DNA of 64,000 nucleotides. It comes from Candidatus Omnitrophota bacterium. Its GTDB lineage: Bacteria; Omnitrophota; Gorgyraeia; Aquiviventales; Aquiviventaceae. The stretch is taken from the NCBI GenBank assembly GCA_016193195.1, contig JACPSQ010000086.1, positions 17,299-81,298 on the forward strand, written 5' to 3'. This document shows positions 1-64,000 of this stretch, piece after piece; the first letter of the stretch is position 1, and the number at the start of each line of letters is the position of its first letter. The notes under the pieces are model-generated. The model saw nothing but the letters and a program-made list of their open reading frames with translations, was not told where the DNA came from and did no database searches. A program made the position numbers and the translations under genes.

Positions 1-115
1 CGCTGCGATACGGTCTCGAGTGATGATCTCACCAGCTCTGTCCATGCCCGTTCACTCGCGCTCTCCCACGCTTCGTGGTCTCATACGCACCCCCAGATGA
101 CGACGAGCCTCGTCC

Positions 116-1882
116 TTGTCGATGACCCGGCAACGTCGTGAGTGGTTGAGCGCGCTGGCGCTCGGCCTGTGGCTCAGCGTTGCCTTGGTGTGGCCGGCGG
201 CGATGATGCCACTGGGAAGAACTCAGCTGCTCTGGCAGCCGCTCCTGGTGATCAGTTTGCTGGTGATGACCTTGAGGCGCGCGCGTCGGATCGGCTGGAA
301 AGCCACCGTCGGCCAATCCCTGCTGCTCTACGTGGTCATGACCCTCGCCGGATGGCTGCCATCGCTTCGGACCATTCTCTCCACGCCGGAATTCCATTAT
401 CCGTCGGCGTATCGATATTACCTCGCCCTCTACGAGACTGGGCTGGCCGCCCTGGTGGGGTTCCTAGCCGGTCGCGCAGCGCTTGGCCGCGACACGTCCT
501 GGTGGCCCGCGGGCCCGTGGAGCCGACCGCTCGTTGTCGCGCCGCTAGTGTTGATGGGGCGGGCGCTGTGGTTCGGCCACTGGCTCAGTCCCTTAATCGG
601 TCTCATGATCGGGCTGGCCGTGGCGGCGCGTCGGCCAGGGCGGCCTGTAAGCGCCGTCTCATCAGAGGCGGTCTGGAAGTCGGTGCCGGCGGGGCTGGTC
701 GTCTTCGCCCTCCTGGCCGTGTGGGCATCCGGAATGTGGTTCTACCTGCAGTTGGGGTTGGAGTTCCCGCAGAATAGCGATGATGGACCGGGTTACTATC
801 GCATCGCCAACGAGATTGCGACGGATCCCAGACGCATCTGGACTCCGCCTGCCATCGAGGACAATATGTTCACGGGCTACCTCGTCCTCATGGGCCTCTG
901 GTTTCGGCTGGTCGGTCCCCACATTCCCCTCTGGTTGATCTGGCAGGGCTTGGCGGCTGGGCTGTTGGCGGTGATGGTGTACCGCCTGGGTCAGGTGGTC
1001 GGCAGTCGGGCCGTCGGGGCCATCGCGGCCATCTTGGTGGTGCTGGATCATGTCATACTCCACCTGATGGCGACCCTGAATATGGAGGTCTTTTTTATCC
1101 CGACCCTCTATGCGGCCCTGTACCTGTGGGCGTCGGTGGACGCCCAGCACCCTGGCCACCTCAGGCGCTGCTTTCTCGCCGGCCTCGTGATGGGAGTGGC
1201 GATGCTCTTTCGCCCTACCACGCTGGTGTTGCCGTTTGCCCTCATCGCCCTGCTGTGCTGCGAACGGCCCAGGCCGTCTGTCCGTCAGATGCGGGCCCAG
1301 GGCCTGCGGCTGTTGACGGGATTCGCGCTGCCGCTGGCGGTGCTGCTGGTGCGCCATCGGCTGGCCTGGGGATGGTGGACGCTCGGGGGCGCGAAGACCA
1401 TTGCCACATCCTGGCGCTGGAATTACGCGTGGAAGATTCAGGGCCAGCATCCTGTGGACATCGGCTTGGGCCCGTGGCTGAAGCTGTTCACCGAGGATCC
1501 CTCGGTGCTCTGGCGCGAGATGATTCCGAACTGGTGGGCGTTCATCCTGCAGTTGTGGACCCATCAAGGGTTCGGCCAGATGGACTTCGTGCGGGGGCTC
1601 AATTATCCAGGGTTCTACCAGGCGGCGCTCAGTGTCATCTTGGCGCTCGGCGTGATCGTCGGGATCGGTGCTGCGGTCCGCAGGCGGGCCAGGCAAGATC
1701 TGGTGACGCTCTTGCTCCCGGCGTACTGTACGATGTTGGCCATCATGTTTTGGGTCGCGAACACCCGGTACCGCGCTCCCCTCATTCCCGCGCTGTATCT
1801 GCTCTGTTGCGCCGGTTTTTCCGCCATCGCTCGCGCCATCCGCTCTCGAGCCAAGGAACCCAGGGTCCTCGTATCCCCCTAG
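116..1882 (+). CDS. Multi-pass membrane GT-C-fold glycosyltransferase (PMT_2 / ArnT-like, GT39/GT83-type)
   Basis: 588 aa with many hydrophobic helices through about residue 400 and a C-terminal soluble part. The overall architecture resembles dolichyl/undecaprenyl-phosphate-sugar-dependent GT-C transferases. The first codon at 116 is TTG; the first ATG is at 122. Confidence 0.5.
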
Positions 1883-1890
1883 GGCGTGGG

Positions 1891-2898
1891 ATGAAAGTCC
1901 TCGTGACAGGAGGGGCGGGGTTTATCGGCTCGCATGTGTGCGATCGGCTCCTCGCGGAGGGCCATGCGGTGCTGTGCGCGGACAATCTGATCACGGGACG
2001 CGAGGTCAACATCGCGCACTTGCGTTCCCGTCCGGCCTTTGAATGGATTCGTCATGACATCAGCAAGCCGCTGGCACTTGGCGGTTCGGTGGATTACGTG
2101 CTGCACTTCGCCTCCCCGGCCAGCCCCGTCGATTATCTCAAGTACCCGATCCAAACGCTGAAGGTTGGCTCGCTGGGGACGCTGAACGCCTTGGGCATCG
2201 CGAAGGCCAAGGGCGCGAAGTTCCTGCTCGCCTCGACGTCAGAGGTCTATGGGGATCCGCAGGTCCATCCCCAGCCGGAAACCTACTGGGGCCATGTCAA
2301 TCCTGTCGGCGTTCGAGGCTGCTACGATGAGAGCAAGCGGTTCGCGGAGGCGCTGACGATGGCGTACTATCGAGAGCACGGCCTGTCGACCCGGATCGTT
2401 CGGATCTTCAACACGTATGGACCTCGGATGCGACTGGACGACGGCCGGGCGATCCCGACCTTCGTTCGCCAGGCTCTGCAGGGCGAGCCGTTGACCGTCT
2501 TTGGCAACGGGAGCCAGACACGGTCGTTCTGCTATGTGGACGATTTGATTGAGGGCATTCGTCGCCTGATGGACCAGCCCCACCATGAACCGCTGAACCT
2601 CGGCAACGACGACGAGCACACCGTGCTGGAATTAGCGCAGAAGGTCCTGGCCTGCGTCCACAGCCCGATGAGCCGCCTTGAGTTCCGCCCCCTGCCGCAG
2701 GATGACCCCAAGCAGCGCAGGCCTGATCTGACCACCGCAAAGACGCTGCTCGGGTGGTCTGCGCGGATCACTCTCGAGGAAGGGCTTGCGAAGACGATCG
2801 CGTGGTTCCGCGAAGAGGCGGCCCGACGACCCGGCTCCGCGCCGGCGAGGACTCAAGCCGCCGGTACACCTCGAGATACCTCCGAATCCCCTCCGTGA
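1891..2898 (+). CDS. UDP-glucuronate decarboxylase (UDP-xylose synthase / ArnA C-terminal-like), extended SDR
   Basis: N-terminal [15 protein letters not shown] Rossmann motif. Downstream [12 protein letters not shown] and YDESKRFAE (YxxxK) with [10 protein letters not shown] are diagnostic of the UXS/ArnA-decarboxylase family. The ATG at 1891 lies inside the longer ORF 1126-2898. Confidence 0.8.
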
Positions 2899-4012
2899 GA
2901 TCGAAGTGCCGTTCCGCGACGCGGCGGCACCGCAGACGGCAGGCGGGATCCGAGAGCAGCCGCCGCACGTCCTCCACGCTGGCCTCGCAGAGGGGCGGCG
3001 TCAACGCCGGCAGCACGACTCCCACCTGATGGTCGCGGACGATCCCTCCGGAGTCTCCGATACCCTCGTTGATGACGACCGGGACTCCGGTGGCCAACAG
3101 CTCCGCGAGCTTCGTGGGAGCGGAGCCGCGCTTCGAGAAACTTGCCTGAATGAAGAACACGCCGAGATCCATCAGCCGCAGGTACGTCGGCATGGCCGCA
3201 AAGTCGGCTTGGGTCACCACGAGCTGTGCATCCGGGATGCCGGCTGCCAGCGCTTCCGTCCGCAGGCGCGCCTGATCTTCCTGCGTGACGCACAGGATGG
3301 TGACCGCCTCAAGTCGTCTGGCCAGCAGAGCGAGGTAGCGCAGGGTCGGCTCGCGGAGGTACCAGTTGCTCAGGGTCCCGACGCGGGCAGGGTCCTTCGG
3401 TCCAGGGACAAAGCGAGCCAGGTCGGCGCAGGTGGGGATGACTTCGATGATGGTCGTTGGGGGGATGGCGTACCCCAGCGAGGCAAACGCCTCCACCCCG
3501 GCCTGGGTCAACGAGACGATGGCGTCCGCCCCTTTGAAGAAGCGCCGTTCCCATCGCTTGGCCAGCCGGTAGACCGCCGAGCCTGGCCGCCAGTGTCCTG
3601 CGTCCACCTTCTCGTCTGCCCAAAACCCCCGCATGTCGAAGACCAGCTTCGTCCTGAAGAGCCGCTTCAGGCAGAGACCGACCACCGAGGCGACATATCC
3701 ACGGGTGTGGATGACGCGGATGCGGCGCCTGGCGCAGACCGCGGCTCCGATGGCGATCCCGCACAGCACATCCCACCCGGTCGCCAGGAAGGACGGCCGC
3801 TTGTGATAGCGCAGCCGGATCCATCGAATGCCGCACGCCTGCAGCCGCGCGGCCATCTCGCGCAGCTTGTCAGGCTCACGGACGTCGCGCCGCTTTTCGT
3901 AGGAGACCAGCGTCAGCTGATGCGCGAGGGCCAAGCCCGTCACGTACGTGACGACTTGGGACTGGCCCAGCGGCTCCAGGAGGCCGTCATAGGACAGATA
4001 GAGCAGTTCCAT
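2768..4012 (-). CDS. Glycosyltransferase, GT4 (GT-B fold, Glycos_transf_1)
   Basis: 414 aa. The N-terminal GT4 domain and the C-terminal [10 protein letters not shown]...GIGDSGG region are typical of retaining GT4 enzymes. Its 3' end overlaps the 3' end of the convergent UXS gene by 131 bp. Confidence 0.7.
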
Positions 4013-4865
4013 CTGGGCGCTGAACGATCGGGGCCAACAACGGGAACGTCTGCACGCGCGTGCGCAGTTCTTGAAACGGTCGGCTGCGAACCAACTCCGC
4101 GCTAAAGTCTCTCCGGAAGTTCCTCCATGCCCGTCGCATGGCGCGGCCGTTCCAGTCCAGCGAGGAGAAGGTCCGACCTCCTGCGACGCGTTCTTGTGGG
4201 ATCCGCGGGGTCTCTCGTCCCGCTGCCAGGGCCTGGACCGCCCGCACGCACAGGTCGTGGGCGTGCGTCATCACCTTCCAATGCAGCTCGGCTAAGCTCT
4301 CCTGACCGGACAGGACCGTCTGCTCGGTTGCCAGGATCGGTCCGCTATCGATGCCTGCATCGAGCCACAGGACGGTGTTGCCGATCAGGTGAAAGGCGCC
4401 TTCGGCCAGGCACCAGTTGGTGCAGTCGGGCCCTCCTTTGACATAGGGGGACAGCCCTGTATGGAGATTGATGATCCCCCCACGGCTCGCAGCCCAGTCG
4501 CGGATCGCCTGGCCGACCAGGTTCGTCCCTGAGACCAGGACCAGCTCCGGGCTGAGGCGATCCAGCCATGCCACGGTCCTGGCATCATTGATATTCGGCA
4601 CCCGTAGCATCGGCACCTCGGGGAAACGTGGCGCCAGTTCGTCAAACCGGCGCTGGACGGCATGCCACGTCTGCGCGAAGGGCCGGCCCGCCAGGCGTCC
4701 TTCGATTCGGTTCAGGAGCCGCCGGGCGTGCCGTGCGGGAGGGTGCGCGGGGATGTTACGCGACAGGACAATTCCTGCGAGCTCGCAGACCGGTCCCACC
4801 TTCCGGCACAGCGCCGCCTGGTTCGGGGCCTCGACCGTCAAGATGGCGAGCCGCATGGCGCCCAC
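3987..4865 (-). CDS. Formyltransferase (Fmt/ArnA N-terminal-like sugar N-formyltransferase)
   Basis: NLHTGLSPYVKGG...GNTVLWLDAGIDSGPILATEQ matches the Formyl_trans_N catalytic core (N-x-H ... D). A C-terminal extension is present, as in Fmt/ArnA. It overlaps the GT4 start by 26 nt. Confidence 0.65.
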   Translation of the reverse strand: MGAMRLAILTVEAPNQAALCRKVGPVCELAGIVLSRNIPAHPPARHARRLLNRIEGRLAGRPFAQTWHAVQRRFDELAPRFPEVPMLRVPNINDARTVAWLDRLSPELVLVSGTNLVGQAIRDWAASRGGIINLHTGLSPYVKGGPDCTNWCLAEGAFHLIGNTVLWLDAGIDSGPILATEQTVLSGQESLAELHWKVMTHAHDLCVRAVQALAAGRETPRIPQERVAGGRTFSSLDWNGRAMRRAWRNFRRDFSAELVRSRPFQELRTRVQTFPLLAPIVQRPDGTALSVL

Positions 4866-5836
4866 CTGGCTCGGTACCCAAGCGCCCGGAATCGCGTCTC
4901 GATTCCGGATTCGCCGTGAATCGTCAGGCGTGGATACACTCCCTCACCCCATCGGGCGAGGCGTTCCTCGACCAGCAGGATGTGCTGCACGCCGGCCTTC
5001 CGCAAGAGGGCAAGCTGCTCCGGACGGTAGCTGCTGTTCGGAAACGCGTAGATGCTCATCGGCATCTGGAGCTGTTGCGCGAAAAAGGCGCGGCAGTTGG
5101 CGAGGTCCTCAAGGAAAAATTCGTTGGTCTCGAACGCCATAGAGTCATGGGAAAAGGCATGGACGCCGATCTCATGCTCCTCGGCCGCTTGGCGCACGTC
5201 CTCCAGGCTCATCATGCGCGTCGTGTGAGCCCCTCCGTCGACTTTCGCCATGACCGCCTTGAGGGCCTCCCAGAGCGGTTCACAGGCCTGGCGAGATCGT
5301 CCTTTGAGAAACCGGGTTAACGCCAGGCCGTAACGCAACTTGTGGTCAGGGTCCTCGCCTCGCAAGCGATCGGCAAACCCTTCCACGCGGATGTCATTGA
5401 TGAGGCGCCGGGGCGCTGTGTTCAGGAAATCCGAAAGCTGGACCGTCCACGGCGGCCGCCCGCTCTGGACGCAGGCGGGGATGATGTTCTGGTTCGCCGG
5501 CAGCCCGTGCTTCTTCAGGAGCGGCATGGCGTACTCGACAAAGTCATAGTAGCCGTCGTCGAAGGAGAGGATCGCGCGTGGACGCTGGCGGTCTGGCGGC
5601 GTCCGGTCTGAGAAGGTGCTGACATGGAAGTGGCGTTTCAGGAACACCACAAGCTCCTCAAACAGCACGGGAGACAACGGAGGCCAGAATGGGTTCGGAT
5701 GCGGTGAAATCCGGTGGAGGTTCAAGACGATCAGCGGGTTCTGCCGGCCGATCCGGTGCAGCAGCCGGCCCTCCATGCCCGCGGCTGCCAGCAGCGTGAA
5801 ATACAGATGCTTCGCCCACGCTCGAGGAATGACCAT
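4838..5836 (-). CDS. Polysaccharide deacetylase family protein (NodB-type; ArnD-like deformylase/deacetylase)
   Basis: AILSFDDGYYDF is the NodB TFDDG motif. His-rich motifs lie downstream. It is the first gene of the minus-strand trio. Confidence 0.7.
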   Translation of the reverse strand: MVIPRAWAKHLYFTLLAAAGMEGRLLHRIGRQNPLIVLNLHRISPHPNPFWPPLSPVLFEELVVFLKRHFHVSTFSDRTPPDRQRPRAILSFDDGYYDFVEYAMPLLKKHGLPANQNIIPACVQSGRPPWTVQLSDFLNTAPRRLINDIRVEGFADRLRGEDPDHKLRYGLALTRFLKGRSRQACEPLWEALKAVMAKVDGGAHTTRMMSLEDVRQAAEEHEIGVHAFSHDSMAFETNEFFLEDLANCRAFFAQQLQMPMSIYAFPNSSYRPEQLALLRKAGVQHILLVEERLARWGEGVYPRLTIHGESGIETRFRALGYRARWAPCGSPS

Positions 5837-5900
5837 CCGAGGTAGTGTAGGGGATGTTCGACAACGGTGTCAAGCGATCCTCCCCCGCTGACATTTTTTG

Positions 5901-5929
5901 TTGACAAACCACCGCAAGCCATCCAAGAT
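5901..5929 (+). promoter_or_regulatory. Candidate sigma70-type promoter for the regulator and the long plus-strand array
   Basis: TTGACA at 5901-5906, a 17-nt spacer, then CAAGAT at 5924-5929. It sits about 70 nt upstream of the ATG at 6001. Confidence 0.35.
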
Positions 5930-5949
5930 GTTCATGGTTTGAACACCTT

Positions 5950-5966
5950 TGTTCACTCGGTGAACA
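5950..5966. promoter_or_regulatory. Perfect palindrome TGTTCAC-TCG-GTGAACA (candidate operator)
   Basis: A 7-3-7 perfect inverted repeat read directly from the sequence. A related half-site, TTGAACA, lies at 5938-5944. It is located between the -10 element and the regulator start codon. Confidence 0.5.
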
Positions 5967-6000
5967 GTTTGCTTTCCTACCTGACTGCTGATTCGCGCTG

Positions 6001-6693
6001 ATGGAACTGAGCACCTACCGGGATATGCACCTCCTCGATGAGGTCACCCGGAATCCCACCGTGACCCAGCGAGAGCTCGCCAAGCGCATCGGGGTCGCCT
6101 TAGGCCTGGCCAACCTGATGCTGCGCCGCCTGACCAAGAAGGGCTACATCAAAATCAGCGGCACGAAGCGCAGCCGCATCCGCTACCTCATTACCCCGCA
6201 AGGCATCCTTGAGAAATCCCGCTTGACCTACGAGTTCGTCCAATATTCCCTCCAACTCTATCATCGCGTCCGCCATTTCTGGCGCGAGCAGCTGGCGACC
6301 ATCGCCCAAACCCCCCAGCGGCGGATCCTGCTCTTCGGCGCTGGCGAGCTGGCCGAGATCGCCTTCCTGACCATTCAGGAAATGGGCTTGGACTTCGTCG
6401 GCGTCGCCCAGGAGGCGGCCGATGAACGACGGTTTCTCGGCTATCCCGTTCAGGACATCCGCACGGTGGCACCGGACCGTTACGATTGGATGCTGGTCAC
6501 GGCCTTGCAGGACGACGGGTTGTCGACTCGCTTGCAGGAGCTGGGCGTGCCGCCGGAGCAGATGATCGTGTTGACCAGGCCAGGGCAGGCCAGGCCGGCC
6601 ATCGAGCGACGCAGCATCGAACAGATGGCCGTGGCCACCACGGCGCCCGTGCCGGTGCCGACGGCTCCCGTTGAAGCGGAGATCGCGGCATGA
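6001..6693 (+). CDS. Winged-helix transcriptional regulator with a C-terminal Rossmann-like domain
   Basis: The N-terminus TQRELAKRIGVALGLANLMLRRLTKKGYIK is an HTH. The C-terminal ILLFGAGELAEIAFL...DFVGV is a nucleotide-binding-like domain. It is the first gene of the plus-strand array. Confidence 0.55.
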   Translation: MELSTYRDMHLLDEVTRNPTVTQRELAKRIGVALGLANLMLRRLTKKGYIKISGTKRSRIRYLITPQGILEKSRLTYEFVQYSLQLYHRVRHFWREQLATIAQTPQRRILLFGAGELAEIAFLTIQEMGLDFVGVAQEAADERRFLGYPVQDIRTVAPDRYDWMLVTALQDDGLSTRLQELGVPPEQMIVLTRPGQARPAIERRSIEQMAVATTAPVPVPTAPVEAEIAA

Positions 6694-7256
6694 AACGCGC
6701 GGTGTTTCTGGATCGGGACGGCGTGCTCAATCAGGCGGTCGTGCGGGACGGCAAGCCATACGCGCCGGCCTCCCTGGAGGAGTTGGCGATCGTGCCCGAT
6801 GCCGCGGAGGCGATCACGACCTTGCGCCAGGCGGGGTTTCTCGCCATTGTCGTGACGAACCAACCCGATGTCGGCCGCGGCCTCCAACGCCGTGAGACGG
6901 TCGAAGCGATGCATCAGCGGCTCCGCGCGCAGCTGCCCATCGATGACATCCGGGTCTGTTATCACCGGGAGGAAGACGCCTGCGCGTGCCGGAAACCGAA
7001 ACCGGGGATGCTGCGCGACGCGGCCCGTGACTGGGATGTGGACCTGAGCCGCTCGATCATGGTGGGGGACCGGTGGCGGGACATCGAGGCGGGCAAAGCG
7101 GCCGGATGCCGCACGATTTTGGTGCGGAGCCCGTGGGCGGAGCAACAGGCCCAGGCTCCCGACGCGGTCGTGGCGTCCCTGCACGAAGCCAGCCGGCTGA
7201 TCCTGTCAGCGTGGATCAGCCGCCGACCCTACGGAGCAGCGCATGCCCAGGCTTGA
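6690..7256 (+). CDS. gmhB: D-glycero-D-manno-heptose 1,7-bisphosphate phosphatase-like HAD phosphatase (GmhB family)
   Basis: AVFLDRDGVLN (DxDGT motif I), VVTNQPDVGRG, and CYHREEDACACRKPKPGML (the GmhB zinc-binding cysteine loop plus KPxPGM). Confidence 0.8.
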   Translation: MKRAVFLDRDGVLNQAVVRDGKPYAPASLEELAIVPDAAEAITTLRQAGFLAIVVTNQPDVGRGLQRRETVEAMHQRLRAQLPIDDIRVCYHREEDACACRKPKPGMLRDAARDWDVDLSRSIMVGDRWRDIEAGKAAGCRTILVRSPWAEQQAQAPDAVVASLHEASRLILSAWISRRPYGAAHAQA

Positions 7257-8007
7257 GGAGTTACGGGTCAAGATCTTTGCGGACGGGGCGGACCTTGCGA
7301 CCATCGCGGAGCTCGCCAAGCATCCCTACATCAGGGGCTTCACAACCAACCCAACCCTGATGCGCAAGGCGGGTGTGCCGGACTACCGCCGGTTTGCTCG
7401 CGAGGTGCTGACGCTGGTGCCAGATCGCCCCGTGTCGTTTGAGGTCTTCTCGGATGATTTCCCCGAGATGGAACAGCAGGCGCTGGAGATCGCCTCGTGG
7501 GGCGACAATGTCTATGTCAAGATTCCGGTGACGAATACGCGCGGGGCGTTTTCCGGCCCGCTCATTAAGCGGCTCTCCGAAGCCGGCGTCAAGCTGAACG
7601 TGACCGCCCTGCTGACGAGCGAGCAGGTGGGCCGCGTCACCGACTGTTTCTCGCCGGGGAGGAGCAGCTTTATCTCGGTGTTCGCGGGACGGATCGCCGA
7701 CACCGGCCGCGACCCCGTGTCCCTCATGGCCGAGTCGCTGCGGCTGATGGCCAGCCGCCCACAGGCCGAGCTGATCTGGGCCAGCCCCCGCGAGCTGCTC
7801 AACGTGATCCAGGCTGACGCCATCGGCTGCCACATCATCACCGCCACCAGCGACATCTTGGCCAAGCTCTCCTTGATCGGGAAGGATCTGTCGGAACTCT
7901 CGTTGGACACGGTGCGGATGTTTCGGCAGGATGCGCTCCAGGCGGGTTTTACGATTGAGCTCAGCCAGGCCGAGGCGGTCGGCTCGGCGGCCGCCGCCCC
8001 GCGATGA
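7243..8007 (+). CDS. Transaldolase / fructose-6-phosphate aldolase family protein
   Basis: KIFADGADL...GFTTNPTL, VYVKIPVT, and the NVTALLT Schiff-base-lysine region are typical of TalC/FSA-type transaldolases. Confidence 0.75.
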   Translation: MPRLEELRVKIFADGADLATIAELAKHPYIRGFTTNPTLMRKAGVPDYRRFAREVLTLVPDRPVSFEVFSDDFPEMEQQALEIASWGDNVYVKIPVTNTRGAFSGPLIKRLSEAGVKLNVTALLTSEQVGRVTDCFSPGRSSFISVFAGRIADTGRDPVSLMAESLRLMASRPQAELIWASPRELLNVIQADAIGCHIITATSDILAKLSLIGKDLSELSLDTVRMFRQDALQAGFTIELSQAEAVGSAAAAPR

Positions 8008-9041
8008 AGCCGCCGTCTCCTCGACCGGTGCTGGTGACGGGCGGCGCCGGCTATGTCGGCTGCGTGCTCGTCCGAAAGCTGCTGGAGGCCGGCTACCCGG
8101 TGACCGTGTATGACCTGATGCTCTTCGGCGATGCGGGGTTGCCCACCCACGCCGCCCTGCGCGTCGTCAAGGGAGACATCCGCGATCTTCCGACGCTTGC
8201 CGCGGCGGTGCGGGGCGCGCACAGCGTGATTCATCTGGCCTGCATTTCCAACGACCCGAGTTTCGAATTGGATCCGGTGCTGGGCAAGTCGATCAACTAC
8301 GACAGCTTTGAGCCGTTGGTGCGGACCTGTAAAGCGGGTGGTGTGCGGCGATTTATCTATGCCTCCACCAGTTCGGTCTATGGGGTCAGCGACGCCCCGG
8401 ACGTCACCGAGGAACACCCCTTGGTGCCCTTGACGGATTACAATAAGTACAAGGGCTTGTGCGAGCCGATCCTCCTGCGCTACCAGTCGCCGGACTTTAC
8501 CACGGTGATCCTTCGGCCCGCCACGGTCTGCGGCCCTTCGCCGCGGATGCGCTTTGATCTGACCGTGAATATCCTCACCAACCATGCCGTGAATCGGCGT
8601 GTCATCACCGTCTTTGGCGGGACGCAGCGACGGCCGAACATCCATATCGAGGACATCGCCGAGCTCTACGTCAAGCTGCTGGAGTACCCGGACGGCTTGA
8701 TTGCCGGGGAGACCTTCAACGCTGGCTACCAGAATCACACCGTCGGCGAATTGGCTCACCTGGTCCGCCAGGTCGTCGAACAAGAGATGCCGCAGCCGGC
8801 ACCCATTCAGATCCAGACCAGCCCAACCGACGATCTCCGTTCCTACCATGTCTCATCCAGAAAAATCGCCGAGCGGCTTGGCTATGTTCCCGCGCGGACT
8901 ATTGAGGACGCCGTTCGCGATCTCTGTCGCGCCTTCACGGCAGGCAGGTTTCCCGACAGCCTGACCGATGAGCGGTACTTCAACGTGAAAGCGGTCAAGC
9001 GGATGACGCCCACCCTGCTCATGGAGCCGGTCGGCTCTTGA
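8004..9041 (+). CDS. NAD-dependent nucleotide-sugar epimerase/dehydratase (extended SDR)
   Basis: [15 protein letters not shown] Rossmann motif, with YASTSSVYG and YNKYKGLCE (YxxxK). Confidence 0.8.
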   Translation: MKPPSPRPVLVTGGAGYVGCVLVRKLLEAGYPVTVYDLMLFGDAGLPTHAALRVVKGDIRDLPTLAAAVRGAHSVIHLACISNDPSFELDPVLGKSINYDSFEPLVRTCKAGGVRRFIYASTSSVYGVSDAPDVTEEHPLVPLTDYNKYKGLCEPILLRYQSPDFTTVILRPATVCGPSPRMRFDLTVNILTNHAVNRRVITVFGGTQRRPNIHIEDIAELYVKLLEYPDGLIAGETFNAGYQNHTVGELAHLVRQVVEQEMPQPAPIQIQTSPTDDLRSYHVSSRKIAERLGYVPARTIEDAVRDLCRAFTAGRFPDSLTDERYFNVKAVKRMTPTLLMEPVGS

Positions 9042-10033
9042 TGCCGCAGCAGGTTGCAGTCGTGACTGGAGGGGCGGGGTTCATCGGCAGCCACATGGTG
9101 GACCTGCTGTTGGACCGCGGCTTCGACGTGCGAGCGATTGACAATCTTGCCTGCGGGCGTCGGGAAAACCTCGCGCACCAGAACGGCCACCCCCGCCCGG
9201 TGTTTGAGGCCCGGGATGTGCGGGACCTGCGTCCCGGCGACCCCTTGTTGGAGGGGGCCGACTATGTCTTCCATTTCGCGGGGATCGGAGACATCGTCCC
9301 GTCGATTGAGCGGCCGACCGAGTACCTGTCCTCCAATGTCATGGGCACGGTCTGCGCCCTCGAGGCGGCCCGGTGGGCGAAGGTGAAGAAGTTCATCTAT
9401 GCCGCCTCCTCCTCCTGCTACGGCCTGGCCACTGAGCTGCCGACCACGGAGCAGGCTCCCATCAGTCCTCAGTATCCCTACGCGCTGAGCAAGTACCTTG
9501 GCGAACAAGCCGTCATGCATTGGGGCAAGGTCTATCAGTTGCCGGTGATCTCCCTGCGCATCTTCAACGCCTATGGCCCGCGCTCGCGCACGACCGGCGC
9601 CTACGGCGCCGTCTTTGGAGTCTTCCTGGCGCAGAAGCTCGCCGGGAAGCCGTTCACGGTAGTAGGCGACGGAACGCAGCGTCGGGATTTCGTCTTTGTA
9701 ACCGATCTGGCAAAGGCGTTTCTACTCGCGGCTGAGTCCGATTGCACGCAAGACATCTTCAACGTCGGGGCTGGCCAGCCGCAGTCAGTGAATCGACTCG
9801 TGGAGCTGTTAGGCGGTGAAGTCGTCCATGTGCCCAAGCGCCCTGGAGAGCCGGATTGCACGTGGGCCGATACGACACGCATCCGGACAATGCTTGGATG
9901 GGTGCCGACGGTGTCGTTTGAAGCAGGCGTCAAGACCATGTTGGGCTCGATTGACGATTGGCGCGCCGCACCGGTGTGGGATGAGACGGCGATTGCAGAG
10001 GCAACGGCATCATGGTTCAAGTATCTGAAATAA
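9038..10033 (+). CDS. NAD-dependent nucleotide-sugar 4-epimerase-like (extended SDR)
   Basis: [23 protein letters not shown] and YALSKYLGE (YxxxK). The start overlaps the preceding stop (ATGA). Confidence 0.8.
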   Translation: MMPQQVAVVTGGAGFIGSHMVDLLLDRGFDVRAIDNLACGRRENLAHQNGHPRPVFEARDVRDLRPGDPLLEGADYVFHFAGIGDIVPSIERPTEYLSSNVMGTVCALEAARWAKVKKFIYAASSSCYGLATELPTTEQAPISPQYPYALSKYLGEQAVMHWGKVYQLPVISLRIFNAYGPRSRTTGAYGAVFGVFLAQKLAGKPFTVVGDGTQRRDFVFVTDLAKAFLLAAESDCTQDIFNVGAGQPQSVNRLVELLGGEVVHVPKRPGEPDCTWADTTRIRTMLGWVPTVSFEAGVKTMLGSIDDWRAAPVWDETAIAEATASWFKYLK

Positions 10034-11721
10034 CCGACGTCCGGTTGGAGAGTTCCCGCCCGGCTGTTGTCCTGGCGCTGCCGCTGAAGCGCGCGTTGGA
10101 GCGGTTGCTCCTGTGCAATCGGATCCGCGAGCTGGCGGACTACCGGATGACACCGGTGACGGTGAAGGATCTGCGCGGCATAGGAGGTCTCTTAGCATTC
10201 CTGGTTCGCGTGGTGGACCCATCCGGTATCCGGGCGCGTCGCTCCGGAGCGATTCAGCTTCTCATGGACGTCTGGATCATCATCACGCTCCGGCTGCTCC
10301 TGTTGTTCCGGAGGCATCGGATCGGGGAAGACCTGCGCTCGACCGTGGGTGTCCTCTGCCGAGCCGTGCTGTTCCGGCACCAGCGCTACGCGGCCCGTCC
10401 AACCACTGAGATGGTGCCGCACGTGCGGTGTTCCGAGAAGGAGGAGCTGTTGATCCGATCCTGCCTGTTGCTGCGCACCATGCAGCGGTACGGGCCATGC
10501 ATTGAATTCCTCATCCAGCGCCTCACCTCCGGGCTACCGGCTGCCGAGACGCGGCGATGGCTCGCCTTCTTCCTGCGTGAGATTGGGGATGACACCGCGG
10601 CTGACGCGTTGCTGACGATGGAGCCCGCGGCATCCGAAGCCACCGTCATCCACCACCTGGAAGTTCCAAAGCCTCCGGCGCAACATGCGCCGAGGCGACT
10701 CAAATACGGCCTGTACGTGATGACGGTGTTCGATTCGGACGTCTTCCGCAGCTCGCTGCTGAGCCTTATGAACAGTGATTACGACGGCCAGATCGTCGTG
10801 GCCGAAGACGGCTACCTTCCAAACAAGGTCTGCGAGGCATTTTGCCGGGAGGTCGGTGTTCCCTATATCAAGAACCCGGAGTGGACGTACACCCAGCCGT
10901 TGGCGAACCTGGCGATTCAGGCGTTTGATGAGGATACCGACATTCTGCTCCAGGCGCCGAACGACGTGCTCTGGCCCCCCCGCTGGTTTGGTCAACTTGA
11001 TGGGGCCTGGAAGCGGGTCTTTGACACTGGAAAGGTTGGTGGACTGACCATGAGTGCTGTGCAATTTGACGCCTCCGTGGAGCCTATGCTCAAAGAGGCG
11101 TTTGTGAGGGGGCGTTATGAAGGCCTGTTGTGGGTCTTAAAAATGCGGGCACAGGTTCACCCCTGGCTGGATTGGTATCGTGAAGCCCTGCCTCACGATG
11201 GGAGCCAGCTGTTTGGGTTGCCCAAGGATCTCTACACCGACGATGTGACCAGGCTCTTGTGGAAAGTTGCCTATGGAGGGGCGGTTTCGACCTTCTCCCG
11301 AACCCTCTGGACGGAAGTCAACAGGGTGCCATCACAGATGCGCGCCAATCTTGATCTGGAACTGGGCTACCAGTGTTGGACAAGCCGACGATGGTTCCTC
11401 GCCGTCAATAACACGCCTCTCATTCATATGATAGGACAGGATAGCCGTCGATTGACCGGCCGTGATAAGGTGCTTAAGGTGCGAGTGAAGGAAATGTTCA
11501 AGCAGGATGACGCGCTCTTCAGACAAAAGTACGGCGAGGACTGGTACCCACCCTATTGGTATTTTTCTGGCGAGAGCTGCATGATTTACCACGACGAGAT
11601 TCTGCGTGCGGTCAACGAGGGACGATTTGACGAGATCGACTTCGTGTTTGATGATTTCGAAGCCCGACGGAAGGGACGGTACTGGGCCTGTTCGCTCCCC
11701 TCGCTTTCACGCTCACAGTGA
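10012..11721 (+). CDS. Hypothetical protein (possible divergent GT-A-like domain)
   Basis: 569-aa ORF with no motif I can assign. The central YGLYVMTVFDSD...IVVAEDGY is faintly GT-A/DxD-like. The true start may be internal (ATG at 10147). Confidence 0.35.
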   Translation: MVQVSEITDVRLESSRPAVVLALPLKRALERLLLCNRIRELADYRMTPVTVKDLRGIGGLLAFLVRVVDPSGIRARRSGAIQLLMDVWIIITLRLLLLFRRHRIGEDLRSTVGVLCRAVLFRHQRYAARPTTEMVPHVRCSEKEELLIRSCLLLRTMQRYGPCIEFLIQRLTSGLPAAETRRWLAFFLREIGDDTAADALLTMEPAASEATVIHHLEVPKPPAQHAPRRLKYGLYVMTVFDSDVFRSSLLSLMNSDYDGQIVVAEDGYLPNKVCEAFCREVGVPYIKNPEWTYTQPLANLAIQAFDEDTDILLQAPNDVLWPPRWFGQLDGAWKRVFDTGKVGGLTMSAVQFDASVEPMLKEAFVRGRYEGLLWVLKMRAQVHPWLDWYREALPHDGSQLFGLPKDLYTDDVTRLLWKVAYGGAVSTFSRTLWTEVNRVPSQMRANLDLELGYQCWTSRRWFLAVNNTPLIHMIGQDSRRLTGRDKVLKVRVKEMFKQDDALFRQKYGEDWYPPYWYFSGESCMIYHDEILRAVNEGRFDEIDFVFDDFEARRKGRYWACSLPSLSRSQ

Positions 11722-11725
11722 ACCG

Positions 11726-13279
11726 ATGCCAGAGCTAACCACTGACGTGCGAACGAGCAGTCGTGAGCTCAAGTGTCTGGAGCTCGATCGATTGGCGGAG
11801 CATCTCGCACGCTTGCGAGGTGAGGGGAAGAAGATTGTCTTGTGTCACGGCGTATTCGACCTCCTCCACATCGGGCACGTTCGATATTTTCAACGCGCCA
11901 AGCAACTGGGTGACGTCCTGGTGGTGACGGTGACCCCCGATCGTTTTGTCAACAAAGGTCCCCAACGACCAGCCTTTTCTGAATCGCTGCGCATAGAAGC
12001 CCTTGCCGCACTGGAATGCGTCGACCATGTCGCCCTGAATCGGTGGCCGATGGCGGTGGAAACCATCCGCTTGCTGCAACCTCATGTCTATGTGAAGGGG
12101 CCGGATTACAAAGACCCTGACAACGATCACACAGGCGGGATTGTCCTTGAGGAGGCTGCTGTCAAATCCGTGAATGGACAGCTGGTGATTACCGATGACA
12201 TCACCTTCAGTGCTTCTCATCTGATCAATCGGCACCTGCCGTTGTTGTCCCAGGAAGCGACGCAGTTCCTTGAGCGTTTTTCATCCCGGTATACCTCAGC
12301 AGAGGTGCTTTGCTACCTGGAACAGGCACGTCCGCTGAAGGTCTTGGTTGTCGGAGAGGCCATCATCGACGAATATCAATACTGTGAATCTATTGGCAAA
12401 TCATCGAAGGAGCCAATGCTCGCCGTCAAGCGTCTTGCCATGGAACGGTTTGCCGGTGGGACCCTTGCGGTGGCCAACCACGTCGCGAACTTTTGCGATC
12501 AGCCGGGGCTCATCACCTTCCTTGGAGTGGATGATCCGAAGGAAACGTTCATTCGAGAGAAGCTGAATCCCAACGTCCAGCCGCGGTTTCTGTATCGGGC
12601 AGGCGCTCCCACGATTGTGAAACGCCGATTCATCGACCAGTATTTCTTTACGAAATTCCTGGAGGTGTATGAGATCAACGACGAGGCTTGGGACCCGCGT
12701 GATCATGACGTCTTGTGTGAGGAGTTGCGTACCCAAGTCCCGAACTACGATGTCGTGCTGGCCGTGGACTTTGGCCACGAGATGTTCAGTCGAGAGGCGA
12801 TTGATCTTGTCTGTGAGAAGGCAAAGTTCCTTGTCGTCAACACGCAGTGTAACGCTGGCAACCTCGGCTACCACTCCATCTCCAAGTATCCACGGGTGGA
12901 CTATGTCTGTCTGGCGGAGAGGGAGCTTCGGCTCGAGATGCGGGATCGTCGAGGGGATCTCAAGTCGTTGATTCAGCAGATTGCCCAGCGGCTTCGGTGT
13001 CCTGTGACGGCCACCCGCGGCGCCTATGGATGCCTCTCCTACAGTGAAAAGGATGGTTTTGTGGAGGTGCCGGCGTTCGCCAATCAGGTGGTGGACCGGA
13101 TGGGCGCCGGGGATACCTTTCTGTCGCTGGCGGCCCTGTGTGTCGCGGCGAAGGCGCCGCTTGAGATCGTCGGGTTCATCGGCAATGTCGCGGGAGCAGA
13201 AGCCGTCGCCACCGTGGGTCACCGCACGTCGATCGAGCGGGCGAGGTTCTTCAAGCACATTGAATCCTTACTCAAGTGA
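11726..13279 (+). CDS. Bifunctional heptose-1-P adenylyl(cytidylyl)transferase / PfkB sugar kinase with REVERSED HldE domain order
   Basis: N-terminal KKIVLCHGVFDLLHIGHVRYFQRAKQLGDVLVVTVTPD is the RfaE domain II (HxGH nucleotidyltransferase). The C-terminus carries the PfkB signature DRMGAGDTFLS. E. coli HldE has kinase first and transferase second. Confidence 0.75.
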   Translation: MPELTTDVRTSSRELKCLELDRLAEHLARLRGEGKKIVLCHGVFDLLHIGHVRYFQRAKQLGDVLVVTVTPDRFVNKGPQRPAFSESLRIEALAALECVDHVALNRWPMAVETIRLLQPHVYVKGPDYKDPDNDHTGGIVLEEAAVKSVNGQLVITDDITFSASHLINRHLPLLSQEATQFLERFSSRYTSAEVLCYLEQARPLKVLVVGEAIIDEYQYCESIGKSSKEPMLAVKRLAMERFAGGTLAVANHVANFCDQPGLITFLGVDDPKETFIREKLNPNVQPRFLYRAGAPTIVKRRFIDQYFFTKFLEVYEINDEAWDPRDHDVLCEELRTQVPNYDVVLAVDFGHEMFSREAIDLVCEKAKFLVVNTQCNAGNLGYHSISKYPRVDYVCLAERELRLEMRDRRGDLKSLIQQIAQRLRCPVTATRGAYGCLSYSEKDGFVEVPAFANQVVDRMGAGDTFLSLAALCVAAKAPLEIVGFIGNVAGAEAVATVGHRTSIERARFFKHIESLLK

Positions 13280-14265
13280 AGAGATACGGCATGACGCCGG
13301 AAGCCCAAAGGATGCGGTGGTTGTATTACAACCTGCTCAGGATTCGTATGGTGGAGGAGACTATTGCGCAACGTTATGCGCAGCAGGAGATGCGTTGCCC
13401 TATCCATCTGTGCATTGGTCAGGAAGCGATCGCGGTCGGAGTCTGCGCCCACCTGGCTCGCGAGGACTACGTGTTGAGCGGGCATCGTTCGCACGGGCAC
13501 TACCTGGCCAAGGGCGGCGATCTCAATGCCATGGTCGCAGAACTCTATGGCAAGGCAACGGGGTGCGCCGGAGGCCGCGGCGGTTCGATGCATTTGATAG
13601 ACCTCTCCGCTGGATTTTTGGGCGCAACCCCGATTGTGGCCGCCTCCATTCCGATCGCCGTGGGGGCGGCGTTAGGGTCGGTCATGCAAAAAGAGCCTCG
13701 AGTGACCGTGATCTTTTTCGGCGACGCAGCCCCGGAGGCCGGGGCGTGTCACGAGAGTCTGAATTTCGCGTTGCTCAAGCGCCTGCCAGTCGTCTTCGTG
13801 TGCGAAAATAACCTGTATTCCGTCTATTCGCCGATGTCGGTTCGTCAACCTGAAGGCAGACCGCTTGCCTCGCTCGCTGCTGGACATGGGATGGCCACGT
13901 ACCGGGGCGACGGCAATGATGTGTTCAGCGTCTCTGCCATCGCGCAGGAGGCCATCCGGCAGGTGAGGGATGGTGGGGGACCGATGTTTCTCGAGTTCAT
14001 GACCTACCGCTGGCGGGAGCACTGCGGCCCCTACTATGACAACGACCTCGGCTACCGAAGCGAGCAGGAATTTCAAGACTGGAAGCAGCGGTGCCCGGTT
14101 GCGCGGTGCCGAGAACGCCTCCTCCGTGAAGGCATCCTCACTAGCCAGGATCACGAAGAGATCGTTCGGACGTTGGAACGCGAGATTGACGCGGCGTTTC
14201 GTTTCGCCAAGGAAAGCCTTTTTCCTGAAGCTCAGGAACTCTTGGAGCACGTGTACGCGCCATGA
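13276..14265 (+). CDS. ThDP-dependent dehydrogenase E1 component, alpha subunit
   Basis: CPIHLCIGQEA...GHRSHGHYLAKG...GGRGGSMH are E1-alpha ThDP-binding motifs. Start is either GTG 13276 or ATG 13291. Confidence 0.8.
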   Translation: MKRYGMTPEAQRMRWLYYNLLRIRMVEETIAQRYAQQEMRCPIHLCIGQEAIAVGVCAHLAREDYVLSGHRSHGHYLAKGGDLNAMVAELYGKATGCAGGRGGSMHLIDLSAGFLGATPIVAASIPIAVGAALGSVMQKEPRVTVIFFGDAAPEAGACHESLNFALLKRLPVVFVCENNLYSVYSPMSVRQPEGRPLASLAAGHGMATYRGDGNDVFSVSAIAQEAIRQVRDGGGPMFLEFMTYRWREHCGPYYDNDLGYRSEQEFQDWKQRCPVARCRERLLREGILTSQDHEEIVRTLEREIDAAFRFAKESLFPEAQELLEHVYAP

Positions 14266-15323
14266 TGAGAGAACTGAAGTTCTACGAAGCGATTCGCGAG
14301 GCGCTCGACCTGTGTCTGGCCAAGGACCCGCGAGTCTACCTGATGGGGCTCGGCGTGCCGGATCCAAAGGGCATCTTTGGGAGCACCCTTGGGCTCCAGC
14401 AACGATACGGCTCATGGCGGGTGATGGATATGCCTACCTCAGAAAACGGGATGACGGGAATTGCCATCGGCTCAGCCCTCAACGGGATGAGGCCGGTGTT
14501 AAGCCACCAGCGTGTGGATTTCTCATTGTTGGCGATGGAGCAGATGGTCAACCAAGCCGCCAAGTGGCGGTACATGTTTGGCGGCAGGCACAGCGTCCCA
14601 GTGGTCATCCGCATGATCATCGGACGCGGATGGGGACAGGGACCACAACACTCCCAGAGCCTTCAGGCGTGGTTCGCCCACATTCCTGGTTTGAAGGTGG
14701 TCATGCCGACCACCCCCTATGACGTGAAAGGTCTCCTCATTTCGAGCATTGAAGATGATAACCCCGTCATCGTGTTGGAGCATCGGTGGCTCTACACCAT
14801 CGTGGGGGAGGTTCCTGAGGGGCTCTACCGTGTGCCGTTAGGGCAAGCCAAGGTGGTACGGGGGGGTCAGGATCTGACGATCGTCGCAACGTCCTACATG
14901 GTGCTCGAAGCGCTTCGGGCCGCGGAACTCTTGGCTGAGCAGGGGATTGCGGCAGAGGTCATCGACGTGCGAAGCCTCAGACCATTGGATGGTCGGGCTA
15001 TTCTCGAGTCGGTGTGCAAGACAGGGCACCTGATCGTTGCAGATGCGGCTTGGACAACCTGCGGGTTCGCGGCGGAGATCGTGGCCTTGGTCTGCGAGCA
15101 TGCGTTCGAGCATCTCAAGCGTCCTCCTCGTCGGGTGACGCTGCCGGACTGTCCTTGTCCGAGCAGCGCGGCATTAGCCAATGACTACTATCCACGGTCC
15201 GTTCATATCGTCGCGGAGGCAAACGCGTTATTAGGGGTGTCCGGCAAGCCGGGTCTGGCTTCGGAGGCGGTATCCTCGGTGCCGCTGGATGTGCCCGATT
15301 TGAACTTCACGGGACCGTTCTGA
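14262..15323 (+). CDS. ThDP-dependent dehydrogenase E1 component, beta subunit (transketolase-like)
   Basis: MGLGVPDPKGIFGSTLGLQQRYG...SENGMTGIAIGSAL is the pyrimidine-binding domain, followed by a C-terminal transketolase_C-like domain. The start is ATGA-coupled to the alpha subunit. Confidence 0.8.
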   Translation: MMRELKFYEAIREALDLCLAKDPRVYLMGLGVPDPKGIFGSTLGLQQRYGSWRVMDMPTSENGMTGIAIGSALNGMRPVLSHQRVDFSLLAMEQMVNQAAKWRYMFGGRHSVPVVIRMIIGRGWGQGPQHSQSLQAWFAHIPGLKVVMPTTPYDVKGLLISSIEDDNPVIVLEHRWLYTIVGEVPEGLYRVPLGQAKVVRGGQDLTIVATSYMVLEALRAAELLAEQGIAAEVIDVRSLRPLDGRAILESVCKTGHLIVADAAWTTCGFAAEIVALVCEHAFEHLKRPPRRVTLPDCPCPSSAALANDYYPRSVHIVAEANALLGVSGKPGLASEAVSSVPLDVPDLNFTGPF

Positions 15324-15324
15324 C

Positions 15325-16401
15325 ATGGCTGATACGCGACGGATCGTCGTCATTGGAAGCAATTCGTTCTCGGGCAGTGACTTCATCGACCTGCTGCTGG
15401 AGGACCCGCGCAACGAAGTGATTGGGATCAGCCGCTCGCCTGAGAAGAGCGCCACCTTCCTTCCCTACAAACGGCGGCAGGGGGCTGCCTTCACGTTCTC
15501 TCAAATAGATGTGAACCGCAACATGTCAGAGCTGGTTCGCCTCCTTGACGACCGGAAGCCCAGCGTTGTGGTCAATTTCGCGGCGCAGAGCGAGGTGGCG
15601 CCGAGTTGGGACTATCCAGAGCAGTGGTTCCAGACCAACGTGGCCTCCCTGGTGGCCCTGGCGAATTACTTGAAAGACCAGTCATGGTGTTGGCGCTATG
15701 TCCACATTTCTTCACCGGAAGTGTATGGGACCTGCGTCGGGCGCGTCCGAGAAGATGCGCCGTTGAATCCCAGTACGCCGTATGCCGCTTCAAAAGCGGC
15801 CGCAGACCTGTTCCTGTTCACTTTGGTCAAGCAGTTCCGGTTTCCTCTCATTATGATCCGCGCCACCAACGTCTACGGGGCTGGCCAGCAGCCATGGAAG
15901 ATCATTCCAAAATCGATGATTTCGCTCAAGCGAGGGCAGACCATCCCCCTGCATGGTGGCGGAGTGGCCGTGAAGTCCTATATCCATATCCGGGACGTGT
16001 CACGCGGCGAGCTGGCTGCGATGGAGATCGGGACTCCGGGCTCGATCTATCACTTGTCTCCGGACCGTGGGTATGCGGTGCGGGAGGTGGTGGAGCGAAT
16101 CTGCGTACTGCTGGGCCGCGACAGGACGGTTACGACTACTGTGGTTGGTGAGCGTCCCGGACAGGATGCCGCGTACGTGATTGATTCCACGCGGGCCCGA
16201 ACCATGCTTGGCTGGGAACCGAAGGTCTCGCTGGACGAAGGATTGGCGGATGTGAAGCAATGGGTCGAGCGGTATTGGGACGTCCTCAAGGACGTTCCGC
16301 TGGAATATCAGCATCAGTCTGAACGCTATGCATTGGTGCCGCTTGAGGAGCGGGAGACGTTGGCGGCATCTGGGTCAGGTGAGCGGGGCGGGCGGCGATG
16401 A
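15325..16401 (+). CDS. NDP-sugar 4,6-dehydratase-like extended SDR
   Basis: IVVIGSNSFSGSDF, HISSPEVYG and YAASKAAAD (YxxxK). It resembles CDP-/GDP-hexose 4,6-dehydratases. Confidence 0.7.
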   Translation: MADTRRIVVIGSNSFSGSDFIDLLLEDPRNEVIGISRSPEKSATFLPYKRRQGAAFTFSQIDVNRNMSELVRLLDDRKPSVVVNFAAQSEVAPSWDYPEQWFQTNVASLVALANYLKDQSWCWRYVHISSPEVYGTCVGRVREDAPLNPSTPYAASKAAADLFLFTLVKQFRFPLIMIRATNVYGAGQQPWKIIPKSMISLKRGQTIPLHGGGVAVKSYIHIRDVSRGELAAMEIGTPGSIYHLSPDRGYAVREVVERICVLLGRDRTVTTTVVGERPGQDAAYVIDSTRARTMLGWEPKVSLDEGLADVKQWVERYWDVLKDVPLEYQHQSERYALVPLEERETLAASGSGERGGRR

Positions 16402-17480
16402 CACAGCCAGTCATGGCGATGGAGGAGGCAGTCCGGCCGCGCATCGCGAAAGCGGCGATTTTGGTGGAACAGAATGCGCCACTCCTCATTGCGGACATCG
16501 AGATCCCGCCGGTGGACGTCGGACAGGTACTCGTGCGGGTCCAGTGCAGCGGGATCTGCGGCAGCCAGCTGAATGAAATCAGCGGCCGTCGAGGGCAGGA
16601 CCGCTTCCTCCCTCACTTGCTGGGCCATGAAGGCGCAGGCCGGGTCGTGGAGGTGGGTCCGGGAGTCCGGAAGATCAAGCCTGGCGACCAGGTGGTGCTG
16701 CATTGGATGGAAGGCTCCGGTATTGAGTCTGCCCCCCCGATATTCCGGCTCGACGGGACCGTGATCAACGCGGGACGGGTGACGACGTTCAGTGAGTACA
16801 CGGTGGTGTCGGAGAACCGCGTCACGCCAATTCCACACGACATCAACCCGGGCGTCGCCTGCCTGCTCGGATGCAGTGTGACCACCGGATTGGGCATTGT
16901 CATTCACGAAGCCAACGTGACACCAGGCCAGTCGCTGGTGGTCTTCGGGGTGGGTGGGATTGGATTGAACGTGGTACAGGGAGCCGACCTGGTGCATGCC
17001 GATCCGATTGTCGCGGTGGACGTAGATGATCGGAAGCTCGTGCAGGCGTGCGCGTTCGGCGCGACCCACACGGTCTCTGTGGCGCAGGCTGAGACAGGGC
17101 TGGAGGCACGGTTGAAGGATCTGACCGAAGGAGCAGGGTTTGATGTCGCAGTGGACACCACAGGGAAGCGGGAGGTGTTTCAGCTCGCCTACCGCGTGAC
17201 CGGTGACGCCGGCAAGACCGTCATGGCCGGTGTGCATGACGCGCAGCAGCCGATCACGATTGACGCCTATCCGCTTCATTTTGGCCGCCGAATTATCGGG
17301 TCGCACGGCGGGGCAACGCAACCGGATTCGGACATCCCTCGCTACCTCCAGCTCTACCGCCGGAAGCGACTGAAATTAGATGAGCAGATTACCCATCGGT
17401 ACAGCCTGGATAACGTCAATGAGGCATTGGAGGCCGTCCGTCGGGGTGAGGCGGTCCGGTGTGTGTTGAAGATGGCATGA
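16398..17480 (+). CDS. Zinc-dependent alcohol dehydrogenase (MDR family)
   Basis: CSGICGSQLNE...GHEGAGRVVEVGPGV is the zinc/ADH signature. GVGGIGLN is the Rossmann GxGxxG. Confidence 0.75.
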   Translation: MTQPVMAMEEAVRPRIAKAAILVEQNAPLLIADIEIPPVDVGQVLVRVQCSGICGSQLNEISGRRGQDRFLPHLLGHEGAGRVVEVGPGVRKIKPGDQVVLHWMEGSGIESAPPIFRLDGTVINAGRVTTFSEYTVVSENRVTPIPHDINPGVACLLGCSVTTGLGIVIHEANVTPGQSLVVFGVGGIGLNVVQGADLVHADPIVAVDVDDRKLVQACAFGATHTVSVAQAETGLEARLKDLTEGAGFDVAVDTTGKREVFQLAYRVTGDAGKTVMAGVHDAQQPITIDAYPLHFGRRIIGSHGGATQPDSDIPRYLQLYRRKRLKLDEQITHRYSLDNVNEALEAVRRGEAVRCVLKMA

Positions 17481-18310
17481 AGGATCTCGACCGTCACTTT
17501 GTTGGTCAGGTCGTGGCTGTGACAGGTGGTGCGCGGGGCATCGGGAGGCGGATTGCCCACGCGTTTGGACAGGAAGGGGCCGCGGTGGTCCTCTGCGACA
17601 TCGATCAGCGGACCGGCGAGGCGGCGAAGGCTGAACTCCGCGACCGGGGTGCGACGGCGGAGTTCCTCCCGACCGATTTAAGTCAGCGCGGTGTGCCTCA
17701 AACGATGGTTCGTCAGATCGTCCAACAATTCGGACGGCTGGATATCTTGATCAATAACGCCCGGTGGACCGTGAAAGCCGGCTTGTTTGAGGAGGATGAG
17801 GAGAGTTGGGAACGCGGGATGGCGGTTTCCCTGCGGGCTCCGTTCTTTGCCGCTCAAGAGGCGATCCGCATGATGGAGAAGACGGGCGGGGGGAGCATTG
17901 TGAATATCAGTTCGGTCTTGGCGTTTGTGACGACCCCATCGGCCTCGGTCTCCTATCATGTGGCCAAAGCCGGACTGGTGCAACTGACGCGGTATCTGGC
18001 GGCCTCTGCCGGAAGGGTGGGGGTTCGGGTCAACGCCATCCTGCCCGGATTCATCGTACAACAGGAGCATTGGGATCGGTATACACAAGACGAGAACCAT
18101 CGCTATCGAGACCTCGCTGAATTTTGCCACCCCCTGCGGCATGTCGGCGGCTCTGACGATGTGGCGCACGCCTGCCTGTTTCTGTGTTCGCCGGAGGCCT
18201 CATTTATCACCGGTCAGTGCCTCATTGTTGACGGAGGATTGACGACGCAGGAACCGTTTGACTTACTGTTCGCGTTCGACCAGCAACGGGGGGAGGCGCC
18301 CTCGTCATGA
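17477..18310 (+). CDS. Short-chain dehydrogenase/reductase (classical SDR)
   Basis: VAVTGGARGIGRRIA, NNA, and YHVAKAGLV (YxxxK). Confidence 0.8.
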   Translation: MKDLDRHFVGQVVAVTGGARGIGRRIAHAFGQEGAAVVLCDIDQRTGEAAKAELRDRGATAEFLPTDLSQRGVPQTMVRQIVQQFGRLDILINNARWTVKAGLFEEDEESWERGMAVSLRAPFFAAQEAIRMMEKTGGGSIVNISSVLAFVTTPSASVSYHVAKAGLVQLTRYLAASAGRVGVRVNAILPGFIVQQEHWDRYTQDENHRYRDLAEFCHPLRHVGGSDDVAHACLFLCSPEASFITGQCLIVDGGLTTQEPFDLLFAFDQQRGEAPSS

Positions 18311-20346
18311 GATCCGTGATCTATTTGGCCGATTTGACGCATACCGGCCCCGTCATCTCTTCGAACGTCCATCCGCTGGCGGCCGGCTTGGTGGGCGCGT
18401 ATGTGGTGGAGCGTTGTCCTAACAGGATCGAGGTCGAGCTGTTCAAGTATCCGCAGGATCTCTCGGCCGCGATGGCACGCCGACGCCCGCGGCTAGTTGG
18501 ATTTTCGAATTATTCCTGGACCTGCAACCTCTCGTACGAGTATGCGCGGCAGATCAAACACGCCTATCCTGAGATCGTGATTGTTTTCGGGGGACCGAAT
18601 TATGGCTTGAGAGAGCAAGAAATGCTGGCCTTTTGGCAGCGGTACCCCCTGATCGACTTCTATCTCGTGAAGGAAGGGGAGCTGCCGATGGTCGAACTGC
18701 TGCACGGCCTTGAGGACTGCGGGTATGACCCCGCGGCGTTGAAGCGCTCCGGCAGATCCCTCCCGAACTGCCACTATCAGTGGCAGGGGACACTGGTGAC
18801 CGGTGAGATCCTCCCCCGCCTCACTGAGCTCGAGCAACTCCCTTCGCCCTACCTCATGGGCCTGATGGACAAATTCTTTGACGGGGTCCTCTCCCCGATG
18901 ATTCACACCACGCGCGGCTGTCCGTTTACCTGCACCTTCTGCAGTGAGGGGGCGACGTATTACAACAAGGTCGCGCAACGTGTCGGCATCGCCGAGGAGC
19001 TCGACTACATTGCCCAGCGGGTGGGCAGCGTGCCTGACCTCTACCTGACGGACGCCAATTTCGGGATGTATCAGCAGGATCGTGAAAAAGCCAAGATCAT
19101 CAGCTCGATTCAGCAGCGATACGGTTGGCCGAAGCGGCTCGTCGTCTCAACAGGGAAGAACCAGAAGGAGCGCGTCATCGAGGTGGCCTCGATGCTCAAT
19201 GGGTCCCTGAACGTGGCCGCGTCCCTCCAATCCACCGACCCCACCGTCCTGCAGAATATTCAACGAGCCAACATCTCCTTGGACGCGCTCAACGTCATGG
19301 CGAAGCAGACCACCGAGACGGGCGCCGATACCTACACCGAACTCATCTTGGGTCTTCCGGGAGACTCCAAACAGGCCCACACCAAATCGTTGCGAGACGT
19401 GGTCGAAGCGGATTTGGGAATCGTGCGGATGTACCAACTGATTATGCTTCCGCAGACCGAGCTGAACACCCCTGAGACCCGCCAGCGGTATGCCATGAAG
19501 ACCAGGTTTCGGATCATGCCTCGATCCTTTGGACGCTACGACCTCCTGGGCAAGGCGATCCTTGCGGTGGAGTCCGAAGAAATCTGTGTGGAGAACAGCA
19601 CCCTGACGTTTGAGGACTACCTCGAGTGTCGGGAGCTGAACCTGACCGTCGAGATCCTCCATAACGGCAGAGTCTTCGTCGAGCTGCAGGGGTTGTGTAA
19701 GTGGCTGGGCTGCTCATGGTTTGATTTCCTCTTGCGCGTGCATCAGCAGCGACGATCCTCCCACGAGGCCCTGAGGCGGTTCTACGAGACCTTCCGTGAG
19801 GAAACCACCAAGCGGTTGTGGGCGACACGAGAGGAGCTGGAGGGGTACGTCAGTCAACACCTTGACGAGCTGCTGGGTCATGAGGAAAGCACCAATGAGA
19901 TGGCGACGTCGAAAGCGATCGCCTTTTTCCAATTGCAGGGGACGCTGCATGACGTTTTGTTTGAGGAGATGACCGCACTCCTCAACGAACGAGGGTGTCT
20001 TGATGAGGTGATGGGAGTGTACATCAGGGAATTGAGAGACTACAGTCAATGTCGAAAGGCCCGGCTGACCGAAGGGCGCGAATACCATGGGAGGTTCCAT
20101 TTTGACTTCCCTGGAATCGGGGAGCATCACTACGCGGTGGACCCTCGGGACTATTTCCTCGAGGGGAGGACTGTTGAGCTGCGGTTCTGTCACAGCGCCA
20201 GGCAGCGCGAGATGATCCAGGGATATCTCCGACAGTATGGCAACACCCTTGACGGGATGGGGAGAATCTTGATGCGTGTCTGGCCGACCACACGTCTCTT
20301 CCGAGAAGTCCTCTGCCAGGAAGAGCACGCGCTGGCAGCCGCGTGA
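18307..20346 (+). CDS. Cobalamin-binding radical SAM enzyme (class B; likely methyltransferase)
   Basis: An N-terminal B12-binding-like region (VGFSNYSW...IVIVFGGPN), then TTRGCPFTCTFCSEG, which is CxxxCxxC. Confidence 0.8.
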   Translation: MRSVIYLADLTHTGPVISSNVHPLAAGLVGAYVVERCPNRIEVELFKYPQDLSAAMARRRPRLVGFSNYSWTCNLSYEYARQIKHAYPEIVIVFGGPNYGLREQEMLAFWQRYPLIDFYLVKEGELPMVELLHGLEDCGYDPAALKRSGRSLPNCHYQWQGTLVTGEILPRLTELEQLPSPYLMGLMDKFFDGVLSPMIHTTRGCPFTCTFCSEGATYYNKVAQRVGIAEELDYIAQRVGSVPDLYLTDANFGMYQQDREKAKIISSIQQRYGWPKRLVVSTGKNQKERVIEVASMLNGSLNVAASLQSTDPTVLQNIQRANISLDALNVMAKQTTETGADTYTELILGLPGDSKQAHTKSLRDVVEADLGIVRMYQLIMLPQTELNTPETRQRYAMKTRFRIMPRSFGRYDLLGKAILAVESEEICVENSTLTFEDYLECRELNLTVEILHNGRVFVELQGLCKWLGCSWFDFLLRVHQQRRSSHEALRRFYETFREETTKRLWATREELEGYVSQHLDELLGHEESTNEMATSKAIAFFQLQGTLHDVLFEEMTALLNERGCLDEVMGVYIRELRDYSQCRKARLTEGREYHGRFHFDFPGIGEHHYAVDPRDYFLEGRTVELRFCHSARQREMIQGYLRQYGNTLDGMGRILMRVWPTTRLFREVLCQEEHALAAA

Positions 20347-21152
20347 GGCCGTGCGGGACGATGGAAGGACGCGTGGCCCTCGTCACCGGGAGCAGCAAAG
20401 GAATCGGCAGGGCCATTGCCCGATCGCTCGCCCGGGGAGGAGCGAAGGTCGTCGTGACGGCGCGGGGCCCTGAGGCACTGGAGCAGGCGGCTCAGGAAGC
20501 CAACGGCTACGGCGGGAACGTGCTGCCGATTGCCGCGGACGCGACAGACCCGAACGCGGTCCGAGCCGTCGTCGAGTCGGCGGTGCGGCACTTCGGTGGG
20601 CTGGACATCTTGGTCAATAACGTGGGAGGCGCCAACCGCATTGCCGAGTTCGCGGAGTTGACGAAGGAGGACTGGATCCACACCTTTGAGCTCAACGTCA
20701 TGACGGTGGTGTACTTTGTCCAAGCGGCCCTTCCCTGGCTCCGAAAATCAGCAGGCGGTCGCATCATCAACATGGCCTCCATTACGGGCGTCGAACCCAG
20801 CCAGCTCGCTCCACACTATGCGGCGAGCAAAGCCGCCATCATTAATCTGAGTAAACATCTCGCGAACCTGTGCGCTCCCAATGGCATCCTCGTCAATGTG
20901 GTCTGTCCCGGTCAGGTGAGCTCCGAGGCCAGGCAGGGGTTGGCCGACTATGTGGCACGGACGCACAACATCCCCCTGGCGGACGCGCGCGTCCGCATCG
21001 ACGCGGAGGGAGCGTCAAGGATTCCTCTTGGCCGACTCGGTGTATGCGAAGACGTGGCTGAACTCGTGTCGTTTCTTGCTTCAGAGAAGGCCGGCTGGAT
21101 CACCGGAGAGTGCTTTCATGTGGACGGAGGAAAACACCGCTCAGCATTCTGA
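20343..21152 (+). CDS. Short-chain dehydrogenase/reductase
   Basis: VALVTGSSKGIGRAIA, NNVG, and YAASKAAII (YxxxK). Confidence 0.8.
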   Translation: MRPCGTMEGRVALVTGSSKGIGRAIARSLARGGAKVVVTARGPEALEQAAQEANGYGGNVLPIAADATDPNAVRAVVESAVRHFGGLDILVNNVGGANRIAEFAELTKEDWIHTFELNVMTVVYFVQAALPWLRKSAGGRIINMASITGVEPSQLAPHYAASKAAIINLSKHLANLCAPNGILVNVVCPGQVSSEARQGLADYVARTHNIPLADARVRIDAEGASRIPLGRLGVCEDVAELVSFLASEKAGWITGECFHVDGGKHRSAF

Positions 21153-22389
21153 GCGGGAGGATCACGTGGAACAGGTGAGCATCGAATCTATCACCCAGCG
21201 GGCGCAGCGCTGCGGCGTCTGCGGGGAGAGACCTGAGGCGGTCCTCGATCTGCCAGGCCTTCCTCTCACAGGTCTCTACGCAAAGGCGTTCAACAACGAG
21301 TCTGTGGCAGGGATCGATCAGCACTTGGCCGTCTGCCCCTCCTGCGGTCACGGGCAACTGGTCTATCAGGTGCGTCCCTCGCTGCTCTACGGCGAGAGCT
21401 ACAGCTTTCGAACCTCGGTGAGCGACACCGCGAAGCAAGGCACCGGCTTTTTTCTCTCGAAACTACGCGAGCTCAGCGCTGACAGGAGCTTTCATCGTGT
21501 CCTGGACGTAGGGTGTAACGATCTCCATCTCCTCCGGCAGCTTGATGGATGGGTGGAGTCACGGGTGGGGATCGATCCGGTATGGAATGCCGATGAGAAG
21601 CGCCAGGCCCAGCCGGATGAACGAGACGCTCGCATCAACGTCATCGGGGCAACAGTGGAGGAGGTCGACCTGCCTCAGGCCTTGGAGGCCCCACCCGATC
21701 TGGTGCTGTGTCGGCACACGCTGGAGCATATCGGGGACCCGCGCGCTGCGCTCTCAAAGTTGTTCGAGGCCTCCACGGAGGATGCCCTTTTTCTCTTCGA
21801 GGTACCTGGCTTCGAGGCCCTCGTCCGCCGGTTGCGATTCGATCACGTGTTCCATCAGCACGTGCAGTATTTTTCACTAAGCTCGTTCCAGAGGCTGCTG
21901 GGGGAGGTCGGCTTCCACTACCGGGCCCATTGGGTGAACTATCACGAGTGGGGAGCCCTGGTGATGGCATTTGTGAAACAGCGTGGAGGGGGACTGCGCC
22001 AGGCCGACGAGGCACCACCCGCGGTGACTCCGGCGTCAGTCCAGGCGGCCTACGAACTCTTCAGACGGCAGATGGCTTCGACGAATGAGGTACTCAGCAC
22101 GTTTGAAGGCACCCGTGTCTACGGCTACGGCGCGGCGGCCATGTTGCCAATCTTAGCCTACCACCTTGGCAACGACCTCTCGCTGCTGACCGCGGTCCTG
22201 GACGATGATCCGACAAAGGATGGGCTGCACTATGGGAACCTGCCGTTGACGATCCGGTCGCCGTCTGGGGTAGCGGATCTCGAGGGCGCCTCGATCTTCC
22301 TGACGGCGCTAGACAACGTGAAGCCCATCCTCACCAAGTTGTTGGCGAGGCGTCCCAAGCACATCATCTATCCACTCCATCTGATCTGA
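21118..22389 (+). CDS. Sugar C-methyltransferase, TylCIII/NovU-like (Zn-ribbon + SAM MTase + C-terminal domain)
   Basis: An N-terminal Cys4 cluster (CGVCG...CPSCGHG), then VLDVGCNDL (SAM motif I) and a long C-terminal domain. This architecture matches NDP-hexose 3-C-methyltransferases. Alternative GTG start at 21166. Confidence 0.65.
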   Translation: MWTEENTAQHSEREDHVEQVSIESITQRAQRCGVCGERPEAVLDLPGLPLTGLYAKAFNNESVAGIDQHLAVCPSCGHGQLVYQVRPSLLYGESYSFRTSVSDTAKQGTGFFLSKLRELSADRSFHRVLDVGCNDLHLLRQLDGWVESRVGIDPVWNADEKRQAQPDERDARINVIGATVEEVDLPQALEAPPDLVLCRHTLEHIGDPRAALSKLFEASTEDALFLFEVPGFEALVRRLRFDHVFHQHVQYFSLSSFQRLLGEVGFHYRAHWVNYHEWGALVMAFVKQRGGGLRQADEAPPAVTPASVQAAYELFRRQMASTNEVLSTFEGTRVYGYGAAAMLPILAYHLGNDLSLLTAVLDDDPTKDGLHYGNLPLTIRSPSGVADLEGASIFLTALDNVKPILTKLLARRPKHIIYPLHLI

Positions 22390-22390
22390 T

Positions 22391-23173
22391 ATGGACCTTG
22401 GCATTCGTGGACGACGGGCATTAGTGACAGGCGCGGGACGCGGCATCGGCCGCTCAATCGCCCTGTGCCTCGCCCGGGAAGGGGTGCGGGTGGTGGTCGT
22501 CTCGCGCCGTGCGAGGGATCTGAACACGCTCGTCGAGGACATGGGGGGAGCCCAGGCAGGGCATCTGAGCGTGCCGTTGGATTTGATGTCGACCGGAGCG
22601 CCCACGAGGTTGATGAAACGGTTGAAGGCGTTGGACGTTAGTCCCATTGACATCGTGATTCATAATCTTGGCGGTACCTTAGAGATCAGCGATCCGTTCT
22701 GCCCCGTCTCGGACTGGCGGAAGGTGTGGCGTTTCAACCTTGAGGTGGCCATCGACTTGAATGTGCGATTGCTCCCCTCGATGCGGCGGCGGCGGTGGGG
22801 ACGGGTGGTGCATATCTCGTCGATTGCCTCCATGGAGAATCACGGGCCGGTGACGTACTGCGCCGTCAAGGCGGCCCTCACCGCCTACGCGAGAAGTTTA
22901 GGTCGTGTGCTGGCCTCTGAAGGGGTGGTCGTGACCGCGGTGCTCCCTGGAGCGATTTTCACCAAAGGCGGCTACTGGGATCTGGCGGCTCAAACGCGTC
23001 CTGATCACGTGAAGCAATACCTGCAAGAGCGCATGGCGAGTCACCGCTTTGGGCAGCCGGACGAAATCGGCAGCGCGGTGGCCTTTCTGTGCTCAGAGCA
23101 GGCGTCCTTCTTCATCGGCTCGATCGTCCCCATCGATGGCGGGCAGGGACGGGGGTATTTCGGGCAGTCATGA
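22391..23173 (+). CDS. Short-chain dehydrogenase/reductase
   Basis: ALVTGAGRGIGRSIA and YCAVKAALTAY. Confidence 0.75.
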   Translation: MDLGIRGRRALVTGAGRGIGRSIALCLAREGVRVVVVSRRARDLNTLVEDMGGAQAGHLSVPLDLMSTGAPTRLMKRLKALDVSPIDIVIHNLGGTLEISDPFCPVSDWRKVWRFNLEVAIDLNVRLLPSMRRRRWGRVVHISSIASMENHGPVTYCAVKAALTAYARSLGRVLASEGVVVTAVLPGAIFTKGGYWDLAAQTRPDHVKQYLQERMASHRFGQPDEIGSAVAFLCSEQASFFIGSIVPIDGGQGRGYFGQS

Positions 23174-23955
23174 TGACGATGATGAATAACGACTTGCGCC
23201 GGAAAATCATCGACGTGGTCTACCGAGGAAAGGATGGGCACATCCCGAGCGCCTTCTCCATCGTGGATATCGTGGCGCTGTTGTATCGCGAATACCTGAA
23301 GGTGGATCCTCGCCATCCTCAGGATCCGAATCGAGATTACTTCATCTTGAGCAAAGGCCACGGGTGCGTTGCGCTCTATGTTGTGCTGGCGGAGCGCGGC
23401 TTCCTCAGCCAGCGCGATCTCGACGCCTTCTGCACGTCAGGCGGTATCCTCGGAGAGCATCCCGACTGCACGAAGGTGCCGGGGGTTGAAGCCTCAACCG
23501 GTTCGCTCGGCCACGGTTTCCCATTTACCGTGGGTCTGGCATTGGGTCTTCGAATCCTCGGCATGACCAACCGGATCTTCGTCCTCGTCGGTGATGGGGA
23601 GTGCCACGAAGGGACGGTGTGGGAAGCGGCCAATGTGGCGAATAATCTTCAGCTTGGCAACCTGTGTGTGATCGTGGATTGGAATGGATCCGCCGCCCAG
23701 CTCATGCCGCGGGACGATCTGCCGGCCAAATGGAGGGCCTTTGGGTGGAAGACCCAGGTCGTTGACGGGCACTCCGCGCCGGAGTTAGGGGCAGCCTTCG
23801 ACCGTATCGTGTTCCAGCCCGCGGGCACGCCGACGGTGGTCATCGCCAGGACGGTGAAGGGCAAGGGGGTCCCCATGCTCGAAGGTCACGGCGTGTGGCA
23901 CCACCGCATTCCGACCGCGGAAGAACACCAACAGATGCGAGAGGTATTGGCCTGA
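23170..23955 (+). CDS. Transketolase, N-terminal (ThDP/PP-binding) subunit
   Basis: GHIPSAFSIVDIVALLY...ILSKGHG...GSLGHGFPFTVGLAL...VLVGDGECHEG are the transketolase ThDP-binding motifs. ATGA-coupled to the upstream gene. Confidence 0.8.
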   Translation: MMTMMNNDLRRKIIDVVYRGKDGHIPSAFSIVDIVALLYREYLKVDPRHPQDPNRDYFILSKGHGCVALYVVLAERGFLSQRDLDAFCTSGGILGEHPDCTKVPGVEASTGSLGHGFPFTVGLALGLRILGMTNRIFVLVGDGECHEGTVWEAANVANNLQLGNLCVIVDWNGSAAQLMPRDDLPAKWRAFGWKTQVVDGHSAPELGAAFDRIVFQPAGTPTVVIARTVKGKGVPMLEGHGVWHHRIPTAEEHQQMREVLA

Positions 23956-24917
23956 TGGGCGGCCCCAACGTGATGCGACAACAATTTGCCAACACCCTGC
24001 TGCAGGTGGGCCAGGAAGATCCCCGACTCGTCGTCCTCGTGGGTGACATCAGCCACTTCATCCTGCAGCCGTTCGCCCAGGCGTGCCCCGGGCGGTACTA
24101 CAACGTGGGCATCTGCGAACCGACCATCCTGAGTATGGCGGCGGGACTGGCAAAGACGGGGTTGTCTCCTGTCGTCCACACGATTGCGCCCTTCATTGTG
24201 GAGCGTTCATTTGAACAAATCAAACTCGACTTCTGCTATCAACAGCTCGGCGGCACGCTGATCACCATTGGGAGCGCCTTTGACTACTCCAATCTCGGGT
24301 GCACCCACCATTGCTACGATGATTTCGCCTTGCTGAAGAGCCTCCCGAACACGCAGATTGTGTACCCCGCCAGCCCCGAGGAGTTTGATGCGCTCTTTCG
24401 CCAGACGTACCGGAGCGGCAAGGTCACCCTGGTTCGCATGCCGTCGCACACGCATGGGCAGATGTTTCGCCATGACGACATCCGCTTCGGCACTGGTGTG
24501 AGACTGACAGACGGCAGCGATCTCACACTGATCGCGATCGGACCCCAACTGCGCCATGCCCTTGCGGCTCGTGATGCCCTGGGCGAGAGGGGGTGGCAGA
24601 CGGACATCCTCTATCTCCACACGATTCACCCGATTGACACGGAACTCATTCGGACCAGTGTCCGCAAGACGCGGCATGTCCTTGTCATCGAGGAGCATAC
24701 CTGGACCGGCGGCGTGGGATCAGAGGTGCTTCGGGCGACACGGGGCATCCCACGTGTGCAGCATGCCTTTCTTCATCTCCCGGAGGCGTTCATTCGGGAC
24801 TATGGATCCTACGAAGAGCACTGTGAACGATTGGGTTTCAGCCGCCACGGCATCATCAAGACCGTCGAGAGGGAATTCAGGGCGAGTCCCGCCCTTGTCG
24901 CAGGGAGCCGAACATGA
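23955..24917 (+). CDS. Transketolase, C-terminal (pyrimidine-binding + C-terminal) subunit
   Basis: A Transket_pyr-like domain plus a C-terminal domain. The start overlaps the stop of the N-terminal subunit (ATGA at 23954-23957). Confidence 0.8.
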   Translation: MGGPNVMRQQFANTLLQVGQEDPRLVVLVGDISHFILQPFAQACPGRYYNVGICEPTILSMAAGLAKTGLSPVVHTIAPFIVERSFEQIKLDFCYQQLGGTLITIGSAFDYSNLGCTHHCYDDFALLKSLPNTQIVYPASPEEFDALFRQTYRSGKVTLVRMPSHTHGQMFRHDDIRFGTGVRLTDGSDLTLIAIGPQLRHALAARDALGERGWQTDILYLHTIHPIDTELIRTSVRKTRHVLVIEEHTWTGGVGSEVLRATRGIPRVQHAFLHLPEAFIRDYGSYEEHCERLGFSRHGIIKTVEREFRASPALVAGSRT

Positions 24918-25615
24918 GTCCGCGAGTGGCGAAAGAGGCGCAGAACCAAGTGCAATTGGACACCTACGAGGGGCAGGGACCGGTCCGGCTCGGACCGTGG
25001 ACCAGCCATATCTGGCGCACCGATCCACGGCACCTCGGATTTCTCTTGGCCAGGTACAAGTTCACGGCCAAGATGCTGACCGGCAAGCGCGCCGTGCTGG
25101 AGATTGGCTGCGGGGATGGATTCGGGATGCCGGTCGTGCTCCAGACCGTTGAGACGATCCACGGCATTGATTTGGAGCCGGCCGTCGTGGAAGATGCGCA
25201 GGCGCGCTTTGCAGAAGAAGGCGAAACGCGATGCACCTTCGCGGTCCACGACATGACCGCCGAGCCGCTCGTGTCCCGATTTGATGCCGCGTATTCGTTG
25301 GATGTCATCGAGCATATCCCGCCGGCCTTGGAGGACCGCTTCCTAGCCAACGTCAGCCGCTCCCTCCGCGAGCACGGGATGTGCATCATGGGAACACCGA
25401 ACGTCGCAGCCAAGGAACATGCCAGCGAGGGGAGTCGAGCCGGTCATATCAACCTCCAGAGCGCCGAGACATTGAGGGACCTGCTGTTTCGCTACTTTCA
25501 CCATGCGTTGATCTTTTCGATGAACGACGAGATCGTGCACACCGGCTTCTCCCCCATGGCGCACTACCTCATCGGGATCGGTATCGAGGTCAACGAGGAG
25601 GCCCTTCGAGGATGA
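24914..25615 (+). CDS. Class I SAM-dependent methyltransferase
   Basis: VLEIGCGDGFG is motif I, and the length fits a small-molecule MTase. Confidence 0.7.
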   Translation: MSPRVAKEAQNQVQLDTYEGQGPVRLGPWTSHIWRTDPRHLGFLLARYKFTAKMLTGKRAVLEIGCGDGFGMPVVLQTVETIHGIDLEPAVVEDAQARFAEEGETRCTFAVHDMTAEPLVSRFDAAYSLDVIEHIPPALEDRFLANVSRSLREHGMCIMGTPNVAAKEHASEGSRAGHINLQSAETLRDLLFRYFHHALIFSMNDEIVHTGFSPMAHYLIGIGIEVNEEALRG

Positions 25616-27207
25616 TTGCCAAGGTGCTGATCGTCGTGCCGCCGCTGGTGAACAAGGACGAGGAGGGTGATGCCGCTCCGGATCGGCCGGATTTCGAGGC
25701 GTACCGGCTGGTGTCTCCGGTGGAGCCGACGAGTGTCGCCGCGGATTTGCTCCATCGGGGGTTTACGGTGAAGCTCTTCGACCTCGGCGCGTACACGACC
25801 GGCCGGTTCGAGCGGTATGAGGCGTACCTGCGAGACGTCCAGCCCGATGCGGTCGTCCTGGTGCAGTCGATCCTCACCTTCGCCACCGCGCAGGACTGGG
25901 ACGGCAAGCGGGTTTTCGAGCTGGCCCGCCACGCGGTGCCCCATGTCCTGACGGTGCTCACAGGCGGCCAGGCGACCAACTATCCCGGCCGCGCCGTGGA
26001 AGCCCGTATCTGCGACTATTCCATCAAGGGGGAAGTGGATTTCGCGGTCGCGGAACTGTTGACGACGCTGAACCAGGGGGGCGATCCCTCCGGTGTCCGC
26101 GGCGTGGCGTTCCGCACGACCTCCGGCGAGGTCTTCGTATCCGAGGGCTATCCGGTCGTCGATGTCTTACAGCTGCGGCTTCCCGCCTACCACGTGCTTG
26201 ATGCCGATCAGCACCTCCAGTATACCCAGACGTTGGAACGCGCCAAGATCCGCTTTCCGGAGAAAAGCCGGCGGTATCGGGACATCATGACCTCGCGCGG
26301 CTGTGTCTTGCGTTGCTCATTCTGCTGCGTCGCCCATCTGCGAGGCGAACGACAGAAATACCGCCGCAAACCGCTCGACCTCGTCATGGCGGAGATCGAG
26401 CAGGCGCTCGAGGGCGGGATCGAGGAGATTCATTTTTTTGACGACCTCTTCGTACAGAACGAGGCGCAGATCCTGGAGTTCACCGATGAGCTGCGCCGCC
26501 GCCGCCTCACCTTCCATTGGTTCGTCGCCCAGGGCCAGCCGTTGTGGCCGCTGACTCGCGATGCGCTGGCGGCGATGAAGGAAACCGGGATGTACCGGAT
26601 CATCTGCCCGCTGGAATCCGGCAGCAATCGGGTGCTGAAGGAAGTGGTGGGTAAGGTCTACTCGAGAGCGGAGCACCACCATAACGTGGTGCGATGGGCC
26701 CACGAGCTGGGCCTCGAGATCATCGGGATGTTCGTCGTCGGGATGCCGGGGGAGAAGCGACACGAGATCTTGGAGACCGTGCGCTTCGCCGAGGCGCACC
26801 CGGAGATCGACTACTCCGTGTTTTCGATCGCCACCCCCATGGTCGGGACGCGCCTCATGCGGCAGGTGATGCGGGAGGGCCGGCTCGATGATCAAGACAA
26901 GATCAACCGGGTCATCAAACGCACGGTGGCGTTGTATGAGACGGAGGAGTTTAAGGCGTATGAGATGGGCGTCATCCGGGCGTTCGACTGGGACCGGATC
27001 AACTTCCCCACCCTGGAGCGCCAGATGAAGTACACCCGCATGGTGGGGATCACGCTCGAGCAACTGGACATCGTGCGGGAATACTCCAAGAAGACGTTCT
27101 ACCGCTTCTTCCCGGATTACGACGGGCCGCTCTCCTTTAAGGAGCTGTACGAGCAGCCAGACCTGTTTAAGGAACTGGAGCCGCTCATCCCATCAACCTT
27201 GTACTGA
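25612..27207 (+). CDS. Cobalamin-binding radical SAM enzyme (class B) #2
   Basis: The N-terminal IAKVLIVVPPL... region is B12-binding-like. SRGCVLRCSFCCV is CxxxCxxC. The ATG at 25612 lies inside the longer ORF 25381-27207. Confidence 0.8.
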   Translation: MIAKVLIVVPPLVNKDEEGDAAPDRPDFEAYRLVSPVEPTSVAADLLHRGFTVKLFDLGAYTTGRFERYEAYLRDVQPDAVVLVQSILTFATAQDWDGKRVFELARHAVPHVLTVLTGGQATNYPGRAVEARICDYSIKGEVDFAVAELLTTLNQGGDPSGVRGVAFRTTSGEVFVSEGYPVVDVLQLRLPAYHVLDADQHLQYTQTLERAKIRFPEKSRRYRDIMTSRGCVLRCSFCCVAHLRGERQKYRRKPLDLVMAEIEQALEGGIEEIHFFDDLFVQNEAQILEFTDELRRRRLTFHWFVAQGQPLWPLTRDALAAMKETGMYRIICPLESGSNRVLKEVVGKVYSRAEHHHNVVRWAHELGLEIIGMFVVGMPGEKRHEILETVRFAEAHPEIDYSVFSIATPMVGTRLMRQVMREGRLDDQDKINRVIKRTVALYETEEFKAYEMGVIRAFDWDRINFPTLERQMKYTRMVGITLEQLDIVREYSKKTFYRFFPDYDGPLSFKELYEQPDLFKELEPLIPSTLY

Positions 27208-28143
27208 ATGCTGCTCATCGTGGGCTCTGGGGGGTTGTTGGGATCGCATGTGGCGGCCTATTTCCTGCAGGCAGGGATGCCGGTGGTCTGCGCCTCGCAC
27301 AAGCCTGGCGCGGACCTCAAACTGGATCTTGCGCAGCCGCTCGGCGACTTCGCCAAGCAGCTGCCGAAGGGGATTACGCACGTGTTTGTATGCAGCAGTA
27401 TCACAAGCCTCGATGCCTGTGCGCGCGACCCGGAGACGACCAGGCGATTCAACGTGACGCACACCATCGCGTTGCTGGAGCAGCTGCTGGCGAAGGGCAT
27501 CCGGCCGATCTTCTGCTCGTCTGACCTCGTCTTCAAGGGGGACCGCGGGAACTATCGCGAAGATGATCCCCGGGAGCCGACAACCGAGTACGGCCGCCAG
27601 AAGCATACGGTGGAGGAATTCCTCCTCGGCCAAGCCCAGAGGTCTCTCATCATCCGGATGAGCAAGCTCTACAGCCTGGCTCCCGACGATCCCTCGCCGA
27701 TCGGGCAGATGCTCACCGCCCTGAAGCGTGGGCAGTGCGTGCGCGGTGCAGACGATCAGACAATCTGTCCCACGTGCGTGGAGGATATCCCGAAGGCGCT
27801 GCATGCCTTGCTGAACCTCCGTGCCACCGGGGTCTACCATGTCGCTTCGTCGCAGCGGGACACGCGCTACACCCTGGCACGGCGCCTGGCGGCTGCCATT
27901 GGACGGGAGAGACTCGTGCAGCGGTGCTCCATCCGAGACTTCACCTTCGTGGAGCCACGGCCAACCGACAATTCGTTGGACGTCAGCAGGTTCCTGTCCG
28001 CGACACCATGTCGATTCACCACGCTCGATGAGCGTCTCCCTGAGATCTTGCGCAGGCGGGGTACCATTGACACGTCAGGAGGACTCGATGGGCAAGGAAA
28101 TCAATCTGCTCGACCGGTACCCGCGCTTCAAACGGCCCCTTGA
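27208..28143 (+). CDS. dTDP-4-dehydrorhamnose reductase-like (RmlD-type) NAD(P)-dependent reductase
   Basis: LLIVGSGGLLGSH, a short (311 aa) extended SDR lacking the 4,6-dehydratase insertions. Confidence 0.6.
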   Translation: MLLIVGSGGLLGSHVAAYFLQAGMPVVCASHKPGADLKLDLAQPLGDFAKQLPKGITHVFVCSSITSLDACARDPETTRRFNVTHTIALLEQLLAKGIRPIFCSSDLVFKGDRGNYREDDPREPTTEYGRQKHTVEEFLLGQAQRSLIIRMSKLYSLAPDDPSPIGQMLTALKRGQCVRGADDQTICPTCVEDIPKALHALLNLRATGVYHVASSQRDTRYTLARRLAAAIGRERLVQRCSIRDFTFVEPRPTDNSLDVSRFLSATPCRFTTLDERLPEILRRRGTIDTSGGLDGQGNQSARPVPALQTAP

Positions 28144-28750
28144 AGCGCGCGCCAGACTGGTGACCGCGGAGCATCGCGCCATTGCGGGGCGGTTTGGAAA
28201 GGAGTATTTCGACGGCGATCGCCTGAACGGCTATGGAGGGTATACGTATCATCCGCGCTTCTGGACGGAGACCGTGAAGCGCTTCCGCGACTACTACAAC
28301 CTCGCAGAGGACGCGGCGGTACTCGATGTCGGGTGCGCCAAGGGGTTTATGATGTACGACTTCAAACAGCTCATGCCGAAGATGGTGATTGCGGGGATTG
28401 ATATTTCGCAGTACGCCTACGATCACGCTATCGAGGATATGAAACCCTATATCCGTGTGGGGGATGCGACGAAGCTACCCTATCCAGATCGCTCATTTGA
28501 CCTCGTGATTTCGATTAATACCATCCATAATCTTCCACTTGAGGAATGCCGACAGGCCCTGCGAGAGATTCAACGGGTCTCCAGAGCCCATGCCTTCATT
28601 ACCGTGGACGCCTGGAGAACGACAGAGGAACGAGAGCGCCTCACCCAGTGGATCTTGACGGCGAAGACCTATATGGCGGTCGAGGATTGGCAACGGCTCT
28701 TTGCTGGAGTCGGCTATACCGGTGATTACTACTGGTTTATCGCCGAGTGA
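28088..28750 (+). CDS. SAM-dependent methyltransferase
   Basis: VLDVGCAKGF is motif I. The ATG at 28088 lies inside ORF 27821-28750. Confidence 0.6.
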   Translation: MGKEINLLDRYPRFKRPLEARARLVTAEHRAIAGRFGKEYFDGDRLNGYGGYTYHPRFWTETVKRFRDYYNLAEDAAVLDVGCAKGFMMYDFKQLMPKMVIAGIDISQYAYDHAIEDMKPYIRVGDATKLPYPDRSFDLVISINTIHNLPLEECRQALREIQRVSRAHAFITVDAWRTTEERERLTQWILTAKTYMAVEDWQRLFAGVGYTGDYYWFIAE

Positions 28751-28754
28751 CGCG

Positions 28755-30311
28755 ATGACCGTGCGTCCTGAAGAACGGGGTTATCAGAGGAAGATCAAGA
28801 GCCGGGAGGAGCTTCGCCAGATTATTGGTCCACGTCCACGTCCACGGAAGGTGATCATGTGTCATGGGACGTTTGATCTGGTCCATCCAGGCCACATCCG
28901 CCATCTCATGTACGCCAAAAGCAAGGCAGACATCTTGATCACCAGCTTGACCTGTGATGCCCATATCGCGAAGGCCAATTTTCGCCCCTTTGTCCCACAA
29001 GATTTACGGGCGATGAACCTCGCCGCGCTTGAAGTCGTCGATTACGTCATGGTGGATGAGAACCCCACCCCGATTGACACTATCGCCTTCTTGCAACCCG
29101 ATTTCTTCGCGAAAGGGTACGAGTACTCGAAAGATGGTCTCCATCCCAAGACTCGCGAAGAGCTCAAAGTGTTAGAGTCATACGGTGGAGAGCTCATTTT
29201 TACGCCCGGTGACATCGTCTATTCTTCCTCACTCCTTCTTGAGTCCGGACCACCGAAACTCTCTGCAGAAAAACTGGTGACCCTGATGGAGTCAGAGGGG
29301 ATTACGTTCGACGGTCTCCGTAAGGCGCTGGACGACTTTGACAGAATTCGAGTCCACGTGCTCGGCGACACCATTGTCGACTCGCATACGTACTGCAGTC
29401 TGATTGGCGCGACGGCAAAGACCCCGACCTTCAGTGTGAAATATGAACGAAAGGTTGATTTTGTCGGCGGAGCGGGTGTCGTCGCCAAGCATCTTCGGAA
29501 AACGGGGGCTGCGGTCACGCTGTCCACCGTGTTGGGCGAAGATCCCCTCAAAGATTTTGTCCTGAACGATCTCGCGACCAGCGGGGTCGAGTGTGGACCA
29601 TGTGTTGATCACACCAGACCGACCACACAAAAGAACGTATTTATCGCGGATGGGTACCGGATGCTAAAGGTGGATCGACTCGACAACCGTCCAATTTCTG
29701 ACAAGACACTTGAACAGCTCTGCGATTCGCTGACGTCCTCACACGTCGATGCGGTGCTCTTCAGTGATTTTCGCCACGGGATCTTTAGCTCTCAAACGAT
29801 TCCTCATCTAACCTCGGCGATCCCAGGAGGCATATTCCGAGCAGCGGATAGTCAAGTCGCGAGTCGCTGGGGCAATATCCTGGAGTTTCAAGGATTCGAT
29901 CTCATCACCCCCAATGAGCGGGAAGCGCGATTCGCCTTAGGAGATCAGGATTCTGTCATTCGCCCACTGGCCTACACCCTCTACATGAAAGCGAAGTGCA
30001 AGGTCCTCATGCTCAAACTGGGGGATCGGGGATTGGTGACGTACAGGGCGCCCAGCGAGGATGTTCGTTCCTTCTTCACGATTGATAGTTTTGCAGAGCG
30101 GGTGGTTGATCCAGTGGGAGCTGGCGATGCCCTCCTGGCGTATGCCACCCTGGCGCTGGTCGCCACGCAGTCCCCCGTGATTGCCTCAATCCTTGGGGCC
30201 ATGGCTGCCGCGGTGGCTTGTGAGCACGAAGGGAATCTTCCCGTTTCCCTTGAGCAGATTCTTGAGAAACTCCAAGCCGTCGAACGCCAGGTTCGCTACG
30301 AGTACGTCTAG
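28755..30311 (+). CDS. Second reversed-order HldE-like bifunctional nucleotidyltransferase / PfkB kinase
   Basis: N-terminal KVIMCHGTFDLVHPGHIRHL is the HxGH nucleotidyltransferase motif. The C-terminus carries DPVGAGDALLA (PfkB). It is a paralog of 11726-13279. Confidence 0.75.
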   Translation: MTVRPEERGYQRKIKSREELRQIIGPRPRPRKVIMCHGTFDLVHPGHIRHLMYAKSKADILITSLTCDAHIAKANFRPFVPQDLRAMNLAALEVVDYVMVDENPTPIDTIAFLQPDFFAKGYEYSKDGLHPKTREELKVLESYGGELIFTPGDIVYSSSLLLESGPPKLSAEKLVTLMESEGITFDGLRKALDDFDRIRVHVLGDTIVDSHTYCSLIGATAKTPTFSVKYERKVDFVGGAGVVAKHLRKTGAAVTLSTVLGEDPLKDFVLNDLATSGVECGPCVDHTRPTTQKNVFIADGYRMLKVDRLDNRPISDKTLEQLCDSLTSSHVDAVLFSDFRHGIFSSQTIPHLTSAIPGGIFRAADSQVASRWGNILEFQGFDLITPNEREARFALGDQDSVIRPLAYTLYMKAKCKVLMLKLGDRGLVTYRAPSEDVRSFFTIDSFAERVVDPVGAGDALLAYATLALVATQSPVIASILGAMAAAVACEHEGNLPVSLEQILEKLQAVERQVRYEYV

Positions 30312-30312
30312 C

Positions 30313-31245
30313 ATGGCGATGAGAATCGTGGTTATCGGACTTGGCGTCCAAGGGCGCAAGCGCATGGCCGTCGCGAAGGATGAGGTCGTGGCGACCGTTG
30401 ACCCTGTGGTTGAGGAGGCGACCTTCCACGCGATTGAAGAGGTGCCGCTGGACTCATTCGATGCGGCGCTGGTTTGCACACCTGATCACACCAAGGCGGG
30501 CCTCTTGCGGTATCTCCTGTCCCATCGCAAGCATGTCCTGGTCGAGAAGCCGTTGGTGTCCGCTGACGTCGAGACGTTGCGGGAGTTCGAGACACTGGCA
30601 CGCGAGAGCTACGTGGCCTGCTACACGGCCTACAACCATCGGTTTGAGCCGCATATCGTGCGGATGAAGGCGCTTCTCGATGCCGGGACGCTTGGGCCGC
30701 TCTATCTCGTGCGAGGCTTCTACGGCAACGGGACGGCGCGCGATGTCCGGAGCTCCCTCTGGCGAGACCAAGGGCGCGGGGTGTTGTCGGATCTCGGCTC
30801 GCATCTGTTGGACATTGGCTTGTTTCTGTTCGGTGAGATCGATGGCAAGTTTGAGTTATGGAGCGCGAATCGGTTTGAGAATGAGGCCTTTGATCACGTG
30901 CTGTTTGGGGTGACCGGCAGGCCGGTGATGGAGTGGGAGGGAACATTCGTTGCCTGGCGCAATACGTTTACGCTCGATGTGTTCGGCGAACGGGGCAGTG
31001 CGCATATCCATGGGCTCTGCAAGTGGGGCCCAAGCCGCTTCATCCTTCGGCATCGAGTCTTGCCCAGCGGGCGACCCTCAGAACACGTGGACACGTTGGA
31101 GCAAGCCGATCCCACCTGGGCCTTGGAATATGCCTATTTCAAGCAATTGTGCCGAAGCGGAGGGACCAACCTGGAGAACGATATCTGGATTGCGGCGGTG
31201 TTGCACGGACTGGATCGTGCGATCGGACACGAGGTGCCGGCATGA
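30313..31245 (+). CDS. Gfo/Idh/MocA family NAD(P)-dependent oxidoreductase
   Basis: MRIVVIGLGVQGRKR Rossmann motif, with a GFM_C-like C-terminal domain. Confidence 0.75.
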   Translation: MAMRIVVIGLGVQGRKRMAVAKDEVVATVDPVVEEATFHAIEEVPLDSFDAALVCTPDHTKAGLLRYLLSHRKHVLVEKPLVSADVETLREFETLARESYVACYTAYNHRFEPHIVRMKALLDAGTLGPLYLVRGFYGNGTARDVRSSLWRDQGRGVLSDLGSHLLDIGLFLFGEIDGKFELWSANRFENEAFDHVLFGVTGRPVMEWEGTFVAWRNTFTLDVFGERGSAHIHGLCKWGPSRFILRHRVLPSGRPSEHVDTLEQADPTWALEYAYFKQLCRSGGTNLENDIWIAAVLHGLDRAIGHEVPA

Positions 31246-32543
31246 TCGGATTTGCCGGGCTCTCGCACCTGGGGATTGTTTCCAGCATCGTCGCCGCCTC
31301 AAAAGGCCATGACGTCGTCGCCTTTGATCCTGACGTCACGCGATGTGAAGCGCTTCGGCGAGGGCAGTTGCCGGTGGTGGAGCCTGGTCTCCAGGAGTTG
31401 CTGGCATCCGCCCGACCACGGATTCGGTTTACCAGCGATCCTCAAGCCCTTGCCGCATGCGCCGTGGTGATCTGTGCGGAGGATGTGCCCACGAGCGTGG
31501 ACAACACAAGCGAGTTTGGGCCCATCAACCGGCTGTTAGATACCGTCGAACAACAAGCCGCTCCAGGAATGAGCGTGGTCGTGCTGAGCCAGGTGCCGCC
31601 TGGATTCACCAGACAGTTGGCACGGAGATGGGCTGATCGGCGTCTGGAGGTGTTCTATCAGGCCGAGACCTTGATTTTCGGTCAGGCTGTGGAGCGGGCG
31701 CTCTCTCCGGAGCGGATGATTGTCGGCTGCGCAAGACCGCAACAGGCGCTTCCGGAGGCGTATGCGAACCTGCTGGCCAGTTTCAGCTGCCCGATTCTGC
31801 CGATGCGCTATGAAAGCGCTGAACTGGCCAAGATTGCCATCAACATGTTTCTCGTCTCGTCGGTCTCGACTACGAACATACTGGCGGAGTTGTGCGAGGC
31901 GATTGGGGCGGATTGGTCGGAGATCATCCCCGCGCTGCGATTGGATGCGCGCATCGGGCCGCGGGCCTATGTCACTCCGGGGCTTGGTCTGTCGGGAGGC
32001 AATCTCGAACGGGACCTCTCGACTTTCAGTCGCTTGGCTCAGGCGGCCGGAACAGATGCCCGGATGGTCGAGGCCTGGTTGGTCAATAGCGCGCACCGAC
32101 AGGGCTGGGTGTTGACGACGCTCGCCCGCGAGGTCTTGTCCTGTCAGACGGATCCCATGATTGCGGTCTGGGGCCTGGCCTATAAACCGCATACCCACTC
32201 CACGAAAAACTCCCCGGCACTGGCGTTGTTGGAAACCTTATCCGGCTCCGGCATCCGGGTGCAGGCCTACGATCCGGCCATCCGGCTCACGCGTCCAGAC
32301 TGGCCTCGGTTCACCCAGGTGTCCACGCCGCTGGAGGCATGTGGGGAAGCGGACGCCTTGGCGATTCTGACGTCTTGGCCGGAGTTTGCATCGGTGGATC
32401 TGACACGCGTCGCTCGGATCATGAGAGGCCGTCTGGTCATTGATCCATTGGGGATGCTGGACCCGGCAGGCTGTCAGGAGACCGGCCTGCGGCAGCGGCG
32501 CCTGGGAGTGCCGACATTGACGGAGGACCCCGTCCTATGCTGA
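31242..32543 (+). CDS. Nucleotide-sugar 6-dehydrogenase (UDP-glucose/GDP-mannose dehydrogenase family)
   Basis: MIGFAGLSHLGIV at the N-terminus and the central and C-terminal UDPG_MGDP_dh domains. ATGA-coupled. Confidence 0.75.
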   Translation: MIGFAGLSHLGIVSSIVAASKGHDVVAFDPDVTRCEALRRGQLPVVEPGLQELLASARPRIRFTSDPQALAACAVVICAEDVPTSVDNTSEFGPINRLLDTVEQQAAPGMSVVVLSQVPPGFTRQLARRWADRRLEVFYQAETLIFGQAVERALSPERMIVGCARPQQALPEAYANLLASFSCPILPMRYESAELAKIAINMFLVSSVSTTNILAELCEAIGADWSEIIPALRLDARIGPRAYVTPGLGLSGGNLERDLSTFSRLAQAAGTDARMVEAWLVNSAHRQGWVLTTLAREVLSCQTDPMIAVWGLAYKPHTHSTKNSPALALLETLSGSGIRVQAYDPAIRLTRPDWPRFTQVSTPLEACGEADALAILTSWPEFASVDLTRVARIMRGRLVIDPLGMLDPAGCQETGLRQRRLGVPTLTEDPVLC

Positions 32544-33454
32544 CCCACGCGTCGGAGGCGCCAAGCAGGCCGCGTCGAGTCGTGGTGCTTGGGGCGTCAG
32601 GGTTCGTCGGGGCGGACCTGATCGAGCATTTGCGAGGGCATGAGGTGCCGACACTGCCGCTGTCTTCCGCTGACGTGGATCTTCGCCAGGCTGAATCGGT
32701 GGAGCGGTTGGTACAGCTCGTCGACGAGGGGGACAGCCTCGTCATCGTGTCAGCCCTGACGCCTGACAAAGGCAAGGATGTCAAGACCTTCATGGCCAAT
32801 CTGACCATGGGAGCCCATGTGAGCGCGTTCCTCAGTCGCGTCCGGCTGGCCCAGGTGGTCTATGTCAGCTCCGACAGCGTGTATGATGATCAGGCCTCGC
32901 TCATCGACGAGACCACGCGGTGTGCTCCACAGACCTTCCACGGCCTCATGCATCTGGCTCGAGAGCGCATGGTGACTTCGGCCCTCCAGCCGTTGAAGAC
33001 GCCGTTGCTGATTATCCGCCCATCCCTGTTGTATGGGGCCCGTGATTCCCACAACGGCTACGGGCCGAATCGATTTCTGCGCTCAGCCAGGGAAGAGGCG
33101 CGCATTGAGCTGTTTGGCCAGGGTGAGGAAACGCGCGACCACGTCTATATCAAGGACTTGAGCCGATTGATCGGCCTCGGGTTGCTGCATGGGAGCCAGG
33201 GCGTGCTCAATGTCGCGACTGGACAGTCTGTGTCCTTCCGGAAAGTGGCTGAGCTGGTGGCCTCCATGGCTGACCACCCGGTTTGGATCGAGTGCCGACC
33301 ACGGACAGGCCCGATCAGCCATCGGCATTTTGATATCAAGACCCTCCTCAGCCGATTTCCGACGTTCCGCCTGACCCCGTTGCAGGAAGGCCTGGCCGAC
33401 ACGCTGCGGCAGATGAAGGCTTCTGCTGAAAAAACCATGCCGATCGCGGTCTGA
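32537..33454 (+). CDS. NAD-dependent epimerase/dehydratase family protein
   Basis: VVVLGASGFVGADL and YVSSDSVYD. Confidence 0.7.
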   Translation: MLTHASEAPSRPRRVVVLGASGFVGADLIEHLRGHEVPTLPLSSADVDLRQAESVERLVQLVDEGDSLVIVSALTPDKGKDVKTFMANLTMGAHVSAFLSRVRLAQVVYVSSDSVYDDQASLIDETTRCAPQTFHGLMHLARERMVTSALQPLKTPLLIIRPSLLYGARDSHNGYGPNRFLRSAREEARIELFGQGEETRDHVYIKDLSRLIGLGLLHGSQGVLNVATGQSVSFRKVAELVASMADHPVWIECRPRTGPISHRHFDIKTLLSRFPTFRLTPLQEGLADTLRQMKASAEKTMPIAV

Positions 33455-33457
33455 ACG

Positions 33458-34312
33458 ATGAGCACGACGCCACCAGAAGTTATGGCCGTTCCCCAGGCCG
33501 CCAGACGATTCGATGTGGAGGACTCGAAGCACCGGTGTGTTCGGTTCCGGAAACGCATCCTTGAAATCTCCCAGACCGTGACGGCATTGCACATCGGCGG
33601 GTCGTTTTCCTGCTTGGAGATGCTCGACACGATCTATTTCGGCCTGATGCGTCGAGACGGCCCCTCGCCTGATACGTTCATCCTGTCCAAGGGGCATGGA
33701 TCGATGGCGCAGTATGTGGTGTTGGAAGAGCTCGGGATCCTCTCGCGAGCAGACCTGGCGTTGTACTCTAAACCCGGCGGACGGATCGCCACCCATCCTG
33801 ACTATGGGACCCCGGGGATCGAAGCCTCGACCGGCTCACTTGGCCATGGCCTCGGGATGGCGCTCGGGATGGCCTTGGCGGATAAGGTCGCCGGCATCGA
33901 CCGTCATGTGTACGTGGTGATGAGCGATGGGGAAATGCAAGAAGGGTCAGTCTGGGAAGCCATGATGCTGGCGCCATCGCTGAAGCTCACCAACCTCATC
34001 GCCTTTCTCGATCTCAATGATTTTCAGTCTCTCGGCCAGACGAGCAAGATCCTTCCCAACTTTTATCCCGTGCGCGACAAGGTGACCGCCTTTGGGTGGG
34101 AGGCGGCTGAGGTGAATGGGCATGATGCCCAGGCGGTCTATCAGGCTGTCCAAGCTCGGAAAGGGTCGGTGCCCTTTCTGCTGATTGGACGAACCGTCAA
34201 GGGCAAGGGCGTCAGTTACATGGAACACGTTCCCATGTGGCACTACCGCTCTCCCTCGCCTGAGGAATATCAGCGGGCCCTGCAGGAATTGGATGGTGGT
34301 GAACTACGATGA
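33458..34312 (+). CDS. Transketolase, N-terminal subunit (second pair)
   Basis: GGSFSCLEMLDTIYF...ILSKGHG...GSLGHGLGMALGMAL...VVMSDGEMQEG. Confidence 0.8.
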   Translation: MSTTPPEVMAVPQAARRFDVEDSKHRCVRFRKRILEISQTVTALHIGGSFSCLEMLDTIYFGLMRRDGPSPDTFILSKGHGSMAQYVVLEELGILSRADLALYSKPGGRIATHPDYGTPGIEASTGSLGHGLGMALGMALADKVAGIDRHVYVVMSDGEMQEGSVWEAMMLAPSLKLTNLIAFLDLNDFQSLGQTSKILPNFYPVRDKVTAFGWEAAEVNGHDAQAVYQAVQARKGSVPFLLIGRTVKGKGVSYMEHVPMWHYRSPSPEEYQRALQELDGGELR

Positions 34313-35223
34313 GGGACGCGTTTGCGCGGGCGCTCTATCAGTTCGCCAAGCAGGATCCGAGGATCTTCATCATCGTCGCGGACATCTCTCCGGCCGGGAG
34401 CATGGCCCAGTTTCGGACGGAATTTCCAGAGCGCTTCGTCAACGTGGGCGTGGCGGAACAAAGCATGATCGGGATGTGCGCCGGACTGGCCATGCGGGGA
34501 TGCCGCCCGTTTGCCTACACGATCGCGACGTTTTCCATCTATCGGCCGTTCGAGTATGTGAGGGATGACCTCTGCTACCAGAACCTTCCGGTGACGGTGG
34601 TGGGCATCGGCGGCGGGGTGGCCTATTCGACGCTTGGGGGGACTCACCATGCGCAGGAAGACATTGCCATGATGTCGGCGTTGCCCAATATGTCGATCGT
34701 GGCCCCGTGCGATCCTCGAGAGACCGAAGCCGCTGTCGGGGCATGTGTTCGCCACGGTGGGCCGGTCTACCTGCGGTTGGGCAAGGCCGGTGAGCCCGAC
34801 CTGACGGCCAACGCCCTGGAGCCATTTCAATTCGGGAAACTTCGTCTCCTGAAGGAAGGGTCGGACGTCTGCCTCCTATCCTATGGGCCCATGACGGCTC
34901 TGGCGTTTGAGGTGGCTGCTCGCCTTGAAGCTGAGGGGTGTTCGGTTGCGGTGATGACCTGCCCCACACTCAAGCCGTTAGATACGGAGGGCCTCGTGCG
35001 GGTGCTGCGCCGATTCCACACTGTCGTCGTGGTCGAAGAGCATTCTGAACGCGGCGGCCTGGCTGTCCAAGTGAAGGCGCTGGCATGGGAGTCTGGGGCG
35101 AGCTGTCGCCTGGAGACCTTCAGCTTGAAGGATGCCTTCATCCATTTCTTCGGGACTCAACGCCAGATGTGGGGGGAGCATGGCCTCACCGCGGATGCCA
35201 TTTACACAAGGATTCGGGCATGA
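34309..35223 (+). CDS. Transketolase, C-terminal subunit (second pair)
   Basis: A pyrimidine-binding and C-terminal domain, ATGA-coupled to 33458-34312. Confidence 0.8.
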   Translation: MRDAFARALYQFAKQDPRIFIIVADISPAGSMAQFRTEFPERFVNVGVAEQSMIGMCAGLAMRGCRPFAYTIATFSIYRPFEYVRDDLCYQNLPVTVVGIGGGVAYSTLGGTHHAQEDIAMMSALPNMSIVAPCDPRETEAAVGACVRHGGPVYLRLGKAGEPDLTANALEPFQFGKLRLLKEGSDVCLLSYGPMTALAFEVAARLEAEGCSVAVMTCPTLKPLDTEGLVRVLRRFHTVVVVEEHSERGGLAVQVKALAWESGASCRLETFSLKDAFIHFFGTQRQMWGEHGLTADAIYTRIRA

Positions 35224-36188
35224 GGATGCCAGCGGAGCCAGTCATGCTGACACCTGAGCGCACTGGTCACGTCAACCGTCAGTTGCCGCAGGTCGCGGGT
35301 AACACCGCGGACTCGTCGATGGCGGCTCAGAACCTGATCCTCGTGGGCAAGCGCAGCTATATTGGGGGATATTTGGCGCGGTTCGCTGAAGCGAGGGGGG
35401 CGCGAGTGACCGCCCTGTCGTCTGACGATTGCAACTTTCTGCAGTGGCACGAGGTCGAACGGTTCTTCCGTTCCTTGGCAGAGGACCCCTACACGATCGT
35501 CTTTTTAGCGGTGGTGAACAAGCCCATCGCGACATCATACCAGTCCTTTCTCGAGAACACGCGGATCGTCAAACATCTCATCGATGGCCACACGCTCGCG
35601 CCTGTGAACGCCATCGTGTATTTCAGCTCCATGGACGTGTATGGGAGGCATCCTCGGCTTCCGATCACCGAGGAATCGCCTCTGGAGCCTGATACATGGT
35701 ATGCGCTGGCGAGACAGGTCTCGGAGTGGATGCTGCACTCTTCTGGGGAAGTCCGCTGCCCGGTCACGATCATCCGTGTCACCGCCGCCTATGGTCCTGC
35801 CCCCAATGACCCCAGCGTCATTGGCCGGATGGTGAGAGGCATCCAGGAGCAGGGGCAGGTGGTCATTCACGGATCCGGGACAACACGACGGGATTACGTC
35901 TATGTTGGGGATCTCTGTCGGCTGGTCGAGGCGGCCATCCCGTTGCGGTACAACGGCGTCTTGAATACCGCCACAGGCACATGTCGGAGCATCAACGAAA
36001 TTGCCCAGATGGTCGGACGGGTCTTGGAACGGCCGTTTGAGATCGTGCATGAGGCGGTCAATCCGGCCCGGGAATTTGACGCGGTCTTTGATATCACGAA
36101 ATTGCGAACGCTCTTACCGTCGTTCCAATTCAGCGAGATGGAGGTCGGAGTGCGCAGTTATCTCACAGAAGGTGGACGTATACGATGA
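35220..36188 (+). CDS. NAD-dependent epimerase/dehydratase family protein
   Basis: ILVGKRSYIGGYL Rossmann-like motif and YALARQ (YxxxR/K-like). ATGA-coupled. Confidence 0.65.
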   Translation: MRMPAEPVMLTPERTGHVNRQLPQVAGNTADSSMAAQNLILVGKRSYIGGYLARFAEARGARVTALSSDDCNFLQWHEVERFFRSLAEDPYTIVFLAVVNKPIATSYQSFLENTRIVKHLIDGHTLAPVNAIVYFSSMDVYGRHPRLPITEESPLEPDTWYALARQVSEWMLHSSGEVRCPVTIIRVTAAYGPAPNDPSVIGRMVRGIQEQGQVVIHGSGTTRRDYVYVGDLCRLVEAAIPLRYNGVLNTATGTCRSINEIAQMVGRVLERPFEIVHEAVNPAREFDAVFDITKLRTLLPSFQFSEMEVGVRSYLTEGGRIR

Positions 36189-37309
36189 CGACCGTTCTCG
36201 TCATCGGCGGGGGATTCGCCGGCTGCTGCGCGGCACACCTGTTGTCGAAGAAGGGATGGAAGGTCACGTTGGCCGAGACGGCTCCGTTTCTTGGCGGCGG
36301 CTGCAAGACCTTTTTCTACGGCGGCCACCCCTACACCTATGGCCCGCGTCACTTCTTGACACAGGATGAGCGGCTCTTCGATTTCCTCAACCAGTACGTG
36401 CCGATGCGCCGCATTCCGGGTCATGAGTTTTTGACCTACGTCGAGCGGGACCCTGGATTTTATCACTTCCCGATTCATCGAGATGACGTCGCGCTCATGC
36501 CGGACGCTCAACAGGTCGAGCAAGAGCTGGGCCAGCTCAACGGGGTAGAGGGCGCCCACAACCTGGAGGAATACTGGATTCGCTCGGTCGGCCCCACCCT
36601 CTACAGCAAGTTTATCGACGGCTATTCCCGCAAGATGTGGCAGATCTCGTCGAACACCGAGATCGACGACTTTGCCTTTTCGCCCAAGGGGGTGGCGTTG
36701 AAGACCGGGCCGACCAAGGCAGCCTGGACCGAAGCCGTCTCCGCCTATCCGCTGAAGATCAACGGCTATGACGACTATTTCGACATCGCCACCCGCGATA
36801 CCACGGTGTACTTGCGCACCAAAATCGAGGCCTACGACATTGCGCATTCGCGCGTGAAGATCAACGGGGAATGGCACACCTACGATGTCATTGTGAGCAC
36901 GACATCGCCTGAAGTCCTCTTGAACGGCGTCTTCGGGCCGTTGCGCTGGATCGGCCGCGACTTTTTGAAGATCGTGCTGCCGATCGAGCATGCCTTTCCG
37001 GAGCACGTGTACTTTCTGTACTACGCGAATCAGGAGCCGTTTACGAGAATCGTCGAATACAAAAAATTCTACCAGTACCAGGCGCCGACCACGTTGTTGG
37101 GGCTTGAAATCCCGTCCTTCAGCAATAAGCTCTATCCCTACCCAGTCAAGAAAGACCAAGCGATCGCGCAGCGATACTTGGACGCGTTGCCGGAGAACGT
37201 CTTCTCGATTGGACGGGCCGGATCGTACCGCTACATCGATGTCGATGACATCATCGCCCAATGCTTCGAGATGGCAGCCAAGCTGGATATCCCCGTTCCG
37301 CAGGTGTGA
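36185..37309 (+). CDS. glf: UDP-galactopyranose mutase-like FAD enzyme
   Basis: VLVIGGGFAGCCAAHLL FAD-binding motif. The size (374 aa) and conserved blocks fit Glf. Confidence 0.7.
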   Translation: MTTVLVIGGGFAGCCAAHLLSKKGWKVTLAETAPFLGGGCKTFFYGGHPYTYGPRHFLTQDERLFDFLNQYVPMRRIPGHEFLTYVERDPGFYHFPIHRDDVALMPDAQQVEQELGQLNGVEGAHNLEEYWIRSVGPTLYSKFIDGYSRKMWQISSNTEIDDFAFSPKGVALKTGPTKAAWTEAVSAYPLKINGYDDYFDIATRDTTVYLRTKIEAYDIAHSRVKINGEWHTYDVIVSTTSPEVLLNGVFGPLRWIGRDFLKIVLPIEHAFPEHVYFLYYANQEPFTRIVEYKKFYQYQAPTTLLGLEIPSFSNKLYPYPVKKDQAIAQRYLDALPENVFSIGRAGSYRYIDVDDIIAQCFEMAAKLDIPVPQV

Positions 37310-37319
37310 AAGGAGACCC

Positions 37320-38165
37320 ATGAAGTCGAGTGCGACAGAACCTCTCGTCATTGAGACATTCCTGACGCCTGAGGATCAGGCGTTGGACGAAGAGTTCCTA
37401 CGGCAAGGGTATGTGGTGCGAGACGTCGATCAACCGGACGTCCTCGATGGCATCCGCCACGGCGTCGTGGAGATCGCGTGCGAGCTGCTCGGCATCGACC
37501 TGCCCAAGGATGACGGCGAATTCCTTAACTCCATCCACACCCGCGTCACGGTTCAAAAGCTGAATGAATTCCGGGTGGCCATCTACAACGAGCTCAACAG
37601 CCGCTCCTGGTTCCGGCCAAGCTATTTCGCGCTCGGCAAAAGCACGCTCGAAAGCCTGGTGGGCAACGAGCTGGCGATGCAGAACCGCATTAATCTCTCC
37701 ATCCAGACGCCTCATGACGAAAGCTCGGTGCTTGAAATCCACAGCGATACGTTTGATTCGGAGACGCCGTTCCAGGTCGTCCAGTGGCTGCCGCTGGTGG
37801 ACGTCTATGAGACCAAATCGATGTTTCTCCTCCCACCTGAAGACAACCAGAAGGCGTTTCGGACGCTGAGGCGGCGGTTGGAAGAAGGGGGACCGGTACG
37901 GTTGTTCCAGGAGGTTCAGGATCGACTGGTCTGGCTCCGCGTGCCCTATGGCAAGGTTCTCGTCTTCACTCCCAATCTACTCCACGGCAATACCGTCAAC
38001 CGCGTGCCGGAGACCCGGTGGTCCTTCAATGGGCGGTTCAAAGGATTGTTCACACCGTACGGCGGCCCTGCGAAACACCTGGGCAGCTACTATCTGCCGA
38101 TCACGACGCGCACGGTCAGCCGCGTCGGCATGGCCTACCGGCCGCCGGAGGGCTTCAATGGATGA
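37320..38165 (+). CDS. Putative Fe(II)/2-oxoglutarate-dependent oxygenase (PhyH-like; 'sporadic carbohydrate cluster' type)
   Basis: A candidate HxD (EIHSDTFD) and a distal His (LLHGNTVN) spaced as in PhyH-type dioxygenases. The assignment is tentative. Confidence 0.4.
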   Translation: MKSSATEPLVIETFLTPEDQALDEEFLRQGYVVRDVDQPDVLDGIRHGVVEIACELLGIDLPKDDGEFLNSIHTRVTVQKLNEFRVAIYNELNSRSWFRPSYFALGKSTLESLVGNELAMQNRINLSIQTPHDESSVLEIHSDTFDSETPFQVVQWLPLVDVYETKSMFLLPPEDNQKAFRTLRRRLEEGGPVRLFQEVQDRLVWLRVPYGKVLVFTPNLLHGNTVNRVPETRWSFNGRFKGLFTPYGGPAKHLGSYYLPITTRTVSRVGMAYRPPEGFNG

Positions 38166-38601
38166 GGTCGCGGACGTCTCCCCACGGCGTGGCTATCGCG
38201 GCTACTGCACCAACGCGGAGTTTGGTGGCCACCGGATCCCGGTGCCGGTTCAGAATCTCATGCTTCGGGACTATGCACGGCGCAGGAATCTGTTCTTCAA
38301 ACTTTCCATCAACGAGCTACAGTTTCCCAACTGCTATCTGCAGTTAATGGGTTTGCTGACCCAGCTGCCGACATTGGAAGGTGTCATGATGTGCAGCCTA
38401 TTGATGCTCCCCAAGGATCCTGCCATGCGGCAGACCATTTACCGGGACTTTCTCGCGCACGGCGCCTCGCTGCATTTCGTGATGGAGAACCTGGTGATTC
38501 GCGCCGCCGAAGATATCGAGCAAGTGGAAGAAATCCTGGCGATCCGGAACGCGCTGCCGGCGTGCCCGAGTGCTATTCCGGAGGCCGTGGTGCGCGCATG
38601 A
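38158..38601 (+). CDS. Hypothetical protein (possibly LIC12192-like sporadic carbohydrate-cluster protein)
   Basis: A 147-aa product translationally overlapping the preceding gene (ATGGATGA). No recognisable catalytic motif. Confidence 0.3.
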   Translation: MDEVADVSPRRGYRGYCTNAEFGGHRIPVPVQNLMLRDYARRRNLFFKLSINELQFPNCYLQLMGLLTQLPTLEGVMMCSLLMLPKDPAMRQTIYRDFLAHGASLHFVMENLVIRAAEDIEQVEEILAIRNALPACPSAIPEAVVRA

Positions 38602-38686
38602 CGTGGTTCGGACTGCATCTGCTGTACGAGAATATTTTTCTCAATGGGAGGAGGGCTTTCTCACTTGCCGTGAGGAGTGACGATTC

Positions 38687-39793
38687 ATGCAGCGGACAAT
38701 GAATCGAAGGGCCAAGAGCATGAAGAGTGTTGCTTCGGAGAGGATCAAGACCGTGTCGTCCCGGAGCCCCGCAACGACCATCGTATTCGACGCGGGAGTC
38801 CGTTATGGCATGCATCCGCGCTGGCGAGAGTTTCGTGGGGAAATGATGTACTACGGCTTCGACCCGGACGTCAATGAAGTCACTCGCTTGAAGCGAGTCA
38901 ATGCCTTGCCCAACATCAGCTTTATCCCGATGGCGTTAGCGGCTCAGTCGGGCGCCAAAACGCTGCGTCTGTACAAGCACAGAGGCTACTCGTCATTCTT
39001 TGAGTTGGATCCTCAGTACGGGAGGGTGGCGCATTACCGCCCTGGCGAGGGCGCGTTGGAGCAGACCGTCGAGGTTGAAGCGACCACCGTGGACGAGTTT
39101 GCAAAGCGGGAACGCGTTGAGGTTGACTTCATGAAAGTCGACGTGGAGGGTGCTGAATTGGACGTGCTGCGCGGCGCCATTGAGCAATTAGGCCGCTCAG
39201 TCAAGGGCGTGCGCATTTCGGTCTGGTTTACTGAAGGGTTCAAAGGTGGAGCCTTGTTTCCCGACGTGCACCGCTTCCTTCTGGAGCACGGATTTTTTCT
39301 GGTCAACCTTGACTATGCAGGACGGGGATATCCGGTTCATCCATGCGTGGGCAACCCGGATCGTCTACAACCGGACCACGACCGATATGGAGTCCTCTCA
39401 GCCTGTGAAGCCGTGTACCTCAAGCAGGGGAACATGTTGGACCAGACATGTCGTACATCGACGGACGCCCGCGGGCTGGCTCATTTGAAGTACGCGTATT
39501 TTTGCTTCCTCAACGATGCGCCGGATGTCGCGTTAAATAGTCTGTTGGATTTCGCTCGTCGGCCGAGCGAGTACTCAGACTCGGTGAAAGCGACGAAGCT
39601 CTATCAGCAGGTGCGGCTGACGACCCTGCGGTATCTCGGTCGATGGCGCACGAATCCGACGGATCATAACTGGAAGCTTGCACAGGATACCGCGCAAGAG
39701 TTGTTCGGGCTCCAGCTTGAGGCGGGACATAAATATTGGGAGTTGGCGCAGGAGCTGGAATGCGCAACGCGGGATGGGTCACCATGCTCTTAA
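38687..39793 (+). CDS. FkbM-family methyltransferase
   Basis: TIVFDAGVRYG plus VDFMKVDVEGAELDVLRGA, the FkbM hallmark pair. Confidence 0.65.
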   Translation: MQRTMNRRAKSMKSVASERIKTVSSRSPATTIVFDAGVRYGMHPRWREFRGEMMYYGFDPDVNEVTRLKRVNALPNISFIPMALAAQSGAKTLRLYKHRGYSSFFELDPQYGRVAHYRPGEGALEQTVEVEATTVDEFAKRERVEVDFMKVDVEGAELDVLRGAIEQLGRSVKGVRISVWFTEGFKGGALFPDVHRFLLEHGFFLVNLDYAGRGYPVHPCVGNPDRLQPDHDRYGVLSACEAVYLKQGNMLDQTCRTSTDARGLAHLKYAYFCFLNDAPDVALNSLLDFARRPSEYSDSVKATKLYQQVRLTTLRYLGRWRTNPTDHNWKLAQDTAQELFGLQLEAGHKYWELAQELECATRDGSPCS

Positions 39794-41019
39794 GTGAAGA
39801 AGAGGGGTTCGAGCGGTTGTATGGGTCGCTCTATCGCCAGGCGTTGCAGGAGGCGCAGCAGTATGTGGCGCATCCTGATCGACTGAGAGCCGACATCGAG
39901 CGCGACCGCCAGCAGCGCGGTCCCGTCCGGACGTTGTCGACGCCGGCCGCGGACCCCTACGCCTATCGCCTGACCCTGTACCGCGGATTTGTCCGGTTCC
40001 CTGAACGGTTGTGGAACTATTGCATTGCGCAGCATGAGCCAAAGGCGGTGACCCGATCCTTTCTTCCCACCCTCATGGACATCGAGCCCAACAGCCGATG
40101 CAATTTCCGATGCGTGATGTGCCAGGTGTCCGAGTGGCCCAACGGCACACGGACTGACGACATGACCGTTGAAGAGTTGAAGGCATTCATTGAAACCCAG
40201 CCTGGGCTGACGGAGGTCAAGCTCCACGGCATGGGGGAGCCGTTGTTGCACCCCCACTACATTGAGATGGTCAGATACTTGGTTGAGCGGGATCTGTGGG
40301 TGCGGACGAATACGAACGGATCCGTGTTGCATGCCCGGGACAACTACCGGAGGCTCATTGAGGCGGGGATCGGCGAAATCCAGACGTCGGTTGATGGGGC
40401 GACCAAGGAGGTCTTTGAGGCGATCCGTCGGCAGTCCAATTTCGAGCAAGTGGTGCACAACTTGACGTTGCTCAACGAGTACGCGAACCGCCAGGATCGA
40501 CCCTACACGCGCATGTGGGTCGTCGTACAGGAGTACAACCGCCATCAGATCTTCGAGTTCGTGGAGCTGGCGAAACGCATCGGATGTCGGCGGCTGACGT
40601 TTTCCTTGACGCTGAACGATTGGGGGCAGGAGGTATGGCACGACAAGAATGCCAAGATCCAGTCGCTGGACTTCTCCGAAGAGGAACAAGGCCGGCTCCT
40701 TGACATCGTTGCCAGGGATGGCATCGAGATTACCGTCTGGCGGCAGGCCACGAAATACTCCACCGCCAGCCCAGAGACCTTATGCCCGTGGGTGTTCAGC
40801 CGGCCGTACATCAGCTGCGATGAGCGGGTGGTGCCGTGCTCCATGATCGCCAATCCAGACGTCTTTGAGCTGGGGGACGCGAGGGACTTTGTCAACGTGT
40901 GGAACGGCCCGGCCTACCAAGCGTTCCGTCGGCTGCATCTGGAAGGCCGCATTCCTCGGCATTGCCGGCTCTGTTACAAAGAGTCATTGGTGTCAACAGA
41001 CGCACGTGTGGCTGCTTAG
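39784..41019 (+). CDS. Radical SAM enzyme with C-terminal SPASM/twitch-like Cys cluster
   Basis: NSRCNFRCVMCQV is CxxxCxxC. C-terminal cysteines CPWV...SCDERVVPC...HCRLC are present. Confidence 0.75.
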   Translation: MLLSEEEGFERLYGSLYRQALQEAQQYVAHPDRLRADIERDRQQRGPVRTLSTPAADPYAYRLTLYRGFVRFPERLWNYCIAQHEPKAVTRSFLPTLMDIEPNSRCNFRCVMCQVSEWPNGTRTDDMTVEELKAFIETQPGLTEVKLHGMGEPLLHPHYIEMVRYLVERDLWVRTNTNGSVLHARDNYRRLIEAGIGEIQTSVDGATKEVFEAIRRQSNFEQVVHNLTLLNEYANRQDRPYTRMWVVVQEYNRHQIFEFVELAKRIGCRRLTFSLTLNDWGQEVWHDKNAKIQSLDFSEEEQGRLLDIVARDGIEITVWRQATKYSTASPETLCPWVFSRPYISCDERVVPCSMIANPDVFELGDARDFVNVWNGPAYQAFRRLHLEGRIPRHCRLCYKESLVSTDARVAA

Positions 41020-41022
41020 ACC

Positions 41023-41529
41023 ATGGAAATGCGGGTGAGTGTCCGGGAAATAGGACGAGAGGACCGTGTCGCTCTCTGGGAATGGCGGCAGGATCCTATT
41101 ACTCGCGCACTGTTTCCATGCGACCCGGCGATCACGTACGAACGCCATCGGCGCTGGTTTGATTGCGCCATGACTGCGGGGGATGTGGTGTGGTGCGTAG
41201 GGCTTGTGGAGACACTGCGCATTGGCTGCGTGCGGTTTGATCAGATGAACCCAACCGAGTACCACGTCAGCCTGTTTCTGAAACCGCCGTATTGCGGCAA
41301 AGGGTATGGACGAGTCTTCCTGCAAGCAGCCATCGAATTCTTGAAGGCGCGACGTCCGATCCGGAAGCTCGTGGCGCAGGTGAAGAACGCGAATCCGGCA
41401 TCGGGAACGCTCTTTCAGGAAGCGGGTTTTTCTATCGCGAACGAAGGGCACCATCTCCGTTGTGAGTTGATGTGCGACGTGCCATCGTCGGCCATGCACG
41501 GAGTGACAGTGGCATCAGGAGAGGCGTGA
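41023..41529 (+). CDS. GNAT-family N-acetyltransferase (PseH-like)
   Basis: 168 aa. WEWRQDPITRALF resembles the PseH WRNDxxVR motif, and a GNAT core follows. Confidence 0.55.
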   Translation: MEMRVSVREIGREDRVALWEWRQDPITRALFPCDPAITYERHRRWFDCAMTAGDVVWCVGLVETLRIGCVRFDQMNPTEYHVSLFLKPPYCGKGYGRVFLQAAIEFLKARRPIRKLVAQVKNANPASGTLFQEAGFSIANEGHHLRCELMCDVPSSAMHGVTVASGEA

Positions 41530-41535
41530 CACCTC

Positions 41536-42204
41536 ATGACGATTCTCATCCTCGGTCCTCGCCAGCGCAACCAACCCCTGATCGAGTTTCTCACGCAGCG
41601 GCGGCATCAGGTCCAGGTCACCACCGAACCCGTGACGTTGGAATGGTTGAGAGAGCAACGGATCGACTTTATGATCAGCTTCGGATACGCCCCGATCCTC
41701 AAGCCCCCGATTACCACGGCATACCGACGGCGGATCATCAACGTCCATCCAGCGTATCTGCCGGAGGGGAGGGGCATCTACACGAATTTCTGGAGTTTTC
41801 TAGAAGGCCGGCCGAAAGGCGTCTCTCTTCATTTCATTGACGATGAGGGGATTGACAGTGGCGACATCATTGTCCGACGACTCCTTCCGCTGGGGAAGGA
41901 CGAGACCGTGAGGACGAGCCATGCGCTATTGGATCGTGCCGTCATCGAGCTCTTCTGTGAGGTGTGGGAGCAGATCGAACGGGGAACCTGCCAGGCGGTC
42001 AGCCAAGAGGAGTGCGACGGCATTCCTCGATACCGTAACCGCTGTCAGTCTGAACGGTTGATGGAGCTATTCCCGCAACGATGGGACACGCCGGTTTCAA
42101 CCGTGGAAGCGGTTGGCGCAGAGTTGTTTCTTGCCGACGCCTTTTGGCAGCGATACGACCGTGAACTCCAGACCGTCACGAGCAAGGCCGCGAGTTCAGT
42201 GTAG
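41536..42204 (+). CDS. Formyltransferase (PurN/Fmt N-domain-like sugar N-formyltransferase)
   Basis: INVHPAYLPEGRG...GVSLHFIDDEGIDSGDII matches the Formyl_trans_N N-x-H ... D core. Confidence 0.7.
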   Translation: MTILILGPRQRNQPLIEFLTQRRHQVQVTTEPVTLEWLREQRIDFMISFGYAPILKPPITTAYRRRIINVHPAYLPEGRGIYTNFWSFLEGRPKGVSLHFIDDEGIDSGDIIVRRLLPLGKDETVRTSHALLDRAVIELFCEVWEQIERGTCQAVSQEECDGIPRYRNRCQSERLMELFPQRWDTPVSTVEAVGAELFLADAFWQRYDRELQTVTSKAASSV

Positions 42205-42217
42205 GGGGGTGGACGTC

Positions 42218-43438
42218 ATGGCAACGCTCACGACCACGTCTCAGTTAGCCATTCATGGCGGGAAGCCGGTCCGTAAGAAGCCGATGCCGTGGCGCCAGGC
42301 GTTCGGTCCTGACGAGATCGCCTCGGTCATGTCAGCGATCGACTACTACCAGGCGAGGCGGGAAGACCCCCTCCATCAAGGGCATTTTGAACAGATGTTT
42401 TGTCAGGCCTTTGCCGAGTTCATGGGAGGCGGCTATACCGACGCTGTGGCAACGGGGACCGGCGCGATCTACGTCGCGTTGGCGGCGCTGGATCTGCCCA
42501 AAGGCAGCGAAGTCATCATTTCGCCGGTCACGGCGAGTAGCCCGTTGAGCTGTCTCATCCTGCAAGGATTCATCCCGGTTGTCGCCGACAGCCGGCCGGA
42601 CAGTTTCAATATGGGCGTCGAGCAATTCCTCGATCGGGTGACCACAAGGACGTCGGCGGTGCTGGCCGTCCACTTGGGGGGCGAGCCGCTCGAGATCGAC
42701 CGCCTGGCGGCTGAGGCATTCCGCCGCGGCATCAAAGTCCTGGAAGACTGCAGCCAAGCCCCCGGGGCGGTCTGGAAGGGCCGACGGGTCGGATCGTTTG
42801 GCGAGATTGCGGCCCTGTCAACGATGTATCGGAAGAACCTGATCTCGGGCAGCAGCGGCGGGCTTGTCTTCACGCGGGATCGCGAGCGCTACCAGCGGGC
42901 CCTGGCGCACGCGGATCACGGCAAGCCCGCCTGGCGCGAGGATCTCAACCTGAAGGATCCCAGGCATGCGCTCTTTCCCGCGCTGAATTTCAACACCGAT
43001 GAGCTCTCTTGCGCGATCGCCCTAGCGTCGCTTCGGCGCCTCCAGGAGACGATTGACAAGCGGCTGGCGTTTCTCGAGCGTTTCATCAGCGAGCTGCAGG
43101 CGATGTCGCGCGCCTGCCGGCCCTCTGTTTTTCACCGCGGGTTCTCTCCGTTTTTCTTTCCTGTCTTCGTTGAGGCGGACAAGCTCACCTGTTCCAAAGT
43201 CGAGTTCGCGCAAGCCGTTCAAGCGGAAGGCATCGGTCTCGATCCTGAGTATGGCTGCGTGGTCCGGTCTTGGACGTGGGCCCTGCCGTATCTCTCGGAC
43301 AACTTTGAAACCGTCAACGCCCTGTCCATGCGTGATCGGTCGTTCAATGTGTTTTTGAACGAGCAGTATGGGGACGAGGAGGTTCGAGATATCGTTGCTG
43401 CCATTGTGAAGGTGGAACGGCACTACGCCAAGGACTGA
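42218..43438 (+). CDS. DegT/DnrJ/EryC1/StrS-family PLP-dependent sugar aminotransferase
   Basis: The fold-type I sugar aminotransferase pattern, with the PLP-lysine region around SFGEIAALSTMYRKNL. Confidence 0.8.
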   Translation: MATLTTTSQLAIHGGKPVRKKPMPWRQAFGPDEIASVMSAIDYYQARREDPLHQGHFEQMFCQAFAEFMGGGYTDAVATGTGAIYVALAALDLPKGSEVIISPVTASSPLSCLILQGFIPVVADSRPDSFNMGVEQFLDRVTTRTSAVLAVHLGGEPLEIDRLAAEAFRRGIKVLEDCSQAPGAVWKGRRVGSFGEIAALSTMYRKNLISGSSGGLVFTRDRERYQRALAHADHGKPAWREDLNLKDPRHALFPALNFNTDELSCAIALASLRRLQETIDKRLAFLERFISELQAMSRACRPSVFHRGFSPFFFPVFVEADKLTCSKVEFAQAVQAEGIGLDPEYGCVVRSWTWALPYLSDNFETVNALSMRDRSFNVFLNEQYGDEEVRDIVAAIVKVERHYAKD

Positions 43439-43454
43439 GACGCAACCACCGGAC

Positions 43455-44846
43455 ATGATGATGAGAGCGAGGAGACGGTCGATCTATCGTGACGTGACGG
43501 TGAAAGTGCCATCGGATCCCACGGCCGCACGGCTCCCCCGCTGGCGGCGGGGTCTTCTGGCCCTCCGGGACGGCAGGCCGCGTGATCGGATGGTGCTGTT
43601 GATTGTGTATGTCATGAGACTCCTCACAGACGCGATCGTGAGTCTCGTGAAAACGCTCGTCTTCAACAAGGCGTTTCTGCGGGGCTGGATCTGGGTGTTG
43701 AAGGGGCGGGTGGAATTCTTCGGGTACAGCAGCTCGATCGGCGACATGGCGCTGTCGGTAGAGTACTATCTCCTCCGCAAGCGCGAGCTGAAGAGCCGCC
43801 TCATCAGCGTGTATTTAGTCAACAAACCATCCCTCGCCAATTACTACTTCGCGACATTGCAAGCCGACGCGTTTGGGTCGCGCCGCGTCCTCTTTGTCCT
43901 CAACCGATTCCTCTGCCGGGTGCTCGAGCCGCTCGAACACCCGTTGTTCTTTGCGCCGCAAACCCACATCGACTCCCGCTATCCGTCCGGGTACAGCGCG
44001 CTCATCTCCCGGTACAATGTTCATCTCGAGCGGCGGGTGCCGGCGTCAGACCGGTGCTTGGCGCGCGAATGGATGGAGACGCTAGGCCTCCCGCGAGACG
44101 CCAACTTTGTGACGGTCCATGTGCGGGAGGCAGGGTTTAAGGCGCACTTCCACACCGATGGGCACAACACGTTTCGAGACGCAGACATCGCCACGTACCT
44201 CCCCGCCATCCGGTACTTGATTCAGCAGGGGTTCTGGGTGATCCGGATGGGAGAATCAACCGTCAAACCGCTTCCCGCAATGGATCGCGCGATCGATTAT
44301 GCGAGGTCCCCCTTGAAGTCTGATTTCTTAGATGTCGTCTTGCTGGCAGAGTGTGAGTTGCTCATTGGGTCTGCCTCCGGGCTCGCCATGGTGGCGGATG
44401 TGTTCAATAAGCCGCAGCTCTTTGCCAACGGCATTGTGATCTATGGCTTGCCCTATCGGCCGTCGGCGTTGTGGATCCCCAAGCTCATCTGGAGCCATCC
44501 CGAACACCGATATCTCACGTTGGCTGAAATCATTGAACGGGGGATCGGAGAGTTTCACCGTACCCAGGATTATACGGCCGCAGGTCTTGAGGTCCACGAT
44601 AACTCGGCTGAGGAGATTCTTGAAGCCACGCAGGAACTGGACCAGCGCACTCGCGGTCAGTTCTCCTCTTCACCGGAGATTCGAGCGATCCAGCAAGCGG
44701 CGCAGCGGCTGCTTCCTCTGCATTATTTGTCTCACGGCACACAGGCTGTCCTGTGCGCAAGTTTCATCAGGCGGCATCCGGAGCTCTGCCCAGCTCCGCA
44801 GTCCTCCGCACCGCTGGCGATGCCGCTTGCGGTGGATTCCCGATGA
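43455..44846 (+). CDS. Hypothetical protein, possible GT-B-like glycosyltransferase
   Basis: 463 aa. The C-terminal GFWVIRMGE...LIGSASGLAMVADVFNKPQLFAN resembles GT-B C-terminal nucleotide-binding halves. No firm family assignment. Confidence 0.3.
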   Translation: MMMRARRRSIYRDVTVKVPSDPTAARLPRWRRGLLALRDGRPRDRMVLLIVYVMRLLTDAIVSLVKTLVFNKAFLRGWIWVLKGRVEFFGYSSSIGDMALSVEYYLLRKRELKSRLISVYLVNKPSLANYYFATLQADAFGSRRVLFVLNRFLCRVLEPLEHPLFFAPQTHIDSRYPSGYSALISRYNVHLERRVPASDRCLAREWMETLGLPRDANFVTVHVREAGFKAHFHTDGHNTFRDADIATYLPAIRYLIQQGFWVIRMGESTVKPLPAMDRAIDYARSPLKSDFLDVVLLAECELLIGSASGLAMVADVFNKPQLFANGIVIYGLPYRPSALWIPKLIWSHPEHRYLTLAEIIERGIGEFHRTQDYTAAGLEVHDNSAEEILEATQELDQRTRGQFSSSPEIRAIQQAAQRLLPLHYLSHGTQAVLCASFIRRHPELCPAPQSSAPLAMPLAVDSR

Positions 44847-46627
44847 AGATCTTCCGTGTACTCGTTGAAGTACTCTTTGACATGCTGGATGGAAGGCTGC
44901 GCTGGCTATTGGTTCGCGATACGCTGCTCGTGATCGTCGAGGGTGTCCTCGTCGCCGTCGCCCTGATGACGGTGGCCCCCGTCATCGATATGTTCGTGTC
45001 GGCGTCCCAGCAGAGTAGCCCACTCAGCACCCGCCTGACCGCATTCATGCAGATGCTGAGGTTGCCCGTGTCTCTGGAAGGGCTGCTGGTGGTGTTCCTC
45101 GCGATGCAAATCATCAAGAGCGGCTTCTCGGTCATGACACGGTATTGCATGCTGCAGACGCGCTATGCGACCCAAGAGTCTCTCATGATGGGGACCTTCA
45201 AGGATTTCGTCAGAGCGCAGTGGGCCTTCTTCAGCGAGCAACAGCAGGGCGTGCTCCGGAATACGCTGTCTCATGAAGTGCAGGCCGTGGCGACGGCTGT
45301 CTGGGTCACGATGCTCATGTGCGCGAACTTCACGCAGATCGTGTTGTATGTCTTGCTATCGATGTATGTCTCGTGGCAGGTGACGCTCATCAGCGTGGTG
45401 GCAGCCGCGGCATGCGCCGTGCCCTTTCTCTTATTCGGCAAACTCAGCTATCGTCTTGGACACATCAGCCTTGACGCACTCAATCGGGTGAGCTCCGTGA
45501 TCCATGAGAGTTTCGGAATGGCGAAACTCATTTTAGGGTTTTCGAGTCAGCGAAAGAGTGTTGAGAGGCTCGGGCGGTCGGTAGAAACTTACTGTCGATC
45601 GGCTCATCGCTCTCAAGCCCTTCAGTCGGCCACGCCGTATGTGTATGAGCCGTTGGGGGTCGTGGTGTTGGTGATTACAGCGCTTGTCGGTCGATCCTTC
45701 GAGGTTCCTCTTGCAGAGCTGGCGATTGTCTTCTGGGCACTGCGCAATTGCCTTCCACTGCTGAGTGGGACGATCGTCTTACGAAACGCGTTGCTCAACG
45801 CGATTCCCAGTTACGAGCAGGTCCGGCAGCTTCGACAACGGGCACAGGTGCTCCGCCAGCCTTCGGGGGCCCTTCCGTTCAAGGGCTTGGTGCGCGGCAT
45901 AACCTTTGAGCGAGTCTCCTTTGCCTACCCGGGGCATCCTCCAGTATTGAAGGAGATCACGATCACCATTCCGAAAGGCGGCATGGTGGCGTTGGCGGGG
46001 GAGTCCGGCGTCGGCAAGTCGACCCTGATTGATCTGTTGATGGGGTTCTATCGCCCGACAGCCGGCCAGATCACCATCGATGGCATCCCGCTCGAACAGC
46101 TGGATATTGCCTCGTATCGGGGACGAATCGGGTATGTCCCACAGGACAGCGCGTTGTTCAACGCCACCATCCTGGAGAACCTGCGCTGGGCCAAGGAGGA
46201 TGCGACGGACGAGGAGATTCGAGAAGCCTGTCGACAGGCCAACGCGGACGAGTTTATTGAGCGCTTCCCCAATGGCTACCACACCGAGGTGGGAGAGCGC
46301 GGCGTACGCCTCTCCGGAGGCCAGTGTCAACGCGTAGCCCTGGCCAGGGCGATCCTGCGCAAGCCGGAGCTCCTGATTTTGGACGAAGCGACCAGCTCAC
46401 TGGACACGCAGTCGGAGCGTCTGATTCAGCAGGCCATTGAGGCTGTGGCCAAGGAGACCACGGTGGTCGTGATCGCCCACCGGCTCTCCACCATCGTGAA
46501 CGCCGATATGATTTACGTCTTGCAGGACGGGTGGATCGTCGAGGAAGGGACCTATCAAACGTTGATGCAGCGGCACGGGCCTTTCAGCCGGATGACGCAA
46601 TTGCAGGTGCTCGAACCGGTGGCGTAA
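44843..46627 (+). CDS. ABC exporter, fused permease-ATPase (MsbA/PglK-type)
   Basis: Six N-terminal TM helices, Walker A GESGVGKST, signature LSGGQCQRVALARA, and Walker B LILDEATSSLD. Confidence 0.85.
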   Translation: MKIFRVLVEVLFDMLDGRLRWLLVRDTLLVIVEGVLVAVALMTVAPVIDMFVSASQQSSPLSTRLTAFMQMLRLPVSLEGLLVVFLAMQIIKSGFSVMTRYCMLQTRYATQESLMMGTFKDFVRAQWAFFSEQQQGVLRNTLSHEVQAVATAVWVTMLMCANFTQIVLYVLLSMYVSWQVTLISVVAAAACAVPFLLFGKLSYRLGHISLDALNRVSSVIHESFGMAKLILGFSSQRKSVERLGRSVETYCRSAHRSQALQSATPYVYEPLGVVVLVITALVGRSFEVPLAELAIVFWALRNCLPLLSGTIVLRNALLNAIPSYEQVRQLRQRAQVLRQPSGALPFKGLVRGITFERVSFAYPGHPPVLKEITITIPKGGMVALAGESGVGKSTLIDLLMGFYRPTAGQITIDGIPLEQLDIASYRGRIGYVPQDSALFNATILENLRWAKEDATDEEIREACRQANADEFIERFPNGYHTEVGERGVRLSGGQCQRVALARAILRKPELLILDEATSSLDTQSERLIQQAIEAVAKETTVVVIAHRLSTIVNADMIYVLQDGWIVEEGTYQTLMQRHGPFSRMTQLQVLEPVA

Positions 46628-47218
46628 ATGGACGAGCAGCGGTGGCTGGCGAGCTATTTCGAGCAGTACCGTCCCATGCTCTTTCAGGAGGCGATCCTTG
46701 AGCAGCTTGTGGAACTCAAGAGGCTCTTGATCGCCGCCCGGGAGGCGGGCAAGAAGGCGGTCTTCGCCGGCAACGGCGGCAGCGCCGCGATCGCCAGCCA
46801 CTGCGCGGTGGATTTCACGAAGAATGCCGGGATCCGTTGCGTCAATTTCAACGAGGCGGACCTGATCACCTGTTTCGCGAACGACTACGGCTACGAGCGC
46901 TGGTTGGAGAAAGCGCTGGGGTTCTATGCCGATCCCGGCGATGTCGTCATCCTCATCAGCTCAAGCGGGCAATCCAAGAACATGGTCAATGCCGCCCTCT
47001 ACGCGGCGGCGAGAAGACTTGCCGTCGTGACCTTCACTGGGTTTTCCTCGGATAACCCGCTGCGTGCATTGGGACGACTGAACTACTGGGTGGACAGCCG
47101 CGCCTACAACGTGGTTGAGATGACGCATCAGATTTGGTTGTTGGCGGTGTGCGATCTCATCATCGGGGCGGCGGAATATCCGGCCTCACGCGCCGAGTCC
47201 GGCGCGGTGGCGGTGTGA
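46628..47218 (+). CDS. SIS-domain sugar-phosphate isomerase (GmhA / PtmF-like)
   Basis: VFAGNGGSAAIASHCAVDF and ILISSSGQSKN are GmhA-family motifs. Confidence 0.75.
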   Translation: MDEQRWLASYFEQYRPMLFQEAILEQLVELKRLLIAAREAGKKAVFAGNGGSAAIASHCAVDFTKNAGIRCVNFNEADLITCFANDYGYERWLEKALGFYADPGDVVILISSSGQSKNMVNAALYAAARRLAVVTFTGFSSDNPLRALGRLNYWVDSRAYNVVEMTHQIWLLAVCDLIIGAAEYPASRAESGAVAV

Positions 47219-47228
47219 GCGGCGGACG

Positions 47229-47993
47229 ATGCTGAAGCTGGCGGTGGCGAAGGACGAGCTGGTGAGCTACGTGAGCCGGCAGCTCAATCACCTCTTCCCG
47301 GACGGCCGCGCGGCGCGCCGGGCGGCGCTGGCGCCGTCCGTCGAGGAAGCGCTGGCGCGCGTGGAGCGCGGGTTTTCCTCGATCCGGATGAAGTACTACA
47401 GCGATGGCGCGGGGGGAGCCCTGTTCGATCCTCTGCACACGGATCAGTACGCGGCGTTCTTGTATCTCCTGAGCCATGCGATCTACCGGGCGGGGGGTGA
47501 CCTGAGGGTGGCCGCCAAGGTGTACGCGCTCAACAAAGCGCTCCACGCGCTGGACGTCTACTACGAGGTCGAGCTGCCGGAGATTTTCGTCTTTCATCAT
47601 CCGGTGGGAACCGTCCTGGGCCGCGGGCGGTACGCCAACTACCTCTTCGTCCATCAGGGGTGCACGGTGGGCTCGGATATCAACGACCGCTACCCGGCCC
47701 TCGGGGAAGGGATCATCATGTATACGGGCAGCGCGGTCTTCGGGAACTGTGCCGTGGGGAGCAACTGCTGGCTCTCCGCCGGGACGCAGGTGCTGGAGAC
47801 CGATGTGCCCTCCGGCACGGTGGTCTTCGGACGATCGCCGGATCTGGTCATCAAGCCGACCCGGCGCGACGTGATCAAGGACGTGTTCGGCGCGCTTCCC
47901 GCAAGGCCGGACCGGCTGGAGAGCCGCGCGCGGCGCGGATCGGACGCCGGCGCACAACGGCGGGGCCTTCTCCTTCAAAGGACCCGGGCATGA
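47229..47993 (+). CDS. Hexapeptide-repeat (left-handed beta-helix) acyltransferase
   Basis: C-terminal hexapeptide repeats (GCTVGSD...GNCAVGSNCWL) with a CysE-like N-terminal helical domain. Confidence 0.6.
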   Translation: MLKLAVAKDELVSYVSRQLNHLFPDGRAARRAALAPSVEEALARVERGFSSIRMKYYSDGAGGALFDPLHTDQYAAFLYLLSHAIYRAGGDLRVAAKVYALNKALHALDVYYEVELPEIFVFHHPVGTVLGRGRYANYLFVHQGCTVGSDINDRYPALGEGIIMYTGSAVFGNCAVGSNCWLSAGTQVLETDVPSGTVVFGRSPDLVIKPTRRDVIKDVFGALPARPDRLESRARRGSDAGAQRRGLLLQRTRA

Positions 47994-49045
47994 CGTCCAC
48001 GGTGAGCCGGGCCGCGAAGCGACCCGAGCGGGTGACGGAGGGGATTGAGGCGTCGCGGAACGAGACCGCGCTCGTGGCGGTCATCGGAACCGGCAGCGCT
48101 GGCATGCATCATGTGGAGGCCCTGAGGGCGCTGGGGACGGTGACGCCTGTGGCGGTTCCGATACGTCCCGAGCGGGTTGAGGCGTTGGGGCGCGCCGGGT
48201 ACTCGACGGCGGCTCACGTCGCAGAGGCTTATCGAATGGGCGCGCGCCGGTGCGTCATCGCCACGGACTCCGGCCGGCATGCGGACGATGCGATGGCGGC
48301 CATGGACCACGGCTTGGACGTGCTGATCGAGAAGCCGTTGGCCCTCGACGCGCGTCAGGCGCGCGGTGTGCTTGAACGAGCGGCCGGCACGGACCGCCGG
48401 GCTTTCGTCGGGTGCGTCCTGCGCTTCTCGGAATCGTTGCAGCGCTTTCGCCAGTGGCTCCCGGACATCGGCGGCGTGCATGCGGTCCGGGTCGCCTGCC
48501 AGTCGTATCTGCCGGAGTGGCGGCCGGCCCGGCCGTACCGCGAATCCTACTCCGCCAGAGCCGACGAAGGCGGCGTCCTGCGGGACCTGATCCATGAGAT
48601 CGACCTCGCCGGGTGGATGTTCGGGTGGCCTCGGAGGGTGTCGGCGACCGTCCGCAACCTGGGGCGGTTGGGGATCGCGAGCGAGGAGCTCGCGCAGCTC
48701 ACGTGGGAGGCTCCCGGCGGGGCGCTGGTGTCGGTGACGCTGGATTACCTAAGCCGGCCATCTTCTCGAAGCATCACGGCGTACGGCCAGCAGGGCACCC
48801 TCGAATGGGACGGTCTGGCGCAGCGGGTGACCCTCATGCGGGGTGGGGCGCCGGCGCGCCAATCCACCTCTTCCCAGGCGCGCGAGGAGCTGTTCCTCTC
48901 GCAGGCCCAGGCGTTCATGGACGCGTGTGATGGGCGGACGGATGCCCGGCTGGCCACCGGCGAGGAGGGCCTGAACGCGCTGGCGGTTTGTGACGCGGCC
49001 CGACGGGCCGAGCACTCCCGGCGGGAAGAGCCCGTGGAGGCCTGA
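47990..49045 (+). CDS. Gfo/Idh/MocA family oxidoreductase
   Basis: ALVAVIGTGSAGMHH Rossmann motif. ATGA-coupled. Confidence 0.75.
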   Translation: MTSTVSRAAKRPERVTEGIEASRNETALVAVIGTGSAGMHHVEALRALGTVTPVAVPIRPERVEALGRAGYSTAAHVAEAYRMGARRCVIATDSGRHADDAMAAMDHGLDVLIEKPLALDARQARGVLERAAGTDRRAFVGCVLRFSESLQRFRQWLPDIGGVHAVRVACQSYLPEWRPARPYRESYSARADEGGVLRDLIHEIDLAGWMFGWPRRVSATVRNLGRLGIASEELAQLTWEAPGGALVSVTLDYLSRPSSRSITAYGQQGTLEWDGLAQRVTLMRGGAPARQSTSSQAREELFLSQAQAFMDACDGRTDARLATGEEGLNALAVCDAARRAEHSRREEPVEA

Positions 49046-49809
49046 TGGGCGGCGCGGAACGCGTCCTTGCGGTGATCCCGGCGCGCGGCGGCTCCAAGGG
49101 GCTGCCGGGAAAAAACGTGCGGCTGTTTGCGGGGCTGCCGCTGATCGCCCATTCGATCCGGTGCGCCAAGATGTGCTCCCAGATCGACCGGTGCGTCGTC
49201 TCGACTGACTCGGCTGACATCGCCGCCGTGGCGCGCCAGCATGGCGGCGAGGCGCCGTTCCTGCGTCCGCCGGAGCTTGCGCGCGATGAGAGCCCGATCT
49301 GGCCGGTGCTCCAGCACGCCCTGGGAGCGGTTGAGGAGTCCGAGCGAGCAGCCTACGCGTTCGTCGTGCTGCTCGATCCGACGTCGCCGTCGCGGGAGCC
49401 CTCAGATGTGGCGGAGGCCCTGCGCCGCCTGCGCGCGACCCCAGCAGCCGACGGCATCATCGGCGTCTCGCGACCCGAGTTCAATCCGATCTGGCACTGC
49501 GTGGTCGAGCGCACGGGGTGGATGGCGGACCTGATCGAGGCCGGCGCCCGCTATGAGCGCCGGCAAGACGTCCCGACGGTCTATCGCATCAACGGCTCGC
49601 TCTATCTGTGGCGGGCGGAGTTTGTGCGCCGATGCGAGCAGCCTTGGCGCCGCAGCGGCCGGCATCTCCTGTACGAAATCCCCGAGGCCCGCGCCATGTC
49701 CATCGATACCGTTGAGGAATTTGGGCGCGCGGAGACCCTGGTGAACGCCGGGCTGATCCGGCTGCCGTGGCTCGATGGGAGTTTGGTCAGGCCGGCGGGG
49801 GTGGCATGA
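49045..49809 (+). CDS. CMP-nonulosonic acid synthetase (acylneuraminate cytidylyltransferase family; NeuA/LegF/PtmB-like)
   Basis: VIPARGGSKGLPGKNV, the CTP_transf_3 signature. Confidence 0.8.
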   Translation: MGGAERVLAVIPARGGSKGLPGKNVRLFAGLPLIAHSIRCAKMCSQIDRCVVSTDSADIAAVARQHGGEAPFLRPPELARDESPIWPVLQHALGAVEESERAAYAFVVLLDPTSPSREPSDVAEALRRLRATPAADGIIGVSRPEFNPIWHCVVERTGWMADLIEAGARYERRQDVPTVYRINGSLYLWRAEFVRRCEQPWRRSGRHLLYEIPEARAMSIDTVEEFGRAETLVNAGLIRLPWLDGSLVRPAGVA

Positions 49810-50651
49810 CCCGGCTCCGGGAGCGCGCCACGAGGGCCCCGGCGGCCAAGGGATCGCTCGGCCGGCTCATGGATCTCTCCAGCCGGCGGGCGCTGGTCAC
49901 CGGCGGGGCGGGGCATATCGGCTTCGTCGTGGCCGAGTCGCTGGTCGAGCTGGGCGCCAAGGTGGCCCTGTTGGATGTCGAGGCCGACGCCTGCCGGCAG
50001 CGCCTCGCGCAGCTCTCGCGGCGGCGGGCGGACAGCGCCGTGGCGGTGCCGTGCGATCTCCTTGATGAGGCCTCCACGCGCCGCGCGGTCCAGGCCGCCG
50101 CGGCCCAGTGGGGAGGCTTGGAGATCCTGGTCCACTGCGCCGGGTATGTCGGCACGACGAAGGTGGACGGCTGGGCGGTCCCGTTCGGCGCGCAGACCGT
50201 CAAGGCGTGGGACGCGGCCATGCGGGTGAATGTCACCTCGGCGTTCGTCATGGTCCAGGAGGCCAAGGAGGCCCTTGCACAATCCGGGCATGGCTCGGTG
50301 ATCTTCCTCTCCTCGATCTACGGGGTGGTGGGCCCTGACCCGCGCCTCTATGCGGAATCCGAATTGGCCAACCCTGCAGGTTATGGGACCTCCAAAGGCG
50401 GGCTGTTGCAGCTCATGCGGTATCTGGCGACGACGCTGGCCCCGCGGGTTCGCGTGAACGCGGTCTCGCCTGGCGGCGTCTGGCGCCACCAGCCGGAGGC
50501 GTTCGTCCAGCGGTATCTGGCGCGCACCCCGTTGGGCCGGATGGCCACTGAGGAAGATGTGAAGGGCGCGGTGGCCTATCTGGCCAGCGACCTCTCTGCG
50601 TACGTGACAGGGCACAACCTGGTCGTCGACGGGGGGTGGACGGCATGGTGA
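49806..50651 (+). CDS. Short-chain dehydrogenase/reductase (PtmA-like context)
   Basis: ALVTGGAGHIGF and YGTSKGGLL (YxxxK). Confidence 0.75.
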   Translation: MTRLRERATRAPAAKGSLGRLMDLSSRRALVTGGAGHIGFVVAESLVELGAKVALLDVEADACRQRLAQLSRRRADSAVAVPCDLLDEASTRRAVQAAAAQWGGLEILVHCAGYVGTTKVDGWAVPFGAQTVKAWDAAMRVNVTSAFVMVQEAKEALAQSGHGSVIFLSSIYGVVGPDPRLYAESELANPAGYGTSKGGLLQLMRYLATTLAPRVRVNAVSPGGVWRHQPEAFVQRYLARTPLGRMATEEDVKGAVAYLASDLSAYVTGHNLVVDGGWTAW

Positions 50652-51697
50652 GGGCCGTGATGATCGCCGGTCACCGGCTGGGAGCCGAATCCCCCTGCTT
50701 CATCGTGGCGGAGGCCGGCGTCAACCACAACGGCGATCTTAGGACGGCCCGGCGACTGGTGGACGTCGCGGTTGAGGCGCGGGCCGATGCCGTGAAGTTT
50801 CAGACGTTCAAGGCTGAGCGGCTCGCGACGGCGGCGGCGCCGAAGGCCCGCTACCAGCGCCGGACGCCGAAGGATGCCGAATCTCAGCTTGAGATGCTCA
50901 GGCGGCTTGAGCTCTCGCCCCAGGCGCACCGGGCGCTGGCGGACTACTGCCGCAGGCGCACGATCCTGTTTCTCTCGAGCCCGTTCGATGAGGAGAGCGT
51001 GGAGGCGCTTGCCCGTCTCGAGGTACCCGCCTTCAAGATCGCCTCAGGGGAGCTGACGAATCTCCCCCTGCTCGAGCGGATCGCGCGCACCGGCCGGCCA
51101 GTCATCCTGTCGACGGGGATGTCGACGCTGGAGGAGGTCCACGCGGCCGTGCGGGCCTTGCGCGGCGCCGGCACCACGCAGGTGGTGCTGCTGCACTGCG
51201 TCAGCAGCTACCCTGCCAGGGCCGCGGATGCGAATCTGCGGGCCATGGCCACGCTGGCGAGGGCCTTCCGGGTGCCGGTGGGCTACTCGGACCATACGCC
51301 GGGCGTGGAAGTGGCGCTCGCAGCGGTGGCGCTGGGGGCGTGCCTCATCGAGAAGCACGTTACGCTTGATCGCGCCCTCCCCGGACCAGATCACCGGGCG
51401 TCGCTTGAGCCGCAGGAATTCGCGGCGCTGGTTCGCGGCATCCGGACGGTCGAGCTGGCGATGGGCGACGGGCGCAAGCACCCCGCCCCCGGCGAGATCC
51501 AGATGGCGGCTGTGGCGCGCAGGAGCTTGGTGGCGGCTCAGGATGTCCGGGCCGGCACGCGGTTCACCGAGGCGCTCATCGCGATCAAGCGTCCGGGGAC
51601 GGGACTCACGCCCGCCCTGAGGCCGCGCCTGGTCGGGCGCGTCGCCAAGGCGGATATTGCGGTAGGGACACCCCTGACGTGGGAGATGGTCGCATGA
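50636..51697 (+). CDS. neuB: Nonulosonic acid synthase (NeuB/LegI/PseI family)
   Basis: FIVAEAGVNHNGD...AVKFQTF, the NeuB TIM-barrel signature, with a C-terminal SAF/antifreeze-like domain. Confidence 0.85.
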   Translation: MDGMVRAVMIAGHRLGAESPCFIVAEAGVNHNGDLRTARRLVDVAVEARADAVKFQTFKAERLATAAAPKARYQRRTPKDAESQLEMLRRLELSPQAHRALADYCRRRTILFLSSPFDEESVEALARLEVPAFKIASGELTNLPLLERIARTGRPVILSTGMSTLEEVHAAVRALRGAGTTQVVLLHCVSSYPARAADANLRAMATLARAFRVPVGYSDHTPGVEVALAAVALGACLIEKHVTLDRALPGPDHRASLEPQEFAALVRGIRTVELAMGDGRKHPAPGEIQMAAVARRSLVAAQDVRAGTRFTEALIAIKRPGTGLTPALRPRLVGRVAKADIAVGTPLTWEMVA

Positions 51698-51713
51698 AAG
51701 GAGGCAGGCGCGG

Positions 51714-51917
51714 ATGCCCAAGTTTCTGAAAGGGAACTACCGGTTGCCGAAAGGCAAGGCCACACTAGCAAGGAAACAGGCGCGCAAGGATCTGACCCAG
51801 CAATTCGAGGAACGCGCGCTGGCGAAGCTGGGAGGAAGCCTCTGCTTCGTCATGAAGAAAGGGACGTTCGTCTGGACCGACGAGGCTGATGAAGGCGCTC
51901 GCCAAGCATCTGGTTGA
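51714..51917 (+). CDS. Small basic hypothetical protein (67 aa)
   Basis: A strong Shine-Dalgarno (AAAGGAGG, 51697-51704) lies 9 nt upstream of the ATG. The N-terminus is Lys/Arg-rich. No known domain. Confidence 0.3.
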   Translation: MPKFLKGNYRLPKGKATLARKQARKDLTQQFEERALAKLGGSLCFVMKKGTFVWTDEADEGARQASG

Positions 51918-52914
51918 CCGCATGGACCGGCTGACCGCCGCACGGTCAGTCGAGGCGGCGGTCAAGAACGTCCAGGCCAATCAGCCCTACATCCGTCTGA
52001 CGATTGCGGATCTGGCCGCGCAGGCGCGCCGGTCTCCTCCGGACTCGGCGGTCGTCATCGGGGCCGGCCCGAGCCTGCACCGCCGCAACCCCGTCGCCCA
52101 GCTCCTCGAGAGCGGCTATGAGGGCGCGGTGGTCGCCGCCGACGGCGCGCTGGGCTATTGCTTGCGCAACGGCTTGGTGCCGGAGTACGTCGTCACCTTG
52201 GACCCGCACCCGGCGCGGGTCTGCCGGTGGTTCGGAGATCCGGAGCTCGAGTCCCGGCGGGACGGGGACGACTACTTCCGGCGGCAGGACTTGGATCCCT
52301 ATTTGGGAGTGGAGGAGTTCAAGCGGAATCGAGCGTTGATCGAGCTGGTCAACCGTCACGGTCCCTCCATCAAGGCGATCATCTGCACCAGCGTGGCCTC
52401 CAACGTGACCAAGCGGTGCGTGGAGTCGGGGATGGAGCTCTACTGGTGGAACCCGCTGGTGGATGACGTCGAGCAGCCCAAGAGCCTGACCCGCCGGCTC
52501 CACCGCCTGAACGGCGCCCCGTGCATGGTCAGCGGCGGGAATGTGGGGGCCTCGGCGTGGGTGGCCGCCAGCCAGGTGCTGGGCGCTCGGGAGATCGCCG
52601 TCACGGGGATGGACTTCAGCTACCCGCCGGGGACGCCGATGGAGAAGACGCAGTACTTTAAAGAGCTGGTGGAGCTCTTTGGCAAGCGCGCCCACGACGC
52701 CTTGATTGTGGTTAGGAATCCGCATCTCAACGAAACGTGGTTGACGGATCCGGCGTACTACTGGTACCGCGAGACGTTCCTCCGGCTGGCCGCCCAGGCC
52801 GAGGCGGTCACGTACAACTGCACCGAAGGCGGGATCCTGTTCGGCAAGGCGGTCCGGTGGACGTCCTTGCGGGCCTTCCTGGCGGCCCGGCGCGCGGCCG
52901 AAGCGGTCCATTGA
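51889..52914 (+). CDS. DUF115 / MptE-like (Maf-type) domain protein, candidate nonulosonic-acid transferase
   Basis: VVIGAGPSL and the conserved acidic blocks are typical of the MAF_flag10/DUF115 domain. Confidence 0.45.
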   Translation: MKALAKHLVDRMDRLTAARSVEAAVKNVQANQPYIRLTIADLAAQARRSPPDSAVVIGAGPSLHRRNPVAQLLESGYEGAVVAADGALGYCLRNGLVPEYVVTLDPHPARVCRWFGDPELESRRDGDDYFRRQDLDPYLGVEEFKRNRALIELVNRHGPSIKAIICTSVASNVTKRCVESGMELYWWNPLVDDVEQPKSLTRRLHRLNGAPCMVSGGNVGASAWVAASQVLGAREIAVTGMDFSYPPGTPMEKTQYFKELVELFGKRAHDALIVVRNPHLNETWLTDPAYYWYRETFLRLAAQAEAVTYNCTEGGILFGKAVRWTSLRAFLAARRAAEAVH

Positions 52915-52917
52915 GCC

Positions 52918-54522
52918 ATGGCGAAAATCCTCTTCATCAATCCGGTGATTCGCGAAGAAGACGATCCCAAGCACGTGCCCTACGGGATCGCGCTCTTGGC
53001 GGCCCTTGCCATCCAGAAGGGCCACAAAGTTCAGGTCTACGACGCCAATGGCTGGCGGCTGGGCGATGAAGCCTTGCGCGAGGCGATCGAGGCGGATGAG
53101 TGGGACGTGATCGCCTCCGGGTGCATCACCACCGGCTACGGGTCGCTGAAAAAGATCGTCCAGTGTGCCAAGCAGTATGCGCCGCGCGCGGTGGTGGTGG
53201 TCGGCGGCGGGGTGCTGACCAGCATGCCCTTTGAGATCATGACGTTCCTTCCCCAGGTCGACGTCGGGATCGTGGGCGAGGCCTTCGTGACGTTGCTCGA
53301 GCTGCTGGAGCGGATCGATCGCCGCGAGCGGGATTGGTCGGCGGTCAAGGGCGTGATCTATCGGGCGGCATCCGGCGAGCTGCAGCTGACGGAGATCCGT
53401 CCCCTCATCGGCCGCGAGGCGCTCGATCAGCTGCCGTATCCCGCCTGGGAGCTGTTCCCGCTGGAGCTCTACTGGAAACACAGCCAGCTGCTCTACAGCG
53501 AGGAAGCATTCACGTCGAAGCGCCGCCTGGACATCAACGCCAGCTACGGGTGCTCTTTGATCTGCCGGTTCTGTTTTCATCTGGGGATCACGGGGGACCT
53601 GAACTATACCAACGCCCCCGGCGGCAAGCGGGATGTGGAATTCACCTACAAGCGGGAGATTCGATGGCACAGCGCCGAGTATGTGGTGCGCATGGTCCGA
53701 TACATGCGGGATCGATTCGGCGTGGACTTCGTGCTCTTCCTCGATGAGAACCTCATGACGATGAACTCCTACAGCCACTGGACGTGGCTGCCTGAAGTGG
53801 CCAAGGCCTGGATCGACGCGGGCTTGCAGCCAAGCTGCCGGCGGGAGAAGAGACCCCATGATACGAAGTGTCGTGGAGTACACTGGGGCGGGACAAGCCA
53901 CGCGACCCTCGTGCGCAAGGATTTGTTGAAGATCCTCTTCGACTCCGGGTGCAGCCAGCTCCTGTATGGGTATGAGTCATTTTCCGACCGCATCCTCCGA
54001 AACGTCGGCAAGGGCACCACCGCAGCGCTCAATGAGCGCTCGCTCAAGTGGACGATCGAGGCCGGCATCCGGCCGATCCCCAATCAGATCATCGGCTTTC
54101 CCGATGAGTTTTTCGACAGCATCCGGGACAGCGTCCGCGCCTGGGAGCGCATGGGGATTGTGGTGAAGCCGTTCTTCGCCACTCCCTACCCGGGCTCCGA
54201 GTGGTATTACACCTACAAGGATCGGATCTTGGAGCAATACAACGGAGACCTGGAAGCGTTCCTGCTGGATCTAGGCGATGCCACGAAGATTACCGCGGTC
54301 ATCAGCGAAAATTTCAACGCCGTGGAGCTGCTCGGCCTGCGCGAGCTCATGGTCAACCGTGACCTCAAGCACATCGATGAGTACGAGCGTCTGTGGCGAA
54401 GCCGGCACGGCGAGCCGTTCATTCCCGATTTTCGACGGTTTCCACGCGTCCAAGCCAAAGACCTCAGGGTCTTACAAACGCAGACGCCATCGCAACCGGT
54501 GGTCGAGGAAGTCACAGCATGA
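52918..54522 (+). CDS. Cobalamin-binding radical SAM enzyme (class B) #3
   Basis: An N-terminal B12-binding-like domain (AKILFINP...VVVVGGGV). SYGCSLICRFCFH is CxxxCxxC. Confidence 0.8.
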   Translation: MAKILFINPVIREEDDPKHVPYGIALLAALAIQKGHKVQVYDANGWRLGDEALREAIEADEWDVIASGCITTGYGSLKKIVQCAKQYAPRAVVVVGGGVLTSMPFEIMTFLPQVDVGIVGEAFVTLLELLERIDRRERDWSAVKGVIYRAASGELQLTEIRPLIGREALDQLPYPAWELFPLELYWKHSQLLYSEEAFTSKRRLDINASYGCSLICRFCFHLGITGDLNYTNAPGGKRDVEFTYKREIRWHSAEYVVRMVRYMRDRFGVDFVLFLDENLMTMNSYSHWTWLPEVAKAWIDAGLQPSCRREKRPHDTKCRGVHWGGTSHATLVRKDLLKILFDSGCSQLLYGYESFSDRILRNVGKGTTAALNERSLKWTIEAGIRPIPNQIIGFPDEFFDSIRDSVRAWERMGIVVKPFFATPYPGSEWYYTYKDRILEQYNGDLEAFLLDLGDATKITAVISENFNAVELLGLRELMVNRDLKHIDEYERLWRSRHGEPFIPDFRRFPRVQAKDLRVLQTQTPSQPVVEEVTA

Positions 54523-55718
54523 GAACGATTGGTGTCGTGACGGTCAACCGGTCGGATTACGGCATCTCCCTGCCGATCCTCCGGCGAATCCAGCAAGAAC
54601 CTGAACTGGCCCTCCACCTGATTGTCGCTGGGGCGCATCTGTCACCGGAGTTCGGGCTGACCGTCACGGCCATCGAGGCCGACGGGTTTCACATAGGCGA
54701 CCGGGTGGAGATGTTGGTGTCGTCAGACACGCCGGAGGGGATTGTGAAATCGATGGGCCTGGGCCTGATCGGGTTTGCGCAGAGCTTCACTCGCCGGCGG
54801 CCCGATATGGTGGTCGTCGTGGCGGATCGCTTTGAGATGCATGCCGCAGCCTTGGCCGCGCTGCCGCTGAAGATCCCCCTCGCGCATGTCCACGGGGGAG
54901 AGCTGAGCCAAGGCGCCATGGATGATGCGCTGCGGCATTCGATCACGAAACTCAGTCACCTCCATTTTGTCTCGACGAAAGAAGCGGCTCATCGCGTCCG
55001 GCAGATGGGGGAGGAGGCCTGGCGTGTGGTTGTGTCTGGCGCGCCCAGCCTTGATCATGTGCGCACGATCCCTCGCCTGTCAATCCAGGAATTGGAAGCC
55101 CGCGTTGGGATGCGTTTGGGGCAGGCGCCGCTGCTGGTGACCTATCATCCCGTGACGCTGGAGTATGAGCAAACCGAATGGCAGATCGGCGAACTGCTGG
55201 CGGCGCTGCAGGCGATCACGCGCCCCATGGTGTTCACGCTTCCCAACCCCGATACCAGCAGCCGAGTGATCCGTCGTATGATCGAGGCCTTTCTCGAGCG
55301 ACAGCCACACGCCAGGCTCGTGGAGAATTTTGGCACTCAGGGCTACTTGAGCATCATGGGCTATGCGGCCGCGATGGTCGGCAACTCCTCCAGCGGAATC
55401 ATCGAGGCACCATCCTTTGAGCTGCCGGTGGTCAACATCGGCACGAGGCAGGAGGGGCGGGTCAGGGCCGACAACGTGATTGATGTGAACTGCGCTCGGG
55501 CCGACATCGCTCAGGGCATCGTTCGAGCGCTTGCTCCGACATTCCGTGCGCGTCTGCGAGGGCTCCACAATCCTTACGGGCAGGGCGATGCGGCTGAGAT
55601 CATCGTTGGGCGGCTCAAGGACATTCCGTTGGATGCGCGGCTTATCCGAAAACGATTCATCGATCAGCCAGGCCAGGCGGATGCGGCCGACCCACAGGCA
55701 AGCCTCTATGCCCGTTGA
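54519..55718 (+). CDS. UDP-/GDP-N-acetylhexosamine 2-epimerase (hydrolysing), NeuC/LegG-like
   Basis: GDRFEMHAAALAALPLKIPLAHVHGGE, the Epimerase_2 core. ATGA-coupled. Confidence 0.8.
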   Translation: MRTIGVVTVNRSDYGISLPILRRIQQEPELALHLIVAGAHLSPEFGLTVTAIEADGFHIGDRVEMLVSSDTPEGIVKSMGLGLIGFAQSFTRRRPDMVVVVADRFEMHAAALAALPLKIPLAHVHGGELSQGAMDDALRHSITKLSHLHFVSTKEAAHRVRQMGEEAWRVVVSGAPSLDHVRTIPRLSIQELEARVGMRLGQAPLLVTYHPVTLEYEQTEWQIGELLAALQAITRPMVFTLPNPDTSSRVIRRMIEAFLERQPHARLVENFGTQGYLSIMGYAAAMVGNSSSGIIEAPSFELPVVNIGTRQEGRVRADNVIDVNCARADIAQGIVRALAPTFRARLRGLHNPYGQGDAAEIIVGRLKDIPLDARLIRKRFIDQPGQADAADPQASLYAR

Positions 55719-56403
55719 CGTGCCGACGTGCGTGATCCTTGGCGGGGGCGGCCATGCGCGCGTGCTCATCGATTGCTTGCGCGCGAGCGAGGTCGCGCTT
55801 CCTTATGCGGTGCTGGATGCGGATCGATCGTTGTGGGGACGTGAGGTGCTCGGCGTGCCGGTTCGGGGTGGAGATGGCTTGCTTCCCGACTTGCTGCGAG
55901 AGGGCATTCGGCATTTTGTCGTTGGGGTGGGCGGGATCGGCGACAACGAACCACGCCGCCGGTTATTTGAGCGGGCCCGGCGACAAGGGCTGACGCCGCT
56001 GCGCGTGTGCCATCCGTCAGCGATGTGTTCGCCGTCGGCGGTCATTGGGCAGGGCACCGTCGTCTTCCCGCACGCGGTGGTCAATACCGGCGCGCGCCTC
56101 GGAGTCAATGTCATCGTGAACACCTCGGCGGTCATCGAGCACGACTGCGTCGTCGGCGACCATGTTCATGTGGCGACCGGAGCTGTGCTCTGCAGCACGG
56201 TGCATGTGGGCGTGCTGGCTCACATCGGTGCAGGGGCTGTCGTGCGGCAATGTCTGACGATTGGTGAAGGAGCCGTGGTAGGCGCTGGCGCTGCGGTTGT
56301 CAGGGACGTTCCTGCTGGCGTCACGGTGTTTGGAGTTCCGGCTGAGCCCGCCGATTCGATCCTCGGTGGAGTGGAAGACCTGCGGCGGGAGAATCTGGGA
56401 TGA
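55708..56403 (+). CDS. NeuD/PglD-family sugar N/O-acetyltransferase (hexapeptide)
   Basis: An N-terminal ILGGGGHARVLID Rossmann-like motif plus C-terminal hexapeptide repeats. Confidence 0.7.
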   Translation: MPVDVPTCVILGGGGHARVLIDCLRASEVALPYAVLDADRSLWGREVLGVPVRGGDGLLPDLLREGIRHFVVGVGGIGDNEPRRRLFERARRQGLTPLRVCHPSAMCSPSAVIGQGTVVFPHAVVNTGARLGVNVIVNTSAVIEHDCVVGDHVHVATGAVLCSTVHVGVLAHIGAGAVVRQCLTIGEGAVVGAGAAVVRDVPAGVTVFGVPAEPADSILGGVEDLRRENLG

Positions 56404-57269
56404 GCATTCGCATCATTCCGCGGCTGGATATCAAGGGTCCAAACCTGGTCAAGGGCATCCACTTGGAGGGGCTGCGCGTCCTGGGAAAACCCGAGCGGTT
56501 CGCCAGGTCCTACTACGAGCAGGGGGCTGATGAGCTCCTCTACATGGATGTGGTGGCGAGTCTCTATGGGCGCAACAGCCTGCTGGAGATCGTGCGGCGA
56601 ACGGCGCAGGAGATCTTTATCCCGCTGACCGTGGGAGGCGGCTTGAGGAGCCTTGAGGACATCATGGCCGTCTTGCGGGCCGGCGCTGACAAGGTCTCGC
56701 TCAACACCGCCGCGGTTGGCAACCCTGAGTTCATCCGGACGGCCTCGCGGCGGTTCGGGTCTTCCACCATCGTGGTCTCGATCGAGGCGATCCGGCAACC
56801 CGACGGGCGCTACCAGGCCTACACGGACAACGGGCGCCAGACGACCGGGCTGGATGCGGTGCAGTGGGCCATCCAAGCCGCCGAGCTGGGGGCCGGAGAG
56901 CTCCTGGTGACGTCGATTGACCGCGAAGGCACCGGCAAGGGGTTCGATCTTGAGCTGACGCGGCGAATCGCCGAGTCGGTGCCGATTCCTGTCATCGCCT
57001 GCGGAGGGGCGGGAACCGTGGAACACGTGGTGGAGGTCATCCGCGAGGGCCGGGCGGATGCCGTGTGCCTGGCTTCGATGTTGCACTACGCCTTCATCCG
57101 TGACGACCCCGGCACGGACGATTTTTCTACGGAGGGCAACACGGAATACCTGAAGACGCGCGGCAAGCTCTCGAGGATCCACGAGGCGAAGTTGCCCCAG
57201 ATCAAGGCGGCGCTGCCGGCGCGGGGCGTCCCGTGCCGCCCGGCCGCGGAAGCCGCTGTCCATGTCTGA
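56400..57269 (+). CDS. Imidazole-glycerol-phosphate synthase cyclase-like subunit (HisF paralog, WbuZ/PseA-system)
   Basis: RIIPRLDIKGPNLVKG...VGGGL... is the HisF fold. Confidence 0.8.
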   Translation: MSIRIIPRLDIKGPNLVKGIHLEGLRVLGKPERFARSYYEQGADELLYMDVVASLYGRNSLLEIVRRTAQEIFIPLTVGGGLRSLEDIMAVLRAGADKVSLNTAAVGNPEFIRTASRRFGSSTIVVSIEAIRQPDGRYQAYTDNGRQTTGLDAVQWAIQAAELGAGELLVTSIDREGTGKGFDLELTRRIAESVPIPVIACGGAGTVEHVVEVIREGRADAVCLASMLHYAFIRDDPGTDDFSTEGNTEYLKTRGKLSRIHEAKLPQIKAALPARGVPCRPAAEAAVHV

Positions 57270-57951
57270 GACCAAGCCGACGCGTGTGGCGATCGTGGAC
57301 TACGGAATGGGGAATCTATTCAGCGTCCAGCAGGCGTGCGCGCAGGCGGGGCTGGCCGCCGCGGTCACGGCGGAGCCGCAGACGGTGCTGGAGACGGATG
57401 CCGTGATCCTGCCCGGCGTGGGTGCATTCGGCGACGCCATGGCCGAGCTGACCCGTCGGGATCTCGTCGTCCCGCTGCGGGACGCCGTCGCCTCCGGCAA
57501 GCCGCTCCTAGGTATCTGCCTCGGGATGCAACTGCTGATGAGCGAGAGTCACGAGTTCGGACGACACCGAGGCCTGAACATCATCGAAGGTGAGGTGGTG
57601 CGCCTCCCGGTCAGCGCGGAGGAGCCGCCGCGGAGGGTCAAGGTACCTGAAGTGGGCTGGAATCCGGTGTGGCCTGTTCGGGAGGACGCGTGGGTGGGGA
57701 GCTTGCTGGAGGGTATCCCGGCGGGTGCGTGCATGTATTTTGTCCACTCCTACTACGTTCGTCCTGTGGATGCTACGCTAATCCTCTCCACGACGACCTA
57801 TGGACCGATCACCTATTGCTCGAGTCTGCAGTTTGGAAACGTCTTCGGCTGTCAGTTTCACCCTGAGCGGAGCGGCCCGGCGGGGTTGAAGATCTACCGG
57901 AATCTGGCCACCAGGCTGGGACGGCTGTATGCGGAGGTTGAGCGGTCATGA
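57262..57951 (+). CDS. Glutamine amidotransferase subunit (HisH paralog, WbuY-like)
   Basis: VAIVDYGMGNLFS...LPGVGAFG...GICLGMQLL is a class I GATase. Confidence 0.8.
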   Translation: MSETKPTRVAIVDYGMGNLFSVQQACAQAGLAAAVTAEPQTVLETDAVILPGVGAFGDAMAELTRRDLVVPLRDAVASGKPLLGICLGMQLLMSESHEFGRHRGLNIIEGEVVRLPVSAEEPPRRVKVPEVGWNPVWPVREDAWVGSLLEGIPAGACMYFVHSYYVRPVDATLILSTTTYGPITYCSSLQFGNVFGCQFHPERSGPAGLKIYRNLATRLGRLYAEVERS

Positions 57952-59180
57952 GCCTTGCGACGGCAGCGGGGAGGGAGGAGGCGCTCGAGTCGAAGTACGG
58001 GCTGCCACGCCAGGTCGTGTTCTGCAGGCGATGTGTCATGTCGAATCAGCGTCCCTGTTCTTCAATCGAATTCCTCCACACGAACACCCACAAGCATCGG
58101 CACCTCCACATTGATGAAGCAGGCGTCTGCGATGCCTGCCGGATGGCTGGGCAAAAAGAGCAGATTGACTGGAACCAGCGCGAGCAGGAGCTGCGGCAAC
58201 TCCTCGACCAGCACCGCCGGAGCGATGGAGAGTACGACTGCCTCGTGCCGGGCAGCGGTGGGAAGGACAGCTGCTATGCGGCGCACATCTTGAAGTACCG
58301 CTACGGCATGCACCCACTGACCGTGACGTGGCCCCCAGGCCTCTACACCGACATCGGCTTGAAGAACTTCCATAGCTGGATCACCGTGGGGGCGTTCGAC
58401 AACGTGACCTTCAGGCCCAATGGCCGCGTTCATGCGCTGTTAACCCGCCTCTCGATTGAGAACCTTCTCAACCCGTTCCAGACGTTCGTCCTCGGCCAGA
58501 AGAACCTTGCGCCGAAGGTGACGATGCGCTACGGGATCAAGCTGATCTTCTACGGCGAGAACGAGGCGGAGTACGGCAACCCGATCGCAGACAACACCAG
58601 CTCCCTGCGTGATCGGGCCTACTACGCGTTCAACGATCTCTCGCGGGTCCACCTCGGGGGCGTGTCGGTGCCGGAGTTGCGGGAGCGCTACGGCCTGACG
58701 CTCAACGATCTGCTGCCCTATCTGCCGGCGGACCCTCTCGAGCTTGAGCGCTCAGGGATTGAGGTGCGGTACCTCGGCTACTACCTGAAGTGGACGCCGC
58801 AGGAAGCCTACTACTACGCCGTCGAGCACTGTGGCTTTGAGGCGAATCCCTTTCGGACGGAAGGCACGTACAGCAAGTACAACAGCCTTGACGACAAGGC
58901 GGACGGGCTCCACTACTACACGGCCTACATCAAGTTCGGGCTTGGACGGGCCAGCTCCGACGCCTCGCAGGAGATCCGCAACAAGCACCTCACGCGCGAG
59001 GAGGGGGTCGCCCTTGTGCGCCGGTTCGACGGGGAATTTCCGGAGCGCTATTTCCGCGAAGTAATGGAGTCTATTGGGATGGCGCCGGAGCAGTTCCTCG
59101 AGTTGTGCGACGAATTTCGCTCACCCCATCTGTGGCGGAAGGAGGGTAACACATGGCAGCTTCGCCACCAGGTCTCCTAG
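57948..59180 (+). CDS. N-acetyl sugar amidotransferase (WbuX/WbpG/PseA-like, PP-loop)
   Basis: An N-terminal Cys-rich region (CRRCVMSN...GVCDACR) and the PP-loop LVPGSGGKDSCYAAH. Confidence 0.8.
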   Translation: MSLATAAGREEALESKYGLPRQVVFCRRCVMSNQRPCSSIEFLHTNTHKHRHLHIDEAGVCDACRMAGQKEQIDWNQREQELRQLLDQHRRSDGEYDCLVPGSGGKDSCYAAHILKYRYGMHPLTVTWPPGLYTDIGLKNFHSWITVGAFDNVTFRPNGRVHALLTRLSIENLLNPFQTFVLGQKNLAPKVTMRYGIKLIFYGENEAEYGNPIADNTSSLRDRAYYAFNDLSRVHLGGVSVPELRERYGLTLNDLLPYLPADPLELERSGIEVRYLGYYLKWTPQEAYYYAVEHCGFEANPFRTEGTYSKYNSLDDKADGLHYYTAYIKFGLGRASSDASQEIRNKHLTREEGVALVRRFDGEFPERYFREVMESIGMAPEQFLELCDEFRSPHLWRKEGNTWQLRHQVS

Positions 59181-59204
59181 CAGGCTGCGGAAATACTCGG
59201 CTCA

Positions 59205-59313
59205 CACCACAGATGACACAGAATGTCCACAGAAGCACAGAGCATTGCTCGTCGAGAACCCCTCTGTGGCTCTGTGGCGTTTCTGTGGTTTTGTGGTGTC
59301 ATCTGGGGTTTTT
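59205..59313 (+). terminator. Long imperfect hairpin followed by a T-run (candidate intrinsic terminator / structured RNA)
   Basis: CACCACAGATGACACAG (59205-59221) pairs with TGTGGTGTCATCTGGGG (59293-59308). An inner stem CCACAGAAGCACAGAG pairs with CTCTGTGGCTCTGTGG. TTTTT follows at 59309-59313. Confidence 0.45.
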
Positions 59314-59341
59314 CAGCACCCTGCTAGACTAACACCGTGCG

Positions 59342-60430
59342 ATGCACACGGACCTGACGACGTTCTGCGTCAAGGCCACGGACCCGCTCCGGGCGGTCGT
59401 GGCCCAGATGGATCGCAATCGCCTGGGCATCGCCCTGGTCATCGATGAAGCGCGGCGGCTGGTTGGCGCGGTCACCGATGGGGACGTCCGCCGTGCGATC
59501 CTGAGCCGGTTGGAGTTCGAGCGGCCTGTTGAAACCCTGCTGGCCCGGAAGGCGGGAACCGCCCATGCGAAGCCGATCACAGCGCGCCAAGGTGCCGATC
59601 GGCAGACGCTGCTCAACGTGCTGCAACAGCATCGGATTCTGCACCTGCCCCTCGTGGATGAACAGCAGCACGTCGTAGGACTGGTGACGCTGGATGAGTT
59701 TGTGCCGGAGAAGGCGTTGCCGATTCAAGCGGTGGTGATGGCGGGGGGGAAGGGGAGCCGCCTGCATCCCCTGACCAACGAGTTGCCCAAGCCGATGTTG
59801 CGGGTGGGCGACCGGCCGGTGTTGGAGATCATCATCGGGCAGTTGCGCGAAGCCGGCATCCGCCAGGTCAAGGTGACGACGCACCATAAGACGGAGAAAA
59901 TCGCCGGGCATTTCGGTGACGGGAATCGTTTTGGGGTGGAGCTCTCCTATGTGGAAGAAGATCATCCCCTGGGCACGGTCGGCGGGCTGGGCCTCTTGGA
60001 GGTTCCAAAAGAGACGACCCTGGTGATCAACGGCGACATCCTGACACGAGTGGATTTCCGGGCGATGCTCCTCTACCACCGAGAGCACCAGGCCGATCTG
60101 ACCGTCGCCGTCCGTCAATACGATGTGAGGGTCCCCTACGGGGTCGTCGAATGTGAGGGGCCAAACGTGCGCAAGATCAGCGAGAAACCCGCCCTCATCT
60201 TGTTTATCAACGCGGGGGTCTATCTGCTTGAACCGGCTGTCTACCAGTATATCCCGAACGGCCAGCGCCTTGACATGACTGACCTGATCCAGCGGCTCCT
60301 CAGCGAGGGGCGAAGCGTCGTGAGCTTTCCGATCCGGGAGTATTGGCTTGATATCGGGCAACGTGAAGACTACGAGCAGGCGCAGGCCGACGTCAAGGAG
60401 TGGGCCGTGGCCAAGCAGGTGACAGGATGA
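59342..60430 (+). CDS. CBS-pair + sugar-1-phosphate nucleotidyltransferase (PtmE-like)
   Basis: N-terminal tandem CBS motifs. AVVMAGGKGSRLHPLTNELPKPML is the NTP_transferase G-loop. Confidence 0.75.
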   Translation: MHTDLTTFCVKATDPLRAVVAQMDRNRLGIALVIDEARRLVGAVTDGDVRRAILSRLEFERPVETLLARKAGTAHAKPITARQGADRQTLLNVLQQHRILHLPLVDEQQHVVGLVTLDEFVPEKALPIQAVVMAGGKGSRLHPLTNELPKPMLRVGDRPVLEIIIGQLREAGIRQVKVTTHHKTEKIAGHFGDGNRFGVELSYVEEDHPLGTVGGLGLLEVPKETTLVINGDILTRVDFRAMLLYHREHQADLTVAVRQYDVRVPYGVVECEGPNVRKISEKPALILFINAGVYLLEPAVYQYIPNGQRLDMTDLIQRLLSEGRSVVSFPIREYWLDIGQREDYEQAQADVKEWAVAKQVTG

Positions 60431-61413
60431 GTCTGTGGACAGGCAAGGCGGTGCTGGTTACGGGAGCGGGTGGATTCATCGGCAGCCACCTGGCCGAGCG
60501 GCTGGTCGAGCTAGGCGCCTACGTCAAGGCCCTGGTCCGCTATCGCTCCAACGGTTCATGGGGTTGGCTGGATCAGATACCGGCGAGAGAGGCAGTTGAG
60601 GTTATTGCAGGCGACCTCTGCGATCGAGAGAGCGTCAGGCAAGCCCTGAAAGGCGCGCAGGTAGTCTTCCACCTCGCCGCGTTCATCGCCATCCCGTATT
60701 CGTACCAGGTCCCCGAGACCTTCGTCCTGGTTAACATCGGGGGGACGCTGAACCTCCTGCAGGCCGCGCGCGACTACGGGGTGGAGCGATTCATCCACAC
60801 CTCCACCAGCGAGGTGTACGGGACCGCCCGCAACGTGCCGATTGACGAATCCCACCCGCTCCAGGCCCAATCACCCTATGCGGCGTCCAAGATCGCCACG
60901 GACAAACTGGTCGAATCCTTCCATCTGTCCTTCGATCTGCCCACCGTGACGGTGCGGCCGTTTAATACGTTTGGCCCCCGACAGTCGGCTCGTGCGATTG
61001 TGCCGACGATCATCACGCAGTGCTTGACCGACACGACCGTGCGCGTCGGCAACCTGACGCCGACCCGTGATATGAATTACGTGAGCGACATCGTCCAGGG
61101 GTTTGTGCGAGCGGCCGAATGTCCCGAAGCGATTGGCCGGACCTTCAACCTCGGCTCAGGGCGCGAAACCAGCATGGCTGATCTCGTGGGCTTGATCGCC
61201 GCCCTGATGGGCAAGTCGCCGGCGATGGCGGTGGAAGACAGCCGGATCCGTCCGGCCCACAGTGAAGTGGAGCGGCTGGTCGCCGACAGCACCGCCGCTC
61301 GAGCGGTCCTGGGATGGGAACCGATCGTGTCGCTTGAAGAAGGGATCCGACTCACGTTCGAGTGGATTCAGGAGCATCTGGATGCCTACCGTCCGGGCAT
61401 GTACGTCCTCTGA
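60427..61413 (+). CDS. NAD-dependent nucleotide-sugar epimerase/dehydratase (LegB/PseB-like candidate)
   Basis: VLVTGAGGFIGSH, HTSTSEVYG and YAASKIATD (YxxxK). ATGA-coupled. Confidence 0.8.
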   Translation: MSLWTGKAVLVTGAGGFIGSHLAERLVELGAYVKALVRYRSNGSWGWLDQIPAREAVEVIAGDLCDRESVRQALKGAQVVFHLAAFIAIPYSYQVPETFVLVNIGGTLNLLQAARDYGVERFIHTSTSEVYGTARNVPIDESHPLQAQSPYAASKIATDKLVESFHLSFDLPTVTVRPFNTFGPRQSARAIVPTIITQCLTDTTVRVGNLTPTRDMNYVSDIVQGFVRAAECPEAIGRTFNLGSGRETSMADLVGLIAALMGKSPAMAVEDSRIRPAHSEVERLVADSTAARAVLGWEPIVSLEEGIRLTFEWIQEHLDAYRPGMYVL

Positions 61414-62632
61414 GCCTCGGGAGGGTACGAAGGGGCGGTGGATTCCGCTGAGCGAGCCGCATCTCGCCGGCAACGAGTGGAGGTATCTCAAGGAGTGCCT
61501 GGACAGCGGCTGGATCTCATCGGCCGGGCCGTTTGTGGAGCGGTTTGAGCAAGCGTTTACCACATACATCAGGGACGGCCGACCGGGAACCCCTGCCGTC
61601 GGAGTCGTCAACGGCACCGCAGGTTTGCATGTAGCACTGCGCGCCGCGCTGGTACAGCCTGATGATGAAGTGCTGGTGCCAACGCTGACCTTTATTGCGC
61701 CGGTCAACGCGATCCGTTATTGCCAGGCGCATCCGGTCTTCATCGATGCGGATCCGCTGACGTGGCAGATTGACGTGAAGCAGGTGGAAGCATTTCTCGA
61801 ACGCGAGTGCGAGGTGAGGCCGGATGTTCCGGGCCCGGGCGTATCGACCAAGACATGTTGGAACAAGCGGACAAAGCGGTGCGTGCGGGCGATCATCCCG
61901 GTACACCTGCTGGGTTTGGCTTGCGATATGGAGCCGCTGATGGCGCTGGCCAGGCGATACCATTTGCGCGTTGTTGAGGACGCCTGCGAAGCGATCGGAG
62001 TGCGTTATGGTCCTTTTCATGTTGGCACACGGGGCCACCTGGGGGTCTTTAGCTTTAACGGGAATAAGACGCTGACGTGCGGCGGCGGGGGGATGGTGGT
62101 GGCGCGCAAGCCATACGCCGACTATGTGCGATACCTGACGACCCAGGCGCGGGATGGTTCGCGGGAATATTATCATCAGGAAATTGGCTACAACTATCGG
62201 CTGACGAACCTGCACGCGGCGATTGGCTTGGCGCAACTGGAGCAGGCGGAGCGGTTGCTGGCGCGCAAACGAGCCATCGCCGCGGCGTACGAACAGGCCC
62301 TGCGCGACGTCGACGGGATCACGCTGATGCCGGCGCCTCCGCACACCGAGCCTGGCTATTGGCTGTACACCATCCTCCTGAGGGAAGGCACGACGGTGGC
62401 TCAGCGCAACGCCGTGCTGGATCGGTTGGCCGCGGAAGATATCGAGGCGCGGCCGTTGTGGCAACCAATCCACACGCAGCCGCCCTACCAGGGCTGCCAA
62501 CGCGCCGGCTCGATGACGGTGGCCAACGACGTGTACGAGCGGGCCGTGAGCCTCCCAAGCAGCGTCGGATTGAACATGGTGGAGCTTGAGCGGTGCGTTG
62601 AGGTCGTTCGCCGGCTTCTTGCAGGAGCATGA
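61382..62632 (+). CDS. DegT/DnrJ/EryC1-family sugar aminotransferase
   Basis: WIPLSEPHLAGNEWRYLKECLDSGWISS is the canonical DegT N-terminus. The only in-frame start upstream is ATG 61382, which overlaps the previous gene by 32 nt. Confidence 0.8.
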   Translation: MPTVRACTSSEPREGTKGRWIPLSEPHLAGNEWRYLKECLDSGWISSAGPFVERFEQAFTTYIRDGRPGTPAVGVVNGTAGLHVALRAALVQPDDEVLVPTLTFIAPVNAIRYCQAHPVFIDADPLTWQIDVKQVEAFLERECEVRPDVPGPGVSTKTCWNKRTKRCVRAIIPVHLLGLACDMEPLMALARRYHLRVVEDACEAIGVRYGPFHVGTRGHLGVFSFNGNKTLTCGGGGMVVARKPYADYVRYLTTQARDGSREYYHQEIGYNYRLTNLHAAIGLAQLEQAERLLARKRAIAAAYEQALRDVDGITLMPAPPHTEPGYWLYTILLREGTTVAQRNAVLDRLAAEDIEARPLWQPIHTQPPYQGCQRAGSMTVANDVYERAVSLPSSVGLNMVELERCVEVVRRLLAGA

Positions 62633-62732
62633 CAGCCTTCATTGAGCGTTTGACCCTGCTTTTTCTCTGGTGAGGCAACGCAACGCCGCGAATTTTTGAT
62701 CAGCACGCGTGCCATATTCTTGGTGTAACCGC

Positions 62733-63710
62733 ATGAAGGTATTCATCAATCCCGAAAGGTCAAAACGGGTGATTACAACAATAGCGATCGGCGACGATTA
62801 CTACAACCCATGGAAAAAATACGCATTCCCGACATGGAAGAAATATTGTGAGCGGTACGGTCTGGGGTTGATTGTGTTCGATGCTGACTTGATTCCAAAG
62901 GACAGCAAAATATGGAAAAAGCCAACCTGGCAGAAGTTGCTTATTGGCAATGCGTTGAAGCGTACGTTGCCGGCCGTGACCGAGGTTTGCTACCTCGATA
63001 GCGACACCTTGATTAACTACACGGCTCCGAATGTGTTTGATGTCTATATCCCTGGAACCATCGGGTTGGTATCTTCACTGAAAAACTTGCCCTATTCCCT
63101 GGAAGAGGTATTACGGCGCATCGCATTTTTCAGACACAATTGTTATGATCAACGTTACCCCCTAGATTCCGCGTTATTCATTTCCGTGGAGCGTTATTAT
63201 CAGTTTCATGGGCTGGCGCCTCAAGCCGACATTGCATGTATGGGGATGTTTCTATTCAATGTGAGCGATCACGCGGAGTTGATGGGAGACTGGTTTTCTA
63301 AATACGACCGGCAGGTACAATCAATGTCGGGGGGCGGTGAAGGAGCCCATCTGAACTACGAGATGCAAAGTTGGGGAAACATTTGTTGGCTTGATTACAA
63401 ATTTCAGGCGATATGGACTTATGAAATGGCTTGGAAGTATCCATTTTTATATGATTTCGGTCGAAGAAAGAAGGCGTTGATCAGAGAATGTATCGAGGCG
63501 TCGCTTTTTACAAATTATTTCTTACATTTTGCCGGTTCTTGGTATGAGAACGATATGTGGCAGGTGGGTGGGGTGCTTGTGGATCTACGCCAAAGAAAGA
63601 AATTCGAGGATTTCAGTGAATATGTAAGACGTCCTGTATCTGGCGAACCAGTGGGAATAATAAAGCCAAAGAAAACTGACCGTCTCCTGAGGCGGCGCCG
63701 GCCCAATTAA
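62733..63710 (+). CDS. Low-GC putative GT-A-fold glycosyltransferase (DxD; GT8 / Nucleotid_trans-like)
   Basis: VCYLDSDTL (DxD) and LHFAGSWYEN. GC content is visibly lower (about 45%) than the rest of the window. Alternative upstream ATG at 62709. Confidence 0.5.
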   Translation: MKVFINPERSKRVITTIAIGDDYYNPWKKYAFPTWKKYCERYGLGLIVFDADLIPKDSKIWKKPTWQKLLIGNALKRTLPAVTEVCYLDSDTLINYTAPNVFDVYIPGTIGLVSSLKNLPYSLEEVLRRIAFFRHNCYDQRYPLDSALFISVERYYQFHGLAPQADIACMGMFLFNVSDHAELMGDWFSKYDRQVQSMSGGGEGAHLNYEMQSWGNICWLDYKFQAIWTYEMAWKYPFLYDFGRRKKALIRECIEASLFTNYFLHFAGSWYENDMWQVGGVLVDLRQRKKFEDFSEYVRRPVSGEPVGIIKPKKTDRLLRRRRPN

Positions 63711-63737
63711 GGTAGAAAGTACAATAGGCTTATGCAC

Positions 63738-63766
63738 TTGACGCCGGTACCCCCCACCGGTAGTAT
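63738..63766 (+). promoter_or_regulatory. Candidate sigma70 promoter for the transposase
   Basis: TTGACG, then a 17-nt palindromic spacer CCGGTACCCCCCACCGG, then TAGTAT. It ends 9 nt before the ATG at 63775. Confidence 0.4.
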
Positions 63767-63774
63767 CGGCGGGG

Positions 63775-63999
63775 ATGGACGACTACCCGAGGACGTTGAT
63801 GGAATTCGAGCGGCGCTTCTCCACCGAGGACGCCTGTCGGGCGTACCTGGTCCAGCTGCGCTGGCCTGATGGGATCTAGTGTCCCCGCTGCCATCAGCGG
63901 AAGGCATGGGCCATCACGCGTGGCCGGTACGAATGCGCACGGTGTGGCTTCCACATCTTCGTGTTGGCCGGCACGATCTTTCAAGATACGAAGCAGCCG
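63775..63999 (+). pseudogene. IS1595-family (ISXO2-like) transposase N-terminal Zn-ribbon domain with an in-frame TAG; truncated by window end
   Basis: MDDYPRTLMEFERRFSTEDACRAYLVQLRWPDGI, then TAG at 63877-63879, then CPRCHQRKAWAITRGRYECARCGFHIFVLAGTIFQDTKQP continuing in the same frame. This is the conserved IS1595 N-terminus. Confidence 0.6.
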
Positions 64000-64000
64000 C

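Follow-up and report, generated by a model that had tools for sequence, protein, structure and literature searches.

The right-hand end of the window analysed here (the whole stretch of 64,000 nucleotides) contains a compositionally foreign gene, an insertion sequence assigned to the IS1595 family and a stop codon within the transposase frame of that element. The best explanation, to which we give a probability of about three in four, is that three separate and ordinary events have been superimposed: import of a cassette, a later IS1595 insertion, and a nonsense mutation from CAG to TAG. Through horizontal transfer or cassette replacement, a low-GC cassette would have come to lie at the 3' end of a sugar cluster already resident in the genome. 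The cassette would consist of a gene for a Mn2+-dependent retaining GT-A glycosyltransferase (with D89-x-D91 and H265) and its usual partner, a gene for a TylF-type O-methyltransferase. The element of 1014 bp, with a host-like composition, would later have entered the AT-rich DNA that separates the two genes of the cassette, duplicating AAGTACAA, and a C-to-T change would have made glutamine codon 35, in the zinc-ribbon DNA-binding domain, a TAG.

Base composition of the gene at 62733-63710

The gene at 62733-63710 on the forward strand encodes 325 amino acids, ends in TAA and has a GC content of 45.7% with a GC3 of 0.528, against 0.61-0.70 and 0.71-0.89 in the 14 genes upstream. It has the lowest GC of all 978-bp segments of the window (elsewhere 0.617±0.036, z = -4.4), the second-lowest value being 0.525. 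The sharp drop reported in an earlier note on this DNA is thereby confirmed, and uniform GC is excluded by the values for both GC and GC3. In tetranucleotide composition it stands at a distance of 0.61 from the remainder of the window, compared with 0.30±0.04, an outlier by about 8 SD. The GC profile drops in the intergenic transition at 62633-62732 (GC 0.52), between the stop codon of the LegC-like gene and the low-GC gene, which marks where the compositionally foreign segment begins on the left.

AT-richness is frequent in transferase genes for surface glycans, and the family itself accounts for part of the drop, since relatives also lie a few points below their flanks. The low GC could then be native: a glycan gene that has long been resident and is poorly expressed might owe it to its amino acid composition and a weak codon bias. 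Relatives in genomes of medium and high GC typically show a deficit of 3-9 points, K, Y, F, N and W are abundant in the protein, and two further, milder dips in GC within the window also fall in sugar-pathway genes. However, the deficit here is 16-17 points, which is larger than in any of 27 relatives compared with their own flanks (at most 9 points) and so exceeds the intrinsic bias of the family. GC3, on which the protein sequence places little constraint, is low as well, although homologues in hosts of about 60% GC reach a gene GC of 52-56% and a GC3 of 0.62-0.74. The tetranucleotide signature and the position of the gene after LegC, and not after PtmA as in most relatives, also speak against a native origin, which we consider unlikely.

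The gene is thus compositionally foreign and was probably imported from elsewhere. Its closest relative (L050) shares 78% amino acid and 83% nucleotide identity, and a dN/dS of 0.16 between the two indicates purifying selection on the low-GC gene. No donor lineage emerged, and the closest relative also adjoins high-GC DNA.

The encoded protein, its family and its neighbours

The start at ATG 62733 agrees with the N-termini of homologues (MKV...), and the protein is 100% identical to NCBI HYY58_04275, a 'hypothetical protein' in a Candidatus Omnitrophica MAG. Pfam and NCBIfam scans of the 325 residues gave nothing at E <= 0.1, and the same scans of ten distant family members were empty except for one marginal GT8 match. 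Against PF05637 (GT34) the window protein reached E = 0.11 and 12.7 bits, the cut-off being 23 bits; weak Glyco_transf_34 matches were found in 8 of 26 family members (best E = 0.0038), and PF01501 (GT8) was matched by a single distant member only, under the cut-off (E = 0.0096). Curated membership in GT34 or GT8 was therefore rejected, the threshold not being reached by the window protein.

The fold is more informative. An AF2 model of the protein (pLDDT 88.8, pTM 0.86) matched 226 PDB chains in Foldseek at E <= 1e-3, with nothing but GT-A transferases among the best 50. The best matches in the PDB and among viral folds are GT-A transferases of the GT34, GT8, GT6 and GT24 types, those in the viral library being GT8/GT34, with modest TM-scores to solved transferases (0.40-0.47). 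The GT34 enzymes, represented by PBCV-1 A64R (PDB 2p6w), the plant xyloglucan xylosyltransferases XXT1/XXT5 and yeast GMA12/MNN10, give the best fold match (E = 4e-7, probability 1.0), though with a TM-score of about 0.46 and 9-13% identity. A64R is also the one PDB entry matched significantly by a sequence profile: the broader family profile (A2) aligned with it over residues 27-97 at E = 1.3e-4, ending on the DxD motif, which reads WLDsDv in A64R and YLDSDT in the window protein. A narrow profile (A1) matched no PDB sequence even at E <= 10. Unlike A64R, the window protein is bacterial, is tied to nonulosonic acid operons, is about 100 residues longer and has a conserved C-terminal segment (YEMAWKYPFLY...LHFAGSW) with no A64R counterpart.

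The candidate DxD motif for binding of metal and nucleotide-sugar, D89-S-D91 (62997-63005, forward strand), comes after strand 84-88 in the AF2 model and is aligned with the DxD of A64R and XXT5. D89 and D91 are invariant in the 45 diverged sequences of alignment A2, down to 21% identity, as are Y38, G171 and H265. An invariant D-x-D and His triad is the hallmark of metal-dependent GT-A transferases, and D-x-D with a distal His in an HF.G-like motif is the classic Mn2+ ligand set of GT8. H265 (63525-63527, forward strand), which lies in LHFAG, is thus a candidate third metal ligand, a role suggested by known GT8 chemistry. Likeness to GT8 enzymes of the glycogenin and LgtC type extends to the GT-A fold, with glycogenin fold matches at E of about 1e-5 and marginal profile matches over residues 164-225, but the Pfam Glyco_transf_8 model gives no match to the window protein. 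Taken together, the fold, the A64R profile match and the motifs suggest that the protein is probably a retaining GT-A (GT34/GT8-like) glycosyltransferase of an unnamed family. The DxD glycosyltransferase proposed earlier is supported to that extent, outside any curated family model.

The gene follows a cluster of host composition on the forward strand (47660-62632), whose matches in Pfam and NCBIfam assign it to the legionaminic-acid type of nonulosonic acid biosynthesis. The order is PtmF-like GFO oxidoreductase, CMP-sugar synthetase, PtmA-like SDR, NeuB/LegI, MptE/Maf-like protein, B12 radical SAM protein, LegG-like 2-epimerase, PglD/LegH-like acetyltransferase, HisF-like and HisH-like proteins, WbuX amidotransferase, CBS-nucleotidyltransferase (PtmE-like), LegB-like dehydratase and LegC-like aminotransferase. 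The models TIGR04181 (LegC family, 427.8 bits, cut-off 420) and TIGR03569 (NeuB, 459.6 bits, cut-off 399.65) are matched above their cut-offs and TIGR04180 (LegB) just under its own (427 against 475 bits); Epimerase_2, PglD_N, CTP_transf_3, CBS+NTP_transferase, GFO_IDH_MocA and adh_short were also found.

Comparison of 38 loci (L011-L048) shows that a gene of this family lies within 10 kb of legionaminic-type genes in 20, usually directly downstream of them and on the same strand. Outside Actinomycetota, the relatives usually close a legionaminic-acid operon at its 3' end and have a gene for a TylF-type methyltransferase behind them, which begins 30-157 nt after the family gene in eight loci (one of them a duplicate contig). 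The Actinomycetota members sit among housekeeping genes with no adjoining nonulosonic acid genes. A strict link between the family and nonulosonic acids was accordingly rejected, and a legionaminic-specific role is weakened.

The most likely role of the transferase, during assembly of a glycan that bears nonulosonic acid, is to add a sugar in alpha linkage, taken from an NDP-sugar. Maf proteins (DUF115/MptE-like) have been described as legionaminic/pseudaminic acid transferases, and knowledge of them has been called scarce (PMC5420450, PMC9298399). They too are encoded inside legionaminic/pseudaminic acid clusters, and an MptE-like protein that gives a weak PseD-like match is encoded at 51889-52914 of the window. 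The low-GC protein, however, does not resemble Maf proteins, and its predicted fold is that of retaining enzymes that depend on NDP-sugars, unlike the fold of known CMP-sugar transferases. This makes it an unlikely candidate for the actual legionaminic acid transferase.

The same fold might instead belong to another enzyme resembling NDP-sugar transferases, one that modifies the nonulosonic acid or its CMP-form during biosynthesis. Such a function would fit the translational coupling seen in several genomes between the family gene and the PtmA-like gene, the last of the biosynthetic genes, as well as the lack of matches to curated transferase models. It would also fit a cross-phylum identity of 51-63%, which is as high as or higher than for NeuB, the CMP-synthetase and PtmA of the same loci and is unusual for an acceptor-specific transferase. 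The invariant D-x-D/His triad with its alignment to A64R and XXT5, the fold neighbours, which are all bona fide glycosyltransferases, and the Actinobacterial members that lack nearby nonulosonic acid genes make this the less plausible function, with a small chance of being right.

The preferred reading as a glycosyltransferase would apply to a large family of about 314 amino acids without a Pfam model, comprising at least 880 clusters at 50% identity and found in Nitrospira, Proteobacteria, SAR11, SAR116, Leptospiraceae, Bacteroidota and one archaeon. No description of it was found in the literature, and the window holds no paralogue of the low-GC transferase.

The IS1595 element and its in-frame TAG

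The window includes the first 276 bp of the element (63725-64000, forward strand), which is present as a whole copy in contig L002 (3072-4085) and would end at a window-equivalent position of 64738. Its ends were set by comparison with independent copies (L005-L010); it measures 1014 bp in seven independent contigs, has a GC of 0.656 and begins and ends with TAGG...CCTA in all copies. The left terminal inverted repeat TAGGCTTATGCACTTGACGCCGGT (63725-63748, forward strand) pairs with the right one, which a search beyond the window located at L002 4062-4085; the ungapped arms of 30 nt are 77% complementary. An 8-bp target-site duplication, AAGTACAA, lies at 63717-63724 with an identical right copy beyond the window at L002 4086-4093. 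Perfect 8-bp duplications also flank two other independent insertions (ATATCTAA in L006, TTTGGTTT in L010), and all three are AT-rich. The empty site, that is the target before insertion, would read ...GGTAGAAAGTACAATGGACACGG...

The transposase frame starts at 63775 on the forward strand, runs past the window end at 64000 and has 306 codons in all. Residues 17-58 form the predicted zinc ribbon (Zn_ribbon_IS1595, PF12760, E = 7.7e-16), NF033547 is matched with 201.7 bits (cut-off 75), and PF12762, the DDE domain, is found on the downstream part, called as a product of 244 amino acids. The N-terminus of an ISXO2-like/IS1595 transposase, recognised in the earlier note from the letters alone, is thus recovered by the family models. 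The zinc ribbon, the ISXO2-like DDE domain, the single ORF, the length of about 1 kb, the imperfect inverted repeats and the 8-bp duplication assign the element to the IS1595 family. The nearest database elements are copies with 97-98% identity in environmental metagenomes; a plasmid search rendered only distant IS1595 relatives, and named elements such as those on Ralstonia plasmids have 67-73% identity over part of the length.

A promoter-like sequence, TTGACG-17-TAGTAT, is found inside the element (63738-63766, forward strand), its -35 box overlapping the left inverted repeat. It had been called near-consensus. The site is present and both hexamers are conserved in independent copies (L005-L007), but it scores 9 of 12 matches and is alone not beyond chance, a scan of 1.6 kb having found three such sites where shuffled sequences have 1.8±1.1. 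It is probably the promoter of the transposase.

The element lies between the low-GC gene and the ATG of a methyltransferase gene, its right end directly before the ATG. The Logan contigs L001-L004 all end within about 90 bp of the right end, and one of them (L004) departs from L002 ten bases after the duplication, so that the right junction is not uniform. The methyltransferase is visible over 12 codons only, which read MDTDPRFLNFTK and match the N-terminus in L014, ...DQRFLNFTKYVRR. The sugar cluster appears to continue past the element, beyond the window, and the description of this place as a cluster edge does not hold.

It had also been proposed that the element delivered the transferase gene; this could have happened within a composite transposon or through co-mobilisation of neighbouring DNA. 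In favour of delivery, the gene and the element are adjacent, passenger genes are known from IS1595-family elements, and the DNA to the right of the element can be read for about 40 bp only. However, the gene is outside the inverted repeats, all copies of the element are 1014 bp with no passenger, and this single copy has its own perfect 8-bp duplication. No second copy or fragment was found in the 63.7 kb upstream in the window, as a composite transposon would need, and the GC content of the element (65.6%) is far from that of the gene (45.7%). The element also splits the gene from its usual TylF-type methyltransferase, and the pair is adjacent in eight other loci with no such element between. 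Delivery by the element is thus highly improbable; the target duplication and the conserved synteny imply that it arrived after the cassette. It may have landed in the low-GC island because of a preference for AT-rich targets, as the three AT-rich duplications suggest.

The TAG at 63877-63879 (forward strand) was noted previously and is, by inspection of the frame, the sole internal stop in the 306 codons, 271 of which continue after it. It occupies codon 35 in the zinc ribbon (DGI*CPRC), where three copies of 97-98% identity (L005, L052, L053) have CAG and other relatives encode Q or R. The codon might be no defect, being either an assembly or sequencing error or subject to read-through or recoding so that full-length transposase is still made; the rest of the element is intact, the frame stays open, and UAG read-through occurs naturally in bacteria at a low level. 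An error is contradicted by the assemblies of four independent runs (L001-L004), which carry the TAG and match the window over 2.5-7.3 kb with 0 mismatches, and by the MAG. These assemblies represent one clonal population from related runs, and they exclude assembly error while being silent on fixation of the allele. A look-up of the 34-residue N-terminal peptide matched only L004 and gave no other context of the TAG allele. Suppression of the stop, the other suggestion made before, is at odds with CAG in the near-identical copies, and recoding of TAG was rejected because TAG is the ordinary stop of the WbuX gene and of the transposase itself. All other genes of the window match their families over the full length with no in-frame TAG. 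It is scarcely credible, then, that the TAG is harmless.

The TAG is best read as a simple nonsense mutation, the rest of the element being intact. The copy in the window probably makes no full-length transposase and would have lost autonomous activity, but with its ends intact it could still move in trans. The description of the element as decaying is overstated; this point mutation is the only visible defect.

Ordinary wear and an unnamed transferase family

A low-GC gene next to a broken insertion sequence is ordinary genome wear. Low-GC transferase genes that have been exchanged horizontally are a routine part of glycan clusters, and it is common for an insertion sequence to carry a single disabling mutation. 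An insertion sequence that adjoins a foreign gene need not have delivered it; here the element came later, probably attracted by the AT-rich DNA.

Of modest interest is the transferase family alone, which is large and widespread, has no name in Pfam or NCBIfam and, outside Actinomycetota, is tightly tied to legionaminic-acid operons in abundant environmental bacteria. We tentatively suggest, as a possibility with the odds against it, that it is a new glycosyltransferase family for legionaminic-acid glycans, glycosylating the nonulosonic acid or an intermediate together with the TylF-type O-methyltransferase. If so, a dedicated family would explain a conservation equal to that of the biosynthetic enzymes as well as the translational coupling. 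Enzymes acting on or around nonulosonic acids are, to our knowledge, poorly known, which makes this unnamed family a reasonable target for biochemical characterisation.

A low-GC gene behind a nonulosonic acid cluster

The DNA at 47660-62632 holds a complete legionaminic-acid-type nonulosonic acid cluster, encoding a PtmF-like oxidoreductase, a CMP-sugar synthetase, a PtmA-like SDR, NeuB, an MptE/Maf-like protein, a B12 radical-SAM enzyme, a 2-epimerase, a PglD-like acetyltransferase, HisF-like and HisH-like proteins, WbuX, a CBS-nucleotidyltransferase, a LegB-like dehydratase and a LegC-family aminotransferase. HisF/HisH-like proteins and WbuX are usually associated with acetamidino formation. 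Further sugar-pathway genes, methyltransferases, radical-SAM enzymes and an ABC transporter lie upstream, and beyond about 10 kb the window consists mainly of glycan-biosynthesis DNA. This supercluster is unusually large and heavily methylating. It includes three B12-binding radical-SAM enzymes (18307-20346, 25381-27207 and 52918-54522) and the NCBIfam 'sporadic carbohydrate cluster' markers TIGR04324 (2OG-Fe(II) oxygenase) and TIGR04372 (glycosyltransferase), at 36990-38162 and 43455-44843 (+). The nonulosonic acid cluster looks compositionally mosaic even without the low-GC gene that follows it, with 67-70% GC at 47000-53000 (PtmF-like to Maf-like gene) and 61-65% at 53000-62600 (window mean 61%).

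Composition breaks sharply at the window end, at the ORF 62733-63710 (+), which encodes 325 amino acids, stops at TAA and has a GC of 0.457 and a GC3 of 0.528, against 0.61-0.70 and 0.71-0.89 in the 14 genes directly upstream. The GC drop reported in the earlier note is real: the ORF is the lowest among all 978-bp windows (others 0.617±0.036, z = -4.4; second lowest 0.525), and in tetranucleotide usage it lies at a distance of 0.61 from the remaining DNA of the window, compared with 0.30±0.04. The start codon was placed at ATG 62733 by agreement with homologue N-termini (MKV...), and an upstream GTG at 62709 was rejected. The next-deepest GC dips (about 0.53-0.55; 11606-13279 and 28701-30311, +) are both bifunctional PfkB-kinase/cytidylyltransferase (HldE-like) paralogues.

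Part of the GC deficit is intrinsic to the family of related proteins, because in 27 relatives the gene follows host GC (23-56%) and is up to, but never more than, 9 points under its flanks. However, where the host has about 60% GC, homologues have a GC of 52-56% and a GC3 of 0.62-0.74, compared with 45.7% and 0.53 here, where the neighbours' GC3 is about 0.8. The preceding gene is LegC in the window and PtmA in most relatives. Judged by GC, GC3, tetranucleotides and gene order, the foreign origin proposed earlier is the best explanation, as a recent acquisition or cassette replacement. No donor was found; the nearest relative (L050; 78% amino acid and 83% nucleotide identity) is also a low-GC gene and likewise adjoins high-GC (65%) DNA.

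An IS1595-family element with an in-frame stop

Logan assemblies of four different runs (L001-L004) align to the window without a mismatch over 2.5-7.3 kb and reach beyond its end. They reveal an IS1595-family element of 1014 bp and 0.656 GC that starts at 63725 (L002 3072-4085) and whose termini, TAGGC...GCCCTA, were fixed with the help of independent copies in other metagenomes (L005-L010). The inverted repeats sought beyond the window are present on L002 and are imperfect. The element was correctly recognized earlier from its transposase: its single ORF, from 63775, encodes an IS1595 zinc ribbon (E = 7.7e-16) and a DDE domain (NF033547, 201.7 bits; cut-off 75). No further copy or fragment was found elsewhere in the window.

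The element is flanked by a perfect 8-bp duplication, AAGTACAA, whose left copy occupies 63717-63724 and whose right copy directly follows the right end. Two other insertions of the element have the 8-bp duplications ATATCTAA and TTTGGTTT. The three targets share a high AT content, suggesting a preference that might account for the element's insertion in the low-GC segment. Several metagenome contigs of the related element (L007, L008 and L009, compared with L006 and L010) join the left flank TTTGGTTT of one insertion to the right flank ATATCTAA of another, as is to be expected if the copies of a multi-copy element are collapsed during assembly. The two flanks in L053 agree at just 6 of 8 positions.

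The near-consensus promoter noticed earlier, TTGACG-17-TAGTAT at 63738-63766, is present within the element and overlaps its left repeat. Its score of 9/12 is by itself not beyond chance, but it is conserved among copies and is thus most simply a predicted transposase promoter. Its 17-nt spacer (63744-63760) is a palindrome, CCGGT-ACCCCCC-ACCGG, also conserved among copies, and may be a candidate binding site of the transposase or a regulator.

The TAG at 63877-63879 is, as described earlier, the sole internal stop of the 306-codon transposase frame. A sequencing error is contradicted by its presence in 4 of 4 independent assemblies. A suppressed stop, also suggested earlier, does not agree with the relatives: P0121, the intact transposase nearest to this one (98% identical), has DGIQCPRC here, CAG is found in copies 97-98% identical (L005, L052 and L053), and more distant relatives carry Q or R. 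Moreover, WbuX and the transposase itself both end in TAG as their normal stop. Together these observations identify it as a C-to-T nonsense mutation of Gln-35 within the zinc ribbon. Gene callers begin a 244-aa product lacking the zinc ribbon at an internal GTG. All else, namely the ends, the duplication and the DDE region, is intact, and the mutation is therefore probably recent. This copy is probably non-autonomous, although it could be mobilisable in trans.

The DNA behind the element

The A of an ATG is the final base of the right-hand duplication, and the frame of this ATG reads MDTDPRFLNFTK (L002 4093-4128, window-equivalent about 64746-64781). These 12 codons match the N-terminus of the TylF-type O-methyltransferase found 30-157 nt 3' of the family gene in eight other loci (L049 being the same sequence as L012). 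The methyltransferase in L014 starts MNNSEQVLDQRFLNFTKYVRR (...DQRFLNFTKYVRR) and the other copies are similar. The resemblance places the element downstream of the transferase-like gene and just before the ATG of that gene's usual partner. On this 12-codon match, the element would separate the methyltransferase gene from its upstream partner and native ribosome-binding region and appears to have interrupted a pre-existing two-gene cassette. This contradicts the earlier proposals that the gene marks a cluster edge and that it was delivered by the insertion sequence.

All four contigs stop about 90 bp or less from the element. L004 (3283-3311) departs from L002 (4103-4128) ten bases past the duplication, where L004 has ATGGACACGG followed by TATACTGCTCCCCTTTAAGACACCGGCCG. 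Both are run assemblies of the same population. Heterogeneity of the population, a branch in the assembly graph or a further insertion could account for the divergence.

The transferase-like family

The low-GC protein is 100% identical to 'MAG: hypothetical protein HYY58_04275 [Candidatus Omnitrophica bacterium]' at NCBI. It had no match to Pfam or NCBIfam models at E <= 0.1, and a narrow family profile found nothing among PDB sequences. The family has 951 matches among 90%-identity clusters, none of which has a name, and 880 cluster representatives at 50% identity belong to it at E <= 1e-3; distant members likewise lack Pfam matches. A dN/dS of 0.16 against the closest relative indicates purifying selection.

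An AlphaFold model from a 26-sequence alignment is confident (pLDDT 88.8, pTM 0.86). Its best matches in the PDB and a viral structure library are GT-A nucleotide-sugar transferases only, including PBCV-1 A64R, WbbM, ABO transferases, glycogenin, UGGT, XXT1 and viral GT8/GT34 proteins, with probability 1.0 yet TM-scores of just 0.40-0.47. A broader profile (45 sequences, down to 21% identity) matches A64R in the PDB significantly (E = 1.3e-4) and XXT5 more weakly, both aligned on the DxD motif. Only Y38, D89, D91, G171 and H265 are invariant in that alignment. D-x-D and a distal His form the metal-ligand set of GT8-type retaining enzymes, and D89/D91 with H265 are putative GT8-like ligands. 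A DxD glycosyltransferase, as predicted in the earlier note, remains the best reading. The protein is not a member of GT8 or GT34 as curated; 8 of 26 family members give Glyco_transf_34 matches, all of them below threshold. Within the nonulosonic acid cluster, the MptE-like (DUF115/Maf-type) protein at 51889-52914 (+), with a weak PseD-like match, is the likelier nonulosonic acid transferase candidate.

Species-representative genomes were scanned for the family, and members occur in Nitrospira, Beta-, Gamma- and Alphaproteobacteria (including SAR11 and SAR116), Leptospiraceae, Cytophagaceae, Chlamydiae, Actinomycetota and one archaeon. Cross-phylum identity is 51-63%, as high as for NeuB or WbuX of the same loci. 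Legionaminic-type genes occur within 10 kb in 20 of 38 loci compared (L011-L048), and the family gene is usually just 3' of them on the same strand, frequently in the order HisF-HisH-PtmF-CMP-synthetase-PtmA-family gene. In L049 and L051 its start abuts or overlaps the 3' end of the PtmA-like gene. The association has exceptions: nonulosonic acid genes are absent within 10 kb of freshwater actinobacterial members, whose neighbours are ligA, a PASTA Ser/Thr kinase, an MFS transporter, pyrF and leuA. The actinobacterial members (L018-L030 and L042-L044; for example L026 9908-10948 with flanks, from an Ilumatobacteraceae MAG) are 47-50% identical, and an unknown 388-aa protein is also nearby. Their location outside such clusters implies that the family substrate may not be legionaminic-specific.

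The earlier observation is thus confirmed as a whole and its interpretation in part, the foreign glycosyltransferase gene and the TAG being retained and the cluster edge and IS delivery given up. The locus is a record of three ordinary events: a low-GC glycan cassette would have been imported, an IS1595-family element would later have inserted in the AT-rich spacer of this cassette, and one nonsense mutation would have arisen in the element. The sole mildly novel item is the transferase-like family, which is large, unnamed and, outside Actinomycetota, tightly tied to legionaminic-acid operons.
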